Origin: an uncultured Candidatus Rokubacteria bacterium
GTDB taxonomy: Bacteria > Methylomirabilota > Methylomirabilia > Rokubacteriales > DASRDR01
Length of the DNA: 64,000 nt
Assembly (NCBI GenBank): GCA_963805625.1
Contig: CAWDVE010000016.1
Span: forward strand, 256,001-320,000
Direction of reading: 5' to 3'
This document shows positions 1 through 64,000 of the stretch, piece by piece. Below the pieces are notes generated by a model. The model had not been told where the DNA came from, made no database searches, and saw nothing but the letters and a program-made list of their open reading frames with translations. Made by a program: the position numbers and the translations under genes. Positions within the stretch are counted from its first letter, which is position 1. Each line of letters starts with the position of its first letter.

Positions 1-2052
1 ACGTTCACCGACCTGGTCCTGGTCGGGCCGGACGGGCGGGCGCTCACGCGGAAGGTGCTCTCCTCCACCGGCAACTACGCCGAGGCGATCGTCCAGGGCG
101 CGCGCGAGCTGATGGCGGCGGCCGGCATCGGCGCGGCCGACGTCGGCGAGCTGATCCACGGGACGACCGTCGCCACGAACGCGATCCTCGAGCGCCGGGG
201 CGCGCGGACGGGACTCCTCACGACGGCGGGGTTCCGCGACCTCCTGGAGATCGGGCGGCTCCGGCTGGCGCGGCTCTACGACATCGACTTCGAGCGCCCG
301 GCGCCCCTCGTCCCGCGGCGCTGGCGGCGTGAGATCGCCGAGCGGCTCGGTCCGGGCGCGGAGGTCCTGACGCCGCTCGATCCGGCCAGCGTCGCGGAGG
401 CCGTCGATCTCCTCACGCGCGAGGGGGTGGAGTCGATCGCGATCGCGTTCCTCCACGCCTACGCGAGCGGCGCCCACGAGCAGGCTGCGGCCGCGATCGT
501 CCACGAGCGGGCGCCCGGCGTCCTGCTGACGCTCTCCTCGGAGATCCTGCCCGAGGTGCGCGAGTTCGAGCGGACGAGCACGGCGGTGACCAACGCCTAC
601 GTCATGCCGGTCATGAGCCGCTACCTCGGGAGCCTCGAGACGGAGCTCCGCCGGCTCGGTGTCGGCGCGCCGATCCTGGTGATGCAATCGAACGGGGGGG
701 TCATGACGGCCGCCAGCGGGCGGCGGCGCCCGGTCCACGTGATCGAGTCGGGGCCGGCGGCGGGCGTGATCGCGACGGCCGAGCTCGCGCGGCGGATCGG
801 CCGGCCGAACGCGATCAGCATCGACATGGGCGGGACGACTGCGAAAGCGTCGGTCATCGAGGGCGGAGAGCTCAAGCGGACGGGCGAGTTCGAGATCGGC
901 GGCGCGCTTTCCCAGGGCAGCCGGCTGAACCGCGGGAGCGGCTTCCTCCTGCGGGTCCCGGCGATCGACATCGCGGAGGTGGGCGCGGGCGGCGGCAGCA
1001 TCGTGCGGGTCGACGACGCGGGCCAGCTCCACGTCGGGCCGCGGAGCGCGGGCGCGATCCCGGGACCCGCCTGCTACGCGCAGGGCGGGAAAGAGGCGAC
1101 CCTGACGGACGCGAACGTCGTCCTCGGTTACCTCCATCCGGAGCGGCTCCCGAGCGGCCTCGCGCTCGACGCGGTCCGGGCTCGCGAGGCCATCGCGGAG
1201 CAGGTGGCGCGGCCGCTCGACCTCGGCCTCGAGGCCGCGGCGCACGGGGTCTACCTCATCGGCTGCGCGCGGATGGCGCGCGCGGTCCGTGCGGTGACCA
1301 TCGAGCGTGGCCGAGACGCGCGCGACTTCGTCCTGGTCGCGTTCGGCGGGAACGGACCGCTCTTTGCCGCGGAGATGGCGCGCTCGCTCGGGATCGGGAC
1401 CGTGCTGGTGCCGCCGGCGCCGGGGGTCTTCAGCGCGGTCGGCCTCCTCGAGGCCGAGAGCGAGCACCACCTGGTCCGGAGCGTCCTGCGCCCGCTCTCG
1501 GCCGAGACGGCCGAGGGAGTGGCCGCGGCCCTCCGGGCGCTCGAGCGCGAGGCCGCCGCTCTGCTTCGCGCCGAGGGCTACCGCGAGGCGGTGGCGATGG
1601 ACCGCGGCGTCGATCTGAAGTACGAGGGCCAGTCGTTCGAGCTGACGATCCCCCTGCCGGCCGACTGGCGGGGCGCCGCGGGCGTGGACGCCCTGGCCGC
1701 GGCCTTCGCCGGGGAGCACGAGCGGACGTATGGCCATGCCGCGGCAGGCGACCCGATCCAGGTCGTGAACCTTCGCGTCACCGCGCGGCTGGTGCGCCCG
1801 GCGGGGCGGCAGACGGTGCGGCTCGCGAGCGAGCGGGCGGCGACGGCTGGTGGGACGCGCCGCGCGTACTTCGGGCGCGAGCACGGGACGCGGGCGACGC
1901 CGGTCCTCGCCCGCGCGGATCTCGGCCCGCTCCCGCGCCCGGGCCCGCTTCTGATCGACGAGTACGACGCGACGACGCTGGTGCCGCCCGGTGCGACCGC
2001 CGGCCTCGACGACCACGGCAACATCCTCATCGTCACCGGCGTGCAGTCATGA
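1..2052 (+). CDS. Hydantoinase/oxoprolinase A subunit (5'-partial, starts before window)
   Basis: Frame is open from base 1 (TFTDLV of the GGTFTD motif). Contains [33 protein letters not shown] and FGGNGPL. Confidence 0.93.
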
Positions 2053-3782
2053 GCGCGAGCCGTCACGCTGCCACCGATCCCATCACGCTCGAGCTGATCA
2101 AGAACGCGCTCGACGCGATCGTCGACGAGATGGCGATCGCGCTCGTGCGCACTGCCTACTCGAACAACCTCAAGAACTCGATGGACATGTCCTGCGCCCT
2201 CTGCGACGCGGAGGGACGCTTGATCGCCCAGGGACTGACGCTGCCGCTCCACCTCGGGTCGGTGCCCGACGCGATGGCGGCCGTGAAGCGGAAGTTCCAG
2301 GGGAAGATCCGCCCGGGCGACGTGTTCATCCTGAACGACCCCTTCGAGGGCGGCACGCACCTGCCCGACTTCTACATCCTGAAGCCGATCCACGTCGGCG
2401 CGGATCTCGTGGGCTGGTCGGCGAGCATCGGGCACCAGCTCGACGTCGGCGGGAAGACCCCGGGCGGAAACGGCTGCGACGCGACCGAGATCTTCCAGGA
2501 GGGCCTCCGCATCCCGCCGGTGCGCCTCTACGATCGGGGCGAGCCGGCGGAGGCGGTCTTCGACTTCATCGACAAGAACGTGCGCGTGCCGCGCCAGGTG
2601 CTGGGCGACGTCCGCTCGCAGGTGGCCGCGTGCCTCACGGGCGAGCGCGGCTACCTCGCCCTGCTCGAGCGCCATGGCCGCGAGAGGTTCGCCGCGTGCA
2701 CCGACGCCCTCCTCGATCAGGCGGAGCGGCTGGCGCGGAACGCCATCAAGGCGATGCCGGACGGCGTCTATTGCTTCACGGACTACATCGACGACGACGG
2801 CATCGACCCCGATCCCATCCCGATCGTGGTGACCGTGACGATATCTGGCGACCACCTGATCGCCGACTTCACCGGCTCGGCGCCGCAGGTGAAGGGAGCG
2901 ATCAACTCGCCCATCCCGTTCACGAAGTCGGCGGTCTACGCGTGCGTGCGCCACCTGATCGGCGGCGACCCGCCGAACAACGAGGGCTACTTCCGCCCGA
3001 TCGAGGTGGTAGCGCCGCCGGGGACGATCGTGAACCCGGTGCTGCCGGCGTCCGTCGCCGCGCGCGGGCTGACCGGCTTCCGCATCGCCAACACGGTCTT
3101 CGGCGCCCTCGCCCAGGTCGCGCCCGACCGCGTGTTCGCCTGCGAGGTCGGCGGCGACACCGGCGTCAGCATCGGCGGCTACGACGCCGAGCGCCGGGCG
3201 TTCGTGTTCCTGGAGTTCCTCTTCGGCTCGTGGGGCGGCCGGCCGACGAAGGACGGCATCGACGCCTGCAGCAGCTCGGTCGTGAACTTTTCCAACAACC
3301 CGATCGAGGTGATCGAGGCAGAGTACCCTATCCGGATCCAGCGGTACGGCTATCTCCCCGACTCGGGTGGGGCCGGGCGGTTCCGCGGCGGGCTCGCGCT
3401 GATCCGCGAGTACCGCTTCGAGGAGGCCGAGGGCACGCTCCAGCTCCGCACCGATCGCCGGCGCCACCTCCCGTACGGGCTGCAGGGTGGGCGCGAGGGG
3501 ACGCCGTCCGCGAACCTCCTCAATCCCGGCACGCCCGCGGCACAGGACCTCCCGGCCAAGTGCACGCTCACCCTCCGGCGCGGCGACGTCTTCCGGCACG
3601 TCTACGCCGGCCCCGGCGGCTGGGGCGATCCGATGACGCGCGATCCAGCGCGCGTCCGCTGGGATGTCCTCGAGGAGAAGATTACGGTCGAGTACGCGCG
3701 CCGCGAGTACGGCGTCGCCCTCGACCCGACCACGCTGGAGATCCTGCCGGACGAGACGGCCCGACTTCGCGCCTGGCGCTGA
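2049..3782 (+). CDS. Hydantoinase B/oxoprolinase subunit
   Basis: DPITLELI, NDPFEGGTHLPD, EIFQEGLRIPP, DSGGAGRFRGG and GGWGDP motifs. ATGA overlap with the A subunit. Confidence 0.93.
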   Translation: MSASRHAATDPITLELIKNALDAIVDEMAIALVRTAYSNNLKNSMDMSCALCDAEGRLIAQGLTLPLHLGSVPDAMAAVKRKFQGKIRPGDVFILNDPFEGGTHLPDFYILKPIHVGADLVGWSASIGHQLDVGGKTPGGNGCDATEIFQEGLRIPPVRLYDRGEPAEAVFDFIDKNVRVPRQVLGDVRSQVAACLTGERGYLALLERHGRERFAACTDALLDQAERLARNAIKAMPDGVYCFTDYIDDDGIDPDPIPIVVTVTISGDHLIADFTGSAPQVKGAINSPIPFTKSAVYACVRHLIGGDPPNNEGYFRPIEVVAPPGTIVNPVLPASVAARGLTGFRIANTVFGALAQVAPDRVFACEVGGDTGVSIGGYDAERRAFVFLEFLFGSWGGRPTKDGIDACSSSVVNFSNNPIEVIEAEYPIRIQRYGYLPDSGGAGRFRGGLALIREYRFEEAEGTLQLRTDRRRHLPYGLQGGREGTPSANLLNPGTPAAQDLPAKCTLTLRRGDVFRHVYAGPGGWGDPMTRDPARVRWDVLEEKITVEYARREYGVALDPTTLEILPDETARLRAWR

Positions 3783-3800
3783 GCGGGGGTGGTCCCGGGA

Positions 3801-3838
3801 CGCAGCGACGGGCGGCTCGGAGGCCGCCCGTCGCTGCG
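3801..3838. terminator. Perfect 16-bp hairpin between convergent genes
   Basis: cgcagcgacgggcggc-tcggag-gccgcccgtcgctgcg just after the hydantoinase B stop. No U-tract. Confidence 0.5.
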
Positions 3839-3861
3839 CGTCAGTGGAAACCCGGTCGGGA

Positions 3862-4130
3862 CTAGCGGTCGGGAATATACCGATCCGCCCAGTACCCCCG
3901 GCCATGCCGGTCACGGACGTACACCGGATGCGGTGCGTGGACAACGTGGCGCGGGCGCTTCACGATGACCGGCGCGGGACGGTACACGACGGGCGGCGGC
4001 CTCTGATACACCACCGGCGGCGGCGTGACGATGACCGGGGGCGGCGCCTGGACGATCACCGGCACGGGCTGGTACACCACGGGTGCGGGCTGGTACACGA
4101 CCGGCGGGGGCGCCGGTGGCCCACCTCCCG
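3862..4130 (-). pseudogene. 5'-truncated proline-rich (PVVYQP-repeat) small protein
   Basis: PPPVVYQPAPVVYQPVPV repeats. No signal peptide or start region; an in-frame stop lies just upstream. Confidence 0.5.
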
Positions 4131-4134
4131 TCCG

Positions 4135-4923
4135 TCGGAGCTACTACGTGCGGGCCTATCCCGCCTACGCGGCGGAGCTTGGGGCCCGGCTCCTCGCCGC
4201 TGATGTCGAGCTGTCCCCGGCGCCGCGCGTCGTGATCAGCTGCTCCGAGACACTCACGGCGGCGCGCGCGGCCGTCATCGCCCGGGCGTTTCGCGCCCGC
4301 GTCGTGAACCACTACTCGAGCTGGGAGGCCATGCACGTCGCCCAGACGTGCCCCGACAATCCGGCCGTTCTCCACGTCAACTCCGAGCGGGCGGTGTTCT
4401 GGGCGGCGCGCGCGGACGGCACGCCGGCCGACCCGGGTGAGCCCGGACGTCTCCGGCTGACCGTGCTATCCAACTACGTCCAGCCCTTCGTGAACTACGA
4501 CATCGGGGACACGGCCCTCCTCGGCACGCCATGCCCCTGCGGCCGCGGTTGGCCGACGCTCGGGGCGATCGAGGACCGCGTGAGCGAGACCCTGGTCACC
4601 CGTGACGGCCGGGCGGTATCCGCGGCCGTACTCGGGGCAGTGTCTCGTGACCATCGGTGACGCCCTTCCGTACGTGTGGGAGTATCAGGCCGTACAGGAG
4701 CGAGATGGTGGAGCTCCGCGTGGTGCCGACGGCGCGCTACACGGCGAGGATCGGCGAGGCACTCCGGCGACAGCTCGAGACCCTGCTCGGTCCGGAGACG
4801 CACGTGCGCGTGGCGGTCGTGGACGCGATCGAGCGCACTCCCTCCGGGAAGCGGCTCGCGATCACATCCAGGGTCGGGCGCAACCCGACCGGGCAGGGGC
4901 CGCGAGCGGGCGCGGCCTCGTGA
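4135..4923 (+). pseudogene. Phenylacetate-CoA ligase/CapK-like adenylating enzyme, C-terminal part with two frameshifts
   Basis: YSSWE..HVNSE..PGEPGRLRLTVLSNYVQPFVNYDIGD..CPCGRG. Frame changes near 4640 (QCLVTIGDALPYVWEYQAVQ) and 4700 (VELRVVP..IERTPSGK). N-terminal half is absent. Confidence 0.75.
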
Positions 4924-5618
4924 CGACGTCCGTGCGCCCGGCGACCACGCGTGCGCGCGATACCTGGGCCGCGACCGGACGCCGGCTCCCGATCGTGGCC
5001 CTGAGCTGGCTTGTTCGGCGCGAGTACCTGATCACTGTGCGCGCCGTCGACGAAAGCGCGAGCGTTCCGCAGCTGCCCCAGGCGCGCTGGGTCCTGATCA
5101 AGGATCCAACTGAGCTGGTGGTCGGCCCCGGCGACCTGCGGCCGGCACGGGCCGAGGCCCGGCGCCGCCTCGACGAGGGCCAGGAATGCTGGGCGGCGTG
5201 GATTGGCGGCGAGCTGGCGCACTGGCGTTGGGAGGCCACGCGACCGGCGCTCCTTCCCTACCTCGGGCTTACGCTCCGTCCGGAGGCGGGCGACCTCTGC
5301 GTCGTGGATGTCTACACGGTGCCGTGCTATCGAGGTCGTGGTCTTCACACAGTGGGCACGTTGCTCGCGCTCGAGCGGGCGCGCGCGCGTGGGCTCACAC
5401 GGCTCGTCGGCTTGGTGGCGTGGTGGAACGCCCCCGCGCGCCACGTCATGGAAGGCAAGACCGGCCGGCCGGTCGTCGGCTCGGTCGGGTACTGGACGGT
5501 CGGCGTGGGGCGCCGGTACTTCGCACGGGGAGGAGTCCGGCTCGAGGGCGAAGCGATTGTCGTCGCCGCCGTGCGCTCCGTGGGCGCGCCTCGCCCCGGT
5601 GCCGCGTTCCCGTCCTGA
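4920..5618 (+). CDS. GNAT-family acetyltransferase
   Basis: DVYTVPCYRGRGL acetyl-CoA motif and N-x-PA motif. GTG start overlaps the upstream TGA. Confidence 0.7.
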   Translation: MTTSVRPATTRARDTWAATGRRLPIVALSWLVRREYLITVRAVDESASVPQLPQARWVLIKDPTELVVGPGDLRPARAEARRRLDEGQECWAAWIGGELAHWRWEATRPALLPYLGLTLRPEAGDLCVVDVYTVPCYRGRGLHTVGTLLALERARARGLTRLVGLVAWWNAPARHVMEGKTGRPVVGSVGYWTVGVGRRYFARGGVRLEGEAIVVAAVRSVGAPRPGAAFPS

Positions 5619-5691
5619 CCGCGAGCAGCCCGGCGGGCGCCGCCTCCCGTAGCTTGGCACTCGCGCCCCGGCGGTGGCACACTAGCGCCGC

Positions 5692-6780
5692 ATGACCTCC
5701 GTCAAGGACTCGCTGACCCCGCTGGCGGGGACGCGCGGTCTCGTCTTCCACGGGATCAGCTTCGACCCGTCGAGCCACACGGTGCGCACCTTCGACCTGG
5801 CCGGGTTCGACACCGAGCTGCAGGATCCGGTGGTGTTCTCCTGGATCGACATCGAGGCGCCGGACATCTCCACGATGAACGAGGTCCTCCGGCGCATGGA
5901 CATCGACCTCGTGCTCGTCTCGCACTTCGACCGGCCGGAGGTGCTTCCGCGGATCGTGGAGCGCTCGGACTGTCTCGCCTTCTATCTCTATCCCATCTAC
6001 GAGCCGGAGACACATCTCGACACTGCGCAGACCATCACGGAGATCGAGTTCGCCCGGATGATCCTCGTCCTGGGCGCGGACTACGTGATCACGTATCACC
6101 GACGGCGGCTGGACGCGGTGGACCAGATCAAGCAAACTTGCATCGACAGCTTTCATCTGGCCGGGAAGACGCCCGGCTTCATCGCGTTCCTGTTCCTGCA
6201 GCGCTGCCTCTACGACTACGCGCACCTCAATCTCGCCAACGACAACTACCTCGACCTCCTCGAGGCGGAGCTGGCCGCGGGCAGCGGCGGCGTGCCCGAG
6301 AGCGTGACCATCGCCTCCGGCAACATCCTGACGCTGAAGAAGCTGGCGGCGAGCCTCCACATCGTGCTCATGCTCCTCGGCACGAAACGGAGCCGCTTCG
6401 TGAGCGACGACGGGCGGAATGCCTTCCTCGAGATGCTCCGGAACGCGCTGGCCATCCGCGAGGCGGTCGACTCGTCCCGCGATCTCCTCGACGGGATCCT
6501 GGGCGGCATCCAGGCGGCGGCGGCCAACCGGACGAGCGAGATCGCCCGGGTGCTGACCGTGGTGTCGAGCATCATGCTGCCACTGACCCTGATCGCCGGC
6601 ATCTACGGCATGAACTTCGAGCACATGCCGGAGCTCAAATGGGAGCTGGGTTACCCGGCCGTCCTGGGCGTGATGACCGCGCTCGGGCTCGGGCTGGTGG
6701 GCGTGTTCTGGCGGCTCGGCTGGCTGGGTGGGATCTCGACGCGTCGGGCAGGGGAGAAGAGGAAAGCCCGATCCCGCTGA
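5692..6780 (+). CDS. corA: CorA-family Mg2+/Co2+ transporter
   Basis: IAGIYGMNFEHMPELKW signature followed by a second TM helix. Confidence 0.9.
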   Translation: MTSVKDSLTPLAGTRGLVFHGISFDPSSHTVRTFDLAGFDTELQDPVVFSWIDIEAPDISTMNEVLRRMDIDLVLVSHFDRPEVLPRIVERSDCLAFYLYPIYEPETHLDTAQTITEIEFARMILVLGADYVITYHRRRLDAVDQIKQTCIDSFHLAGKTPGFIAFLFLQRCLYDYAHLNLANDNYLDLLEAELAAGSGGVPESVTIASGNILTLKKLAASLHIVLMLLGTKRSRFVSDDGRNAFLEMLRNALAIREAVDSSRDLLDGILGGIQAAAANRTSEIARVLTVVSSIMLPLTLIAGIYGMNFEHMPELKWELGYPAVLGVMTALGLGLVGVFWRLGWLGGISTRRAGEKRKARSR

Positions 6781-6874
6781 GGCGCCGCCCCCACCCGGCG
6801 CCGCGGCGGCCGCTGCGCTCCTCTGCCGCCAGTGCAATTGCGCTGATCCGGCTTCTGGCCTAGTCTCCTCACCC

Positions 6875-8470
6875 GTGGCCGAGATCATCGACCTCGACAG
6901 CGCCGTCGCCCTCGCGCGCGACGGGGATCACGTGCTGCTCGGCGGCTCCGGCGGCGGCCATGCCGTGCCGGAGGCGTGGATCGTGGGTCTGGCCGAGCGT
7001 TTCCGAGCGACGGGGCGGCCACGCGGGCTCTCGCTCACGAGCGTGGTCGCGATCGGCGACTGGAAGACCACGGGCATGAGCCGCCTCGCCCAGCCGGGTC
7101 TCGTCAAGCGTGTGGTCTCGGCGGGCTTCAACAACTGTCCCGCCATCGGCGCGATGGCGGCTGCCGACGAGATCGAGGCGTACACCTTGCCCCAGGGGGC
7201 GCTCTCCCAGCTCTGCCGGGACATGGCCGCCGGCCGACCCGGGCTCCTGACGCGGACCGGCCTCCACACCTTCGTCGACCCGCGCCTGGGCGGCGGCAAG
7301 CAGAGCGCCCGGACGACGGAGGACCTGGTCGAACTCGTGACGCTCCACGGCGAGGAGTACCTCTTCTACCGCGCCCAGCCGATCGACCTCGCGGTGATCC
7401 GCGGGACGACCGCCGACGAGCGGGGCAACGTCACCATGGAGGACGAGCCGTACTTCGGCGAGCAGCTCTCCATCGCCCAGGCGGCCCGCAACTGCGGGGC
7501 GCCCGTGGTCTGCCAGGTCTCGCGGCTCGCCGCGGCGGGGACGCTCCCCGGCAAGCAGGTGAAGGTCCCGGGGGCGCTCGTCGACTACCTCGTCGTCGTG
7601 CCCGACGAGTGGCAGACCTACGTCACCCGGTACGACCCCGCCTACGCGGGTGCGATCCGGCGGCCGGACGCGGGGCTTCCACGGCTGCCGCTCGACATCC
7701 GCAAGGTCATCGCCCGGCGGGCGGCGCTCGAGCTCTTCCCGGGGGCGATCGTGAACCTCGGGTTCGGCGTCTCGAACGGGATCGCCCCGGTGGCGGCCGA
7801 GGAGGGGATCCACCGTGACGTGACCTTGACCGTGGAGCAGGGGATCGTGGGCGGCGTGCCGGCGGGCGGCAACGACGCCGGCGCCGGCCACAACTACGAC
7901 GCGATGGTCGACCAGCCCTACCAGTTCGACTTCTACGACGGCGGCGGGCTCGACGTCGCGTTTCTCTCCTTTGCCGAGGTCGACGCCGAGGGGAACGTCA
8001 ACGTGAGCCGCTTCGGCCGCGTCGTCAACGGGCCGGGCGGCTTCGTCAACATCAGCCAGGGCGCGCGGAAGGTCGTATTCTCGGGGACGCTCACCGCCGA
8101 CGGCCTCGAGATAGAGCCGGACGGGACCGGGGGCGTGCGCCTCGTCCGGGAGGGGCGGACCGCGAAGTGGGTGCCGGCCGTGCAGCAGATCACCTTCAGC
8201 GGGCGGTACGCGCGGGCGCGGGGGCAGCAGGTCATGTACGTGACCGATCGCGCGGTATTCCGGCTCGGCGCCGACGGGATCGAGGTCGTCGAGGTCGCGC
8301 CCGGCGTGGAGCTCGAGCGCGACGTCCTCGCGCGCATCGGCTTCCCCGTGCGGGTGCCGGTGCCGCCGCGTGCCATGGACCCACGGCTGTTCCGGCCCGA
8401 GCCGATGGGCATCCTCGCCGAGTTCCGCATGCGGCCGTCACCCCGCCAGAGGAGGCGTCCCGAACCATGA
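6875..8470 (+). CDS. Acyl-CoA:acetate/3-ketoacid CoA-transferase (YdiF/Pct-like, fused alpha-beta)
   Basis: GLHTFVDPRLGGGK, RGTTADERGN, VNLGFG, EQG, QFDFYDGGGLD and GGFVNISQ motifs. Confidence 0.9.
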   Translation: MAEIIDLDSAVALARDGDHVLLGGSGGGHAVPEAWIVGLAERFRATGRPRGLSLTSVVAIGDWKTTGMSRLAQPGLVKRVVSAGFNNCPAIGAMAAADEIEAYTLPQGALSQLCRDMAAGRPGLLTRTGLHTFVDPRLGGGKQSARTTEDLVELVTLHGEEYLFYRAQPIDLAVIRGTTADERGNVTMEDEPYFGEQLSIAQAARNCGAPVVCQVSRLAAAGTLPGKQVKVPGALVDYLVVVPDEWQTYVTRYDPAYAGAIRRPDAGLPRLPLDIRKVIARRAALELFPGAIVNLGFGVSNGIAPVAAEEGIHRDVTLTVEQGIVGGVPAGGNDAGAGHNYDAMVDQPYQFDFYDGGGLDVAFLSFAEVDAEGNVNVSRFGRVVNGPGGFVNISQGARKVVFSGTLTADGLEIEPDGTGGVRLVREGRTAKWVPAVQQITFSGRYARARGQQVMYVTDRAVFRLGADGIEVVEVAPGVELERDVLARIGFPVRVPVPPRAMDPRLFRPEPMGILAEFRMRPSPRQRRRPEP

Positions 8471-9249
8471 GCGAACCGGAGCTGGTCCGCGTGACCGTCG
8501 AGGCGGGCGTCGCCGTGCTGACCCTCGACAATCCGCCCCTCAACCTGGTAACCCTCGAGCTGACGCGCCGGCTCCGGGCCGCGCTCGACCGGCTGGCGGC
8601 CGACCCGGCGGCGCGTGTCCTCGTGGTCACGGGCGCCGGGCCGCGGGCGTTCTGCGCCGGGTCGGACGTGAGCGAGTTCCCGTCGGTCCAGGACGACGTG
8701 GTCCGGAAGAAGCTCGCGCCGGAGAACGAGGCGTACAGCCGGCTCGACGACTTCCCGAAGCCGACGATCGCCGCGCTGAACGGGCTCGCTTACGGCGGTG
8801 GGCTCGAGCTGGCGGTCTGCTGCGACATCCTGATCGCTGGCGCGGACGTGCGGCTGGCGCTGCCGGAGGTGAAGCTCGGCGTGCTCCCCGGGAGCGGCGG
8901 GACCGTCCGCGTGCCGCGGCGGGTGGGCGAGGGACGCGCCAAGGAGCTCATGTTTACGGGCGATCCGATCGACGCGGAGACCGCGCGAAGTTGGGGACTC
9001 GTCAACCACGTGGTCCCGCCGGGCCAGGCGCTGGCCGCGGCCCTCGAGCTCGGGCGGACGCTGGCGGAGCGGCCGAACCGCGCGCTCCAGCTCATCAAGG
9101 AGGCGGCGGAGCTCGGCCAGGACACGACCGAGGACGAGGCGATCCGCCGGACGCTGGCTCTGTCCGAGACCGTCTTCCGCACGGAGGACGCCCGCGAGGG
9201 GGTCCGTGCCTTCTTCGCGAAAGAGCCCCCGCGCTGGCGCCACCGGTAA
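8467..9249 (+). CDS. Enoyl-CoA hydratase/isomerase family protein
   Basis: AFCAGSD, GGGLELAVCCD and PEVKLGVLPGSGGT motifs. Confidence 0.92.
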   Translation: MSEPELVRVTVEAGVAVLTLDNPPLNLVTLELTRRLRAALDRLAADPAARVLVVTGAGPRAFCAGSDVSEFPSVQDDVVRKKLAPENEAYSRLDDFPKPTIAALNGLAYGGGLELAVCCDILIAGADVRLALPEVKLGVLPGSGGTVRVPRRVGEGRAKELMFTGDPIDAETARSWGLVNHVVPPGQALAAALELGRTLAERPNRALQLIKEAAELGQDTTEDEAIRRTLALSETVFRTEDAREGVRAFFAKEPPRWRHR

Positions 9250-9307
9250 CGCCCGCGCCCGGGCGGCAGCTGGCTCGGCGCCGCCGGAGCGCGCGCGGCG
9301 GCGTTTC

Positions 9308-9466
9308 TTAGCGCTTGTGTGCGACGAGCTCCCGCGGGGGCACGCCCACGTACTCAGCGCGCGGCCGGATGAGGCGGTTGTCGGCGTACTGCTCGAGAGC
9401 GTGCGCGCACCAGCCGGCCACACGCCCCACCGCGAAGATCGACGTGCAGAGATCGCCCGGGATCCC
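9308..9466 (-). pseudogene. Citrate synthase C-terminal remnant
   Basis: Manual translation: [41 protein letters not shown], the typical citrate synthase C-terminus. Nothing upstream in frame. Confidence 0.85.
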
Positions 9467-9644
9467 GACCCTCTACGCATACGTGAGCCGTGGGGTCCTG
9501 CGAAGCTACCGCCAGGGCATGCGGCGGCAGCGTCTCTACCGCCGGATCGAGGTCGACGCGCTGCGCCGCCTCCAGCCCAGCGCCGGGGCCCGCGCGCCGG
9601 CGGCGCCCGAGATCCCGCTCGCCGAGAGTTGGATCCGCGAGTAG
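9462..9644 (+). pseudogene. HTH DNA-binding protein remnant (TLYAYVSRG type), 5'-truncated
   Basis: [29 protein letters not shown] is the HTH seen with citrate-synthase-like genes. The first helix is missing. Confidence 0.7.
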
Positions 9645-9651
9645 CCGGGAC

Positions 9652-10566
9652 CTAGCCTCGTCGAGACCCCGCCCGCTTCGATCGCCGCCCGCTCGGCGGC
9701 CCGGACTCTACCCGTGCCAGGAACGCGAGCACGGCCCGGTTCCACGCCTCCGGCTGGTCGCGATTGGCAAAGTGGCTGGCCGGGGACAGGACGACCAGCC
9801 GCGAGCCCCGGATCTTCCGGCGCATCACGCGCATCGGCGCCAGCGACGGGTCGCGATCGCCCCCGACCAGGAGCACGGGGATGCCGTGCTCCGCGAGCCG
9901 CGGCAGCTCGTCCGTGATGTGATCCATGGCGAGCAGCGTCCGCACTGAGTTGGCGTAGCCGATGGGCGTGAGCCGGCGGTACTCCTCGTAGAACTCAGTC
10001 TTGGCATCGGGGTCGAGCGCGAGCCGCCCGGCGACGTTTGGATTCGTGGCCATGGCGTACTCGGCCATCGCGTCCAAACCCTGCGTGAGCGTGACCTCGA
10101 TGCTCCGGGCGCGCATTACCAGGCTCTCGACGGACAGAGGCAGGCCCGCCGCCGAAGAGGAGTTGGTGACGACGAGGGACCGGACGCGCCGCGGGTAGAG
10201 GAGGGCGAAGCGCGTGGCGATCCCGGCGCCCAGCGACAGCCCGCCCACGTGGGCGCGCCGGAGTCCCAAGTGGTCGAGGAGGTCCCGGAGGTCGAGCGCC
10301 CAGCGCCGGAAGGAGTAGCGGGCGGGGTCCGGCGGGCTGTCCGATCGGGCGTGCCCCCGCGGCTCCCAGAGAACCACGCGGCGGCCGGCGGCGAGGCCGG
10401 GCGTGTTGGGGGCCCACATGTCCGTGTTGCCGCCGATCCCGTAGGCTAGGACGAGCGGTGCCGGCGCGCGCTCTCCCGGTCGAGCGGTCCCCGGGCGGCC
10501 CGGCCCGGTCGGGCCGTGCTCCTCGTAGTAGAGCCGCACTCCGTCGGTCGCCCGCGCGTAGGGCAT
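9652..10566 (-). CDS. Alpha/beta fold hydrolase
   Basis: GVRLYYEEHG, PRGHARS, GLSLG nucleophile elbow and C-terminal SHF catalytic His. Confidence 0.88.
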   Translation of the reverse strand: MPYARATDGVRLYYEEHGPTGPGRPGTARPGERAPAPLVLAYGIGGNTDMWAPNTPGLAAGRRVVLWEPRGHARSDSPPDPARYSFRRWALDLRDLLDHLGLRRAHVGGLSLGAGIATRFALLYPRRVRSLVVTNSSSAAGLPLSVESLVMRARSIEVTLTQGLDAMAEYAMATNPNVAGRLALDPDAKTEFYEEYRRLTPIGYANSVRTLLAMDHITDELPRLAEHGIPVLLVGGDRDPSLAPMRVMRRKIRGSRLVVLSPASHFANRDQPEAWNRAVLAFLARVESGPPSGRRSKRAGSRRG

Positions 10567-10585
10567 CGGCGTCAGCGCGCCGCCG

Positions 10586-10996
10586 TCACTTCTTGCCCCC
10601 CGACCCGCCGCCTCCGCCGACGGCGACCAGCACCGTGGCGGCGGCGAGGAGCGCGACGTACTCGTAGCCGGCCCACGTCCGCCCGATGGCCGCGTCAACG
10701 ATCGTGCCCTTGAGGAGCGCGCTCTGGCGGACGTAGACGGTGAGCAGGCCGAGCAGCAGCACGGCGGCATTGAGCGTGCCGGCCAGCCGGGTCCAGAGCC
10801 CGATGATCAGCATGGCCCCGCCGATCCCGTTGATCGCGATCACGCCGACCGCCAGGATCGTGTGTGCGTGGAAGCCCAGCTTCTCGATGTAGGCGGCCAG
10901 GCCCTTCGGCGTCAACGCGAACAGCGCGAGGTAGGCCTGGAACAGGTAGACGGCGCCCACGACGACGCGCAGGGTGAGGGTCGCGTATGCGCTCAT
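10586..10996 (-). CDS. DoxX-family membrane protein
   Basis: LRVVVG..GLWTRLA..GYEY pattern with four TM helices. Confidence 0.75.
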   Translation of the reverse strand: MSAYATLTLRVVVGAVYLFQAYLALFALTPKGLAAYIEKLGFHAHTILAVGVIAINGIGGAMLIIGLWTRLAGTLNAAVLLLGLLTVYVRQSALLKGTIVDAAIGRTWAGYEYVALLAAATVLVAVGGGGGSGGKK

Positions 10997-11193
10997 CGAG
11001 CCCTCCCGCGACGCGGACCAGGAGCGGTATGTAGGCGCATGGTGCCGCGCCCCATGGCGCCAGAATCCGCGCGCGTCGTCAAGCCCGGGTGATGCCCGAC
11101 CGGCGCGCGCGAGCCCGCCGAGCCGGCTCACGCACGATCAGGAGCCTCGCAAGCTTGACAGTCGCCGGGGGCGGCGGGTAGGCTCGCCAAGGC

Positions 11194-12174
11194 ATGGCGG
11201 CGCGCTCGATCTTCGTGACGTGGCCCATGGAAGCGGAGGCGCGCGCGGTCCTCGAGCGTGTCGGCACCGTCCGCACGAGCCACACCGAGCACGAGCTGCC
11301 CGTCGCCGAGTTGGCCCGCCACGTCGCCGACGTCGAGGCGATCATCCCGATGGGTGCCCATTCGATCCCCGAGGCGGTCCTGGCCGGGGCGCGCCGCCTC
11401 CGCATCGTGGCGGTTGCGGCCGCCGGCTACAACATCGTCGACGTCGCGGCGGCGACCCAGCGCGGGGTCCTCGTCACGAACACGCCGGGCGTCCTCACCG
11501 AGACCACGGCCGACATGGCGTGGGCGCTGATGCTCGGCGTCGCGCGCCGCGTGCCCGAGAGTGACCGTTTCGTTCGCGCCGGGAAGTGGACGGGTGTCTA
11601 CTGGAGCCAGCTGATGGGCACCGACGTGCACGGCGCGACGCTGGGCATCGTCGGTCTGGGCCGGATCGGGCAAGCGATCGCGCGTCGCGCCCAGGGCTTT
11701 GGCATGCGCGTCCTCTACCACAAGCGGAATCGTGACCCCGAGGCGGAGCGGAGCGTCGGTGCGGAGTACCGCTCGAAGGGCGAGCTCCTCCGGGAGGCCG
11801 ACTTCGTCGTGCTCTCGATCCCGCTCTCGCCGGAGACCCGGCATCTGATCGGCGCGGCGGAGCTCGCGCTCATGAAGCCGACCGCTTTCCTGGTCAACGT
11901 CGCGCGGGGGCCCGTGGTCGACGAGGCCGCCCTCGTCGAGGCCCTCCGGACGAAGCGCATCGCGGGCGCCGGCCTCGACGTCTTCGAGGAGGAGCCGAAC
12001 CTCCATCCGGGTCTCCTCGGGCTCGAGAACCTCGCGCTCACGCCCCACATCGGCTCGGCGTCCCGCGCGACGCGGCTCAGGATGGCGACGCGCGCCGCCG
12101 AGAATTGCGTCGCCGCACTCGAGGGGCACCGGCCGCCGAACCTGGTCAACCCGGAGGCGTGGCGGCCGGCGTGA
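11194..12174 (+). CDS. D-glycerate dehydrogenase/glyoxylate reductase
   Basis: TNTPGVLTETTAD, GLGRIG, NVARGPVVDE, GLDVFEEEP and PHIGSA motifs. Confidence 0.92.
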   Translation: MAARSIFVTWPMEAEARAVLERVGTVRTSHTEHELPVAELARHVADVEAIIPMGAHSIPEAVLAGARRLRIVAVAAAGYNIVDVAAATQRGVLVTNTPGVLTETTADMAWALMLGVARRVPESDRFVRAGKWTGVYWSQLMGTDVHGATLGIVGLGRIGQAIARRAQGFGMRVLYHKRNRDPEAERSVGAEYRSKGELLREADFVVLSIPLSPETRHLIGAAELALMKPTAFLVNVARGPVVDEAALVEALRTKRIAGAGLDVFEEEPNLHPGLLGLENLALTPHIGSASRATRLRMATRAAENCVAALEGHRPPNLVNPEAWRPA

Positions 12175-13601
12175 AGCGCGGGAAGCTCTGGCTTCTTCTC
12201 CTGATCCTGCTGCTGGCCGGCGGCGGGTTTCTGATCTGGCGGCAGCGCCAGCCGCCGGTCCGCGTGACGATCGACCCCCCGCTCGCTGCCCTCGGGCAGT
12301 CGGCGCGCGTGGTCACGGTGGTGCTGGACGCCCCCGCGGCCAATCTGGCTGCGGTCGAGGTGCGGGTGGTGCAGCAGGGCACGGCCCGCCCGGTCCTGAC
12401 GGAGGATCTGACCGCCGGGGCGAGCCGTAGCCTGCGCAAGCCCGTGACGCTCGACGCGGCCGCCCTCAAGCTCCAGGAGGGGCCGGCGGAGCTGGAAATC
12501 GAGGCCCGGGACACGCTCTGGCGCCCCCGGCCCCCACGCGGGCCTCGCCTGATTCACCGCTTCACCGTGGACCTCACCCCGCCGAAGCTCGAGCTCAAGA
12601 CGGCGACGGGTTACATCAAGCACGCGGGTGCCGGCATCGTGGTCTACCGGCCGGAGGGGGCGGCGCGCTCCGGGGTCCGGATCGGCAGCGAGTTCTTCCC
12701 GGGCGTGTCAGGGCTCGCCCAGGATCCGGCCATCCAGGTCGTGCTGTTCGTGGTTCCTTACAACGGCCCGGCCGTGGCGCCGTCCGTCGTGGCGGTGGAC
12801 GAGGCCGGCAACGAGCGCGTGATCGGGGTCCCGGTGACGTTCCTGCCGGTGCGCTTTCCCAAGGACACCATCACCCTCACAGAGGCGTTCCTCCGCAAGA
12901 AGATGCCGGAGCTCGTGCCGCAGACACCGAGCCCGGCGTCGGTGGACGCGCTCCTCCAGGCCTTCCTGCGCGTCAACGGCGAGGGGCGCAAGGGCTTCGA
13001 GGCGAAGAACCGCGAGATCGGGACCGGTGAGAGCTCGCCCAAGCCCCTCTGGACCGGGGCGTTCCGCCAGCAGCCGAACACGAAGGTCTTCGCCAACTTC
13101 CCGGAGGAGCGGACGTACCAGATGGACGGCCGCACCGTCGACACCCAGTGGCATCTCGGCATCGACCTCGCGTCCAACCGGCAGAGTCCGGTGGAGGCAT
13201 CCAACGCCGGCCGGGTCGTGTTCACCGGATCGAACGGCATCTACGGGAACATGGTCGTGGTGGACCATGGCCTCGGCCTGATGAGCCTCTACGCCCACCT
13301 CTCCGACATCGCGGTGAAGGTGGGACAGACCGTCCAGAACGGGGAGGCGCTCGGGCGGAGCGGGGAGACGGGGCTCGCCGGCGGCGACCACCTGCACTTC
13401 GCGCTGCTCATCCGCGGGGTGTACACGAGCCCGCTCGAGTGGTGGGACGATCACTGGCTGAAGGACCGGATCGCGAAGCCGCTGGTCGACGCGGGCATCA
13501 CGCTGCCCGGGATCACCGATGGCGTGTCGGCGGCCGGGACGGTCTCGGGGCCCGCCGCGCCGCCTCCCCCGAAGCGCCGGCCTCCGCGCGCTCGGCGCTG
13601 A
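12171..13601 (+). CDS. M23-family metallopeptidase, membrane anchored
   Basis: N-terminal TM, HLGIDLA, YGNMVVVDHG, SLYAHLS and GDHLHF motifs. Confidence 0.9.
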   Translation: MKRGKLWLLLLILLLAGGGFLIWRQRQPPVRVTIDPPLAALGQSARVVTVVLDAPAANLAAVEVRVVQQGTARPVLTEDLTAGASRSLRKPVTLDAAALKLQEGPAELEIEARDTLWRPRPPRGPRLIHRFTVDLTPPKLELKTATGYIKHAGAGIVVYRPEGAARSGVRIGSEFFPGVSGLAQDPAIQVVLFVVPYNGPAVAPSVVAVDEAGNERVIGVPVTFLPVRFPKDTITLTEAFLRKKMPELVPQTPSPASVDALLQAFLRVNGEGRKGFEAKNREIGTGESSPKPLWTGAFRQQPNTKVFANFPEERTYQMDGRTVDTQWHLGIDLASNRQSPVEASNAGRVVFTGSNGIYGNMVVVDHGLGLMSLYAHLSDIAVKVGQTVQNGEALGRSGETGLAGGDHLHFALLIRGVYTSPLEWWDDHWLKDRIAKPLVDAGITLPGITDGVSAAGTVSGPAAPPPPKRRPPRARR

Positions 13602-13623
13602 GGGCGGCCCCGGGCGTGGCGCC

Positions 13624-13833
13624 TCACCAGGGACGCGCCGCGCGCCCCTCCAGGATGACCGCGACGACGGTGCCGCCGACGGCGAGCAGGAGGAAGAGCA
13701 CGGCAGCCAGGCGCGGGCGGCGCGGCAGCGCCTGCGCCTCGGCCGAGCGCCGGGCGCCGAGCCATCCCCAGATGGCGCCGAAGCCCATGAGGCCGAGCGC
13801 CAGCGCGAGGTAGGCGAGCCGCAACTGATCCAT
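13624..13833 (-). CDS. Small two-TM hypothetical membrane protein
   Basis: 69 aa with two hydrophobic helices; fills the intergenic gap. Confidence 0.55.
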   Translation of the reverse strand: MDQLRLAYLALALGLMGFGAIWGWLGARRSAEAQALPRRPRLAAVLFLLLAVGGTVVAVILEGRAARPW

Positions 13834-13975
13834 CGGCGACAGTGTGGCGCAACCTCCCGTCCTCAGGCAAGAGCCTCGGCATTCGGGCCATCCCCGACCG
13901 CCCCCTACCCCCACCCGTCTTCTCCCGGGCGCCCTGATCGGCTAGACTAGGCCCGGCTCTTGCCGGAGGCCGCGT

Positions 13976-14095
13976 GTGGTACTGGTGTGTCGCTGCCTAC
14001 GCTGCGGCTACGTTCAGCCCGGGGAAGACCCCCCAGAGCGCTGCCCCCACTGTGGGGCACCGACGGAAGACTTCGAGCTCATAGAAGAGGATTGA
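13976..14095 (+). CDS. 39-aa rubredoxin-like protein (not in ORF track)
   Basis: GGAGG RBS then GTG. Translation MVLVCRCLRCGYVQPGEDPPERCPHCGAPTEDFELIEED* has CxxCGY..PPExCPxCGA..F. Confidence 0.8.
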   Translation: MVLVCRCLRCGYVQPGEDPPERCPHCGAPTEDFELIEED

Positions 14096-14127
14096 GCCCG
14101 GCCTGGGCCGGGCGGGAGGGTAACCCA

Positions 14128-14949
14128 ATGGCCATCGTGACGATCACGCACGAGACGGGGTCGGGCGGCCCCGAGATCGGGATCGAGCTGGCCAAACGGC
14201 TCGGGTGGCGCTATGTGGACCGGGACATGCTCTCCGAGGCGGCCCAGCGCTACGGTGTGGGGGAGGACAAGCTAGCCGAGCTCGACGAGAAGAAGCCCTC
14301 GCTCTTCGAGCGGTTCGACGTCGAGACGCGGCAGTACATCACGGTTCTCCAATCCGCCCTCCTGGACGCGGCGGAGCAGGACAACGTCGTCATCAACTCG
14401 CGGGGTGGCCAGGTGCTCCTCCGCGGCATCTCGCACGCCCTCCGGGTCTTCGTGATCGCACCCTTCGAGCTGCGCGTCAAGCGGGTCATGAAGAAGATGG
14501 CCGGTCAGGCGCAGGAGGGAGTGGACGTCCGTACGACGGTGGAGATGGTTCGCCACAGCGATCAGGAGAAGCACGGGCGGATCCGGTACCTCTTCGACGT
14601 CGACTGGGGCGACCCGGCGCTGTACGACGTGGTCCTCAACACCGAGAAGCTCACGGTGGACGCAGGCGTCGAGGCGATCGCCGGGCTCGTCCGGAGCCTC
14701 ACCTCGACCGCAGAGTCGCGGCAGCAGGTGCGTGACCGGGCGCTCAGCTCGCGAGTTCGCGCCGCGCTGGCGGCGCACCCCGACACCCGCAAGTACCGCC
14801 TGAGCGTCGACTCCGACCGCGGGGTGATCCGTCTCGAGGGGACGGCTGCGCTCGAGCGAGCCGCCGACGTGGCCCGGACGGTGCCGGGGGTGGTGGACGT
14901 GAAGAGCCAGCTGCTCGAGGTGCCGCCCATCCCGCCCTTCGTAGCCTGA
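14128..14949 (+). CDS. Cytidylate kinase-like family protein with C-terminal BON domain
   Basis: ITHETGSGGPEIG P-loop-like motif and DPALYDVVLN. C-terminal region SRVRAAL..VIRLEG..VPGVVDV matches a BON domain. Confidence 0.85.
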   Translation: MAIVTITHETGSGGPEIGIELAKRLGWRYVDRDMLSEAAQRYGVGEDKLAELDEKKPSLFERFDVETRQYITVLQSALLDAAEQDNVVINSRGGQVLLRGISHALRVFVIAPFELRVKRVMKKMAGQAQEGVDVRTTVEMVRHSDQEKHGRIRYLFDVDWGDPALYDVVLNTEKLTVDAGVEAIAGLVRSLTSTAESRQQVRDRALSSRVRAALAAHPDTRKYRLSVDSDRGVIRLEGTAALERAADVARTVPGVVDVKSQLLEVPPIPPFVA

Positions 14950-14963
14950 GGGAGAGGCGCGGC

Positions 14964-15683
14964 CTACCGGACCTTGACGACCCGGCTCACGATCCCGCGG
15001 CGCGCGAGCGCCTCCCGGTACGCCTGGGCGTCGGCGCGCCGCGCAAACTGGCCGTACCGGATGTGGTACTGGCCGCTTGGCGCCAGTGCCTCGCTCACGC
15101 GCACCTCGAACCCCCGGGCGCGGAGCGGGCGCGCCGCCGCGATGGCCGCGGCCAGCGAAGGGTGTCGTCCGAGGATGATCTCGGGGTTCCCGCCCTCCTC
15201 GACGACAGTGCCACGCCCGATCTCCCGCACGGCCTGGCGGGCCTCGTCGGTGGACGCGAAGCCCGTGGCGATGACCACGAACAGCCGGGCCGTGTCCTCC
15301 TTGCGGAACCGCACCGTCGCGTGCCCAAGCCGGTTGAGCTCGGTTTCCAGCCGGTCCGCGGCCTCGCCGGCGGGGAAGGGCCCGCTCTCGAGCGTGAATC
15401 GCTCCGGGGTGGGGACCGGCGGGCGCGGCGCCGCGGGCGCCCCGCTGGCCGGCGTCTCGGGTCGGCCGGGGTCCGGGGCCCGCTCGGCCGGAGCCGCGCT
15501 CTCGCCCGCGTCCGGGCCGGCCGGGATCGCCACCACCGAGGGGGGCGGCGTGGCCAGGCCGCGCCAGCGTGGCCAGGGCCCTCCCAGACGGTCCACGAAT
15601 AGCCACGCGATGACCGCCGCAAGGACGATCACGCTCGCCGCCGCGAGTGGCACATGGGTGTAGCGCGAGATCAGCCAACGCAT
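14964..15683 (-). CDS. SPOR domain-containing membrane protein
   Basis: N-terminal TM, Pro-rich linker and SPOR-like repeats (YHIRYGQFARRADA..LARRGI). Confidence 0.7.
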   Translation of the reverse strand: MRWLISRYTHVPLAAASVIVLAAVIAWLFVDRLGGPWPRWRGLATPPPSVVAIPAGPDAGESAAPAERAPDPGRPETPASGAPAAPRPPVPTPERFTLESGPFPAGEAADRLETELNRLGHATVRFRKEDTARLFVVIATGFASTDEARQAVREIGRGTVVEEGGNPEIILGRHPSLAAAIAAARPLRARGFEVRVSEALAPSGQYHIRYGQFARRADAQAYREALARRGIVSRVVKVR

Positions 15684-15763
15684 CGGAGGCCCGAAGTGAT
15701 GTTCGAGACCGTGCTCGGGGAAGTCAAGACGATTATGGGCGAGACGGGCTCGCCGGGACCGGC

Positions 15764-16930
15764 ATGAGCCGCCTCCTCATCAAGACGGGACTCGCCGTCG
15801 TGGTGGCGCTGGCCGCCGGCCTCGGGGTAGGGATCGGGCTTCAGATCCCGGGCGTCCGCTGGCCGGGAACCCCGGCACCGCCGCCTCGCGCCACCGGACC
15901 CACGACGGCGGACATCCAGCGTGCCTTCGTGGGGGTCGCGGATCACCTCCGGCCCGCCGTCGTGAACATCGCCACGGCACACTTCCTGCGCCGCCAGCGT
16001 CCCCGGGGGGGCGCGCCCACTCCCGGCACGCCGCCGAGCCTCAAGGAGTACTTCGACCAGTACTTCGGCCAGATGCCGCCCGGGGAGCGGGAGCGCTCCG
16101 GCGTCGGGTCCGGCGTCATCATCGACACGCAGGGGCACATCCTGACGAACCTCCACGTCATCAAGGGGGCGGACGAGATCACGGTCCGGTTCCAGAACAA
16201 GAAGGAGGTCGCGGGAAAGATCGTGGGCACGGATGCCACGACAGACCTGGCCGTGATCCAGATTCCCGTCGGGGAGGGAGTGGTCGCGGCGAAGCTCGGA
16301 GACTCCGACCGCATCGAGGTCGGCGAGTGGGCCATCGCGATCGGGAGCCCGTTCGGGCTCGAGCAGACGGTCACGGTTGGCGTCGTGAGCGCGACGGGCC
16401 GGTCGGAGGTCGGGATCGTCCCCAACGAGAACTTCATCCAGACCGACGCGTCCATCAATCCCGGGAATTCCGGCGGTCCGCTGCTCAACGCCCAGGGCGA
16501 GGTGATCGGCATCAACACCGCGATCCTCTCGTCCGGCCAGGGCATCGGCTTCGCCATCCCGATCAACACCGCTCAGCGGGTCGCGAACGCGCTGATCGCC
16601 CGGGGTCGAGTCCAGCGTGGCTGGCTCGGGGTGGCCCTCGAGCCCCTGAACGACGACCTGGCCCAGGCGCTCGGTGCGCCCAAGGGCAAGGGCGCGGTCG
16701 TGAAGCGAGTGCTTCCCGGCGGTCCGGCGGAGAAGGGGGGCATCCTCCCGAACGACGTCATCGTGCGATTCGGCGAGACGACCGTCGGAGACCTGCAGCA
16801 TCTCCAGCGCCTCGTTCTGGACGCTCCGGTCGAGCGCCCGGTCAGCCTCCGCGTCCTGCGGCAGGGCAAGGAGGTGCAGGTGTCCGTCACGATCTCCGAG
16901 GCGCCGGCCGAGCGCCCCGGGGCGTCCTGA
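15764..16930 (+). CDS. HtrA/DegP-like serine protease with PDZ domain
   Basis: GSGVII, LTNLHV, TDLAVI, IQTDASINPGNSGGPL and a C-terminal PDZ. Confidence 0.93.
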   Translation: MSRLLIKTGLAVVVALAAGLGVGIGLQIPGVRWPGTPAPPPRATGPTTADIQRAFVGVADHLRPAVVNIATAHFLRRQRPRGGAPTPGTPPSLKEYFDQYFGQMPPGERERSGVGSGVIIDTQGHILTNLHVIKGADEITVRFQNKKEVAGKIVGTDATTDLAVIQIPVGEGVVAAKLGDSDRIEVGEWAIAIGSPFGLEQTVTVGVVSATGRSEVGIVPNENFIQTDASINPGNSGGPLLNAQGEVIGINTAILSSGQGIGFAIPINTAQRVANALIARGRVQRGWLGVALEPLNDDLAQALGAPKGKGAVVKRVLPGGPAEKGGILPNDVIVRFGETTVGDLQHLQRLVLDAPVERPVSLRVLRQGKEVQVSVTISEAPAERPGAS

Positions 16931-16943
16931 GGCGCCCGGCTCC

Positions 16944-17513
16944 GTGGTCCTTTCCTGGCGCCGTCTCCGTGAGCGGGCCACCCTCGTGCTTCACCTGGAC
17001 GAGGAGCCCTCGCGTCTGGCGGCGGGCATGGCGGCGGGCGTCTTCATCGGGGTCACCCCCTTCTACGGGCTCCACACGTTTCTCGCGCTCGTTGTGGCCT
17101 ACGTGTTCCGGCTCAACAAGGCGGCGACGATCACCGGGGCGTGGCTGAACCTTCCCTGGTTCGCGCCATTCGTGTACGGCTTCTGTCTCCGCTTCGGCGA
17201 GGCTGTGCTCACGGGCGACTGGAGCGGCTTCTCGCTCGCGAGTGTCCACGGGCTGGCCGAGTCCGCGGGCGCGTACCTCCGCGCGGGCCCCCGCGAGACC
17301 GCCGACAATCTCTGGCAGCTCGTGTGGAGCATGCTCTTCGTCGCCTCGAAGCCCTTGTTCGTGGGGACGACCATCGTGGGTTTCGCCCTCGCGATCGCAG
17401 CGTACTTCATCACGCTTGAGGCCGTGCGGGACGTCCGCCGGCTCCGGGCCCGAATCCACCCGGTCCACGGGCCCCCGGGGCGGCCACCCCGGGAGACCGA
17501 GCGGACACCCTGA
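16944..17513 (+). CDS. DUF2062-family membrane protein
   Basis: PSRLAAGMAAGVFIGVTPFYGLHT..FRLNK..N-P pattern. Confidence 0.8.
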   Translation: MVLSWRRLRERATLVLHLDEEPSRLAAGMAAGVFIGVTPFYGLHTFLALVVAYVFRLNKAATITGAWLNLPWFAPFVYGFCLRFGEAVLTGDWSGFSLASVHGLAESAGAYLRAGPRETADNLWQLVWSMLFVASKPLFVGTTIVGFALAIAAYFITLEAVRDVRRLRARIHPVHGPPGRPPRETERTP

Positions 17514-18445
17514 TGCCGGCCTTCCGGTCCCTCCTCGAGGCGCTGTCCCTCCTGGCGGCGCGGACGCTCTCCCTGGGCGAGGACGCGGCCCACGTCCTCG
17601 CCCGGATCGTGGCCATTGCGGGCGCGGTGCTCGTCGGCTGGGCGGGCTACCACCTGGTCACGATTGTGATCCGCCGCCTCCTCGAGCCGCTCGTGGGGAC
17701 GACGGACTATCCGGCCCGCGCCCAGCGCGCCCGGACCCTGGGCCCACTGCTCACGAGCACGGCTCGCTACATGGTGGCGTTCCTGGTCGCTGTCGTTGTC
17801 CTGCAGCAGATCGGCATCGACGTGCGGGCGCTTCTCGTGTCGGCGGGGGTGCTGGGTGTCGCGATCGGGCTCGGGGCGCAGAGCCTCATCCGCGACGTCA
17901 TCATGGGGTTCTTCATCCTCCTCGAGAACCTGATCGCGGTCGGCGACGTGATCGAGGTCGGCCAGCACACGGGCGTGGTCGAGTCGGTCGGGCTGCGCGT
18001 CACCAAGATCCGGAAGTTCTCGGGCGAGCTCCGCATCATCCCGAACGGAGAGTTGACCGCGTTCGGCCATCACACCGCTGGGTGGGCCCGCCTGGTCGTC
18101 GAGGTGTCGATCGACTACGAGGAGGACGTGGATCGGGCGCTCCGGGTGCTGGGCGAGGTCGGCAAGGCCCTCGCGGGAGCGCACCCGGCGATGGTCCTGG
18201 AGCCGCCGACCGCCGAGGGCATCTTGCGGTTCGGTCAGAGCGGCGCGGCCGAGGCGGTCCTGCGCCTCTACGCCCGCATCGTCGCGCTCGAGAAGGCCCC
18301 GCTCGAGTTCGAGGCGCGCCGGCGCGTGAAGGAAGCCTTCGCCGCGCATGGCATCCGGACCCCGCGCGCTGCCATGGAGGTCCACCTCACCCCGCCGTCC
18401 GGCGGCGCAAGCGTCGAGGACAATCGAAAGGAGTCGGTCGCATGA
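17513..18445 (+). CDS. MscS-family mechanosensitive channel
   Basis: AGVLGVAIGLGAQSLIRD, VGDVIEVG, GVVESVGLRVT and IPNG motifs. Confidence 0.9.
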   Translation: MPAFRSLLEALSLLAARTLSLGEDAAHVLARIVAIAGAVLVGWAGYHLVTIVIRRLLEPLVGTTDYPARAQRARTLGPLLTSTARYMVAFLVAVVVLQQIGIDVRALLVSAGVLGVAIGLGAQSLIRDVIMGFFILLENLIAVGDVIEVGQHTGVVESVGLRVTKIRKFSGELRIIPNGELTAFGHHTAGWARLVVEVSIDYEEDVDRALRVLGEVGKALAGAHPAMVLEPPTAEGILRFGQSGAAEAVLRLYARIVALEKAPLEFEARRRVKEAFAAHGIRTPRAAMEVHLTPPSGGASVEDNRKESVA

Positions 18446-19305
18446 GGGTCCGCACCGCCGTGTTCCCCGCCGCGGGTCTCGGCACCCGCTTCCTGCCTGC
18501 GACGAAGGCCCAGCCCAAGGAGATGCTGCCCCTCGTCGACAAGCCCATGATCCAGTACGTCGTCGAGGAGGCGGTGGCTGCTGGGCTCGACCGCGTCTGC
18601 ATCGTGACCGGGCGCGGTAAGCGCGCCATCGAGGACCACTTCGACTCGGCCGTCGAGCTGGAGTTCTACCTGCAAGAGCGGGGGAAGTGGGAGGAGCTGG
18701 CCCAGATCAAGACGATCTCGGACCTGGCGTCGGTGTCCTACGTCCGCCAGAAGGAGCCGCTCGGCCTGGGTCACGCCATCCTGTGCGCGCAACCCCTGGT
18801 CGGCGACGAACCGTTCGCAGTGTTTCTCGGCGACGACATCATCGTGTCCGACCCGCCCTGCATCGCGCAGCTCCTCGCCGTGTTCGAGCAGCACGGCGAC
18901 CCCGTCCTGGCCGTGAAGCAGGTGCCCGCGTCGCAGCTATCGCGATACGGCGTGATCCGGGGGACGCCGATCGGCGAGAACGTCTACCTGGTGGATGACC
19001 TGGTCGAGAAGCCGGCCCCCGAGGCGGCGCCCTCGGACCTGGCGATCATCGGCCGGTATGTGCTCACCCCCGACATCTTTCCCATCCTCGCCGAGACGCC
19101 TCCCGACCACCGCGGGGAGATCCAGCTCACCGATGCCCTCCGCCGCCTCCGGGCCCGGCGGCCCCTGTACGCGGTCCGCTTCACCGGGCACCACTTCGAC
19201 ACGGGCGAGAAGCTGGGCTTCCTCAAGGCCACGGTGGACATGGCGCTCACCCGCCCCGACCTCGGGGACGCCTTCCGCGAGTATCTCCGCGGGGTCAAGC
19301 TCTAG
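18442..19305 (+). CDS. galU: UTP--glucose-1-phosphate uridylyltransferase
   Basis: PAAGLGTRFLPATKAQPKEMLP, GLGHA, VEKP and GEIQLTDA motifs. Confidence 0.96.
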   Translation: MRVRTAVFPAAGLGTRFLPATKAQPKEMLPLVDKPMIQYVVEEAVAAGLDRVCIVTGRGKRAIEDHFDSAVELEFYLQERGKWEELAQIKTISDLASVSYVRQKEPLGLGHAILCAQPLVGDEPFAVFLGDDIIVSDPPCIAQLLAVFEQHGDPVLAVKQVPASQLSRYGVIRGTPIGENVYLVDDLVEKPAPEAAPSDLAIIGRYVLTPDIFPILAETPPDHRGEIQLTDALRRLRARRPLYAVRFTGHHFDTGEKLGFLKATVDMALTRPDLGDAFREYLRGVKL

Positions 19306-19352
19306 CGCGTCGGCCGGCGTCTACCCGAGCGGGCAGGGTCGTCGGCCTCTCG

Positions 19353-19679
19353 ATGACGCTGCCCGAAACGCCCCGGGAACCGTCGAGAAGCGAGCGTCTG
19401 GCCCGGTTTTGGGCGCTGCCCGGGGTGGAGGCACCGTTGGCAGACCTAGCTCCTGGGGCCCGCGACCTTGCTGCGGCCGGGCGGGGTCTGCTAGACTTTT
19501 GTCTACCTTTTCACTACATACGGTCAACAGTGAACCCCTTCACGGCCCGGTTCCCCCACCTCTCCCTCGCCCCGGCGCCCTTCGGCGATGGGGAGGGACC
19601 TCTGTGGCCGTCGGCGGCCGCCGAGCGCGCCAGGGGACGCATCCGGGCCGCGTGCCCCTGTCTCGGCCGGGCGCGTTGA
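19353..19679 (+). CDS. Hypothetical protein
   Basis: ATG-started ORF that fills the galU-pncB gap on the same strand. No recognisable motif. Confidence 0.4.
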   Translation: MTLPETPREPSRSERLARFWALPGVEAPLADLAPGARDLAAAGRGLLDFCLPFHYIRSTVNPFTARFPHLSLAPAPFGDGEGPLWPSAAAERARGRIRAACPCLGRAR

Positions 19680-19691
19680 GCCGTTCCGACG

Positions 19692-20900
19692 ATGCCTGAC
19701 AAACGTCCGTTCCACCTCGCCACCCACCAGGAGATCAAGTCGGGGGAGGTCACCGACGTCTACTTCAACCGTACGGTCCAGATCCTCCGGGCGCGGGACA
19801 ACCGGGCGCGCGTCAAGGCCGAAGTGTACCTGAAGAGCCTGCCCGGTGACTGGGGCTGGGGCATCCTCGCGGGGATCGAGGAGGCGGCGCACCTCCTGGA
19901 GGGGCTGCCGATCGACGTGACCGCCATGGACGAGGGGACCGTGTTCGGCGCCTACCAGCCCATCCTCACCGTCGAAGGCGTGTACGTGGACTGGGCCGAG
20001 TACGAGACGGCGCTCCTCGGGCTCCTCTGCCAGGCCTCGGGGATCGCCACCAAGTCGGCTCGCTGCAAGAAGGCGGCGGGCGAGCGTCAGGTCATCAGCT
20101 TCGGCGCGCGCCGGATGCACCCCGGGCTCGCCCCGATGATCGAGCGGAACGCATTCGTCGGGGGGTGCGACGGCGTGGCGGTGACGAAGTCGGCCGAGCT
20201 CATCGACGCCGATCCCATGGGCACGATCCCCCACGCGCTGGTCCTGGTGATCGGGGATACCGTGGAGGCGCTCCGGGCGTTCCACGACGTGGTCGATCCG
20301 AAGGTCCGCCGGGTGGCGCTGATCGACACCCTCCAGGACGAGAAGTTCGAGGCGATCCGGGTGGCCGAGGCGCTCGGCCGGGACCTCTACGCGGTCCGGC
20401 TCGACACCCCGTCCTCGCGGCGGGGCGACTTCTACCGCATCCTCGAGGAGGTCCGCTGGGAGCTCGACTACCGCGGGTTCGAGCACGTGCGGATCATCGC
20501 TACCGGCGGGATCGATGAGTACCAGATGCCGCGGCTCAATCCCCTGGTGGACGCCTACGGGGTGGGGACGGCCATCGCGAACGCCCCTGTGCTCAACTTC
20601 GGGCTCGACATCATGGAGATCGACGGCCAGCCAATCGCCAAGCGGGGCAAGCATTCCGGCTCGAAGCGGGTGCTGCGCTGCCGTGCCTGCGACAAGACCA
20701 TCGTCGTGGCCGCCCACAAGCCGGTCGACCGATGCCCGTGCGGGGGGTCGTACGAGGACCTGCTGAAGCCCTTGATTCGTGGCGGGCGCGTCGCGCGCGA
20801 CCTGCCGCCGCCCCGCACTCTCCGCGAGCACGTCCTCGAGCAGCTCCGGCGCATCCCGCTCGAGTTGCCGGGGGCCGGCGGACTCCGCGGCGACTTCTGA
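19692..20900 (+). CDS. pncB: Nicotinate phosphoribosyltransferase with C-terminal Cys cluster
   Basis: TDVYF, SFGARR, GTIPHA, VRLDTPSSRRG, GVGTAI and AKRGK motifs. Confidence 0.9.
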   Translation: MPDKRPFHLATHQEIKSGEVTDVYFNRTVQILRARDNRARVKAEVYLKSLPGDWGWGILAGIEEAAHLLEGLPIDVTAMDEGTVFGAYQPILTVEGVYVDWAEYETALLGLLCQASGIATKSARCKKAAGERQVISFGARRMHPGLAPMIERNAFVGGCDGVAVTKSAELIDADPMGTIPHALVLVIGDTVEALRAFHDVVDPKVRRVALIDTLQDEKFEAIRVAEALGRDLYAVRLDTPSSRRGDFYRILEEVRWELDYRGFEHVRIIATGGIDEYQMPRLNPLVDAYGVGTAIANAPVLNFGLDIMEIDGQPIAKRGKHSGSKRVLRCRACDKTIVVAAHKPVDRCPCGGSYEDLLKPLIRGGRVARDLPPPRTLREHVLEQLRRIPLELPGAGGLRGDF

Positions 20901-20913
20901 GCGAATCGATGCC

Positions 20914-21696
20914 ATGGGCCTCCTGGACGAGATCGTCGCCCGCAAGCGTGTCGACGTCGCCGCCCGCCGGGCCGCCGTCCCGCGCGGCGCGCTCGCCGCG
21001 CGCGCCGCGACGCTCGCACCCCCGCGGAGTCTCGCCGCGGCGCTGACCCCGCGCGCGGCGGGCGAGGTGCGGATCCTCGCCGAGCTCAAGCGCGCGTCCC
21101 CGGTCAAGGGCATCCTCGCCGATGGATTCGATCCCGTCGCCCGCGCGCCGGAGTACGTCGGGGGCGGGGCTGCGGCCCTCTCCGTGCTCACCGACCCCAA
21201 CTTCCAGGGCAGCCTCGACGACCTGGACACGGTCCGGGCCCGTGTGGACTGTCCGGTGCTCGAGAAGGACTTCGTGATCGACGAGTACCAGCTGTGGGAG
21301 GCGCGGGCCCACGGCGCCGACGCCATCCTGCTCATCGTGGCGATCCTCGAGCCGGATCGCCTCGCCGACCTCTTCCACGGGGCGAAGGGGCTCGGGCTCT
21401 CGGCGCTCGTGGAGGTCCACCGGGAGGCCGAGCTCGACCGTGCGGCGGATTTGGGCGCCGGCCTCATCGGGCTCAACAACCGGGACCTCACGACCTTCCG
21501 GACCGATCTGGCGACCACGGAGCGCCTCGCGCCCCGCGCGCCCGCCGGCGCATGCGTCGTCTCCGAGAGCGGGATCGCGACGCGCGCCGATGTCCTGCGC
21601 GTCCGGGCTGCCGGCGCCCACGCGGTCCTTGTCGGCGAGTCCCTGTCGCGGAGCGGCGATCCTGCCGGGAAGCTCCGGGAGCTGCTGGGGTCATGA
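20914..21696 (+). CDS. trpC: Indole-3-glycerol phosphate synthase
   Basis: AELKRASPVKG, SVLTD, KDFVID, GLNNRDL and VSESGI motifs. Confidence 0.96.
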   Translation: MGLLDEIVARKRVDVAARRAAVPRGALAARAATLAPPRSLAAALTPRAAGEVRILAELKRASPVKGILADGFDPVARAPEYVGGGAAALSVLTDPNFQGSLDDLDTVRARVDCPVLEKDFVIDEYQLWEARAHGADAILLIVAILEPDRLADLFHGAKGLGLSALVEVHREAELDRAADLGAGLIGLNNRDLTTFRTDLATTERLAPRAPAGACVVSESGIATRADVLRVRAAGAHAVLVGESLSRSGDPAGKLRELLGS

Positions 21697-22349
21697 GCTA
21701 CCTGCGCGTCAAGATCTGCGGGATCACCTCCCTCGACGATGCCCTCTGGGCGGTGGAGGCGGGCGCCGACGCCGTCGGGCTCATCTTCGTGGAGGGCACG
21801 CCGCGCTACGTCACGCCCGCCGCCGCCGCGGCGATCGTGGCGGGGTTGCCGCCGCTCGTGTGTCCGGTGGGGGTCTTCTGGGACCATGCGCTGGTTCACG
21901 TGGGCGCCGTGGTTGCCGAGTGCGGGCTCGGCGCCGTGCAGCTCCACGGCGCGGAGCCTCCCGAGATCGTGGCGGGGATGCCGCGGCCCGTGCTGAAGAC
22001 GATCAAGATCCGGGAGGCGGGCGATCTCGCCCAGCTCGACCGCTACAAGCCCGCCGCGTTCCTCCTGGACAGCCCGGTGCGTTGGAGCGAGGGCGAGGTG
22101 CGGGTTCCGATCTCCTGGACGCTCGCTCGCGAGGCGACGGCGCGGGGGCGGGTGATTCTGTCGGCGGGGCTCACGCCCGAGACGGTGGGCGAGGCCGTCC
22201 GCGTGGCGCGGCCGTGGGGCGTCGACGTCAACTCCGGCGTCGAGGCCATGCCGGGCCGGAAGGATCCGGCCAAGGTCGCGCGGTTCATCCGTGCGGCGCG
22301 CGCGGCCGCCGCCCGGCTGGACGAGGCTGGCGAGGGTGGCGGTGGGTAA
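21693..22349 (+). CDS. trpF: Phosphoribosylanthranilate isomerase
   Basis: VKICGIT, VQLHG and GVDVNSGVE motifs. Confidence 0.95.
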
Positions 22350-23583
22350 TCAGCCCAAGCGGCCGCGCCTGCCCGATCGCACCGGGCACTTCGGGGTCTT
22401 CGGCGGTCGCTACGTGCCGGAGACCCTCATGACGCCGCTCCTCGAGCTGGAGACGGCGTATCGCGAAGCGCGGCGCGATCCGGCCTTCCGGGAGCGGGTC
22501 GCCCAGCTCTCACGGGAGTACGTCGGCCGCCCGACGCCGCTCACGTTCGCCGAGCGGCTCACCGAGCACGCGGGGGGGGCGCGCATCTACCTCAAGCGCG
22601 AGGACCTCTGCCACACGGGCGCCCACAAGATCAACAACACGCTCGGGCAGGGCCTCCTCGCGGCGCGCATGGCGAAGCCCCGGGTCATCGCAGAGACCGG
22701 AGCCGGGCAGCACGGTGTCGCGACGGCGACCATCACGGCCCTCCTCGGCCTCGAGTGCGAGGTCTACATGGGCGAGGAGGACACGCGGCGCCAGGCCCTC
22801 AACGTGTTCCGGATGGAGCTCCTCGGCGCGCGCGTGATCCCCGTGCGCTCGGGCAGCGGGACCCTCAAGGACGCGATGAACGAGGCGCTCCGGGACTGGG
22901 TCACCAACGTCCGGACGACCTACTACTGCATCGGGTCCACCGCCGGCCCGCACCCGTACCCGATGATGGTCCGCGACTTCCAGTCGGTGATCGGACGTGA
23001 GGTGCGACGGCAGCTCCGCGGCCTTCCGGATGTGCTCGTGGCCTGCGTGGGCGGAGGGTCCAACGCGCTCGGCCTCTTCTACCCGTTCCTCGGCGACCGC
23101 GAGGTCCGCCTGGTCGGCGTGGAGGCGGCAGGGGCGGGGCTCCGGAGCGGTCGTCACGCGGCGCCGCTCTCGGCGGGCATGCCGGGCGTGCTTCACGGCA
23201 GCCTGTCCTACGTGATCCAGGACGAGGACGGCCAGATCCTGCCCGCCCACTCCATCTCGGCGGGGCTCGACTACCCGGGCGTTGGCCCCGAGCACTCCTG
23301 GCTGAAGGACACCGGCCGCGCCGAGTACGTTGCGGTGACCGACGAGGAGGCGCTCGAGGCCCTGGGCCTCCTCACGCGGCTCGAGGGCATCATCCCGGCG
23401 CTCGAGTCGGCCCATGCCGTGGCCCACGCCGTCCGCCTTGCCGCCACGCTGCCGCGCGAGGCTCGTTTGGTCATCGGGCTCTCGGGCCGCGGCGACAAGG
23501 ACGTCGACACCGTTCGCGCCGCCCGGGCCGCCGCGCACGGCGGGGCTGGCCGGAAGACCGGGGAGCACCGTGTCGCGCATTGA
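22342..23583 (+). CDS. trpB: Tryptophan synthase beta chain
   Basis: [40 protein letters not shown] and LSGRGDKD motifs. Confidence 0.98.
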
Positions 23584-24400
23584 CGAGGCGTTCGCCCGCC
23601 TCCGCCGCCGGGGCGAGCGCGCGCTCGTCCCGTACTTCTGTGCCGGAGACCCGAATCTCGAGGTGACCGCCCGGCTGGTCGAGGAGGCGGACGCCCGCGG
23701 CGCGGATGTGATCGAGGTGGGCCTGCCCTTCTCCGATCCCCTGGCGGACGGCCCGACGATCCAGCGGGCCGCCGTCCGCGCGCTCGAGCGGGGGACGAGC
23801 CTTTACCGGCTCCTGCCCGTGCTCGCGGGGGTTACCGGCCGGATCCGAGCGCCGCTGGTCGTCATGACCTACCTCAACCCGCTCTACCGGTACGGGTTCG
23901 ACCGGGTGACGCACGATCTCGCGAAGGCGGGGGTGGCGGGGCTGATCGTGCCCGACTGCCCGATCGACGAGAGCCGGCCGCTCGCGCGGGCGGCCGAGAC
24001 CGCGGGCCTCGACCTGGTCGCGCTCGCGGCGCCGACGAGCGGGCCGGAGCGGCTCCGCCGGATCGCGCGCGCGAGCCGCGGGTTCGTCTACCTGGTCCCG
24101 CTCACGGGGATCACGGGCGAGCGGACGGAGGTGCCGGCGGAGCTCGTGCGGCTCGTGCGGGACCTCCGAAGCGTCACGACCAAGCCCATCGGCGTCGGCT
24201 TCGGGATCTCGACACCCGCCCAGGTGGCCGCGGTCGTCCAGCACGCCGACGGCGCCATCGTTGGCAGCGCTATCGTCCGGCTGGTGGAGCGTCTGGCCGA
24301 GGATCCCGCGCTGGTGACGAAGGTCGGGGACTTCATCGCCCGCCTCAAGGCCGCCACGCGCGCCGCGACCGCCGGCAACGGCGGTGGTCCGGTGGAGTAG
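23570..24400 (+). CDS. trpA: Tryptophan synthase alpha chain
   Basis: [22 protein letters not shown] and ADGAIVGSA motifs. Confidence 0.97.
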
Positions 24401-24410
24401 GGGCACCGCC

Positions 24411-25258
<848 letters not shown>

Positions 25259-25262
<4 letters not shown>

Positions 25263-26560
25263 CCGCTCCCCTCGAGCGGCTCCTGGGCCTCGCGCGCTGG
25301 GAGCGCGCGGGGATGCGGCTCGGGCTCGATCGCATCGAGGCGCTCCTCGCCGCGCTCGACCACCCGGAGGCAGCGCTCCGCATCGTTCACATCGGCGGAA
25401 CCAACGGGAAGGGCTCGGTCGCCGCGCTGACGGCGGCGATCCTCCGGGCGGCGGGACTCCGCACGGGCCTCTACACCTCGCCTCACCTGCTCGAGGTGAT
25501 GGAGCGGGTTCGCATCGATGGCCTCGCGGTGCCGCGGGAGGTCCTGGCCCGCCACGCCGCACGGATCGAGCCCGCGCTCGACACCGGCGCGGCCACGTTC
25601 TTCGAGGCGATGACGGCCGTGGCGCTGGCGGTGTTCCAGGAAGCCGGCGTCGAGGCGGCTGTCCTCGAGGTGGGGCTCGGGGGCCGCTGGGACGCAACGA
25701 ACGTGGGCCACCCGCTCGTGTCGGTGGTGACGCGGATCGACTACGACCACCAGGAGTTTCTCGGTCGCCGGCTCGAGGACATCGCCGGCGAGAAGGCCGG
25801 CATCATCCGGGGCGGCACGGCGGTGTCGGCGGCCCAGGCGCCGGAGGCCATGACGGTCATCGAGGCGCGGTGCCGGGCCGTCGGGGTTCCCCTCCTCGTG
25901 GAGGGACGCGAGCTCGCGGTCGAGACGCTTGCGAGCGATCTCGAGGGCCACCGGCTCCGCCTCCGCGGCCCGGGCTTCAGCTACGACGATGTCCGGCTCG
26001 CGCTGCCCGGGCTCTTCCAGCCCGGCAATGCCGTGCTCGCGGTCGGGGCGGTCCGGGCCTTCGCGGCAGCGTCGGACCTGGCGGTCCCCGAGGCCGCCGT
26101 GCGGGCCGGGTGCGCGGACGTGCGGTGGCCGGGGCGCTTCCAGGTCATCGCCGGTGCTGCGAGGCGGCCGACGCTCGTCCTCGACGGCGCTCACAACCCG
26201 GCCGGTGCCGCGGCGTTGGCCGTCTCGCTCGGCTACCACTTTGCCGGGCGCCGGCTCGCGCTGGTGCTCGGCGTCTCGGCGGACAAGGACCGGGTCGGGA
26301 TCCTGAAGGCACTGGCGCCGCTGGCGTCCCGGATCTACCTCGCCCCCGCAGACCACCCGCGGGCGACGCCACCAAAGGAGCTCCTCGACCAGCTGCCGCC
26401 GGTGGAGGCGGACGTCGTGCTCACCTCGGGCTCCGAGGAGGCCCTCGAGCGGGCGCTCGGTGAGCCTGGGATCGACGTGGTCTGCGTTGCGGGCTCGCTC
26501 TTTCTCGTGGCGGACGCCCTCCGCTGGCTCGGCGCCCGTGGCCTCGTCGCCGCCGTCTGA
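25259..26560 (+). CDS. folC: Folylpolyglutamate synthase/dihydrofolate synthase
   Basis: GTNGKGS, YTSPHL, EVGLGGRWDATN, WPGRFQ and DGAHN motifs. Confidence 0.96.
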
Positions 26561-27632
26561 GGCCGTCCCGGCGAGCCCGGGGCCGGGGCGCGGACCGGCT
26601 CCGTCCGCCGTCGCCACCGAGTACCGCGTCGGCACCGCGTCCTGGCTCGACCAGTCGTTGATCGCCTCCGGGCGCTTCTACCCACGGCCCGCGATGTCGG
26701 CCGAGGACCGGCTCCGCTGGTACGCGCGCTTCTTCGACTGCGTCGAGGTCAACTCCACCTACTACGCGCTGCCCTCGCCGCGGAACGCGGCGCTCTGGGC
26801 GGAGCGCACGCCCCCGGGCTTTCTCTTCCACGTCAAGGCCTACAGCCTCATGACAGGCCACCACCCGCGCCTCGATACCCTTCCGCCCGAGGTTCGCCTT
26901 ATGCTGCCGGAGGATGTCCCGTTGCGGCGCCACGGCGAGCTCGACCGCGAGCGGATCCCACCCGAGGCGCTCGATCGCTGCTTCGAGCTCTTCCGGGCGG
27001 CGCTCGAGCCGCTGGCGGCGGCCGGCAAGCTGGGTTACGTCCTCTTCCAGCTCGCGCCTTGGGTCCGCTACGAGGAGGCAACGCTGGCCTACCTCGCCTC
27101 GCTGCCCGCGCGCCTTCCGGGCTTCACGCTGGCGGTGGAGGTCCGGAACGAGACGTGGATCCCGGAGCGGACGGACGAGGTCGTCGCGTTCCTCGAGCGG
27201 CACGGCCTCGTCCTCGCGACGGTCGACGCCGTGTGGCAGCCGTGGGTGGAGGCGGCGACGACGGCCGAGTGGTCCGTGCTCCGGCTTCACGGCCGGAACC
27301 TCCGGGGCTGGCTCGAGCAGCGCGCCGGCCGCGAGCCGACGGTGGCCGAGAAGTACGACTATCTGTACGGTGCAGAGGAGCTCGGGGAGCTCGCCGGCCG
27401 CGCCCGGCGCCTGCACCGCCACACCCACCGCGTCGCGGTGACCTTCAACAACAACAACGAGGATTTTCCCACGCAGAACGCCCTCGACCTGAAGCGGCTG
27501 CTCGGGCTGGACGCGCCGACCGTCGCCGCCGTGCGCGCCGCGTGGCGGCCGGCGCGGCGGCGGTCGTCGCCTAGCGCGCCCCTGCCGGAGCCGGAGCTTT
27601 GGGAAGACGAGGCGAAGAGGAGGCAGCCGTGA
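26538..27632 (+). CDS. DUF72-family protein (start uncertain)
   Basis: VGTASW, VEVNSTYY, FHVKA, LFQ, AVEVR, RLHGRN, YDYLY and FNN motifs. Confidence 0.88.
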   Translation: MASSPPSEAVPASPGPGRGPAPSAVATEYRVGTASWLDQSLIASGRFYPRPAMSAEDRLRWYARFFDCVEVNSTYYALPSPRNAALWAERTPPGFLFHVKAYSLMTGHHPRLDTLPPEVRLMLPEDVPLRRHGELDRERIPPEALDRCFELFRAALEPLAAAGKLGYVLFQLAPWVRYEEATLAYLASLPARLPGFTLAVEVRNETWIPERTDEVVAFLERHGLVLATVDAVWQPWVEAATTAEWSVLRLHGRNLRGWLEQRAGREPTVAEKYDYLYGAEELGELAGRARRLHRHTHRVAVTFNNNNEDFPTQNALDLKRLLGLDAPTVAAVRAAWRPARRRSSPSAPLPEPELWEDEAKRRQP

Positions 27633-28297
27633 CGCCAACCGACATGCCCGGAGCAGGTGTCCCCGGACGCGTCGTCGACGACCGGATCGTCCCGGCTGGC
27701 GGCGAGTGGTCAGGCGTCGTGCCCGCGGGGCAGGTCCTCCGGATCGTGGATCTCGAGGGCCGTCAGGCGGTGGACTTTCTCTGCTACAGCGCCGCCGATC
27801 CGAGCGAGCGGTACAACGCCGCCGACACGATGAAGTTCGCGGGGACCATTTTCCTGACGACGGGCCACGGTCTCTACTCGGGGCTGGGGCGGCGCCTCTT
27901 CACCATCGTCGCCGACACCTGCGGTCGCCACGACACGATCGGCGGCTGCTGCAGTTCCGAGTCCAACCGCCTCCGCTACGGCGTCGAGGGGACGCCAAAC
28001 TGCCGGGACAACTTCCTCCGGGCCCTCGCGCGGTTCGGGCTGGGCCGGAAGGACGTCGTCGCCAACCTGAACTTCTTCATGAACGTCCCGGTCATGGGCG
28101 ACGGCGCGATGGCGATCGTCGACGGATGGTCGAAGCCGGGCGACCACGTGGACCTCCGGGCGGAGATGGACGTACTGGCCGCCGTGTCCAACTGCCCGCA
28201 GATCTACAATCCGTGCAACGGCGGGCGGCCGACCCCGATCCGGCTGGTGACCTACGAGCCGGCCGTCACGCCCGCGGGAACCCCGGCGTCTTCTTGA
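27629..28297 (+). CDS. DUF1989/urea carboxylase-associated family protein
   Basis: LRIVDLEGRQAVD, DTCGRHDTIGGCC, NFFMNVP, AEMDV and SNCPQ..NPCNG motifs. Confidence 0.9.
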   Translation: MTPTDMPGAGVPGRVVDDRIVPAGGEWSGVVPAGQVLRIVDLEGRQAVDFLCYSAADPSERYNAADTMKFAGTIFLTTGHGLYSGLGRRLFTIVADTCGRHDTIGGCCSSESNRLRYGVEGTPNCRDNFLRALARFGLGRKDVVANLNFFMNVPVMGDGAMAIVDGWSKPGDHVDLRAEMDVLAAVSNCPQIYNPCNGGRPTPIRLVTYEPAVTPAGTPASS

Positions 28298-28805
28298 TCC
28301 GCCGGATCTGCTCGAGGTGGTCGCGATCGTGATGGGCCTGGAGCATCCACCACTGGCCAAGGTCCATCTCGCCGAGCGTGAAGTGGCGCCACGTGAACGA
28401 GCGAGGGTCGACGGCCGCCAGCCGCTCGAGCGACTGACGGCTCCGCTCGCGGGCGGCCCGCATGTCGTGGAGGAGCTGCCCGATCGGGTGGCCCTTCTCG
28501 GGGCGAACGACGGGCGGCGCCTCGCGGGGGCCCGGCGGCCAGGCGGGCACGGGGGCGAACCCGGTGAGATCGGGCGGGTAGAGCGCGACCGCGCTGCCCG
28601 TCTCCTTGAGGAGCTTCGAGGTGAGCTTGCCGGTGTTGATCTCGGCGAGCGTGAGGTGGTGGAGGATCTCGCCCACCGACCAGTCGTCAGCGGTCGGGCG
28701 CCAGTCCGCCTGGGCCTGCGAGAGGCCATCCGCCTCGCGGTGGACCTCCGCGCGCACGGCGTCGAGATCGCGGGCGAGGGCGTCGAGGGCGGCGGGCAGC
28801 GTCAT
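28266..28805 (-). CDS. DinB-family protein
   Basis: WSVGEILHHL and HHDRDHLEQI motifs. Confidence 0.85.
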   Translation of the reverse strand: MTLPAALDALARDLDAVRAEVHREADGLSQAQADWRPTADDWSVGEILHHLTLAEINTGKLTSKLLKETGSAVALYPPDLTGFAPVPAWPPGPREAPPVVRPEKGHPIGQLLHDMRAARERSRQSLERLAAVDPRSFTWRHFTLGEMDLGQWWMLQAHHDRDHLEQIRRIKKTPGFPRA

Positions 28806-28911
28806 GGCCGTCTCCTCCGGGGCGGTGCATGGTGGCCGAGGGACCGCGCGTGCCGGCGCGGTCGTCGGGGCGGATTATAGCGCGGTCGCCACTCGATTGA
28901 AGGAGCGCGAC

Positions 28912-29811
28912 ATGACCACAGAGCTCAGGGGCGTCATCCCCATCACCGCCACGCCGTTCGACGCCGCCGGCCAGGTGGACGAGGCCAGCATCGCGACGCT
29001 GGTCGAGTTCGAGGCGCGCTGCGGCGTCCACGGATTGAACGTGCTGGGCATCATGGGCGAGGCCCACAAGCTGTCCGAGGGCGAGCGCCGCCGCGTGGCC
29101 GAGGTGTTCGTCAAGTGCGCCGCAGGCCGATTTCCGATCGTGGTGGGGACCTCGCACGGGGGAACGGCCGTGGTGATCGAGCTCTCCCAGGCGGCGGAGG
29201 CCGCGGGCGCCGCGGCCGTCATGGTAGCGCCGCCGATCGGGCTTCGCGGCGACGCCGCGATCCTCGCGCACTACCGGGCCGTGGCGGGCGCGATCGGGAT
29301 CCCCGTCGTCGTCCAGGACGAGCCGGTCACCACGGGCGTTCTCATGTCACCCGAGCTGCTCGTTTGCATCGCGACCGAGGTTCCCGCGTGCCGGTACGTG
29401 AAGCTCGAGGAGCCGCCGACGCCCACCAAGATCACCGCCATGCGGCGGCTCGCGGGCAGCGACGGCGTGCGGATCTTCGGCGGCATGAACGCGATGTACT
29501 TCTACGAGGAACTGTCGCGCGGCGCGGTCGGGATCATGACCGGGGTGGCGGTCCCCGACCTTCTCGTGCGGATCTACACGACGTTCGCGCGGGGCGACCG
29601 CGCCGGCGCGGCGGCGATCTTCGACCGCCACGCGTCCTACATCCGCTACGAGGGGCAGCAGGGGATCGGGCTCGCGCTCCGGAAGGAGGTCCTGCGCCTT
29701 CGCGGCGCCATCGCGGCCAGCGTGGTCCGCCAGCCCGGGCCGACCCTCGACGACGTGACGCGGCGGGAGCTCGGCGACATCCTCGCGCGTCTCGGGATCC
29801 TGGGGACGTAG
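28912..29811 (+). CDS. Dihydrodipicolinate synthase family aldolase
   Basis: TPFD, GIMGE and YVKLE Schiff-base Lys. Strong RBS (AAGGAG). Confidence 0.88.
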   Translation: MTTELRGVIPITATPFDAAGQVDEASIATLVEFEARCGVHGLNVLGIMGEAHKLSEGERRRVAEVFVKCAAGRFPIVVGTSHGGTAVVIELSQAAEAAGAAAVMVAPPIGLRGDAAILAHYRAVAGAIGIPVVVQDEPVTTGVLMSPELLVCIATEVPACRYVKLEEPPTPTKITAMRRLAGSDGVRIFGGMNAMYFYEELSRGAVGIMTGVAVPDLLVRIYTTFARGDRAGAAAIFDRHASYIRYEGQQGIGLALRKEVLRLRGAIAASVVRQPGPTLDDVTRRELGDILARLGILGT

Positions 29812-29889
29812 CCCCCGACGCGCCGCCGGATCCCGTGCCTGCGGCGCCGCTGCGTTCTACCCGGCGAGCCCGGCGTCGACCGTGGTTCT

Positions 29890-30504
29890 TCAGAGTCCAA
29901 GGGGGAATCCTGCCAGGCTTCGTACCGTGATGGCTTCACCGAGATGCACCGCGTTGTGCCGGATGGCGGAGCCGGCGAGCTGCGCGGCCCGCGTATGACC
30001 CTGCCACGGCTTGTACCCCACGCCTTCCACCCACGCGGTGTTCGGCGCGAAGGCGCCAGCTGCGGCGGCGCGGGCCGTGTCGACCAGCCCCACGATGTCG
30101 TTCCAGGAGTCTGGCCGGAGCCCGGAGACGACATCCTGGGTCTGCCGTCCGACGGCGGACCGGTAGGCTCGCACGGCGTCGACGTCGGCGCGTCTGGTCA
30201 GCTCGGCGACCTCGCCGTCGGTCATCCCGGTGCCGATGGTGCCCGAAGGCACGTTCATGCGCCGGGTCCAGTCGTCGTCCAGGACCTGCCGGCCGTTCGC
30301 GACGACGAGATTGACGGCGGCGTCCTCGGTCCGCGCCATGTGCCACAAGAGCCAGACCAGCGAGTTGAGGCGGTCAGCTGGACGGGCCCGCATCTGCTCG
30401 TTGGTCACACCACCGAAGACCCGATCGGCGAACGATGCGCCACCACCGTCCTCGAACGAGTGCAGGTGACCGTGCTGCAGAAGAAAGAAACCCAGGGTGT
30501 CCAT
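29890..30504 (-). CDS. DinB-family protein
   Basis: NSLVWLLWHMARTED and HNAVHLGE motifs. Confidence 0.82.
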   Translation of the reverse strand: MDTLGFFLLQHGHLHSFEDGGGASFADRVFGGVTNEQMRARPADRLNSLVWLLWHMARTEDAAVNLVVANGRQVLDDDWTRRMNVPSGTIGTGMTDGEVAELTRRADVDAVRAYRSAVGRQTQDVVSGLRPDSWNDIVGLVDTARAAAAGAFAPNTAWVEGVGYKPWQGHTRAAQLAGSAIRHNAVHLGEAITVRSLAGFPLGL

Positions 30505-30572
30505 GCTGGTCCTCCGCCCGCCGGGCAGTCTCTGGGTCCGCGCGCGCCATCCCCGGGGCGTGATCTGGGTGG

Positions 30573-31022
30573 CTAGCGCCAGAGCGTCAGCGCAAGCAGG
30601 AGTGCGGCAAGGATCAGTGCCGCCAGACGCCAACGGGCTGTCACGCGCGAGGGCTCCTCACCCGGCTGGGCTCCTCGATCCTCGCATGGCGCGTAGAACT
30701 CGAGCTCCGTCGCATCGGTGCGCTTGCGGATCACGGTCCAGAGGGCCTGGTCGGGCGTGGGCTCGCCTGCGGCGCGCTCCAGCGAGACAGGCAGAGGGGT
30801 CTCGGGCGCGATCGTCAGGGAGAGCCGGCCGCCATGCGGCAGGGACTTGCCGTGGACGCCGTCACCGAACGAGATGACCGTGCCGCCTTCGTCGCTGACG
30901 CGAACCGTGAATACCCGGCTGCCCGGCCCGCAGTCGGCCAGCGTCGAGCGGAGCGACCATCGCTCGCCGTTTACCGTGAGGGTGACGGGCTTCTGGTCAC
31001 GCGATGCCATGGTCTCCATCAC
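30573..31022 (-). CDS. Hypothetical protein with baseplate-like FGDG motif and C-terminal TM
   Basis: VNGERW..LADCGPGSRVF..GGTVISFGDGVHGKSLP followed by a terminal hydrophobic helix. Confidence 0.6.
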   Translation of the reverse strand: MMETMASRDQKPVTLTVNGERWSLRSTLADCGPGSRVFTVRVSDEGGTVISFGDGVHGKSLPHGGRLSLTIAPETPLPVSLERAAGEPTPDQALWTVIRKRTDATELEFYAPCEDRGAQPGEEPSRVTARWRLAALILAALLLALTLWR

Positions 31023-31187
31023 AACTGGGTACCAGGCGGCCCCGGGTCAGCATAGTCGAGCCCGCTGGGGGCAGGCAATCGCCGCTCGGCCTCGGGGCAC
31101 GCCCGCGATTCCCGGGACGAGGCTCTGGCGGCGCCGGGAAGCACATGGACCATGGATTTATCTGTCTTGATGAGTGGTTGCGGAACG

Positions 31188-31216
31188 GGAACTGGATGAC
31201 GGCCAGGTCGGTCCAA
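31188..31216 (+). promoter_or_regulatory. ECF (sigmaE-like) promoter upstream of the sigma gene
   Basis: GGAACT-N17-GTCCAA; the same motif recurs at 33114. Confidence 0.6.
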
Positions 31217-31294
31217 GGAAGTAGAGGGAGGCACGTGTCAGCTTGTTCGGGTGTCGCCGTCTGCGCTAGGCTCGGGCCGTGGGTAGCGGCACCC

Positions 31295-31855
31295 GTGGCT
31301 GAGCCGGCGCCAGGCGACTCCGCGGAGTTCGTGAGCCGGCTCCGGGCGGGCGACCGCCGGGCGTTCGAGGAGCTCGTGCGAACCCAGCAGCACCGCGTCT
31401 ACGGGCTCGCCCTCCGCATGCTCGGGAACGCCGCCGAGGCCCAGGACGTCGCTCAGGAGGCGTTCCTCCGGGCTCACCGGGGGCTCGCCGAGTTCCGGGG
31501 TGACGCGCGGCTGTCCACCTGGCTCTACGCGATCGTCTCGCGGCTCTGTCTCAACCGGCTGGCCGGCAGCGAGCGCCGGCTCGCCCGCGACGGCGAGGAG
31601 ACGCTGGCGCGGCTGGCCGATGCCCGCCCGGGCCCGGACCTGGCACTCGAGCGGGGCGAGCTCGAGGAGGCACTCCACCGCGCGATCGGCGAGCTTGCCG
31701 AGGAGCGACGCATCGTCGTCGTGCTGCGGGACGTGGAGGGGCTCGCGTACGAAGAGATCGCCGAGGTGCTCGAGCTCCCCGTGGGGACCGTGCGCTCCAG
31801 GCTCCACCGCGCGCGGCTCGACCTCAAGGAAAAGCTGGAGCGGTTCTTCCCGTGA
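31295..31855 (+). CDS. ECF RNA polymerase sigma factor (alternative GTG start at 31235)
   Basis: AQDVAQEAF, STWLYAI and YEEIAEVLELPVGTVRSRLHRAR motifs. Confidence 0.93.
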   Translation: MAEPAPGDSAEFVSRLRAGDRRAFEELVRTQQHRVYGLALRMLGNAAEAQDVAQEAFLRAHRGLAEFRGDARLSTWLYAIVSRLCLNRLAGSERRLARDGEETLARLADARPGPDLALERGELEEALHRAIGELAEERRIVVVLRDVEGLAYEEIAEVLELPVGTVRSRLHRARLDLKEKLERFFP

Positions 31856-33087
31856 CGTGCCACGACGCCCGCACGCAGCTGTCCGCGCTCTTGGACGACG
31901 CGCTTTCGGCTCCCGAGCATCGGGCGCTGGAGGCTCATCTGGCCGAGTGCGCCGAGTGCCGCCGGGAGCTGGAAGAGCTCCGCGGGACGGTGACGCTCCT
32001 GGGCCGGCTCCCACCCGTCCACGCGCCGGCCGGGTTCGTCGACCGGGTGATGGGAGAGGCCTACCGCCCGCCGTGGCCGAGGCGGCTGCTCGACGCGCTG
32101 TTCCGGCCGCTCCGGGTGAAGCTGCCGCTCGAGGCGGCGGCGGTGCTCCTGGTCGGCGTCTCGGCGCTCTATGTGTACCAGCACGCGCCGGAGGTGCAGC
32201 ACGTCGCCCGCCAGGGGACGCCCGCGTTGCCCATGGCCCCGGCCCAGCCGCCCGCGCCCCCTGCCGCGGGGGCGGGCGGGGACGCGTCGCGTCTCAAGGA
32301 CGTGGGCTCTCAGGCGAAGCGCGCGCCGGCCGAGCAAGAGGCGGCGCGCGACAAGATCGCTCATCCCCCCGTCGTGACGGCACCCGCAACCCCGAGCGCG
32401 CCCGGGCCCGTCCCACAGAGAGAGAACGCCCTGGAGGCACCGACCGCGAAGACTGGCGCGAAGCCCGCGCCCGCGTCGGAGCTGACGGCCGAGGTGACGC
32501 CTGAGGCGAAGAGGGAGGCGCTCGCCGAGCGGCGACCCGATACCTCGGGAACGGCGCCGCTGCCCGGCAAGGTCGAGAAGCTCGCGCAGTCGTCCGAGCC
32601 ACTGCCGTCACATGACGCGGCCGGGACGCGCGCCGCGTCGGGACCCTCGCCGGCCGAGCCCGCCCCTCCCTCGGCGGCCTCCGCATCGCCGCCCGAGGCG
32701 CGTGGCCGCGTGGGCGGCCTGGGATCCACGGCGCCGGCGGCGCCGGCGCACGAGGGCGCGGCCAGCGACACGCTCTCGACGGCGAAGTCCCGGAGCGCGG
32801 CGCGCCTCATGCGCGCGTCGGACGCAAGCGGGCGCCTGACGGTGCCCGCCCGCGACCCGGCCGAGGCTGCCCTCGACGCGCTCCTCGGCCGTCTCGGGGC
32901 CACGCGCGTGGCGCGACGGCTCGAGGGCAACCAGGGTCTGGTCTTCATCGACGTCGTCGTCCCCGTCGCGCGCTACCGCGAGCTGGTCGAGGGGCTCGGG
33001 AAGATCGGCCGGTGGACCACCGAGCACGAGGTCAAGACGCTCCCGCCTCAGGTCCGCGTCGAGGTCGCCGTCACCGTCGAGCCCTGA
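31852..33087 (+). CDS. zf-HC2 anti-sigma factor
   Basis: HLAECAEC (HxxxCxxC), one TM and a low-complexity periplasmic region. GTGA overlap with the sigma gene. Confidence 0.88.
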   Translation: MTCHDARTQLSALLDDALSAPEHRALEAHLAECAECRRELEELRGTVTLLGRLPPVHAPAGFVDRVMGEAYRPPWPRRLLDALFRPLRVKLPLEAAAVLLVGVSALYVYQHAPEVQHVARQGTPALPMAPAQPPAPPAAGAGGDASRLKDVGSQAKRAPAEQEAARDKIAHPPVVTAPATPSAPGPVPQRENALEAPTAKTGAKPAPASELTAEVTPEAKREALAERRPDTSGTAPLPGKVEKLAQSSEPLPSHDAAGTRAASGPSPAEPAPPSAASASPPEARGRVGGLGSTAPAAPAHEGAASDTLSTAKSRSAARLMRASDASGRLTVPARDPAEAALDALLGRLGATRVARRLEGNQGLVFIDVVVPVARYRELVEGLGKIGRWTTEHEVKTLPPQVRVEVAVTVEP

Positions 33088-33113
33088 CCACGTTCCCTCG
33101 ACACCTCCTCCGG

Positions 33114-33141
33114 GGAACTTTCTCGCCGGTGGCCGGTCCAA
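33114..33141 (+). promoter_or_regulatory. ECF (sigmaE-like) promoter upstream of the DUF4139 gene
   Basis: GGAACT-N16-GTCCAA. Confidence 0.65.
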
Positions 33142-33185
33142 GAGACCGAGCTGTCAGATTCGACGAGACCCAGGAGGAGCCACCG

Positions 33186-34598
33186 ATGCGCCGTCCCATC
33201 CCCCTGATGCTGCTCACCCTCGCCGCCCTGTCTCCGGGAGGCCCGGCCGCGGCCGCGCCCCCGCTCGCCATCACGCGCGAGAGCCAGCGCGACTTGATGA
33301 TCACGATCTACAACGGCAACCTCGGGCTGGTGAAGGACACGCGGGAGGCGCGGCTGCCCGCGGGCATGAGCGAGGTCCAGTTTGCCGACGTCGCCGCGCA
33401 GATCGACCCGACGTCCGTCCATCTCAAGTCGCTGACGGTTCCCGCCGAGCTGCGCATCCTCGAGCAGAACTACGAGTACGATCTCCTGTCAGCCCAGAAG
33501 CTCCTCGAGAAGTACGTCGGGCGCAAGGTCCGTCTCTACCAGGGCAACGGCTCCTACCTCGAGGCGACGCTCCTCTCGACCGACGGGCCCGTCTACGAAA
33601 TCAATGGCGAGATCCACATGGGCCACCACGGCCAGCTCGTGTTCCCGTCCCTGCCCGAGAACCTGGTCTCGAAGCCCACGCTACTGTGGCTGCTCCGGAA
33701 CGCGGCGACTGCGCCCCAGCGGATCGAGGCGTCGTACCTCACCGGCGGCATCACCTGGAAGGCCGACTACGTGGTGATCCTCAACGCCGCCGACGACCGC
33801 GCCGACCTGACAGGGTGGGTGACGATCGACAACAAGAGCGGGGCGACGTACAAGGATGCGGCGCTCAAGCTCGTGGCCGGCGACGTGAACCGCGCGCGCG
33901 AGGACCGCACCCGGCAGGCGATGGAGATGGCGGCGAAGTCCGGGGCGGCGGTGCCGGCCTCCCGCGACTTCGTCTCCGAGGGGTTCTTCGAGTACCATCT
34001 CTACACACTCGACGGCCGGACCACAATCAAGGACAAGCAGACCAAGCAGCTCACGCTCATGACCGCGGCCGGCGTGCCGATCCGGAAGGAGCTCGCCTTC
34101 TTCGGCGCGCGCGACTACTATCGCTCGCAGTACGGCACGCCCATGAGCAACCAGAAGGTGAGCGTGTTCGTCGAGCTCACCAACGCCAAGGCGAACAACC
34201 TCGGGGTGCCGCTGCCGAAGGGCAAGATCCGAGTCTACAAGGCGGACAAGTCCGGCAGCCAGGAGCTCGTGGGCGAGGACTGGATCGACCACACCGCGAA
34301 GGACGAGCGCGTCCGGATCAAGATGGGCGAGGCGTTCGACGTCGTGGGCGAGCGGACCCAGCGCGACTGGAGGAAGATCGGCGGATCGACCTACGAGGTC
34401 GAGTGGGAGATCAGCCTGCGCAACCACAAGAAGGAGGACGTGGTCGTGAGCGTGATCGAGCCCATCCCGGGCGACTGGGAGGTTCTCCGCGAGACCCAGC
34501 CTCACGAGAAGCTCGAGGCGCACACGCTCCGCTACCAGGTTCCGGTGCAGCAGGAGGGCGCGGCGAAGGTCACCTACCGTGTCCGCCTGCGGTTCTAG
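33186..34598 (+). CDS. DUF4139-domain secreted protein
   Basis: Signal peptide; TIYNGNLGLVKD, EQNYEYDL, WKADY, EYHLYTL and GEAFDV motifs. Confidence 0.85.
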   Translation: MRRPIPLMLLTLAALSPGGPAAAAPPLAITRESQRDLMITIYNGNLGLVKDTREARLPAGMSEVQFADVAAQIDPTSVHLKSLTVPAELRILEQNYEYDLLSAQKLLEKYVGRKVRLYQGNGSYLEATLLSTDGPVYEINGEIHMGHHGQLVFPSLPENLVSKPTLLWLLRNAATAPQRIEASYLTGGITWKADYVVILNAADDRADLTGWVTIDNKSGATYKDAALKLVAGDVNRAREDRTRQAMEMAAKSGAAVPASRDFVSEGFFEYHLYTLDGRTTIKDKQTKQLTLMTAAGVPIRKELAFFGARDYYRSQYGTPMSNQKVSVFVELTNAKANNLGVPLPKGKIRVYKADKSGSQELVGEDWIDHTAKDERVRIKMGEAFDVVGERTQRDWRKIGGSTYEVEWEISLRNHKKEDVVVSVIEPIPGDWEVLRETQPHEKLEAHTLRYQVPVQQEGAAKVTYRVRLRF

Positions 34599-34644
34599 GC
34601 GCGCCCCCGCTCGTGGCCGCGGGCAGCAGTGGACTGCCCGATCA

Positions 34645-34975
34645 CTACGGGATGCTTCGGTATCGCCTCGATCGTAGCAGGGTGGTCACGGCCACCCCGA
34701 TCAGGCCGCGGCTGGCCAGCGGCCCGAGCCGCCGGAGGAGCCGCCGGTAGACGGCCCGCCGCCCTCGACTGACGGCGAACGGTATCAGGGAGGGCGAGGG
34801 CGACGGCCTCCGGAAGCGTGCTGAGAGGGATGCCGTTGAAGACGCCGTGGTCGGTCGAGGGGACCAGCAGGAGCACGCCAAAGAGGACCAGCAGCAGGTG
34901 CGCCAGCGGCACGCCCGCTGGTGGCACGCGTGCCGCCGAACGACCGTTCCTCCAGGCGACGCCGTCCAGCGAGAC
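34645..34975 (-). pseudogene. Frameshifted, truncated membrane-protein remnant
   Basis: Hydrophobic N-terminus (LLLVLFGVLLLVPS..GIPLS) continues in another frame (LIPFAVSRG..) and then ends. Confidence 0.35.
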
Positions 34976-35007
34976 GGTCGCGGCCCCTGTGTCGGGACGG
35001 AGCCGGA

Positions 35008-36252
35008 CTAGCCGAAGCGGTCGGGATCGAGCAGGCGCACGTCGGCTGGGGGGGGCGAGCCCCCCGCGAGCTGGGCGACAAGCTTGCCGGTCGCCGGGCC
35101 CATCGACATGCCGACCATGGCGTGACCGGCCGCGACGACGAGGTTGTCGAACCGCCGGGGGCGTCCGACGAGCGGCAGGCCGTCGGGCGTGCACGGGCGG
35201 AGGCCCCGCCAGATCTCCAGGAGCTCCAGGCTCTCGCCGCCCTCGATGCAGGCGAGCGCCTTTCGGCGCAGGGCCTCCACGCGGCGGCGGTTGATCGAGA
35301 GGTCCATTCCGGCGAGCTCGAGGGTGCCGCCGAACCGGAGGAACTCGCCCATTGGCGTGACCGAGAAGCGGCCCTCGGCGGGGAGGAGGGGAATCGTCGG
35401 GGCTCGCGCCGGGCGGCGGTACGTGAGGCTATAGCCCTTGGCGGCCTGGATCGGCACGCGGAGCCCGAGGGCGCGGCCCACGTCCGGTGACCAGGCGCCC
35501 GCCGCCAGGACGACGGTGCCGGCAGAGAACGCCCCGCGCGTCGTCTCGATCTCCGTGACGCGGCTGCCATTCGTCCGAAAGCCGATCGCCTCGGTACCGG
35601 TTCGCACTCGCACGCCGACGGATTCGGCGAGCTTCGCAAGCCCCTTGACGAAGCGGTCGGGCACGAGCAGGGCGTCCTCCCGGCAGTAGAGCGCGCCGAC
35701 GACGCTGGCCCCCAGGGCTGGCTCGGCCGACCGCGCCTCTCCGCCGTCCAGGACCTCGACGGTCGCGCCGCCCTCGCGGAGGAGCTTGGCTTCCTCGCGG
35801 CCGTGGGCCAGGCCCTCGGGCGTGGAGAACACCGTCATCGAGCCTGCCTGGCGGAACCCGAAGTCGAGCTCCTTCTCGGCGAACTCGCGGTAGAGCTCGA
35901 GACTCTCCACGCTCAGCCGCCGGAGGAGCGGCATGGCGCGCCGCACGCGACCCGGTGTGCACGCGGCCCGGAAGCGCCAGAGCCACCGGGCGAGCTCGAG
36001 GCTTGCCCGCGGCTTGATGTAGAAGGGGCTCTCAGGGTTCAGCATCCACTTGACGCCCTGCCACCACACGCCCGGGGCTGCGAGCGGCACGAGGTGGCTC
36101 GGGACGATCAGCCCGGCGTTGCCGTACGAGCTGCCGGCGCAGATCTCTCCCTTCTCGAGGAGCGTGACCTCCCAGCCGTCCCGCGCGAGGTAGTACGCGG
36201 AGCTGACGCCGATGACTCCGCCGCCGATCACCACGACGCTGCGTCCGCTCAT
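35008..36252 (-). CDS. D-amino acid dehydrogenase (DadA-like FAD oxidoreductase)
   Basis: VIGGGVIG, SYGNAG, KGYS, WRGLRPCTPDGLP and GHAMVG motifs. Confidence 0.9.
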   Translation of the reverse strand: MSGRSVVVIGGGVIGVSSAYYLARDGWEVTLLEKGEICAGSSYGNAGLIVPSHLVPLAAPGVWWQGVKWMLNPESPFYIKPRASLELARWLWRFRAACTPGRVRRAMPLLRRLSVESLELYREFAEKELDFGFRQAGSMTVFSTPEGLAHGREEAKLLREGGATVEVLDGGEARSAEPALGASVVGALYCREDALLVPDRFVKGLAKLAESVGVRVRTGTEAIGFRTNGSRVTEIETTRGAFSAGTVVLAAGAWSPDVGRALGLRVPIQAAKGYSLTYRRPARAPTIPLLPAEGRFSVTPMGEFLRFGGTLELAGMDLSINRRRVEALRRKALACIEGGESLELLEIWRGLRPCTPDGLPLVGRPRRFDNLVVAAGHAMVGMSMGPATGKLVAQLAGGSPPPADVRLLDPDRFG

Positions 36253-36478
36253 GCACGTCCTCCGCTGGGTGGATCCGCTGGCCTCGCGTTCGGGCCTGGC
36301 TCGCGTGCCCCCATCGAAGATACGCGACCTTCCCAGCCGTCGCCAGGGGTCGTCCGTGCCCCAGGGCTATTGCGCTCCCCCGCGCGGGTCGTCTAACATG
36401 CGCCGCGGGTGGCCCCGTGTCGTGGGCCGTCACAGCGATGCACCCCGAGAACCCGCCTGGTGGGCCGAGGAGGACTCA

Positions 36479-37300
36479 ATGAAGATCCGTACTGGCCGTG
36501 GATTGTTCGCGCTCCTCGCGACGCTGACCGTGCTGCTGGTGGTGGCCGCCGTCTCGCCGGCCCTGGCGCAGGACAAGTCCCTGATCAAGGAGATCCAGCA
36601 GCGCGGCGAGCTGCGCGTCGGCTACGCGCTCGCCGACCCCCACGCGATCAAGGACTCCGCCTCGGGGCAATGGAAGGGCATCGCCGTGGAGGTGATGGAG
36701 GAGTGGGCGAAGGAGCTCAACGTCAAGCACGTGGCCGTGGACACGAGTTGGGACGCCATGATCGCTGGGCTCCAGGCGGGCAAGTACGACGTGGCCGCGG
36801 CGCTCAACCGGCGGCCCGCCCGCGCGCTCGTGGTGACGTTCTCGATGCCCTACATGTCCGACATCGGCACGTTCGCGATGAACCGTGACAAGGTCAAGGC
36901 CAAGAGCTGGGCGGAGCTCGACAAGAAGGGCACGAAGATCGCGGTCGTCATGGGCACGGCGGAGGACAAGGCGCTGACCCGGATCGTCAAGGCGGCGGAG
37001 CTCGTGCGTCTCCCCGACCAGAACGAGGCGCGCATGGCCGTTCAGTCCGGGCGGGCGGCGGCATTCTTCGACGACATCTCGGGTAACGCCAAGCTAGCCA
37101 AGGAGAACAAGGCGTACCGGCTGATCATCCCTGATCCGGCCATCGAGGTTGAGGGGATCGCGTACGCCATCCGCAAGGGCTACCCGCACGACGATCTCCA
37201 GGCCCTCGATATCATGGTCGAGAACTTCGTGAACACCGGGAAGCTCCGGGCGGCCCAGGAGAAGTACGGGCTCCCCAATCCTCAGGACTTCGTGAAGTAG
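36479..37300 (+). CDS. Polar amino-acid ABC transporter substrate-binding protein
   Basis: Signal peptide; IQQRGELRVG and WDAMIAGLQAGKYD motifs. Confidence 0.9.
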   Translation: MKIRTGRGLFALLATLTVLLVVAAVSPALAQDKSLIKEIQQRGELRVGYALADPHAIKDSASGQWKGIAVEVMEEWAKELNVKHVAVDTSWDAMIAGLQAGKYDVAAALNRRPARALVVTFSMPYMSDIGTFAMNRDKVKAKSWAELDKKGTKIAVVMGTAEDKALTRIVKAAELVRLPDQNEARMAVQSGRAAAFFDDISGNAKLAKENKAYRLIIPDPAIEVEGIAYAIRKGYPHDDLQALDIMVENFVNTGKLRAAQEKYGLPNPQDFVK

Positions 37301-37421
37301 GGCCTCCCCTGGCGGCACCGGCGCCTGGACGCGGCTCGAACGTCACGTCCGGGCGCCGGCCCACTGCAGCCCGCCTGACCGTCGACGCTAGCGCGGGCGG
37401 GCGCCCGCAGGATCGACTCCC

Positions 37422-38090
37422 GTGACCTACGACTGGGCGTGGCGCATCATCCCGAGAGCGCTTCCGGCCCTCTTCCTGGGCCTCAAGATGACGCTCGCGG
37501 TCACCGTCGTCGTCATCATCCTCGGTCTCCTCCTCGGCACGGTCGTCGCGGCCGGCCGCCTGGCGCGGAGCGCGCTCATCAACAAGCCGGTCGCGCTCTA
37601 CATCGAGTTCTTCCGCGGTACGCCGGCGCTGATCCAGCTGGTGTGGATCTACTACTGCCTGCCGATCGTGTTTGGGCTGGAGCTGCCGACCTTCGCCTCG
37701 ATCATCGTGGCGCTCACGCTCAACGTGGGAGCGTTCTACGGCGAGGCCATCCGAGCAGGCATCCAGGCGATCCCCCGCGACCAGACGGAGGCTGCCGACG
37801 TGCTCGGCCTGGGTTACGTCGACAAGATGCGGTTCGTGGTCCTGCCGCAGGCGTTCCGGATCATCATTCCGGTGGCCCTGTCCCAGAGCATCAGCCTGTT
37901 CAAGGACACCGCGCTCGTGTCGACGCTCGGCGTCGCCGACCTCATGTACCAGGCCCGGGTGCTCGCCACCGAGACGTACCGGCCCATCGAGGTCCTTTCC
38001 ACCGCGGCGCTCATCTACTTCGTGATCGCCTTCCCCTTGACCGTCGCTACGCGCCTCCTCGAGGTGCGGCTGGCGACGGTCCGCCGGTAG
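37422..38090 (+). CDS. Amino-acid ABC transporter permease
   Basis: [22 protein letters not shown] loop and KDTALVS motifs. Confidence 0.93.
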
Positions 38091-38094
38091 ACGT

Positions 38095-38856
38095 GTGATC
38101 AGCGCACGGCGTCTCGACAAGCGATTCGGATCGCTGCACGTCCTGCGGGACGTGAGCCTCGAGGTAGGCCAGGGTCAGGCAGTCGTCGTCATCGGGCCGA
38201 GCGGCTCCGGCAAGAGCACGCTCCTCCGATGCCTGATCGGGCTCGAGACCCCCGATGCGGGGGAGATTCACATCGACGGTCAGCCCTTCATCCGGCGTCA
38301 GGCGGGCGACCGCGGGTCCCTCCGGCGGACCGCGGAGTTTCGCCGGGTCCAGCGATCGATGGGCATGGTCTTCCAGCAGTTCAGTTTGTTTCCCCATCTG
38401 ACCGTGGTGGAGAACATCGCCCTGGCCCCGGTGCGCGTGCTCGGACTCGGTGCCGAGGCAGCGCGCGCCCGAGCGCGTGCCCTCCTGGCGAAGGTCGGTC
38501 TCGTCGAGAAGGCCGACGCCTATCCGGAGAAGCTCTCGGGGGGACAGAAGCAGCGCGTCTCGATCGCTCGCGCCCTCGCGCTCGAGCCGCGCATCATGCT
38601 CTTCGACGAGGTCACCTCGGCGCTGGACCCGGAACTCATCCACGAGGTGCTGGCGGTGATGCGGCAGCTCGCCACGGACGGCATGACGATGGTAGTCGTC
38701 ACCCACGAGATGGGCTTCGCCAACAAGGTGGCGGACCGCGTCATCTTCATGGATCAGGGGGTCATCGTCGAGGAAGGGCGCCCGGCGGACCTGTTCGGCT
38801 CGCCGCGCGAGGTCCGGACCCGCGCGTTCCTGGACAAGGTCCTGACGCACATCTGA
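38095..38856 (+). CDS. Amino-acid ABC transporter ATP-binding protein
   Basis: [28 protein letters not shown] and VTHEM motifs. Confidence 0.95.
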
Positions 38857-39017
38857 GCGGGCTTCCCGGACGCAGCCCGCGCGAGGGCCGGGCCGGAATC
38901 GCCGGGCGCCGGCGGGGGGCTCGGTCGCGGCGCGGATCTTCCCCTTGTCTGGCTGGCCGCCTGACGTGCCAGTGACACGGTCATGCCCGAGGCGTAGTGC
39001 CGCCACTGTATCCCATG

Positions 39018-40070
39018 TCACGGGCCTGCACGCCGAAGCACCAGCTCGAGATTCTGCGGCGACTGCTGACGGTCGCCGGCTTCCACCTCGCGCACGGCCG
39101 CCACGATCGCGGCCGAGACCGGCGTGGGAATGCCGGTCTGCCGGCCCTGCGCCACCACGTAGCCGTTCATCTCGCCGATCTCCGTCAGCCGGCCCTTGGC
39201 GACGTCCTGAGCCATCGAGGCGCGCCAGCTGCGGGCGGTGGCGGCGGCCGGGGTGAGCATCCGGTCGAGCGCCTCCCACGTCTCGCGTCGATCGGCATCC
39301 GCCCACTGTTCGGCGGGCGCCCCGCCGAACGCGGGGACCCGGTGCCCGAGCGCGAGCCCGACGCGCGCGGATTCGGCCGCGAGGCGAATCATCAGCGTCC
39401 GCCCGACCTCGCTGGAGGCGACCTCGAGCGAGCCGAGCCCGGACAGGGCCTGGAGCGGGTTGCTCATGGCGTTCTGGGAGAGCTTGGCCCAGCGCTCGCC
39501 CCAGAGGTTGTCCGTGGCCCGGGCCCCATCGATCACCGAGAGCATCTGGGCGAGCTCCTGCACGCGCGGCGTGATCCGGCCGTCGTGCTCGCCGGCCCGG
39601 AACACGTCGTGTCCCGCGCCCTGCCCCTTCTCCATCCCGCGCTCGACGTGTCCCGGCGTCCAGAGCGCGACGCCGATCTTCGACATGACCAGGCCGACCG
39701 ACCGGGTCGCCCCGGCGATGCTGGCCACGATCGGATCGGGCCAGCAGTTCTGCGCCGACACGATGGCGCCGGTCGGCGCCGCGTGGCGCAGGGCGAGCTG
39801 GGTCGCCCAGGCCGTGTCGTAGGCCTTCATCGCGACGAAGGCGATCTCGAAGTCGTGGGGCAGGCGGGCCGCCTCGTGGAGGTGCACGGCGGCCGGGCGG
39901 GCGACGAACGGCTCGTGGGGACCCTCGACGGCCAGGCCGTCCCGGCGGATGGCCTCCACCTGCTCGGCCCAGGGGTCGATGAGGGTGACGTCGTGACCGG
40001 CTCGCGCCAGGTGGCCGCCCAAGTAGCTCCCGATCGCCCCCGCGCCGACGAACAGCAACCGTTTCGTCAT
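39018..40070 (-). CDS. Ketopantoate reductase (PanE/ApbA) family protein
   Basis: GAGAIG, KAYD, QN, WAKL..N and SMAQD..GR.TEI..NG motifs. Confidence 0.85.
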   Translation of the reverse strand: MTKRLLFVGAGAIGSYLGGHLARAGHDVTLIDPWAEQVEAIRRDGLAVEGPHEPFVARPAAVHLHEAARLPHDFEIAFVAMKAYDTAWATQLALRHAAPTGAIVSAQNCWPDPIVASIAGATRSVGLVMSKIGVALWTPGHVERGMEKGQGAGHDVFRAGEHDGRITPRVQELAQMLSVIDGARATDNLWGERWAKLSQNAMSNPLQALSGLGSLEVASSEVGRTLMIRLAAESARVGLALGHRVPAFGGAPAEQWADADRRETWEALDRMLTPAAATARSWRASMAQDVAKGRLTEIGEMNGYVVAQGRQTGIPTPVSAAIVAAVREVEAGDRQQSPQNLELVLRRAGP

Positions 40071-40189
40071 CGGACCTCCATGTCGATCTCCAGCTCGGAG
40101 GAGCGGACTCCACCGGTGCTACCACGCAGGTATTCCCCGACAGCCCGGCGTGCGGGGACCTGGGCGGACCTGGGCGCCACGAGCCCCGA

Positions 40190-41140
40190 CTACGAGCTCA
40201 GCACGCGGACGGGTGCGCCGGCGAGAAACGCGCGGACGTCCTCGAGCGCCTGCGGGTAGAAGATCCGGTAGGTCTCCTCGGTCACGTAGCCGAGGTGCGG
40301 GGTGATCACGGTGTTCGGCAGCCGGCGGAGCGGGTGATCCGGCGGGAGCGGCTCCTCGTCGTAGACGTCGAGTCCCGCGCCCGCGATCGCGCCGGCCCGG
40401 AGGGCCGCGATCAGCGCCCGCTCGTCCACGATCGGCCCGCGCGAGGTGTTGACCAGGTACGCGCTCGGTCGCATGAGGGCGAGCTCGCGGGCTTCGAGGA
40501 GCCCCCGGGTACGCTCGCCCAGCACCAGGTGGATCGTGATGACGTCGGCGCGCGCGAGGAGCTCGTCCTTGCTCCCCGCCAGGGTCGCGCCGGCCGCTGC
40601 GGCGCGATCGGCGGTGAGATTCTGGCTCCAGGCGAGCACCTCCATCTCGAACGCCCGCCCGACACGCGCCACGCGCGAGCCGAGCTGTCCCAGTCCGAGC
40701 ACGCCCAGGGTCTTGCCGCTGAGGGTCGTCCCGAGGGTCTCCTGCCAGCGGCCGTCCCGGGTCGCTCGATCCTCGTGGGGCACGTGGCGGACGAGCGCGA
40801 GGATGAGAGCCCAGGTCAGCTCGGCCGTCGGGGAGGGGAGGCCCCCCGTGCCGCAGACGAGGACGCCGCGCTCGGCGGCCGCGCGAAGGTCGATCGACGC
40901 GTTCCGCGTCCCGGTGGTCACCAGGAGGCGCAGGCGCGGCAGGCGTGCGATGAGGCTGCGAGGAAAGGGGGTGCGCTCCCGCATTGCCACCACCACGTCG
41001 AAGTCGGCGAGCCGGGCCGCCACGCTGGCCTCGTCCGGCACGTGGTCCCGGAACACCACCACGTCGGCCGGGAGGCTCGCCCAGTCGGCCAGCCGGAGCG
41101 CCACTCCCTGGTAGTCGTCGAGGACCGCGACGCGCGTCAC
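40190..41140 (-). CDS. D-2-hydroxyacid dehydrogenase
   Basis: VLDDYQ, MRERTPF, GLGQLG, NTSRGPIVDE and TPHLGY motifs. Confidence 0.92.
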   Translation of the reverse strand: MTRVAVLDDYQGVALRLADWASLPADVVVFRDHVPDEASVAARLADFDVVVAMRERTPFPRSLIARLPRLRLLVTTGTRNASIDLRAAAERGVLVCGTGGLPSPTAELTWALILALVRHVPHEDRATRDGRWQETLGTTLSGKTLGVLGLGQLGSRVARVGRAFEMEVLAWSQNLTADRAAAAGATLAGSKDELLARADVITIHLVLGERTRGLLEARELALMRPSAYLVNTSRGPIVDERALIAALRAGAIAGAGLDVYDEEPLPPDHPLRRLPNTVITPHLGYVTEETYRIFYPQALEDVRAFLAGAPVRVLSS

Positions 41141-42101
41141 CCGCTCACTATGGGGCCAGGCCCGCGCCCCGGCAAGTGACGACGCGTCCGCGCGCTTCCG
41201 GCCGCGGAGGGCCCCTTCGTTTGGCCTGTCAGCTTCATGGCGGCGGTCTCGGGATCAAAACTGAAACGAGCAGCGAGCGGATATTGGCACCGACGATGTC
41301 GTTCGCGCCCCGCAGCGCTCAGGGGTCACCGTTGAGCACCCGCCGATCCACAATGTCATGATTGCTACGACGCTTAGCGTCTTGATCAGATGATGGTCGG
41401 CTGGAGTTGCCCGGGTACCCATAGCAGCCTCCTCGCGCGGCCCGGGCCAATCTGACAGGATGCGCGGCCCCGTCGCCTCGCCGCCCTAGTACGCGCTCCC
41501 CAGGCTGCACTTGTAAACCCTCCGCTCAGCCCGGAATCAGCCGCAAGCGGTCGTCGTCCCACGTCGCCACGTAGAGCCCCCGTGATCTGTCGCCATGCCA
41601 TGCCCCACCGTGGCAGGCTCACCGGCCCGTTCCGGAGTCTTGGAACAGCCAGCGAGGGGGGACTATAGGCGGTGTGTTACAGGCGCCACTTACTTCGACC
41701 TTCGACGACAGTTGCCGAGTCACCGGCCTCTCGGATTTCGCTCGCACATCTCGACCGTGGTCCGCTCGCACCGGTCCTGGCATGGCGGGGGGGCCATTGG
41801 ACATCTTCATGGCGCCGCCGCCGTCCGCACGACGGACCCGAATCGGGATGACAGTCAGTGCACATGCATACCGTCTCTTGCGACTACATCGAATCCGCAG
41901 ACAGATAGCGGAAGTGAGCTCTTCGCGGCTGACGGCGCCCGCGCCGCCCGCAGCCACGCGAGTCAAGACGCCGTGGCTCGCGGGCTACCTGGTTTCTATG
42001 CCGATCTGAAGGGCCCGAGGAGTTGCTGGCCGACCACGACCTCGAGGAAGGGCGCAGACCTCGATCCTACACGGGGCGTGTGACGCTGCCGGGACGCACC
42101 G

Positions 42102-42671
42102 TTAGCCGACCAGAGGCGATTGGGCGTTTCTCAGCTTCCGCCACACTCCCAATCCCGCGAGGCTTGAGCCAACGAGGAGGAAACTAGATGGCTCAGGAAC
42201 GGGGGAGGAACGCAAGAAATGCAGAGAGGATATCTGCACGAAGCCACCCGTATTATGCCAAGTCAGGTATGCTATCGAGCCACTCAGTGCTTCGGTCCCC
42301 GAACCTTCGCCAACAAAGCCATCCAGCAGATTATCCGCCGAGTCGAAAGCATCGATGTGAATTGGACCTAGGCCCGCGAATGTCCACCAGTCAACCGATA
42401 GATCGCTCACAGGACCACCCAGAAAGTCGATCCGAGCAACATTGTTCGAGCCGATAGGGAAGACAGATAGACCCATCTGATCAAACGGGTCCCGCGAATC
42501 CAAGTACCAATAGGCGTTTTGGATACCGAGCCCGAAGCCGCTCCATTGCGTCGTCACCGGATCCAAGTTGTCGATCGACGGAACCTCGGTTTTGTTAAAG
42601 TTAATCGTTTCTGCCTGCGCCACGTTCACACATGCGAATACCAGGAGCCCTGCAAGGACTTGCCGGTTCAT
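42102..42671 (-). CDS. PEP-CTERM sorting domain surface protein
   Basis: Signal peptide (AQA), C-terminal VPEPSS + TM + RKLR, AGGAG RBS, lower GC than the flanks. Confidence 0.9.
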   Translation of the reverse strand: MNRQVLAGLLVFACVNVAQAETINFNKTEVPSIDNLDPVTTQWSGFGLGIQNAYWYLDSRDPFDQMGLSVFPIGSNNVARIDFLGGPVSDLSVDWWTFAGLGPIHIDAFDSADNLLDGFVGEGSGTEALSGSIAYLTWHNTGGFVQISSLHFLRSSPVPEPSSFLLVGSSLAGLGVWRKLRNAQSPLVG

Positions 42672-42992
42672 TTTCTCCTGCCTTTCTCTAAGCCTATTTG
42701 ACTGACGTAGCTTCGCGGTTCAGGCTCGGCCACCCCGAGAATGGCCCGGTCTTCATTGAGCAGGAGATTGTATTTGCGGTGCCGCGGGACCGCTGTTCCC
42801 ATCGCCGCCCACTTCGGCTGCCTCGATGATGTGGTCCAGGGCGCCAACGGCCCTCCCCGCTGAAGAAGGCTTTTCCCCGGGGGCTAAGCGATCTGCTCCA
42901 GATGCGGCGGATCATCGGTTTGCTCGCCCTTCACCTCTGTCGGATCTGAGACGAACGCACTTCTTGCGGCTTGGGAGTGACCCCCAGGCTTG

Positions 42993-43009
42993 TTCAAGCG
43001 ACGTGCCAA
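42993..43009 (-). promoter_or_regulatory. Putative sigma54 promoter for the PEP-CTERM gene
   Basis: TTGGCACGTCGCTTGAA has correct GG-N10 spacing but GA instead of GC at -12. An AT-rich tract lies upstream. Confidence 0.45.
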
Positions 43010-43527
43010 TCGATGTCCAAGCGGCTGCATGGCGTTATAGTTTGCATACATTCTCATCTACTTCAATCGGGCATATATACTTTTTACCCTACCTCGGTCA
43101 AATGGCTTTCGGTTAGTATGCAACGGTTTGCGCGCGCTGCAAAAAAGACCTCCAAAGGAGAAGCCAGAAGCATGCAGGAAAAGAAGCGGCCTCTCTTCAG
43201 ACCAGCGTTGACACCCCCCGGGATAGGTGTCCTCGATCTGAACCCCCTTTCACGCGCCCGGGTCGGGTTTCATCAGGGCCCGCCCAACCCTGTGGCGGGA
43301 TTGCTCAAGACCGCGCACAGCGAAAGGCGTCTGGATAACGCCGAGCCCAGGCATGTCCGATCGGAGCCTCGTCCCGAAGCGGGTCTGGAAATCCGTCAAC
43401 GGAGCATCGGGGGTCGCCACCACAGTCCCCATAGGCCTTCGGAGTTCGCTCGAAGCTTCCCGTCAGGTGAGCAGTCCCACATTCGAACAGCGGGGTCGTC
43501 CCTGGCCACCGTAGATTGGAGAAGAAT

Positions 43528-44445
43528 GTGCTCACGCCGCAACGGATCCGCCCCGCGCTGTGGTTGGTATCGCTCGTGCTGGTCGCGGCGCCGAGCCTGA
43601 GCGCCGGCGCACAGCTCACGCTGACATGGACCGACAAGGCGACCAACGAGACTGGCTACCGCGTCGAGCGGAAGACCGGCAGCACTGGCACCTACAGCCA
43701 AATCGCCGTGCTGGGCGCGAACAGCATCAGTTACGTCGATCCCAGCCTCGCCGGATCGACCACGTACTGCTACCGAGTCCGCGCCTACAACGCCGCCGGT
43801 GTATCCACCTACTCCAACGAGGCCTGTGCGACGACCGCGTCGACCGCACTCACGCTCACGGTGAAGCGCTCGGGAACCGGCAACGGGTACGTCTACAGCT
43901 CGCCGACTGGCATCAGCTGTGGCAGCGACTGTAGCCAAAGCTATCCGAGCGGGACCGTGGTCACGCTCACCGCCATGGCGAGCGCAGGCTCCCGCTTCGC
44001 GGGATGGAGCGGCGGCGGATGCAGCGGCACGGGAAAGTGCACGATGAGCGGCAATGTGAGCACGACGATCACGGCGACGTTCACGGTGCTGAGCACGGCC
44101 CGCAGAGCGCCCGCGGAGTTCGGCCAGAGCATCGGCCATCCGACGCTCGCCCGTGCAGTTAGCTCAACGATCTCGACTTGGCCGAGCCGGGAGGCATCGA
44201 TGGGCAGCGCATGGAGATGGCCAGGATCGTATAGACCGGGCTCGCCACTTGGTCGCGCCCGCACGGGTGCTGACCTCATGATGGACGACGGGGTCGCCGC
44301 GCTCTTCGAGGGTCTGGCGCAGGAGAGCGTGCTGGGATCCGGCCGTGCCCCGCTCCGCGTGGGCCATCGGGCCGTCGACAGGTTCCTGGCCGTGGCCATC
44401 CAGCGACGGGCCGACCATGTCCTCAGAGGGGCTTCGAGCGGCTAG
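43528..44445 (+). CDS. Secreted FN3 + InlB-B-repeat-like protein; tail after ~44090 is probably read-through
   Basis: Signal peptide; LTWTD..NETGYRVER..YCYRVRAYN..YSNEAC; GISCGSDC..VTLTA..FAGWSGGGC..TATF. Confidence 0.75.
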   Translation: MLTPQRIRPALWLVSLVLVAAPSLSAGAQLTLTWTDKATNETGYRVERKTGSTGTYSQIAVLGANSISYVDPSLAGSTTYCYRVRAYNAAGVSTYSNEACATTASTALTLTVKRSGTGNGYVYSSPTGISCGSDCSQSYPSGTVVTLTAMASAGSRFAGWSGGGCSGTGKCTMSGNVSTTITATFTVLSTARRAPAEFGQSIGHPTLARAVSSTISTWPSREASMGSAWRWPGSYRPGSPLGRARTGADLMMDDGVAALFEGLAQESVLGSGRAPLRVGHRAVDRFLAVAIQRRADHVLRGASSG

Positions 44446-44773
44446 CTGCCCTTGCGCGCCCTGGGGGCTCCGATCCCTGGCCACGAACGGGCGCCGCGCT
44501 CGGAATGCTGCCCGCGAGCTTGGTGAGCGCGGCCTCGTACTCGGCCACGGCCGCGTCGGTGCTCCGCTCCTCGGCCGTCCGCCGTCCGCCTGGGTCTCGA
44601 CGTACGCTAGGGCCAGCCCCTCGTGCTCCGACGGGATCACGACGACATCGGCGAGATTCAGATAGTCGACCATACCCGCGCGTGCTCGACCCATCCCACG
44701 AAGCGGAACCGGTGCCGGATCCCATCGGAGTTAGAGGCCCCCTCCATTGCCGCACGGCTCTGTCCGTCGCCCA
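44445..44773 (-). pseudogene. GT4 glycosyltransferase C-terminal remnant
   Basis: GDG..RFRFVGWVEH, then a frameshift to YLNLADVVVIPSEHEGLALAYVETQA, then an internal deletion before AVAEYEAAL. Confidence 0.75.
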
Positions 44774-45320
44774 GACAACAACCTGACACGCAAGGTCTCG
44801 CTCGCCGACGCGGACTACATCGCAATGGTGAAGGGCCTGGTCGCGGGCGCGACGAACGCCGCGCTTGCACTCGCCGCCGGCGCGAAGCCGCCGGCGCTTG
44901 GCACCGTGCTCGGCGCGGGCATCATCGGGTTTCTCGGCTACGGCGTGAGCCTGGCGTTGTTCGTGCTCGCCCTGCGCCAGCTTGGCACGGCGCGCACCGG
45001 CGCCTATTTTTCGACTGCGCCATTTGCGGGCGCCGTCATCGCCGTTGCGCTCCTCCGAGAGCCGCTGACCACGACGCTCGCGATTGCCGCGGTCCTGATG
45101 GCCGTGGGCGTCTGGCTGCACCTTACCGAGCGGCGCAAGCACCGGCACGCGCACGAGCCCGTGGAGCACACCCACGAGCACGGGCATGACGCGCATCATC
45201 AGCACGCCCACGGCGAGCCGGTCGCTCCGGGAACGCGGCACACGCACACACACTGGCATGAGCATTGACGCACTCGCATCCCCACTATCCGGACGCGCAT
45301 CACCGCCACGGCCACCGCTC
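44774..45320 (+). pseudogene. EamA/DMT transporter with His-rich tail, 5'-truncated and frameshifted
   Basis: Starts abruptly at DNNLTRKVS; contains LGYGVSL..LGTARTGAYFSTAPF. The His-rich tail continues out of frame as THSHPHYPDAHHRH. Confidence 0.8.
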
Positions 45321-45648
45321 CTGGTCGGGCGACAGTCGTTTCTGGGAGGCCGAACCCGAACATTGACCCACCCGCCCGGGGGCTCTGATCTCCCGCCATG
45401 GCCCGACTAACGGTCAAATGCACGCGGGATTTCAGATCCCGCCCCTGCCACACAAGGTGAGCTCGACATTTCTGCGGGATTTCAGCGCGCCAGGCTCACC
45501 ACTTTGCCACATTGCCCGGCACGACTCGGCATTCCGGGGCACCCTGGGGCACTCATGAGTCGTCGCGGACGGCGCTGGGTCGGCCCCACGGAACCCCCCG
45601 CACGAGCGAAGAAATCCCGCGCTGGATGTGGTACCCTGCGGGTCCGGG

Positions 45649-45724
45649 GCCGACGTAGCTCAGTTGGTAGAGCAGTCGATTCGTAATCGACAGGTCATCG
45701 GTTCAAGTCCGATCGTCGGCTCCA
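45649..45724 (+). tRNA. tRNA-Thr (anticodon CGT)
   Basis: 76 nt. Acceptor stem gccgacg/cgtcggc, D-arm AGCTCAGTTGGTAGAGC, anticodon arm gtcga-ttCGTaa-tcgac, T-loop TTCAAGT, encoded CCA. Confidence 0.97.
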
Positions 45725-45796
45725 GTCTTTCCAGCACTTCCACCACGCCGCTCCCGCCATCGATCGAAACTGTGCGGGATTTGTGCGGGTGCGCCC

Positions 45797-46996
45797 TCAC
45801 CGGCCGGTGTCGGCGGCGTTCTGGATCCGCGTGACGGTTCCGGCGGGTCGGATCGCTAGGCTGGCCTGGGTTCGAGCGAGCGCCTCGCGGAGGTCGTCTT
45901 CGGCCACGATCCGGTAGCGCCGATACACACTCGCCGTCTTGTGCCCGCTGAGGGCCATGGCCACGGCCTGGCTGACTCCGGCGCGATCCATGTTCCGCAC
46001 GGCCGACCGCCGGAGGTCGTGGAAGAGGGTCCCGGACACCCCGGCCGCCGCGCAGGCGGTCTCCCACGCCTTCCGGAAATCGCCGACCGGCTGGCCGTCG
46101 CGGTGAAAGACGAGCGGGGACAGCGCCGACGTTCCATCGGGCGTCTGATACTCGCGCGCTGCCCAGCGGCGCTCGATGAGGGCGGCTAGGTTCCCGAGGA
46201 GCGGGAGGACGCGTGGCTCGCCGTTCTTAGAGTGCTCGCGTCGCAGCACAATGCGCTCGCCACCCCGGTCCACGTCGGGCCACCCGAGCGTCTGCACCTC
46301 ACCCTTGCGCCAGCCAGAGAGATAGGCGAACTGGGCCACGTCCTGGAGATCCGCCGGTAGCACCGACACCACCCGCTCGAAGGCGGCGGGCTCGAGGAAG
46401 CCCTGCCGGGCGGCGGTTTCCTTGAGAAGCTCGACCGCGGGCGCCACACTCAGGCGTTTCTGGCGCACGGCCAGTCGGAACGCGCGGATGAGCGCCGCGA
46501 GCTCGCGGTTCACTGTGGCGGGGGACACGCGGCGCTTGCCGATCCCGTAGCGCGTCCGGATGAGGCTGGCGAGTCGATCGGCCTTGTACCGTTCGATCCG
46601 GGCCTCGGTGACGTCGATGGCGCGGTCCTCGCCAAAGGTGGCGCGGAGCGGGCGGAGGCGCCAGCGGAGCCCACGCGCGGAGCGGCGCCTGTTGTTCTGG
46701 TAGTCCAGCTCCAGGGCAACGAATAGCTCCTCCATCCGGACCTTGTCCTCGCCGAACACGAACCGGCCGCGGCCGATCTCTTTCCAACGCTTCTTCAGCT
46801 TCCGCCAGGCGTCCACCTCGCGTTCGCTCTTGGTCGACTCGCGGTAATCCCGCCCCTGGTGGCTATATCGAATCGACCAGATGCGTCCGCGCCGGTAGGC
46901 ATACCCGAAGCCATGGGGGATGCTCTTTGGGCGCGCGGTATCAGCGTCGGGCTCGATCGGCGTCTCGGGGTCAGTGCGGAGTTGCTCGTCGCTCAT
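45797..46996 (-). CDS. Tyrosine recombinase/integrase
   Basis: Catalytic motifs SGWRKGE, KNG, FHDLRRS and GHKT..RY; ATVNRELA in the core-binding domain. Confidence 0.95.
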   Translation of the reverse strand: MSDEQLRTDPETPIEPDADTARPKSIPHGFGYAYRRGRIWSIRYSHQGRDYRESTKSEREVDAWRKLKKRWKEIGRGRFVFGEDKVRMEELFVALELDYQNNRRRSARGLRWRLRPLRATFGEDRAIDVTEARIERYKADRLASLIRTRYGIGKRRVSPATVNRELAALIRAFRLAVRQKRLSVAPAVELLKETAARQGFLEPAAFERVVSVLPADLQDVAQFAYLSGWRKGEVQTLGWPDVDRGGERIVLRREHSKNGEPRVLPLLGNLAALIERRWAAREYQTPDGTSALSPLVFHRDGQPVGDFRKAWETACAAAGVSGTLFHDLRRSAVRNMDRAGVSQAVAMALSGHKTASVYRRYRIVAEDDLREALARTQASLAIRPAGTVTRIQNAADTGR

Positions 46997-47214
46997 GATC
47001 GAGCTCCCTTCCGCTTGGGCCGCGGCGTCTTCGGGATGAGATCCCGCACGGTGATCCCGAGCGCGCTCGCGAGCTTCTCCAAGGTGTCCAGGGTGGGGCT
47101 CATCTTGCCGGCCTCGATGCGCTGGACAGTGACGTAGGAGACGCCGGACTCCGCTCCGAGCTTCCGCAAGGACCAGCCGCGCCGCTCACGCCATCGGCGG
47201 AGGAGTGTGTCCAT
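46993..47214 (-). CDS. XRE-family HTH regulator
   Basis: LRRWRERRGWSLRKL..SGVSYVTVQRIEAG..PTLDTLEKLA. Confidence 0.9.
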   Translation of the reverse strand: MDTLLRRWRERRGWSLRKLGAESGVSYVTVQRIEAGKMSPTLDTLEKLASALGITVRDLIPKTPRPKRKGARS

Positions 47215-47254
47215 GCCGACGATGTTAGCTGATGCGCTCTCGTTAGTCAATGAG

Positions 47255-47614
47255 CTATCGACCCTGGCGAGCCTGGATATACCGCTCGATCCCGTGGGCG
47301 GAAAAGCGAAGGGATCGCCCAAGCCGGACGGTGAAGGGAATTTTGCCGGCGCGGCGGTAGAGCCAGTCGGGGGAGACGCCGAGCCGCCGGGCCGCCTCGT
47401 CCACGTCGAGAAGCCGTTCGTGGTCCGGGACCTCCGACGGGGGGATCGCCGGGGAGGGCACGACGGCTAGCGCCGCAAGGGCCGCGAGGGCACGGAGCAC
47501 GAGCGCCTGGCGAGCCTCCAGCGGCAGCGTCCCGGCCCTTGTCGGGTCGGCCGCGAGCTCGTCGAGGGTAGGGACGGCCGACAGGCTCACGCGGGCCGCG
47601 GTCAAATGCGTCAC
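47255..47614 (-). CDS. Excisionase-like HTH_17 protein
   Basis: LLDVDEAARRLGVSPDWLYR..PFTVRLGRSLRF. Confidence 0.85.
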   Translation of the reverse strand: MTHLTAARVSLSAVPTLDELAADPTRAGTLPLEARQALVLRALAALAALAVVPSPAIPPSEVPDHERLLDVDEAARRLGVSPDWLYRRAGKIPFTVRLGRSLRFSAHGIERYIQARQGR

Positions 47615-48030
47615 CGCAGTTCCTCGATCCGGCCTCGGATTGCCAGTTGCCGAAGCGCTTGCCGCGAAGTCGGGCTCCCGGAGCTCCAGAATCCCGGTTT
47701 GGCGGTCAGAGCCGTACACTCGCCCGCGCCATCCGAAGCGGCGGCCCGGTGGGCTGACCCGGAACCGCCAAGGGCCAGCGTCGCCCCCTGGAGCGTATCG
47801 GACTGAGCGGTAGTCTCCTCACCGCGGCGCTGCCGACTGAGCGCCGCCCGGCACCGTGGCGAGCAGGCGGTCCGCTGACGACCGGATAGCGGCCGGCCAC
47901 AGGCGCCGCAGCAGGACCCCTCCACAAGCGCACGCTCGGGTTCTGTGCCCTTCTCGTCGGCTGGGCCAGGGGAAGCCACCCGGAATGGGCTCACTTGGGC
48001 TTCAGCGGGCGTCGGCGGGTCGCTCATCAT
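47611..48030 (-). CDS. Hypothetical Zn-finger protein
   Basis: CGACGRPL..CSPRCR motif; stop overlaps the excisionase start. Confidence 0.6.
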   Translation of the reverse strand: MMSDPPTPAEAQVSPFRVASPGPADEKGTEPERALVEGSCCGACGRPLSGRQRTACSPRCRAALSRQRRGEETTAQSDTLQGATLALGGSGSAHRAAASDGAGECTALTAKPGFWSSGSPTSRQALRQLAIRGRIEELR

Positions 48031-48220
48031 CGGGTCCGGACCCTATCGTCGGGAAGGGGACGAGCGCGGGACCATCGCCACCGCGCCGTCCATCGCCAGC
48101 TTGGCCATCGCCACGGTGTAGGCGACGGACGGCGACAAGGTCAGCCCGATGAGAGGTGGAGCACCCGCGGGCGTTGCATCCCACGTTGTTCTGACCCGGG
48201 GGCAGGGACTGACCGGTCAT
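48002..48220 (-). CDS. Small hypothetical protein
   Basis: ATGA coupling to the DnaB stop; no motif. Confidence 0.3.
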   Translation of the reverse strand: MTGQSLPPGQNNVGCNARGCSTSHRADLVAVRRLHRGDGQAGDGRRGGDGPALVPFPTIGSGPDDERPADAR

Positions 48221-49188
48221 GGGGCTTCCGAGCGGGCGGCCGCCTCGACGAACCGCCCCAGCCGCCTCTGGAAGAGGTAGGCCCCCTCGGTTGCTTGGCC
48301 ATGGCGGTTTTTGGCCAGGTAGAGGCGGACGAGCAACGGGTCCTTCTGCTCCGGGCGGTCCTCGGCGGTCCAGAGGAACAGGATCGCGTCGGCCTCCTCC
48401 TCCACGTTCCCGCTGTCCCGGAGGTCGGCCAACCGCGGCCGCGGGGAGTCCCGGCGCTCGACGTCCCGGTTGAGTTGGTGCAAAGCGACGATCGGGACGC
48501 CGAGTTGTTTGGCGGTCGCCTTGAGCCCCTGTGCGAGCTCCCCGACTTCGAGGTAGCGGCTGTCCCGGCGCGTGCCTCGCATCTTGCCGAGGTGGTCGAC
48601 GAAGACCGCCTGCGCGCCATGTCGGATCACGGCGCGGCGGATCTGCGCCGCGGCAGCCGCGACGGTCGGCGCCGTGGCATCCCAGAGATGGAAGCGACTG
48701 CGGGCGATTGCCTCCAGCACCTTCGGCAGTTCGCCAGGTGCGTACCGGCCGGCTCGGAGGTCCTGGGTGCTCTTGCCCAGCATCAACCCCTGGAGGCGCA
48801 GGCCGATCTCCTCGGTCCGCATCTCCAGGGTCGCGAAGAGCACCGGGTGCCGCCCCACCACGCTCAACTGGTGGGCGAGCTGGAGGCCCAGGGCGGTCTT
48901 CCCCATCCCGGGGCGCCCCGCGATGACCACGAGGTTCCCGCGTCGCAACCCGTCGCACGCTTCGTCCAAGATCCGAAGTCCCGTGGGCAGCCCTGGATCG
49001 GCCGGGGCCGCGACCATGAAGGCGGCAAACTGCTCAGGCGTGAGGATCCCGCTCGCCGTGCGCGAAGTCTCTAAGTCGAGCAGCGCGCTCACGATCGTCG
49101 CGACGACCGCGGTCGTCGTGGCGGACCCGTCCGATTCGGCCGCCTGAATGGTCAGCTCGCGCCCGATCTGGCGCACGCGCGGGGGCAT
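48217..49188 (-). CDS. DnaB-like helicase, C-terminal domain (N-terminal domain missing)
   Basis: PTGL..LD, AGRPGMGKT, TLEM, VDHL, LHQLNR, PRLADLRDSGNVEEEAD and AKNRHG motifs. Confidence 0.9.
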   Translation of the reverse strand: MPPRVRQIGRELTIQAAESDGSATTTAVVATIVSALLDLETSRTASGILTPEQFAAFMVAAPADPGLPTGLRILDEACDGLRRGNLVVIAGRPGMGKTALGLQLAHQLSVVGRHPVLFATLEMRTEEIGLRLQGLMLGKSTQDLRAGRYAPGELPKVLEAIARSRFHLWDATAPTVAAAAAQIRRAVIRHGAQAVFVDHLGKMRGTRRDSRYLEVGELAQGLKATAKQLGVPIVALHQLNRDVERRDSPRPRLADLRDSGNVEEEADAILFLWTAEDRPEQKDPLLVRLYLAKNRHGQATEGAYLFQRRLGRFVEAAARSEAP

Positions 49189-49197
49189 TCTCGTCGT

Positions 49198-49434
49198 CTA
49201 CTCCAGCCGCGCCGTCACCGGCACGCCGAGCCGTCGCCGCGTCCGAGCCCACAGGGTCGTACTGGCCTTACGCGACAGGCCGACCGTCCCCGCGAAAACG
49301 AGAAAGCCGGCCTCGTCGTTCGCCCGCGCCAGATCGACCAGCGCCATCGCGGGCTCGGTGTGGAGCCCGCCGGCCACGAGCACAAGAGCCGCCACCACGA
49401 ACGACACCACCTCCGCGCGCGTCGGCAGGATCAC
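49198..49434 (-). CDS. Hypothetical protein
   Basis: Co-oriented 78-aa ORF with a hydrophobic N-terminus. Confidence 0.45.
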   Translation of the reverse strand: MILPTRAEVVSFVVAALVLVAGGLHTEPAMALVDLARANDEAGFLVFAGTVGLSRKASTTLWARTRRRLGVPVTARLE

Positions 49435-49469
49435 GGCTTCTTGACTTCCATCTCTCCGGTGGAGTCTAG

Positions 49470-49742
49470 CGGTCGCCCTGCAGGGAGACGGTGAAGGCCC
49501 GAACGCCGGCCCCGACGTACTCGGGGAGGACGGCCAGGAAACTCGTCCGTGTTCGCCTCGGGGTCAAAGCTCGGCAATGTGGTGTCCTCGAAGACGGCAT
49601 TCACCATCCGCACGTTCATCAGCCGGCCTTTCGCGTCCGCCCCGGGGTAGGTCACTCTCTCGTTGATGTAGAAGTGCGATCCGACGATGCTCACGTGGGT
49701 GCCGCCCGATGAGGACGGCGCGGCCGTCGGCGACAACGTCAA
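49470..49742 (-). pseudogene. Frameshifted downstream domain of the 49739-51109 gene (possibly glycoside-hydrolase-like)
   Basis: FYINERVTYPG..GRLMNVRMVNAVFED..FDPEANTDEF, then a frameshift to LAVLPEYVGAGVRAFTVSLQG, then truncation. Confidence 0.55.
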
Positions 49743-51109
49743 GGTCGTTGGTCAACGACCGTGAAGCTCTGCGTCTTCGCGGTGCCACGTGTCCCCCCCG
49801 CGGAGGCCTGCGTGTACGGGGTGGCGGTCACGCTGTGGGTGCCGAGCGACGGCGTCCAGGCGGTGTAGTTGTCCCCGGCGCCGCCGGCGAGCGCGTACGG
49901 GTTCTCGTTCTCTATCCGGTAGTTCGCGTTGCTGTCATACCCGAACCGCACGCTGCCGACGGTGGACGGCGCAGTGTTCGCGCGGATGTTGAGTCTTCGG
50001 GTCGGCAGCGTGGCGAGGTTCAGCGTGGCGCCGTTCGGCAAGGGATCGTACCCGGGGATGGGCGCGTCGGTATCGGCGTTGATGAGGGTCAAGCTCACCA
50101 CCGTCGGCGACAACGTCGTTTGGTCAACGACCGTGAAGCTCTGCGTCTTCGCGGTGCCACGTGTCCCCCCCGCGGAGGCCTGCGTGTACGGGGTGGCGGT
50201 CACGCTGTGGGTGCCGAGCGACGGCGTCCAGGCGGTGTAGTTGTCCCCGGCGCCGCCGGCGAGCGCGTACGGGTTCTCGTTCTCTATCCGGTAGTTCGCG
50301 TTGCTGTCATACCCGAACCGCACGCTGCCGACGGTGGACGGCGCAGTGTTCGCGCGGATGTTGAGTCTTCGGGTCGGCAGCGTGGCGAGGTTCAGCGTGG
50401 CGCCGTTCGGCAAGGGATCGTACCCGGGGATGGGCGCGTCGGTATCGGCGTTGATGAGGGTCAAGCTCACCACACTCTGGGTCTGCGTCGTGGGAGGAGA
50501 AGCCGCGGTGAAGGTCGCGCCGACCGTGACGGGCGCGTTGCCCGTGAACGTGCACGGGGCCGTGCCGGTGCACCCGCCGCCGCTCCAGCCGCCGAACGTC
50601 GAGCCACTTACGGCCGTGGCAGACACCGTGACCACCGTGCCGCTCGAGTACGTCTCGACGCAGTCCGTGCCGCAGCTGATTCCGGTCGGGTTACTGGTCA
50701 CGGTTCCCTGGCCGGTTCCACCGACGCTCACCGTGACGGCAAGGCCGCTCGCCGTGTCTCCGCAGGCTTCGTTCGAGTACGGTGACGACCCAGCGTCGTC
50801 GTACGCCTGGACCCGGTAGCAGTAGGTGATCCCGGCGGTGACGGTCCCGTCCGTGTATCCAGTGACGCCGGGAGGCTGTTGGACGAGATCTATGTATCCG
50901 GTGTCTGTACTGACTCGCCGCTGCACATTGACGGCGGCCTGTCCTCCCGAGTTGTCGACCCACGTCAACTGGAGCTGACCGGCGACGGCCGCCTGGCTTG
51001 TGAGGGCGACCACTAGCGCCAGCAGGGTCGCGCCCACGTCGAGTCGGGCGCGGCGGCCGGAGTGTTGGAATGATCGGACGACTCGCGATCCGCGGACATC
51101 CATGGGCAT
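49739..51109 (-). CDS. Secreted FN3 + InlB-B-like + two Ig-like repeat protein (probably frameshift-truncated)
   Basis: Signal peptide; YCYRVQAY..YSNEAC; GISCGTDC..FGGWSGGGC; two identical ~118-aa domains. Confidence 0.8.
   Translation of the reverse strand: MPMDVRGSRVVRSFQHSGRRARLDVGATLLALVVALTSQAAVAGQLQLTWVDNSGGQAAVNVQRRVSTDTGYIDLVQQPPGVTGYTDGTVTAGITYCYRVQAYDDAGSSPYSNEACGDTASGLAVTVSVGGTGQGTVTSNPTGISCGTDCVETYSSGTVVTVSATAVSGSTFGGWSGGGCTGTAPCTFTGNAPVTVGATFTAASPPTTQTQSVVSLTLINADTDAPIPGYDPLPNGATLNLATLPTRRLNIRANTAPSTVGSVRFGYDSNANYRIENENPYALAGGAGDNYTAWTPSLGTHSVTATPYTQASAGGTRGTAKTQSFTVVDQTTLSPTVVSLTLINADTDAPIPGYDPLPNGATLNLATLPTRRLNIRANTAPSTVGSVRFGYDSNANYRIENENPYALAGGAGDNYTAWTPSLGTHSVTATPYTQASAGGTRGTAKTQSFTVVDQRP
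49748..50473. repeat. Direct repeat, 2 x 354 bp, period 372 bp
   Basis: 49748-50101 and 50120-50473 read identically by eye and give identical translations in several frames. Confidence 0.92.
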
Positions 51110-51164
51110 CCCCTCCCGTTAGAACGGTAGACAGCGATCGCGGGGAGCCCTTCGTCCAACCCTT

Positions 51165-51248
51165 CTTCGGCAGCCTGGCTGCTAAGCGCCATCGCTTGGC
51201 CCATGGCTTTGCGTCCCCGCCTCACGACGGGTTTGCCTTTATCGGGAA
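51165..51248 (-). ncRNA. c-di-GMP-I (GEMM) riboswitch
   Basis: CGATAAAGGCAAACCCGTC-GTGA-GGCGGGGACGCAAAGCCATGGGCC...CAGCCAGGCTGCCGAA matches GGCAAACC/GNRA/GGGACGCAAAGC/..GCCG. Located ~55 nt upstream of the CDS. Confidence 0.9.
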
Positions 51249-51764
51249 GGGTTCCCACTACCGTAAAGCTGCGGCAAGTCAGTGCAAGGAATGTACAATC
51301 TTCGACAATGGGGTGGGGTCGCTTAAATTAGCTCAAGAGTACGGCTAGTTAGGACCGACCGTCCAGTTTCGACCACAGCCAGCTGAGTAAGATTCACTCG
51401 AGAAGGTGGGTCAAAATGGCCGTGCGGGGCATCTTCGTGTCAGCCGCCGAGTTTACACGATCCGCCCAGCGATCGAGTCCGTTGTCCCGTCACCGCTCCT
51501 GGCGGTGTCATGGATCGTCTGATCCGGTCTCTGACCTCCGTCGGCGTCAGCGACGGGACCCAGGGATACGCCAGCGCCATCAGCTCGGCCCGCCCGCCGC
51601 GATGGCGCGGGCCAGGGCGGCTGGCTCGGCTCGCAGGAGTATGATCGCTTTTCCAATCTCTGGCGTTGACAGCGGCCGCCGGTTTTCCAGGGCATTCAGG
51701 AGTCCCGGGATCAACGTCCCGAGGCGTCCCTCGAGCGCAGCGTGCCTCTCGTGCGTGGCGAGGC

Positions 51765-51788
51765 AGTCCTTCGCCAGAACCTCATCCG
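51765..51788. repeat. IS terminal inverted repeat (left)
   Basis: Reverse complement of 51764-51788 matches 61549-61573 at 20/25 nt. Confidence 0.7.
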
Positions 51789-51978
51789 ACTCGGTTGACG
51801 ACGGCCGACGCTCTCGTGAGAGGCGAAGGAACGCCAGGAGAGCCTGGACAGGGGGTGGGAAGCAGGGCAGTCAGGAGTCGGGCCTGCTACGGAATGAGGT
51901 GGGGTGGAGTGTGGACTGGGATCGCGAGCGGTCTGACGGCGGGAAGGTCCCGGGGCGTGACGGCTGGTGGGGGCTGAC

Positions 51979-52110
51979 TCAGGCCGCTCGCCGGACGTAG
52001 CGATGATGCAGACACCGACTTCGGGACTCGAAACCACCGTGCCCATCGCCGGGCGCTCGATGGGCCTGGCGTCCGGCGGATCCTTCTCCAGTGAGAGGTG
52101 AGTTCGAACG
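51979..52110 (-). pseudogene. C-terminal remnant of an rve/integrase-core (IS3/IS481-like) transposase
   Basis: RTHLSLEKDPPDARPIERP..VVSSPEVG, then a frameshift to LHHRYVRRAA*. Confidence 0.75.
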
Positions 52111-52156
52111 CCATGACATTACGTCAAGGCACTGGGTACATAATGATAGTGACATG

Positions 52157-52495
52157 TCATCCCGCCGCCGGTCCCCCGAGGATGCCAAAGCCGCGGCCCT
52201 CCGCGTGAAGAAAGCCCACGCCGGGGCGCTGCGGGCCCGCGAGCAGCATCGTGCCTCGCAGGTCGAGGATCGAGCCACGGCGATCCGCGCCGAGGGAGAT
52301 CGTCCGGCGGCTGCCGGTGGCGTTCCACGAGCCTCCGAATTCCAGCCACTCACCGGCTGCTCCCTGCGGTTTCGGCCCCTCCGTCGCCGGCCCGCCGGCC
52401 GTCGCTGCAAGGGCCAGGGCGAGCAGTGCGTGACGCCACGACACGCCGCCGGGAAACCCTCGATCGTGCGACCGTGTCCGTGTGCGCAAGCCCAT
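52157..52495 (-). pseudogene. Truncated secreted hypothetical protein
   Basis: Signal-like HALLALALAA then EWLEFGGSWNATGSRRTISLG..RPGVGF; ends abruptly. Confidence 0.4.
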
Positions 52496-52945
52496 GGTTC
52501 GCTCAGGTGGTTGATGGCCCTGCCGGCCACTGCGATGGAGTTGGGGATTCCGATACCCAGGTGCGGCGCGAACTCCTTGACGTCGTGCGATCGTGCATTC
52601 CGTGCTCATGTCGTTTCCCTGGGATCGGGGGACGCCAGCGCCGCGCCGCCGGATGGTTGGAAGGTGTCAGGGTTCCCGTGCCGCGGGAACCCTGCCCTCA
52701 CGCGAGCAGCAGGATGGTGACCATGCCCCAGGTCGTGAGCAGGAACGTAGGCGCTCCAAAGCATGTTTCTTGTCTCCCCCACCGGCCTGGAGCGCCGGTG
52801 GCCGCAGTCTAGGACGCGGCGGAGCAGCCCGGCAATGGCGTCCCGGGGTCGGCGCAGGCGGCCCCGGAGGCTCCCTTGAGCCGGCGAACAGGTGGCGGAC
52901 AGGCGGGGACGACGGCGTCCCGTGGTGGGCGCCTTGCGCGGCAGG

Positions 52946-53330
52946 TCAGACGGCCGAGACCGCCTGCCCTGGCGGCGGCTCGGCGGCGAGCCCGAGCGCC
53001 GCGAGGAGCCGTCGCATCGCGTGCGGCTCCGTCACCGCCCCAGAATCCGGCGCGGGCCGCCGCAGCGCGGACAGACCCGGGCCTGGATCGCAAACACCCG
53101 GCGCAGGAGCTGGGCCGAGGGCCAGCGGCGCGGAACAGGCGTCGACGCCGCCCGCGCGTCGGCCGGCGCCGGCGGCGGGACGATCGCCGATCTCCAGCGG
53201 GCACGCGGGGCCAGGACGCCATGGTAGGCCGGCAACGGCCGGCGCGGCGGGGGGACGAGCGCGGCCAGCCGCTCCAGCGGATCGAGGAGCAGCGCGGTCG
53301 AGCCGTCACGCCATGGTCGGCGGAAGTGAG
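52946..53330 (-). pseudogene. IS91-family (Y2) transposase C-terminal remnant
   Basis: RPWRDGSTALLLDPL..RLAALVPPPR..YHGVLAP..LLRRVF..CPRCGG, then a frameshift to AVTEP..RRLLAALGL. Confidence 0.8.
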
Positions 53331-53372
53331 AGCAATGCTGCCCCCTGGGACTTGCCGGGCTGCTGCCCGGTA

Positions 53373-54011
53373 CTATGCGGTCCCGGGCCGGCTGGTTGGG
53401 TTGAGCGATTTGAAGGCGAACGCCGCCGCGGCCCCTCCCAGCAGTTCCGCAACGATGTAGAGCCACAAGTTGGACCACGGGAGCAGGCCCCGGATCGAGG
53501 CGCCGATGGCGACGGCCGGGTTGAAGGCCGCTCCCGACACCTGGCCGACGGCGAATGCGCCAGCCAGGACCGTGAAGCCGATAGCCAGACCGAAGTAGGA
53601 ATTCCCGTCTGTTGCGTCGGCTGTGGCCACGTTCAACACGACGTACACCAGCGCAAACGTGAAAAGGAACTCGGCCAGAAATACCCCAAATACGGTGGCA
53701 TGGAATGGACTCACGGGCGCGCCGCGAAGGGCGAAGCCGATGATCCAGGCCGCGCCGGCGGCACCGAGCAGTTGCGCCCCCCAGTATGGCAGCAGGTCCG
53801 AGGCAGGACACCGCCCCCGCAGGAACACCCCGAGCGTGACTGCCGGGTTGTAGTGGGCGCCCGAGATGTGGCCGCCCGCATAGATCATCGCCATCAGCAC
53901 GGCCCCTATGGCCAGCGGAGCAATCACGCCCGGAGCCGCTGCGAGCCCCGTGCAGCCGATTGTCAACACGAGAAAGAACGTCCCGATGAATTCCACGGCG
54001 TACTTACGCAT
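53373..54011 (-). CDS. MIP/aquaporin family channel
   Basis: EFIGTF, HISGAHYNPAVT and SGAAFNPAV (two NPA motifs). Confidence 0.95.
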   Translation of the reverse strand: MRKYAVEFIGTFFLVLTIGCTGLAAAPGVIAPLAIGAVLMAMIYAGGHISGAHYNPAVTLGVFLRGRCPASDLLPYWGAQLLGAAGAAWIIGFALRGAPVSPFHATVFGVFLAEFLFTFALVYVVLNVATADATDGNSYFGLAIGFTVLAGAFAVGQVSGAAFNPAVAIGASIRGLLPWSNLWLYIVAELLGGAAAAFAFKSLNPTSRPGTA

Positions 54012-54579
54012 GGCGCGTCCTTTCGTCCTGATCGGCGGACCTCTTGTTATCGTGCGCGGCCGACGACATCAGAATCCTAGGCGGTCCAAATCCTGTTTCC
54101 GCCCCCTCCCCGATCCCGCCGTCAGCCCAGCGGGCGCATTCCCAGGGTGGCCGGACTCTAGCGCGCGGCAGGCCGGTCCGACAAGGCCGGAGCGAGCCGG
54201 GGCGGCTTGGGGAGACGTAGTGAGAACCGGCTCCCACGGGTCGGCGGGCAGACTGGGACGGCGGCGGGAGGTGGACGCCGGGATCGACGGCGGGTCACGA
54301 GGCGGTGATCATGGCAAGCCTGCGCACCGTAGTGAGGCAGTTCGTCCTGGAACAACATCGCGAGGTCCTGAGTCTCACCCCCCGGGACTGTTGCCCCGTA
54401 TTGACAATTCCAGGGAGCGTCGCGGGGCGGGCGGCAGCGTGAGCGCAACGCGGAAGGCAAGTGCTTCGCCCACAAGCCAAAGCGCCCCCCGCAACCACGC
54501 TTCGTGGTATTAGCTCGAGAGCCGGACTCCGTTGGCGACCTTCTCCCCGTCGTCTGTCTTCGGATGCGGCGCGCTCACC

Positions 54580-55386
54580 CTAGGCTGCCCGCTGACGCAT
54601 GTGGACGTGCGCCTCGGCCGCAGGATACCCCGCCGCGCCGAAGGTCGCGCGAATCGACGCGTTGGTGTCGAAGTACACTTGCCAGTAGTGCGCGTTGTTG
54701 CAGTAGGGCCGCACGGCGAGGACCGGTCCCCGCTCAGTGAACGTCAAGATCTCGACGTCAGGCTTTGGCTCGGCGATCACGCTCGGAATCGTCGGCAACA
54801 CTGCCTTCAGGCGGCGGATCGCGTCAAGCGGATCCACACTGTGGTCGATCTGCGCCAGAAGCTCCACCCGGCGATACGGATTGCTGCTAAAGTTCTTGAT
54901 GGTTCCGCCCATGATCTTCGCGTTCCCGACCAGCGTCTGAACGTTGTCAGGGGTATCGATCGTGGTGCTGAACAAGCCGATCGCCCGCACGGCTCCCTCG
55001 ACGTCACCCGCCATGACGTAGTCGCCGACCTTGAATGGCCGGAGCACGAGGATGAAGGTCCCGGCAGCGAAATTGGACAGAAGCCCGCCCCAGGCCGCGC
55101 CAATCGCGACGCCGAGACCGGCCACTAGAGCGGCGAACGAGGTGGTCTCGATCCCGAAATAGCCTAGGAGCGCGACGACAAGAATGACGTTGAGCGCGAC
55201 GGTGACGACTGATCGAAGATAGCCGATGACCGTCGGCTCCACCTGTTTCCGCTCGAGCGCGCGCGTGAGGAGCCTGGCGGCAAGGCCGATCAGCTGGCGG
55301 CCGACGACGAAGGCGACAATCGCCCCCAGCACCTTGAGACCGAACACAATCAGAATGGGTCGGGCTGATTCAAGGATCTCGGGCAT
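54580..55386 (-). CDS. MscS-family mechanosensitive channel
   Basis: TTSFAALV..GVAIG..LSNFAAG..RPFKVGD..IGLFST motifs. Confidence 0.93.
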   Translation of the reverse strand: MPEILESARPILIVFGLKVLGAIVAFVVGRQLIGLAARLLTRALERKQVEPTVIGYLRSVVTVALNVILVVALLGYFGIETTSFAALVAGLGVAIGAAWGGLLSNFAAGTFILVLRPFKVGDYVMAGDVEGAVRAIGLFSTTIDTPDNVQTLVGNAKIMGGTIKNFSSNPYRRVELLAQIDHSVDPLDAIRRLKAVLPTIPSVIAEPKPDVEILTFTERGPVLAVRPYCNNAHYWQVYFDTNASIRATFGAAGYPAAEAHVHMRQRAA

Positions 55387-55639
55387 GTCCTGGGCTCCTC
55401 GTTGCGGGTGGTGGGTTGGACCTCGCGCCTCACTCCAACGGCACGGCCGATAGCCGGGCGGGAGCGAGCTTCATGTCGACTACCACGTCGAGTCGTCAAG
55501 CCATGTGCCACACAGATGCGCGACCTGCTCGACGCCTCGGCGCCGTATGCTTCGAGCTGTCCCCGCGGTGCTCTGTCCTCGCCCCGGGTCGAGCGCGCGG
55601 GCGGTTCGCCGGTGCACACGAGGGAACCGGTTACGTCGA

Positions 55640-55785
55640 CCCGAAGAAGTTGGCGGCCTAGTTCGTCGGTCTCGCCAGAGTGTCGCTCGCATTCGGCCTT
55701 GGCCTACGTTGGCTCCCGCCATCCGTCACCCCGGCTGTAACGTGAATCCCGCCGTGACGGTCGGCTTGTGGCCGGAGGGTCCGCA
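55640..55785 (+). pseudogene. Aquaporin Z N-terminal remnant
   Basis: KKLAA*FVG..VSLAFGL, then a frameshift to TLAPAIRH.GCNVNPAVTVGLW, resembling the AqpZ N-terminal half. Confidence 0.65.
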
Positions 55786-56330
55786 GACCTTAGGTTCCCA
55801 AGCGCGCTCTTGATCATGGCGCGCCTCCGGCCCGGGAGCCTGCCCGGGCGGGACTACGGTAGCGCACCTCAAGGCGCGGCGCGAGGCGAGTGGGCCGACT
55901 CGGGACGCCGAGGGCTGGCGCGGCGCGGCCCTCGGCTCGGCCGGCAGACCGAGGCGGCGGGGGGGTGGGGACGCCATGATGAGACATGTGATGGGATGGT
56001 GGTCGCGCGGCTGGGGCCAGCAGGGTCTGGAGGCGGCTCGGCCGCCAGCCTGAAGGCCGCGCGCAACAGCTACGAGTTCGGCGGCCAGGCCTCGCTGGCC
56101 GGATGTCGCCGTGAATCGTGTGCACCAGCGGGCGTGACAGGCGTAGGGTCATCCCCTACGGAATGAGATCGATCCAGTATGTGGTCCGCTCTGTGTAGCA
56201 CTCTGCAAATCCAGCCCTCGATTTGAACCAGCGACTCTTGAGGGGCTTGAGGTTTTAGTCCCGTCGTCTTTTCCGGGCCGATTGTGCTAGATGCCATTGA
56301 GTTCGTTGGCGAAAACGTGATCGCGGCTCA

Positions 56331-56351
56331 AACACGGGTTCGAATCCCGTT
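56331..56351 (+). other. Isolated tRNA T-arm fragment (att-like remnant, tRNA-Glu-like)
   Basis: aacACGGG-TTCGAAT-CCCGTt with no D-arm, anticodon arm or acceptor stem. Not derived from the tRNA-Thr. Confidence 0.6.
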
Positions 56352-56460
56352 AGCCGACGAGGCGAGCGCGGCGTAGAGCGAGAGGCTCGGATCGGCGCGC
56401 GTTGCGGCGCCGGATGGACAGAACCTCCGGTCGAGAGTTGACGCGCCGCACTACCGTTCG

Positions 56461-56550
56461 AAGCGGACAAGCGGACACCCTATAGGAAAGAACCTGTCCG
56501 TCCGGTTCGTACGGGACCACGAATGGGTCCCCGTACTCACGAACCGGACG
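56461..56550. repeat. Direct + inverted repeat cluster (origin-like)
   Basis: aagcggac x2; perfect 12-bp IR cgtccggttcgt/acgaaccggacg enclosing a second imperfect stem. Confidence 0.5.
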
Positions 56551-56605
56551 TGCGATCCGGATGTCCGGGCGGCCAGTTCGGCAGGCACGCGTCCGCCCTC
56601 CCTCC

Positions 56606-57085
56606 TCATCGGCTGGCGAGCGCCCACCGGCAGGGCCGAGTGCCGTCGACGAGGACCACGCGCCCCTCCTCGCGGAGGCGCCGCACGGCGCGGCCCACGG
56701 TGGCCCCGGGCGCGCCCATCTGCTCGGCGAGCTCGGCGACCGTGAGGGCGCCGGCGGCGAGGGCGACAGTGACGCGCTTGCTCACGCTCGTGCGGGCGAT
56801 GAGGTCCGGCGCCTCCGCGAGGTCGGCGTCCGCCACCGTGGCCGCGCTGCTGGACTCGAAGCGGAGACGCAGGCCGAACGAGAGCGCCCGGCGCCCGCCG
56901 TTGGATTTCCGGTGGTAGGCCGCGATCAGGAGCTCGTCGGGCCCGGCCTCCGCGGCGCGGCGGAGCTCCCAGGCGGAGCGCGCGAGGTTCCGGACGAACA
57001 CCGACCCGTAGGGGCGCGCGGCGCCGCTCAGCTGGTCGGCGGCGGCCTTGCTGACGTGCGCGAGCACGACCGCCGCCAGGAGCCG
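56606..57085 (-). pseudogene. RepA/AAA_25-type helicase C-terminal remnant with winged HTH
   Basis: VLAHVSK..PYGSVFVRNLARSAWEL..HRKSN and LTVAELAEQMG..TVGRAVRRL. Walker A region is absent. Confidence 0.65.
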
Positions 57086-57186
57086 GCGGCCGTCTGGGCC
57101 GACGAGGTCCTGAGCGCAGAGAGCGTCTCCCGGATTCGACGAGGGGTCGAGCATGCGGGCTCGACTCGCGCCGGCGCGGCCCCCGA

Positions 57187-58200
57187 TCACTCCGAAGCTT
57201 TTCGACGGTAGTCCGAAGGCGTCGAGCCGGTCCAGCGCTTGAAGGCGCGGTTGAAGACGCTGACCTCCGAGTAGCCGAGCAGGTAGGCGATGTCGGTGAA
57301 CGTGTTCTTCGGGTCCCGGAGGTAGCTGAGCGAGAAGCGCCGGCGCGTGTCGTCAACCAGTGCTTTGAAGTCCACGCCGTGCTCCCTGAGGCGCCGCTGC
57401 AGCGTGCGCGGGGTCATCGCGACCTTCCGCGCCACCCGGGTGAGCGTCGGGTTTCCATCGCGGATCGATTCGCCGACGATGCGGCGAACGGACGCGAGCA
57501 GGGCGTCCTCCCGCGGCATCTCTTTCAAAACCCCGTCGAGGTAGCGCTGGAGAACCGGGTAGAGCCGCTCGTCTGCCGCCGGGATCTGCCGCTCCAGGAA
57601 CGCGCGCTCGACGACGAAGGCATTGGTCGCGCAGCCGAAGGACACCGGCGCGCCGAAGATCCGGCCGTGCTCGGAGGTCTGGCGCGGCGCCTCGTGCGCG
57701 AACTGCACCTCGAGCGGGACCCACCCGCTCCCCACCATCAGGCGGAGCGTGTTCAGCCCGACGGTCATGCTGTACTCGTTGTGCTGGCGAGGGGCCTCGA
57801 TCGGCAGGTTGGCGAGCCGGTGCCGAACATACGCGAGCCGCCCCTCCATGCCGAGAGACACCTGCGCGGCCTCGTTGTGAACGCTCAGGTAGCGCCCGAT
57901 GTTCGTGAAGCCGTCCGCGATCGTCGGCGAGTTCAGCGCGACGTAGGTCAGGGGCCCGACGTCCTTGGGATTGTAGGCGGCGCCGAAGTGGAGGCCGAAG
58001 CAGTCATCGCCCGTGGTCCGGGCCGCCTCTTCGAGGATCCGGGTGAAGTCGGCGCAGGCGATGAACCCGTCGGGGCTGGCGAAGGCCGAGCGCTCCAGCC
58101 CGACCGAGCGCAGGATCTGGTCGGGATCTCCGCCGGCCTCTTCGATCGCCTCGATCAGCCCGGTCGCGGCGGAGAGAGCGATCAATGGTCTCTTGGGCAC
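57187..58200 (-). CDS. AraC-family regulator (Arabinose_bd_2/OruR-like)
   Basis: FGLHFG, MTPRTLQRRL and IAYLLGYSEVSVFNRAFKRWTG.TP motifs. Confidence 0.93.
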   Translation of the reverse strand: MPKRPLIALSAATGLIEAIEEAGGDPDQILRSVGLERSAFASPDGFIACADFTRILEEAARTTGDDCFGLHFGAAYNPKDVGPLTYVALNSPTIADGFTNIGRYLSVHNEAAQVSLGMEGRLAYVRHRLANLPIEAPRQHNEYSMTVGLNTLRLMVGSGWVPLEVQFAHEAPRQTSEHGRIFGAPVSFGCATNAFVVERAFLERQIPAADERLYPVLQRYLDGVLKEMPREDALLASVRRIVGESIRDGNPTLTRVARKVAMTPRTLQRRLREHGVDFKALVDDTRRRFSLSYLRDPKNTFTDIAYLLGYSEVSVFNRAFKRWTGSTPSDYRRKASE

Positions 58201-58235
58201 GACCCGAGTTCCCACATCGGCCCGAGCGGCGAGCC

Positions 58236-58271
58236 GGCCCAAGTGTCAAGCCGGCGACGCGCAATGTCAAG
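58236..58271 (+). promoter_or_regulatory. Putative AraC-type tandem binding sites
   Basis: TGTCAAG at 58244 and 58265 (21-bp period) just upstream of the regulator. Confidence 0.5.
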
Positions 58272-58551
58272 ACGAGGAGCGTCCGACAGACAAGGAGCGT
58301 CCGACACGCCTCGTGTCTACGGCGGAGAAGGCCGTCGCCGCTGCGCCCGGTCCCCACCACCAAGGCAACTCCCGCCTCACGGAGCACCCGTTGGCCGCCG
58401 CTTCCAGGTCCGGATGACGGTCGGGTAGATGTCCAACTCGCTGCTATCAAGTACGAGTCGATTCACGTGTCAAGGAATTGTCGTCGACTGCCAAGACAGC
58501 GTTGCCTGCGACGCACTAGTGTTACGTGGCGCCACGGGTGTTCCATCCACT

Positions 58552-58932
58552 ATGTCTGATGCCCGCCGTTTCCGGATGCTCCTGATCGACGACGATCAGA
58601 ACGTGCGAGAGGTGCTGGCGCAGCTGCTCGCCTCGTTCGGATACGAGTGTCAAACGGCCGGTGACGCCGTGAGCGGGCTGGGTCTCTTCGATAGGGGGGG
58701 CTGGGATCTGGTCCTCCTCGACATCGCCATGCCCGCAATGAGCGGGTGGACGGTCGTGGAGACGATCCGGCGACGCGACCCGCTCTTGCCCATCGTCCTC
58801 ATCACGGGGCTGAGCCAGCCCGCCGTGATGCGACGCGCTCGCGAGTGGCGGTTGCCGGTCCTCCTGAAGCCCTTTCGCTTTGAAACGGTCCAAACGATTG
58901 TGGCCACGGCCCTGCAACCGAAGTCCGCCTAG
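58552..58932 (+). CDS. Single-domain response regulator (REC)
   Basis: LLIDDD, DLVLLDIAMP.MSG, ITG and KPF motifs. Confidence 0.9.
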   Translation: MSDARRFRMLLIDDDQNVREVLAQLLASFGYECQTAGDAVSGLGLFDRGGWDLVLLDIAMPAMSGWTVVETIRRRDPLLPIVLITGLSQPAVMRRAREWRLPVLLKPFRFETVQTIVATALQPKSA

Positions 58933-59399
58933 CACCGGCTGAGTGATCCGCATTTCGTGCTCACGCGTGAGAGGTGATTGGACCAGCCCCAAGGCGGTGT
59001 CCGCCGCGCGGGGCTACGAGGACTTCCGGCGCGAGGGTCCATCGCCCAATATGGGACGGCGGGCTCCCAGCGCCGCAGCGGATTCGCCGTCTGGCCGGGC
59101 TCCCGGATCGGCACCAGCTGCCACCAGCCGTCGCCCACTGGCACCGGGAGGTACTCGGTCGAGCAGTCGCACCAGTCCGGAATCTGCAGCGTCTGGGGCG
59201 GCCGCCACCCATGCGGGCGGAGGTCCTCTGCGCGGAAGCGCATCGGGGCGACCTCGCGCCCACACGTCCAGCAGGCCAGCGTGGGCTGGCGTCGGCCGTG
59301 GGCGTCGAGCCAGGTCGGTAGTGTCACGGTGTCTGGCTTCTCATGGGCGGGCCGGTTGTGGACATTTTTGTCGCGCCTCACTGGACTCTTGCCACGCAC
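58929..59399 (-). CDS. Hypothetical Cys/Trp-rich protein (start uncertain)
   Basis: CWTCG..WCDC..EYLPVP..WWQLVP; plausible metal-binding motif. Confidence 0.45.
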   Translation of the reverse strand: MRGKSPVRRDKNVHNRPAHEKPDTVTLPTWLDAHGRRQPTLACWTCGREVAPMRFRAEDLRPHGWRPPQTLQIPDWCDCSTEYLPVPVGDGWWQLVPIREPGQTANPLRRWEPAVPYWAMDPRAGSPRSPARRTPPWGWSNHLSRVSTKCGSLSRC

Positions 59400-59563
59400 G
59401 CAGTCCGGGGCGCATCCTCAGCGAAACGTCGTCGGCATGGAAGAGTCTAGTTCAGTCAAGCCCCATGCTCCCTTAGGGGACTCCGCGCCCGCCGCGTTGG
59501 ATCTGGCATCGTCTTGCAAGCCTCAGTAAGCTCGACGACCAAAGGAGAGGAGAGACGTGGGCA

Positions 59564-59812
59564 ATGTGGCCAGCACCTCACACCGAGTCCTTCCTGACGA
59601 GCGTTGCGTGGCGGCGTGAGCGCGAATGGGTCCGTCGCCAACCGCTTGCCGTGGCCGAGGGCTATCTGCGAGCGCTCCGGTGTTTCGACCCGGCACCGCC
59701 CGATGCTTGGCCACGCGAGGTGGAGTTGCTGGTTCAATCGAAAGCAACGCAGTCTCGCCCATCACGGCAAGCAGCACGTGACGGGAGGATGATGCACCAC
59801 CGAACTGGCTAG
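59564..59812 (+). CDS. Hypothetical protein
   Basis: Purine-rich RBS upstream; converges on stub S1. Confidence 0.4.
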   Translation: MWPAPHTESFLTSVAWRREREWVRRQPLAVAEGYLRALRCFDPAPPDAWPREVELLVQSKATQSRPSRQAARDGRMMHHRTG

Positions 59813-59819
59813 TCCTGCG

Positions 59820-59878
59820 TCACTACTGGATGATCTCATCTGCCCGCGCCAGCACCGCCGGCGGGATCGTCAGGCCGA
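59820..59878 (-). repeat. ABC_sub_bind C-terminal stub S1
   Basis: Encodes GLTIPPAVLARADEIIQ**. Confidence 0.85.
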
Positions 59879-59879
59879 C

Positions 59880-60045
59880 ACCCCGGTCTGCAAGCCGACG
59901 CAGCCTTTCGCCTTCTCCGCCTGGTAGTACACCTCGCGCTCGTCGTGGAGGTATCCGGTGACATATCCGGTGGCGTGCGGGGTGCTGACGATCCGGTTCC
60001 GCAGTGTCAGCCGACCGGGCGCGGCGGAGTGAATAGGTGGGGAAA
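59880..60045 (-). pseudogene. NADH:flavin oxidoreductase (OYE-like) N-terminal fragment
   Basis: GRLTLRNRIVSTPHATGY..YYQAEKAKGCVGL. Confidence 0.7.
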
Positions 60046-60053
60046 GTGAGAAC

Positions 60054-60122
60054 TCATATTCGATCACCTCATCCGCCCGCGCCAGCACCGCGGGCGGGGT
60101 TCGTCAGGCCGAGCGCCTTCGT
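60054..60122 (-). repeat. ABC_sub_bind C-terminal stub S2
   Basis: Encodes KALGLT(1-nt indel)PPAVLARADEVIE. Confidence 0.85.
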
Positions 60123-60490
60123 GGACTCTTCGCTTTACCCTTCGCTTTCCGCTTGTCTACGGACTTGGAGGTGGGCGAAGGTGGAGCTGCCATCTTCCGA
60201 ACATCCAGCACGACATCGTGCCACCAATGCTCAGCGGGTGCGCTCTCTAGCCCTTCGAGTCGTTGGCGCGTCTCTGCGAATGTCGGATCATGGTGCCATC
60301 CATCCCAGTCCACGCGGGTCCTCCAGGTGCCAACGATCACTCGTTTATCTTCATTGTCGGCGGGGCGAAGGAGTTGTCCTCCTATCCAACCTGGTCGCGT
60401 CCTCGCGGCCGACAGACGCCTGCGCATGACGGCGTCCCAATCTCGTCCGGCTCCTGGCTTCAGGTGCACATGCGTCACGATTGTCTTCAT
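60104..60490 (-). CDS. Antibiotic biosynthesis monooxygenase (ABM) domain protein
   Basis: PGWIGGQLL..RVIVGTW..W..W..F pattern and GGAGG RBS. Its stop lies inside stub S2. Confidence 0.85.
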   Translation of the reverse strand: MKTIVTHVHLKPGAGRDWDAVMRRRLSAARTRPGWIGGQLLRPADNEDKRVIVGTWRTRVDWDGWHHDPTFAETRQRLEGLESAPAEHWWHDVVLDVRKMAAPPSPTSKSVDKRKAKGKAKSPRRRSA

Positions 60491-60529
60491 CGGGAAGCCT
60501 CCAGGCCCGCGAGTGGGCCGCTGTAAGTG

Positions 60530-60567
60530 TCACTCTATTACCTCGTACGCCCGCGCCAGCACCGCGC
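60530..60567 (-). repeat. ABC_sub_bind C-terminal stub S3
   Basis: Encodes AVLARAYEVIE*. Confidence 0.75.
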
Positions 60568-60720
60568 CCTGCGAGCCGATGACAAAGGCCTCCTCCTCTT
60601 CGAGCCCCCGACTGGCCCACTTCCATGCCCCCAGCAGGGCAAGCGATTCCGCGACCGTCGCCGCGATCCCCAGTGTGCGCCGCACGTGCGGAAAGAGGTG
60701 CAGTATGAAGCCTGAGCCTT

Positions 60721-61497
60721 CTGCCACGGGCTCTGGGGCGCGGTCAGTACCTCCCGGATTCCCATGCCCTTCACGCGGTGCCGAAACGCGTGACCGTAGA
60801 TCGTGTCGCGATCGCGGAGGAGGTAGGACGGCGCGGTGTCGTCCGGGAACGCGTCCACGATCTGCTGGGCGGTCCAGGCCGCGGTGGGATGCTCGGTGAC
60901 GTTGAAGTGGACCACCCGCCGCCGATGGTGGGCGAGCACGACGAGGACGAATAGCACGCGCAAGTGCGCGGTGGGCACCGTGAAGAAATCGATGGAGACG
61001 AGGTCCCGGACGTGGGTGGTGAGGAACGTGCGCCAGGTCTGCGACGGCGAGGGGCGCCGCGTTGGCATCAGCCGGGAGACGGTGCGCTCGGCCACGTCGA
61101 TGCCCAGCTTGAGCAGCTCGCCATGGATTCTGGGGGCACCCCATAGGGGATTGGCGGCGGCCATTTGGGCAACCAGCGCGCGGATTTCGGGGGCGACCGG
61201 CGGGCGGCCCACGACGGAGCGGCGGGAGCGCCGGGTCCAGTAGTCGCGGAACCGTCGCCGCGGCCAGCGCAGGACGGTGTCAGGGGGCGACGATGATTAA
61301 CGCCTGCGTCCAGCCTCTCCACAGCCTGGACAGCGCGACCCAAAAGAGCCGGTCGCCGCGGCGCAACCTCGGCCGGGCCACCGCCCTCCTGTACACGGTG
61401 AGCTGCTGGCGCAGGGCGAGGGTCTCGAGGGCGAGCTGGCGGTGGCCGCCGCAGAGGAACGGGAGAGTCGGAGCAGGTGGAGCAGCGTGCTGATCAT
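60721..61497 (-). pseudogene. rve/integrase-core (IS3/IS481-like) transposase, frameshifted and truncated at PQSPWQ
   Basis: LALETLALRQQL, DRLFWV, GRPP, NPLWGAPRIHGELLKLG, DFFTV and YLLRDRD motifs. Confidence 0.88.
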
Positions 61498-61548
61498 GAG
61501 ACGGCCATTGTCTCCGGATCAGAGCCGAGAGATCAACCACTTGGCCAG

Positions 61549-61572
61549 CGGATGGAGTTTTGGCGAAGAACA
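61549..61572. repeat. IS terminal inverted repeat (right)
   Basis: cggatggagttttggcgaagaaca, giving a 5'-TG end on the minus strand ~50 bp upstream of the transposase start. Confidence 0.75.
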
Positions 61573-61791
61573 GGCGGGAGACCTTCCACGGGTGGCCGTG
61601 CGAAGAGGGATCTCCGGGCCGCGACTTTCTGGCCGCCGTCGACCGGGTGCCGCCGGGTCCCGGGGTGTCGTCTCAAGCGCCGTCAGGAGCGCGTGAGGAT
61701 GTCTTCGCCCGGCTGGGAGCCGATGGCCCGCGGCGCGTGCGTCGACTCCGTCACCAGTCCCTTCGGTGGGGACGCTCGTCTCGCGCGCGGC

Positions 61792-62976
61792 TCAGTAGGC
61801 GCGGATCGGGCCGGTCTCGATCACGCGCACCGGGACGCCTTCGATGTCCGAGGGATGGCGGCCGACGCCCCGTCGGGCCTTGGTCGTCACGTAGATCTCG
61901 ATCACGGCGTCGCCATTCGCGTCGACGCCGACGCCATGGCCGACGACGTCCGGCAGGGCGAAGATCTGGTCGCTGTGCCGCGCCGCGACGTCCCGAGCCA
62001 CGGCCAGCCCTGGGGGCGTACCTCGGGGCCGTCCGGGCCCGCCCCCGCCGCTGGTCGGACAGTTGTTCGCGATTAGGTCGTAGTCAGACCGCATTGCGCC
62101 GGGGTTGTCGCCGTCACTGTCGAGGATCATGCTCACCCCTAGTGAAGTGAGGACGGGGTCGATCGGGTTCGCAAAGGTGTCGCTGCCGCCACCAGCGAAG
62201 AGCAGCCCGACCGCGAGCGGTTCTGTGCCGGAAGCCGGGACGGTCACGATGAGCGAGCCCGAATCCCCCGCATCCGAGAATCCGGCGTCGCCGCAGGGAC
62301 GGCGGATCCGGATCTGGTTGACGAAGCGGGCCGTGCCGCTGTCGTAGCTGATGTCGACCGTGACGCCGACCGCCATGACGGTTCCGAAGGTGTGGGCCGT
62401 CGTGCGCCCGGTCTTCTGGACGGCCAGCGTCAGAGTGGCCGCGGTCGAACCGGCCACGGGGCCGATGCCCAGGATCGAGCCGCTCGGATTGACCTGGTCG
62501 GCGTGGACCGCTGCGATCGCCGCGTCCACCGTGTTCTGCGGCTTGTTCTTGCCTTTACCGAACAGGATTTCGACGAAATCGCTCAGGTCCGCCACGGCGT
62601 GGGACGGGTCGCCGCTACTTAGCGTGCACGGTCCCTCGTCGAGCAGCCCCGTCTGGATGATCGTCTCGTTCGCGCTGCCGTAGTTCAGGTTCCCGTTTTC
62701 CTTGGCGAGGACGTGGTTGTTGCTGAGGATGTATTGGACGCCCCCACTGTCTTGGACGAGCGCTCCCAGGGTCCCCGTGTAGCAGTAGAGCAAGCCCCTG
62801 ATGAGGAGCAAGGTCTGGCTGCTGCCCGAAACGCCGAGCGGGATGGGCCGCTCTTGTGTCCTCTCGGTCGTTTCTGTCGCGACGAGGTGGTTGGCAAGGG
62901 CTGAAGGAGCCAGACTCGCCGAGAGCACGATGGCACCTGCGGCCAGCCAGGCCCTGCGAGAGCGATTTAGCGTCAT
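61792..62976 (-). CDS. Secreted trypsin-like serine protease
   Basis: SRRxWL signal; GTLG, LSNNHV, DAAIA, KTGRTT, GDSGS and GLLFAG motifs; extra C-terminal domain. Confidence 0.85.
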   Translation of the reverse strand: MTLNRSRRAWLAAGAIVLSASLAPSALANHLVATETTERTQERPIPLGVSGSSQTLLLIRGLLYCYTGTLGALVQDSGGVQYILSNNHVLAKENGNLNYGSANETIIQTGLLDEGPCTLSSGDPSHAVADLSDFVEILFGKGKNKPQNTVDAAIAAVHADQVNPSGSILGIGPVAGSTAATLTLAVQKTGRTTAHTFGTVMAVGVTVDISYDSGTARFVNQIRIRRPCGDAGFSDAGDSGSLIVTVPASGTEPLAVGLLFAGGGSDTFANPIDPVLTSLGVSMILDSDGDNPGAMRSDYDLIANNCPTSGGGGPGRPRGTPPGLAVARDVAARHSDQIFALPDVVGHGVGVDANGDAVIEIYVTTKARRGVGRHPSDIEGVPVRVIETGPIRAY

Positions 62977-63363
62977 CGACGGCTCCTCCCATCTGTTTGG
63001 ACGGCCCCGGTCCCCGAAAGCGCGGACCATCTCAGGACCACCAGGTTTCCATTACCGCTCCGGCCGGGCCAACGAGATAGCGCCCCCCTCGAGCGCGGAC
63101 GTGTCGGCCAGTGGATCGGAGCAAGAGGGGTGCCAGCAAGAAGCTGTCCGCCGGGTCGCGTGACCGACCGGCGGCAACGGGCCGGTCCCGGGTGCGGCCT
63201 GGCCCTCACGAGCCCGCTAAAGCCGCGTCGCTGCGTGGCTTGCGCTCGAGCTCACGGCCGGTCGGGCTCAGGCCCCTCGCGTCGACCGCCACGCTGCTTG
63301 CGGACTCTCGCCGCGGGCATTTTTCCCTGAATCGGCCTCGTCCAGGATTGAACGCGCCGAAAA

Positions 63364-64000
63364 TTGGTGCGCGCCTATCCCGACCTCCTCATGAGCCACG
63401 ACGAGAAGGTCCTCATCTGGAAGGATGGAACCCGCATGCCAGCCTCGGACGGTCGCGGCGACAAGAGTTTCGAGGAAAAGCTGCGCAGCGCATCGATCCT
63501 GGATCAGCTCTCGATCCCCTACCCCCAAGGGCCACTCGAAAAGCCACCCGGGCTTCAGGAGGATCCTGGACGCTTCCGCAACACGACCTTCTTCGACAAG
63601 ATGTATGGCGACTGCTCGAAGGGCGAGGTGCAGAGGAAACTTGCAAAGGTGGCTTGGCTGCCGAAATCCGGCGGCGGCTCGGTTCAGATCACGACGGTGA
63701 ACGGCGTGGCGGACCGATTGCGCGCGATTTCCGGAGAGCTTGATGCTCTACGGCCTGACCTCAAGACGTTCGCCGTTCCGAGCGCCGGTACGTTCAACTG
63801 CCGCACCGTGAAAGACACCGGCGCCCGCAGCATGCATGCATGGGGCGCGGCCATCGACCTCGATACGAAATTCGCCGACTACTGGCTGTGGAACCCCAAG
63901 GGCGCCCCCTATCGGAATCGCTTGCCTTTCGAGATCGTGGAGATCTTCGAGAGGCATGGCTTCATTTGGGGCGGCAAATGGGGACACTTCGACACGATGC
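63364..64000 (+). CDS. M15-family metallopeptidase (3'-partial; 5' end possibly degraded)
   Basis: Manual translation: AYPD..DPGRFRN..FFDKMYG..GTFNCR..SMHAWGAAID..IFERHGFIWGGKWGHFDTM; open to the window end. Confidence 0.88.
   Translation, partial: MVRAYPDLLMSHDEKVLIWKDGTRMPASDGRGDKSFEEKLRSASILDQLSIPYPQGPLEKPPGLQEDPGRFRNTTFFDKMYGDCSKGEVQRKLAKVAWLPKSGGGSVQITTVNGVADRLRAISGELDALRPDLKTFAVPSAGTFNCRTVKDTGARSMHAWGAAIDLDTKFADYWLWNPKGAPYRNRLPFEIVEIFERHGFIWGGKWGHFDTM

Follow-up and report, generated by a model that had tools for sequence, protein, structure and literature searches.

Introduction

Rokubacteria are abundant uncultured soil bacteria. Two familiar patterns of genome change form the background of the present work: tandem arrays of paralogs, which turn over by birth and death, unequal crossing-over and gene conversion, and islands which, as in the case of tRNA islands, make a second copy of the 3' end of the gene they target and leave a displaced 3' fragment beyond the inserted DNA. 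Integrons are defined by the integrase IntI and the sites attI and attC (PMC3053210). Orphan modules of the Rhs and CDI systems, in the account given in PMC10539506, consist of conserved stubs of a full gene with variable DNA, lie downstream and are exchanged by homologous recombination within the conserved portion. Homology-facilitated illegitimate recombination, as outlined in PMC6382021, combines one homologous anchor with a microhomology joint.

The stretch analysed here (the window, 64,000 nt; G000:C16:256001-320000, G000 being the genome under study) carries three short stubs, S1 to S3. An earlier note had read them as the C-terminal ends of solute-binding protein genes of the PF04392 family (SBP) and had suggested that the SBP 3' end acts as an integron-like att site, at which units of stub and downstream DNA from paralogous loci are stacked. 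Judged from sequence comparison, S1 to S3 are the 3' tips of a hyper-expanded SBP family; we consider it probable that they are leftovers of the deletion of whole copies and that ordinary recombination draws on them as short homology when it swaps their flanks.

The locus and its pieces

The pieces of the locus, with the evidence for each, are as follows.

45649..46351 (no strand given): tRNA-Thr and tyrosine integrase, left end of a predicted 53-kb island (tRNA and integrase searches)
58932..59327 (-): small Cys-containing multicopy gene with a TWLDA motif and no Pfam match, elsewhere often starting on or near an SBP stop
59324..59822 (-): DNA after S1 (88% to G003)
59823..59882 (-): S1, last ~57-60 nt of an SBP gene plus stop (matrix score, length analysis, G003 copy)
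59888..60056 (-): OYE-like 5' fragment, frameshifted, presumably of an old yellow enzyme gene (86% to a 652-aa gene in G017)
60057..60121 (-): S2, last ~65 nt of an SBP gene with a 1-nt insertion, stop lost (C-terminal reading, nhmmer, ABM loci)
60104..60490 (-): complete ABM (PF03992) gene, 128 aa, with SBP ends on both sides in many relatives (profile match, homologue lengths)
60530..60565 (-): S3, last 36 nt of an SBP gene plus stop (C-terminal reading, matrix, second ABM locus)
60566..60718 (+): 3' end of a large serine recombinase gene (sequence match to an insertion in G017)
60719..61575 (-): broken multicopy transposase-like gene, interrupted by the recombinase element and presumably of the integrase-core type (multicopy search; weak Pfam HTH matches only)

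Within the window the core sequence of the stubs has three exact matches, each of them on the minus strand (59842-59858, 60075-60091 and 60549-60565), and the co-oriented trio described before is real; six further matches in the window carry two to three mismatches, and shuffled sequences average 3.2 matches at up to three mismatches. S1 to S3 translate as the C-terminus of PF04392 proteins, and the stub peptide matches the C-terminus of profile-positive PF04392 genes in G000. Their scores of 42-48 bits on a 36-nt end matrix (made from 25 full-gene SBP ends; 62 genome sites reach the threshold of at least 18 bits vs 1 in the reversed genome) likewise bear out the family assignment of the earlier note. 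The PF04392 profile finds no match anywhere on the window's contig, in line with the statement that the window holds no full-length SBP. The shared peptide and stop ascribed to the stubs stand as far as the SBP C-terminus is concerned and fail in detail, as S3 reads AVLARAYEVIE (D replaced by Y) and S2 has lost its stop.

The first codons of S2, in another frame, encode the C-terminus of ABM; 128 aa is the usual length among 120 homologues listed, and the stub-derived tail is common to relatives, the closest of which in genome records are Ca. Rokubacteria / Methylomirabilota. A second ABM copy in G000, 88% identical, lies directly behind a full SBP (C10:1729176), an arrangement foreseen in the earlier note, and the end and spacer of S3 are the same as at this full SBP. 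The assertion that each cargo is cut off at the next stub applies to the OYE-like piece, which corresponds to the first 169 nt of the 652-aa gene in G017, and not to the full-length ABM. The OYE-like start codon falls on the position of the lost S2 stop, from which we infer a former coupling of this gene to S2. Its orthologue in G017, at odds with the expectation of an SBP gene in front of OYE elsewhere, has no SBP end upstream; in the search for SBP-OYE neighbours G017 was the sole match among 183 genomes with two candidates scored per genome, which does not imply absence.

S1 with ~500 nt of the following DNA recurs at 88% in G003; the gene in front of it there is Ku instead of OYE, and the 5' edge of S1 lies within ~5 nt of the edge in G000. 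By eye, the order in G003 (L137:6132-7778) is a Ku gene, the S1 unit and a second, diverged copy of a Ku 3' end. The TWLDA family has 12 tblastn matches in G000 and is found within 2 kb of about a fifth of SBP ends vs 0.6% at random, some members starting on the SBP stop.

What had been listed as an unknown gene fragment beside S3 is the 3' end of the large serine recombinase gene, on the opposite strand and inside the transposase pseudogene; the joint between S3 and this remnant falls in a shared 4-nt microhomology, GCGG. In G017 (L139) a serine recombinase insertion with a long recombinase ORF occupies the same point of the transposase gene. The transposase copies of the two genomes differ, hinting at a preferred target of this element in the transposase-like gene. 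As a maker of stubs the serine recombinase was rejected, since its insertion lies within the transposase gene of both G000 and G017 and not within an SBP.

The whole locus is predicted to lie inside a classical tRNA-Thr island, whose right mark is a 22-nt repeat of the tRNA-Thr 3' end at G000:C16:354599, 53 kb away. Other features of the window are a c-di-GMP-I-GGC riboswitch above the Rfam cut-off (51165-51246, minus strand) upstream of a secreted-looking, repeat-containing ORF (49742-51109), a candidate for a Nal1-like secreted protease with a weak Pfam match (61792-63030, minus strand) and an M15 peptidase (63364-64000, plus strand).

The SBP family and its ends

By nhmmer, G000 holds 37 full SBP copies and 39 fragments, many of the full copies standing head to tail with overlapping stop and start; PF04392 was present in 41 of 41 genomes searched in the order, with 1 to more than 40 matches each. 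A full copy matches PDB entries 3lkv, 3lft and 6hni, and the family binds aromatic amino acids according to PMC10443332.

We counted 30 full and 30 non-full ends in G000, after one chance match had been dropped and two nhmmer stubs added by hand. Twenty-two of the 30 non-full ends are isolated, that is more than 9 kb from any other end (one row was adjusted, its neighbouring full end being below threshold), and all 17 pairs of neighbouring ends within 5 kb are co-oriented; G003 contains one stub oriented opposite to its neighbour. Common orientation was found as the earlier note expected, and most of the non-full ends are isolated.

Fragments are not evenly spread over the gene. Cover by the 39 fragments follows a U shape, with 12 of them over the 5' end and 18 over the tip but 4-7 over the middle third, and matches outside genes number 5-6 for conserved internal windows vs 23-25 for the last three windows, less conserved windows, which are noisy and give up to 54 matches outside genes, being left out. 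All eight short partial matches to a 150-nt model in G003 retain the 3' end. Perfect runs of 15 nt are shared by 24% of paralog pairs in the last 75 nt vs 0-2% mid-gene, and similarity at four-fold sites is 0.51-0.52 at both SBP ends vs 0.34-0.43 elsewhere. The 16S tail of G000 is complementary to GAGGTGATC, which is frequent in the last SBP codons; such a Shine-Dalgarno-like sequence occurs in only 13 of 29 non-full ends, and a start codon lies on the SBP stop in 13 of 29 full and 8 of 29 non-full ends.

A second expanded family of large genes, which we take to be cyclase/TPR genes, served as control; 3' fragments are left there too. SBP arrays often start right after such a gene (10 of 157 SBP 5' ends, among them G000:C10:1968732, C11:167945 and C11:32391). 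Two near-identical SBP loci on different contigs of G000 (C10:1336232 and C13:4225) share their downstream DNA, either by recent duplication or by strain mixture.

Origin of the stubs

One spacer between core genes, presumably subunits of 5-oxoprolinase, contains a full SBP in G000 and G010, the same gene minus 792 nt in frame with both ends kept in G013, and no SBP in G014, G011 and G009. At the site before a gene we take to be purC, 8 of the 15 genomes searched were matched, with three full copies, two stubs and three empty sites; in G009 and G008 (L246, L249) a 10-nt direct repeat starting from the stop codon flanks the SBP there. In the spacer between two genes, presumably uvrB and uvrC, a bare stub of ~36 nt is present in G000; G008 carries another, longer one (by eye, below the matrix threshold), and the 13 others none. 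Stubs can, on these comparisons, arise by plain deletion.

Taken over all loci, the 121 stub-like ends group into 62 junction clusters, 61 after one chance match was dropped. The 61 independent lengths, whose edges are uncertain by a few bases, show a median of 66 nt and are at most 90 nt in 44 cases; they are compatible with an exponential distribution (p 0.14), and no 3-nt window contains more than 5 lengths vs 6.1 expected, which is no peak. The lengths are best read as erosion and not as a fixed cut, and the conserved crossover which the earlier note had proposed to look for at the 5' breakpoints gives way to a smooth decay. That the edge of S1 is conserved almost to the base behind an OYE-like and a Ku gene, which are unrelated, is not predicted by erosion alone. 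The possibility named in the earlier note that stubs are isolated products of ordinary deletion agrees with the 22 isolated ends and the one clean 792-nt deletion; neighbouring ends are nevertheless co-oriented. Retro-copying, suggested by the 3'-anchored fragments, was rejected in view of the many 5' remnants and internal deletions and of the single reverse transcriptase match, which lies 9 kb from the nearest SBP end.

Exchange of flanks at SBP ends

Among 75 distinct ABM loci, an SBP end stands just upstream in 47 of the 69 with enough DNA (36 stubs, 9 full or off the contig edge, 2 by matrix only), and a downstream stub is present in 38 of 65. The 29 loci with an intact stub continue into 16 downstream types; most ABM loci are short-read metagenome contigs in which the stub is a very deep repeat, so that types resting on a single contig could be misjoins, and several types recur in 2 to 11 assemblies. 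In the closest pairs across types homology stops at or before the stub stop in 10 of 13, with homology through the stub being built into the selection of pairs.

Comparison of ABMs at least 93% identical, in pairs that are not independent, addresses the stub itself through 47 non-coding nt: the stubs differ at 1-6 positions where the downstream DNA is the same (6 pairs) and at 6-21 where it is different (28 pairs), vs 1-6 expected. The swapped stubs of these near-identical ABMs still read as SBP ends, and in two instances the new DNA behind them is an SBP start in coupling register. As a rule the stub is replaced along with the DNA behind it. Stub and flank have not always moved together, since the stub of L047 shows 12-14 differences from two loci which share part of its downstream DNA, a pattern that looks like conversion without exchange.

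Upstream flanks change as well. ABMs 87-97% identical follow different SBP paralogs, the SBP bodies in front of the 12 loci that have long SBP DNA upstream being 51-63% identical (one identical pair apart) vs a paralog background of 50-61%. In both G000 and G001 a DUF3237 gene has an SBP 5' block on one side and a 3' stub on the other, its upstream flank switching at the conserved 5' block; with ABM, DUF3237 and three more read from ORFs, several single complete genes are framed by SBP ends.

Shuffling at SBP ends is supported by these sequence comparisons. Two proposals of the earlier note survive here: that a stub and its downstream DNA form a unit from a paralogous locus agrees with the second ABM behind a full SBP and with S1 plus ~500 nt in G003, and that the SBP 3' end is a recurrent exchange point agrees with the ABM flank types, the upstream paralogs and the stub replacement.

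Interpretation and alternatives

In the reading we prefer, deletions would remove a dead SBP copy from inside and spare its edges, presumably in part because the last codons hold the Shine-Dalgarno-like sequence and the start of the next gene. As the tip is the part most similar between paralogs, crossovers and gene conversion would concentrate there, by way of RecA or of slippage between nearby repeats, and a foreign gene landing between two ends would ride the expansion and contraction of the array like a cassette. The trio of the window may be what is left of several such pieces, stacked within a tRNA island and since decayed, two microhomology deletions having later trimmed the S3 edge and the OYE end. 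Against the RecA route it should be noted that perfect shared runs are mostly below the 25-35 bp quoted for RecA in PMC6382021, with a median run of 11 nt; the presence of MutS in G000 also counts against exchange at diverged SBP ends, and the assembled contigs showed no excised circle.

A farther-reaching view, in which SBP ends are a maintained, recombinase-free cassette system across Rokubacteria, a captured gene gaining a ribosome-binding site and portable homology and being copied, moved and re-partnered among dozens of arrays, is offered tentatively and appears doubtful to us; if true, the SBP family doubles as a platform for gene capture and shuffling.

Stubs might also originate by insertion, when incoming DNA with an SBP end (from transformation or as end-joined circles) integrates, either through a single crossover or through homology-facilitated illegitimate recombination; the tip would be duplicated in the process, and duplications would survive only when short. 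ComEC and two Ku genes are present in G000, the S1 unit of G003 sits between Ku ends as read by eye, one SBP site has the 10-nt repeat on both sides, and distant ABMs have an upstream SBP end without a downstream stub. We hold this origin for rather unlikely, given that the sole stub with a clear history came from deletion, that 5' remnants and internally deleted copies are common, that stubs stand in core spacers without cargo and that the comparisons yielded no matching pair of an empty and a filled site in which the tip is duplicated.

Deletion alone, which would leave the stubs as inert scars without a role in later rearrangement, suits the isolation of most stubs in G000 and the loss of the stub in about half of the flank changes between nearest-neighbour ABMs, homology ending just after the ABM stop. 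It is an unlikely account of near-identical ABMs which change to other valid SBP ends, at paralog-level divergence and with new downstream DNA, or of the switching of upstream SBP paralogs.

A dedicated site-specific recombinase that stacks cassettes at the SBP 3' end, treating it as an attachment site, is very unlikely. Its appeal comes from co-oriented single-gene units between repeats, seen in the strict co-orientation of the 17 pairs in G000 and in the ABM and DUF3237 units, from the S1 5' edge conserved behind two genes and from S2, which folds well alone (z -2.8). Besides the missing length peak, the consensus of 40 ends has no attC-like fold (-0.75 kcal/mol, 2 pairs, without compensatory change), single ends range in z from -2.9 to +1.3 with 3 of 5 folded ends lacking stability, and Rfam gives no attC-type match in window 44000-64000. 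For IntI, TIGR02249 is without a match in G000 at E 1e-20; the only one over the cut-off among 15 genus genomes, L266 (G001:C10:95325-96158), is a true integron integrase, and no SBP end was found at its locus.

Searches for other recombinases in G000 gave the same picture: within 2 kb of a tyrosine integrase there are no full SBP ends and 1 of 30 stubs, within 2 kb of serine recombinase or IS110 matches no SBP ends, and tRNAs are not enriched within 2 kb of SBP ends; a stub-transposase link was set aside, since it rests solely on the window's own three stubs. Target-site duplication was not detected at SBP copies (mean match 3.0 nt vs 2.75 in shuffles), and a flanking repeat of at least 8 nt occurs in 3 of 76 copies, two of them being one event. 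Viral contigs gave no match to one strict degenerate pattern of the SBP end, a weak test. Island-type attachment finds neither a cognate integrase at the stubs nor a constant duplicated segment, and the integrase nearby has its own tRNA-Thr repeat. The integron reading with a fixed crossover is largely refuted at the level of sequence; the att-site role suggested in the earlier note and a co-occurring recombinase are not supported.

Chimeric assembly across a multicopy repeat, finally, is scarcely credible, as a 728-nt contig (run X1, possibly the source sample) covers 60069-60796 without a difference, a contig from another study crosses the S3 5' joint, the ABM-stub layout recurs in dozens of assemblies and S1 with its flank in G003, and the window stubs have private mutations, against which stand a genome contamination of 6.3% and the S2-OYE and OYE-S1 joints, bridged by no independent contig in 8 runs (59892-60038 had no cover in these runs, which is uninformative, and runs with a small share were left out of the evidence); the doubt voiced earlier about the assembly is lessened for the spanned parts.

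Comparison with known systems

For our preferred reading, deletion leftovers reused as short homology, the underlying mechanism is probably ordinary; the pattern itself is real, lineage-wide and, it appears, undescribed. In the literature searched, mostly outside subscription journals, we found no description of an SBP expansion in Rokubacteria, of integrase-free cassette arrays or of such behaviour in this family. If a repeated coding sequence is the recombination joint, gene turnover would be integron-like without an integrase, and SBP ends would provide a measurable natural test of rearrangement by short, diverged homology. The 60-nt SBP end is also repeated very deeply in soil metagenomes, where it is likely to cause misjoins.

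Integrons resemble the arrays in their co-oriented single genes separated by ~60-nt repeats, whereas SBP ends are without IntI, a conserved hairpin or a fixed crossover. Compared with tRNA islands, the stubs have no adjacent integrase or fixed 5' edge and frame one small gene only. Homology-facilitated illegitimate recombination would fit the S3 and OYE joints, while deletion explains the single resolved case. The likeness to Rhs and CDI modules consists in the stub of a parent gene being exchanged with the DNA attached to it, here on comparative evidence only; there, the swap replaces an in-frame toxin domain, whereas here what is shared is the extreme C-terminus, stop included, and it is the next gene that changes, the cargos at SBP stubs being ABM, DUF3237 and OYE-like genes, with no toxin-immunity pairs seen. 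Tandem paralog arrays show the same head-to-tail order, internal deletions, edge remnants and homogenised ends; what sets the SBP arrays apart is the apparent travel, as units and order-wide, of single unrelated genes with SBP ends on both sides.
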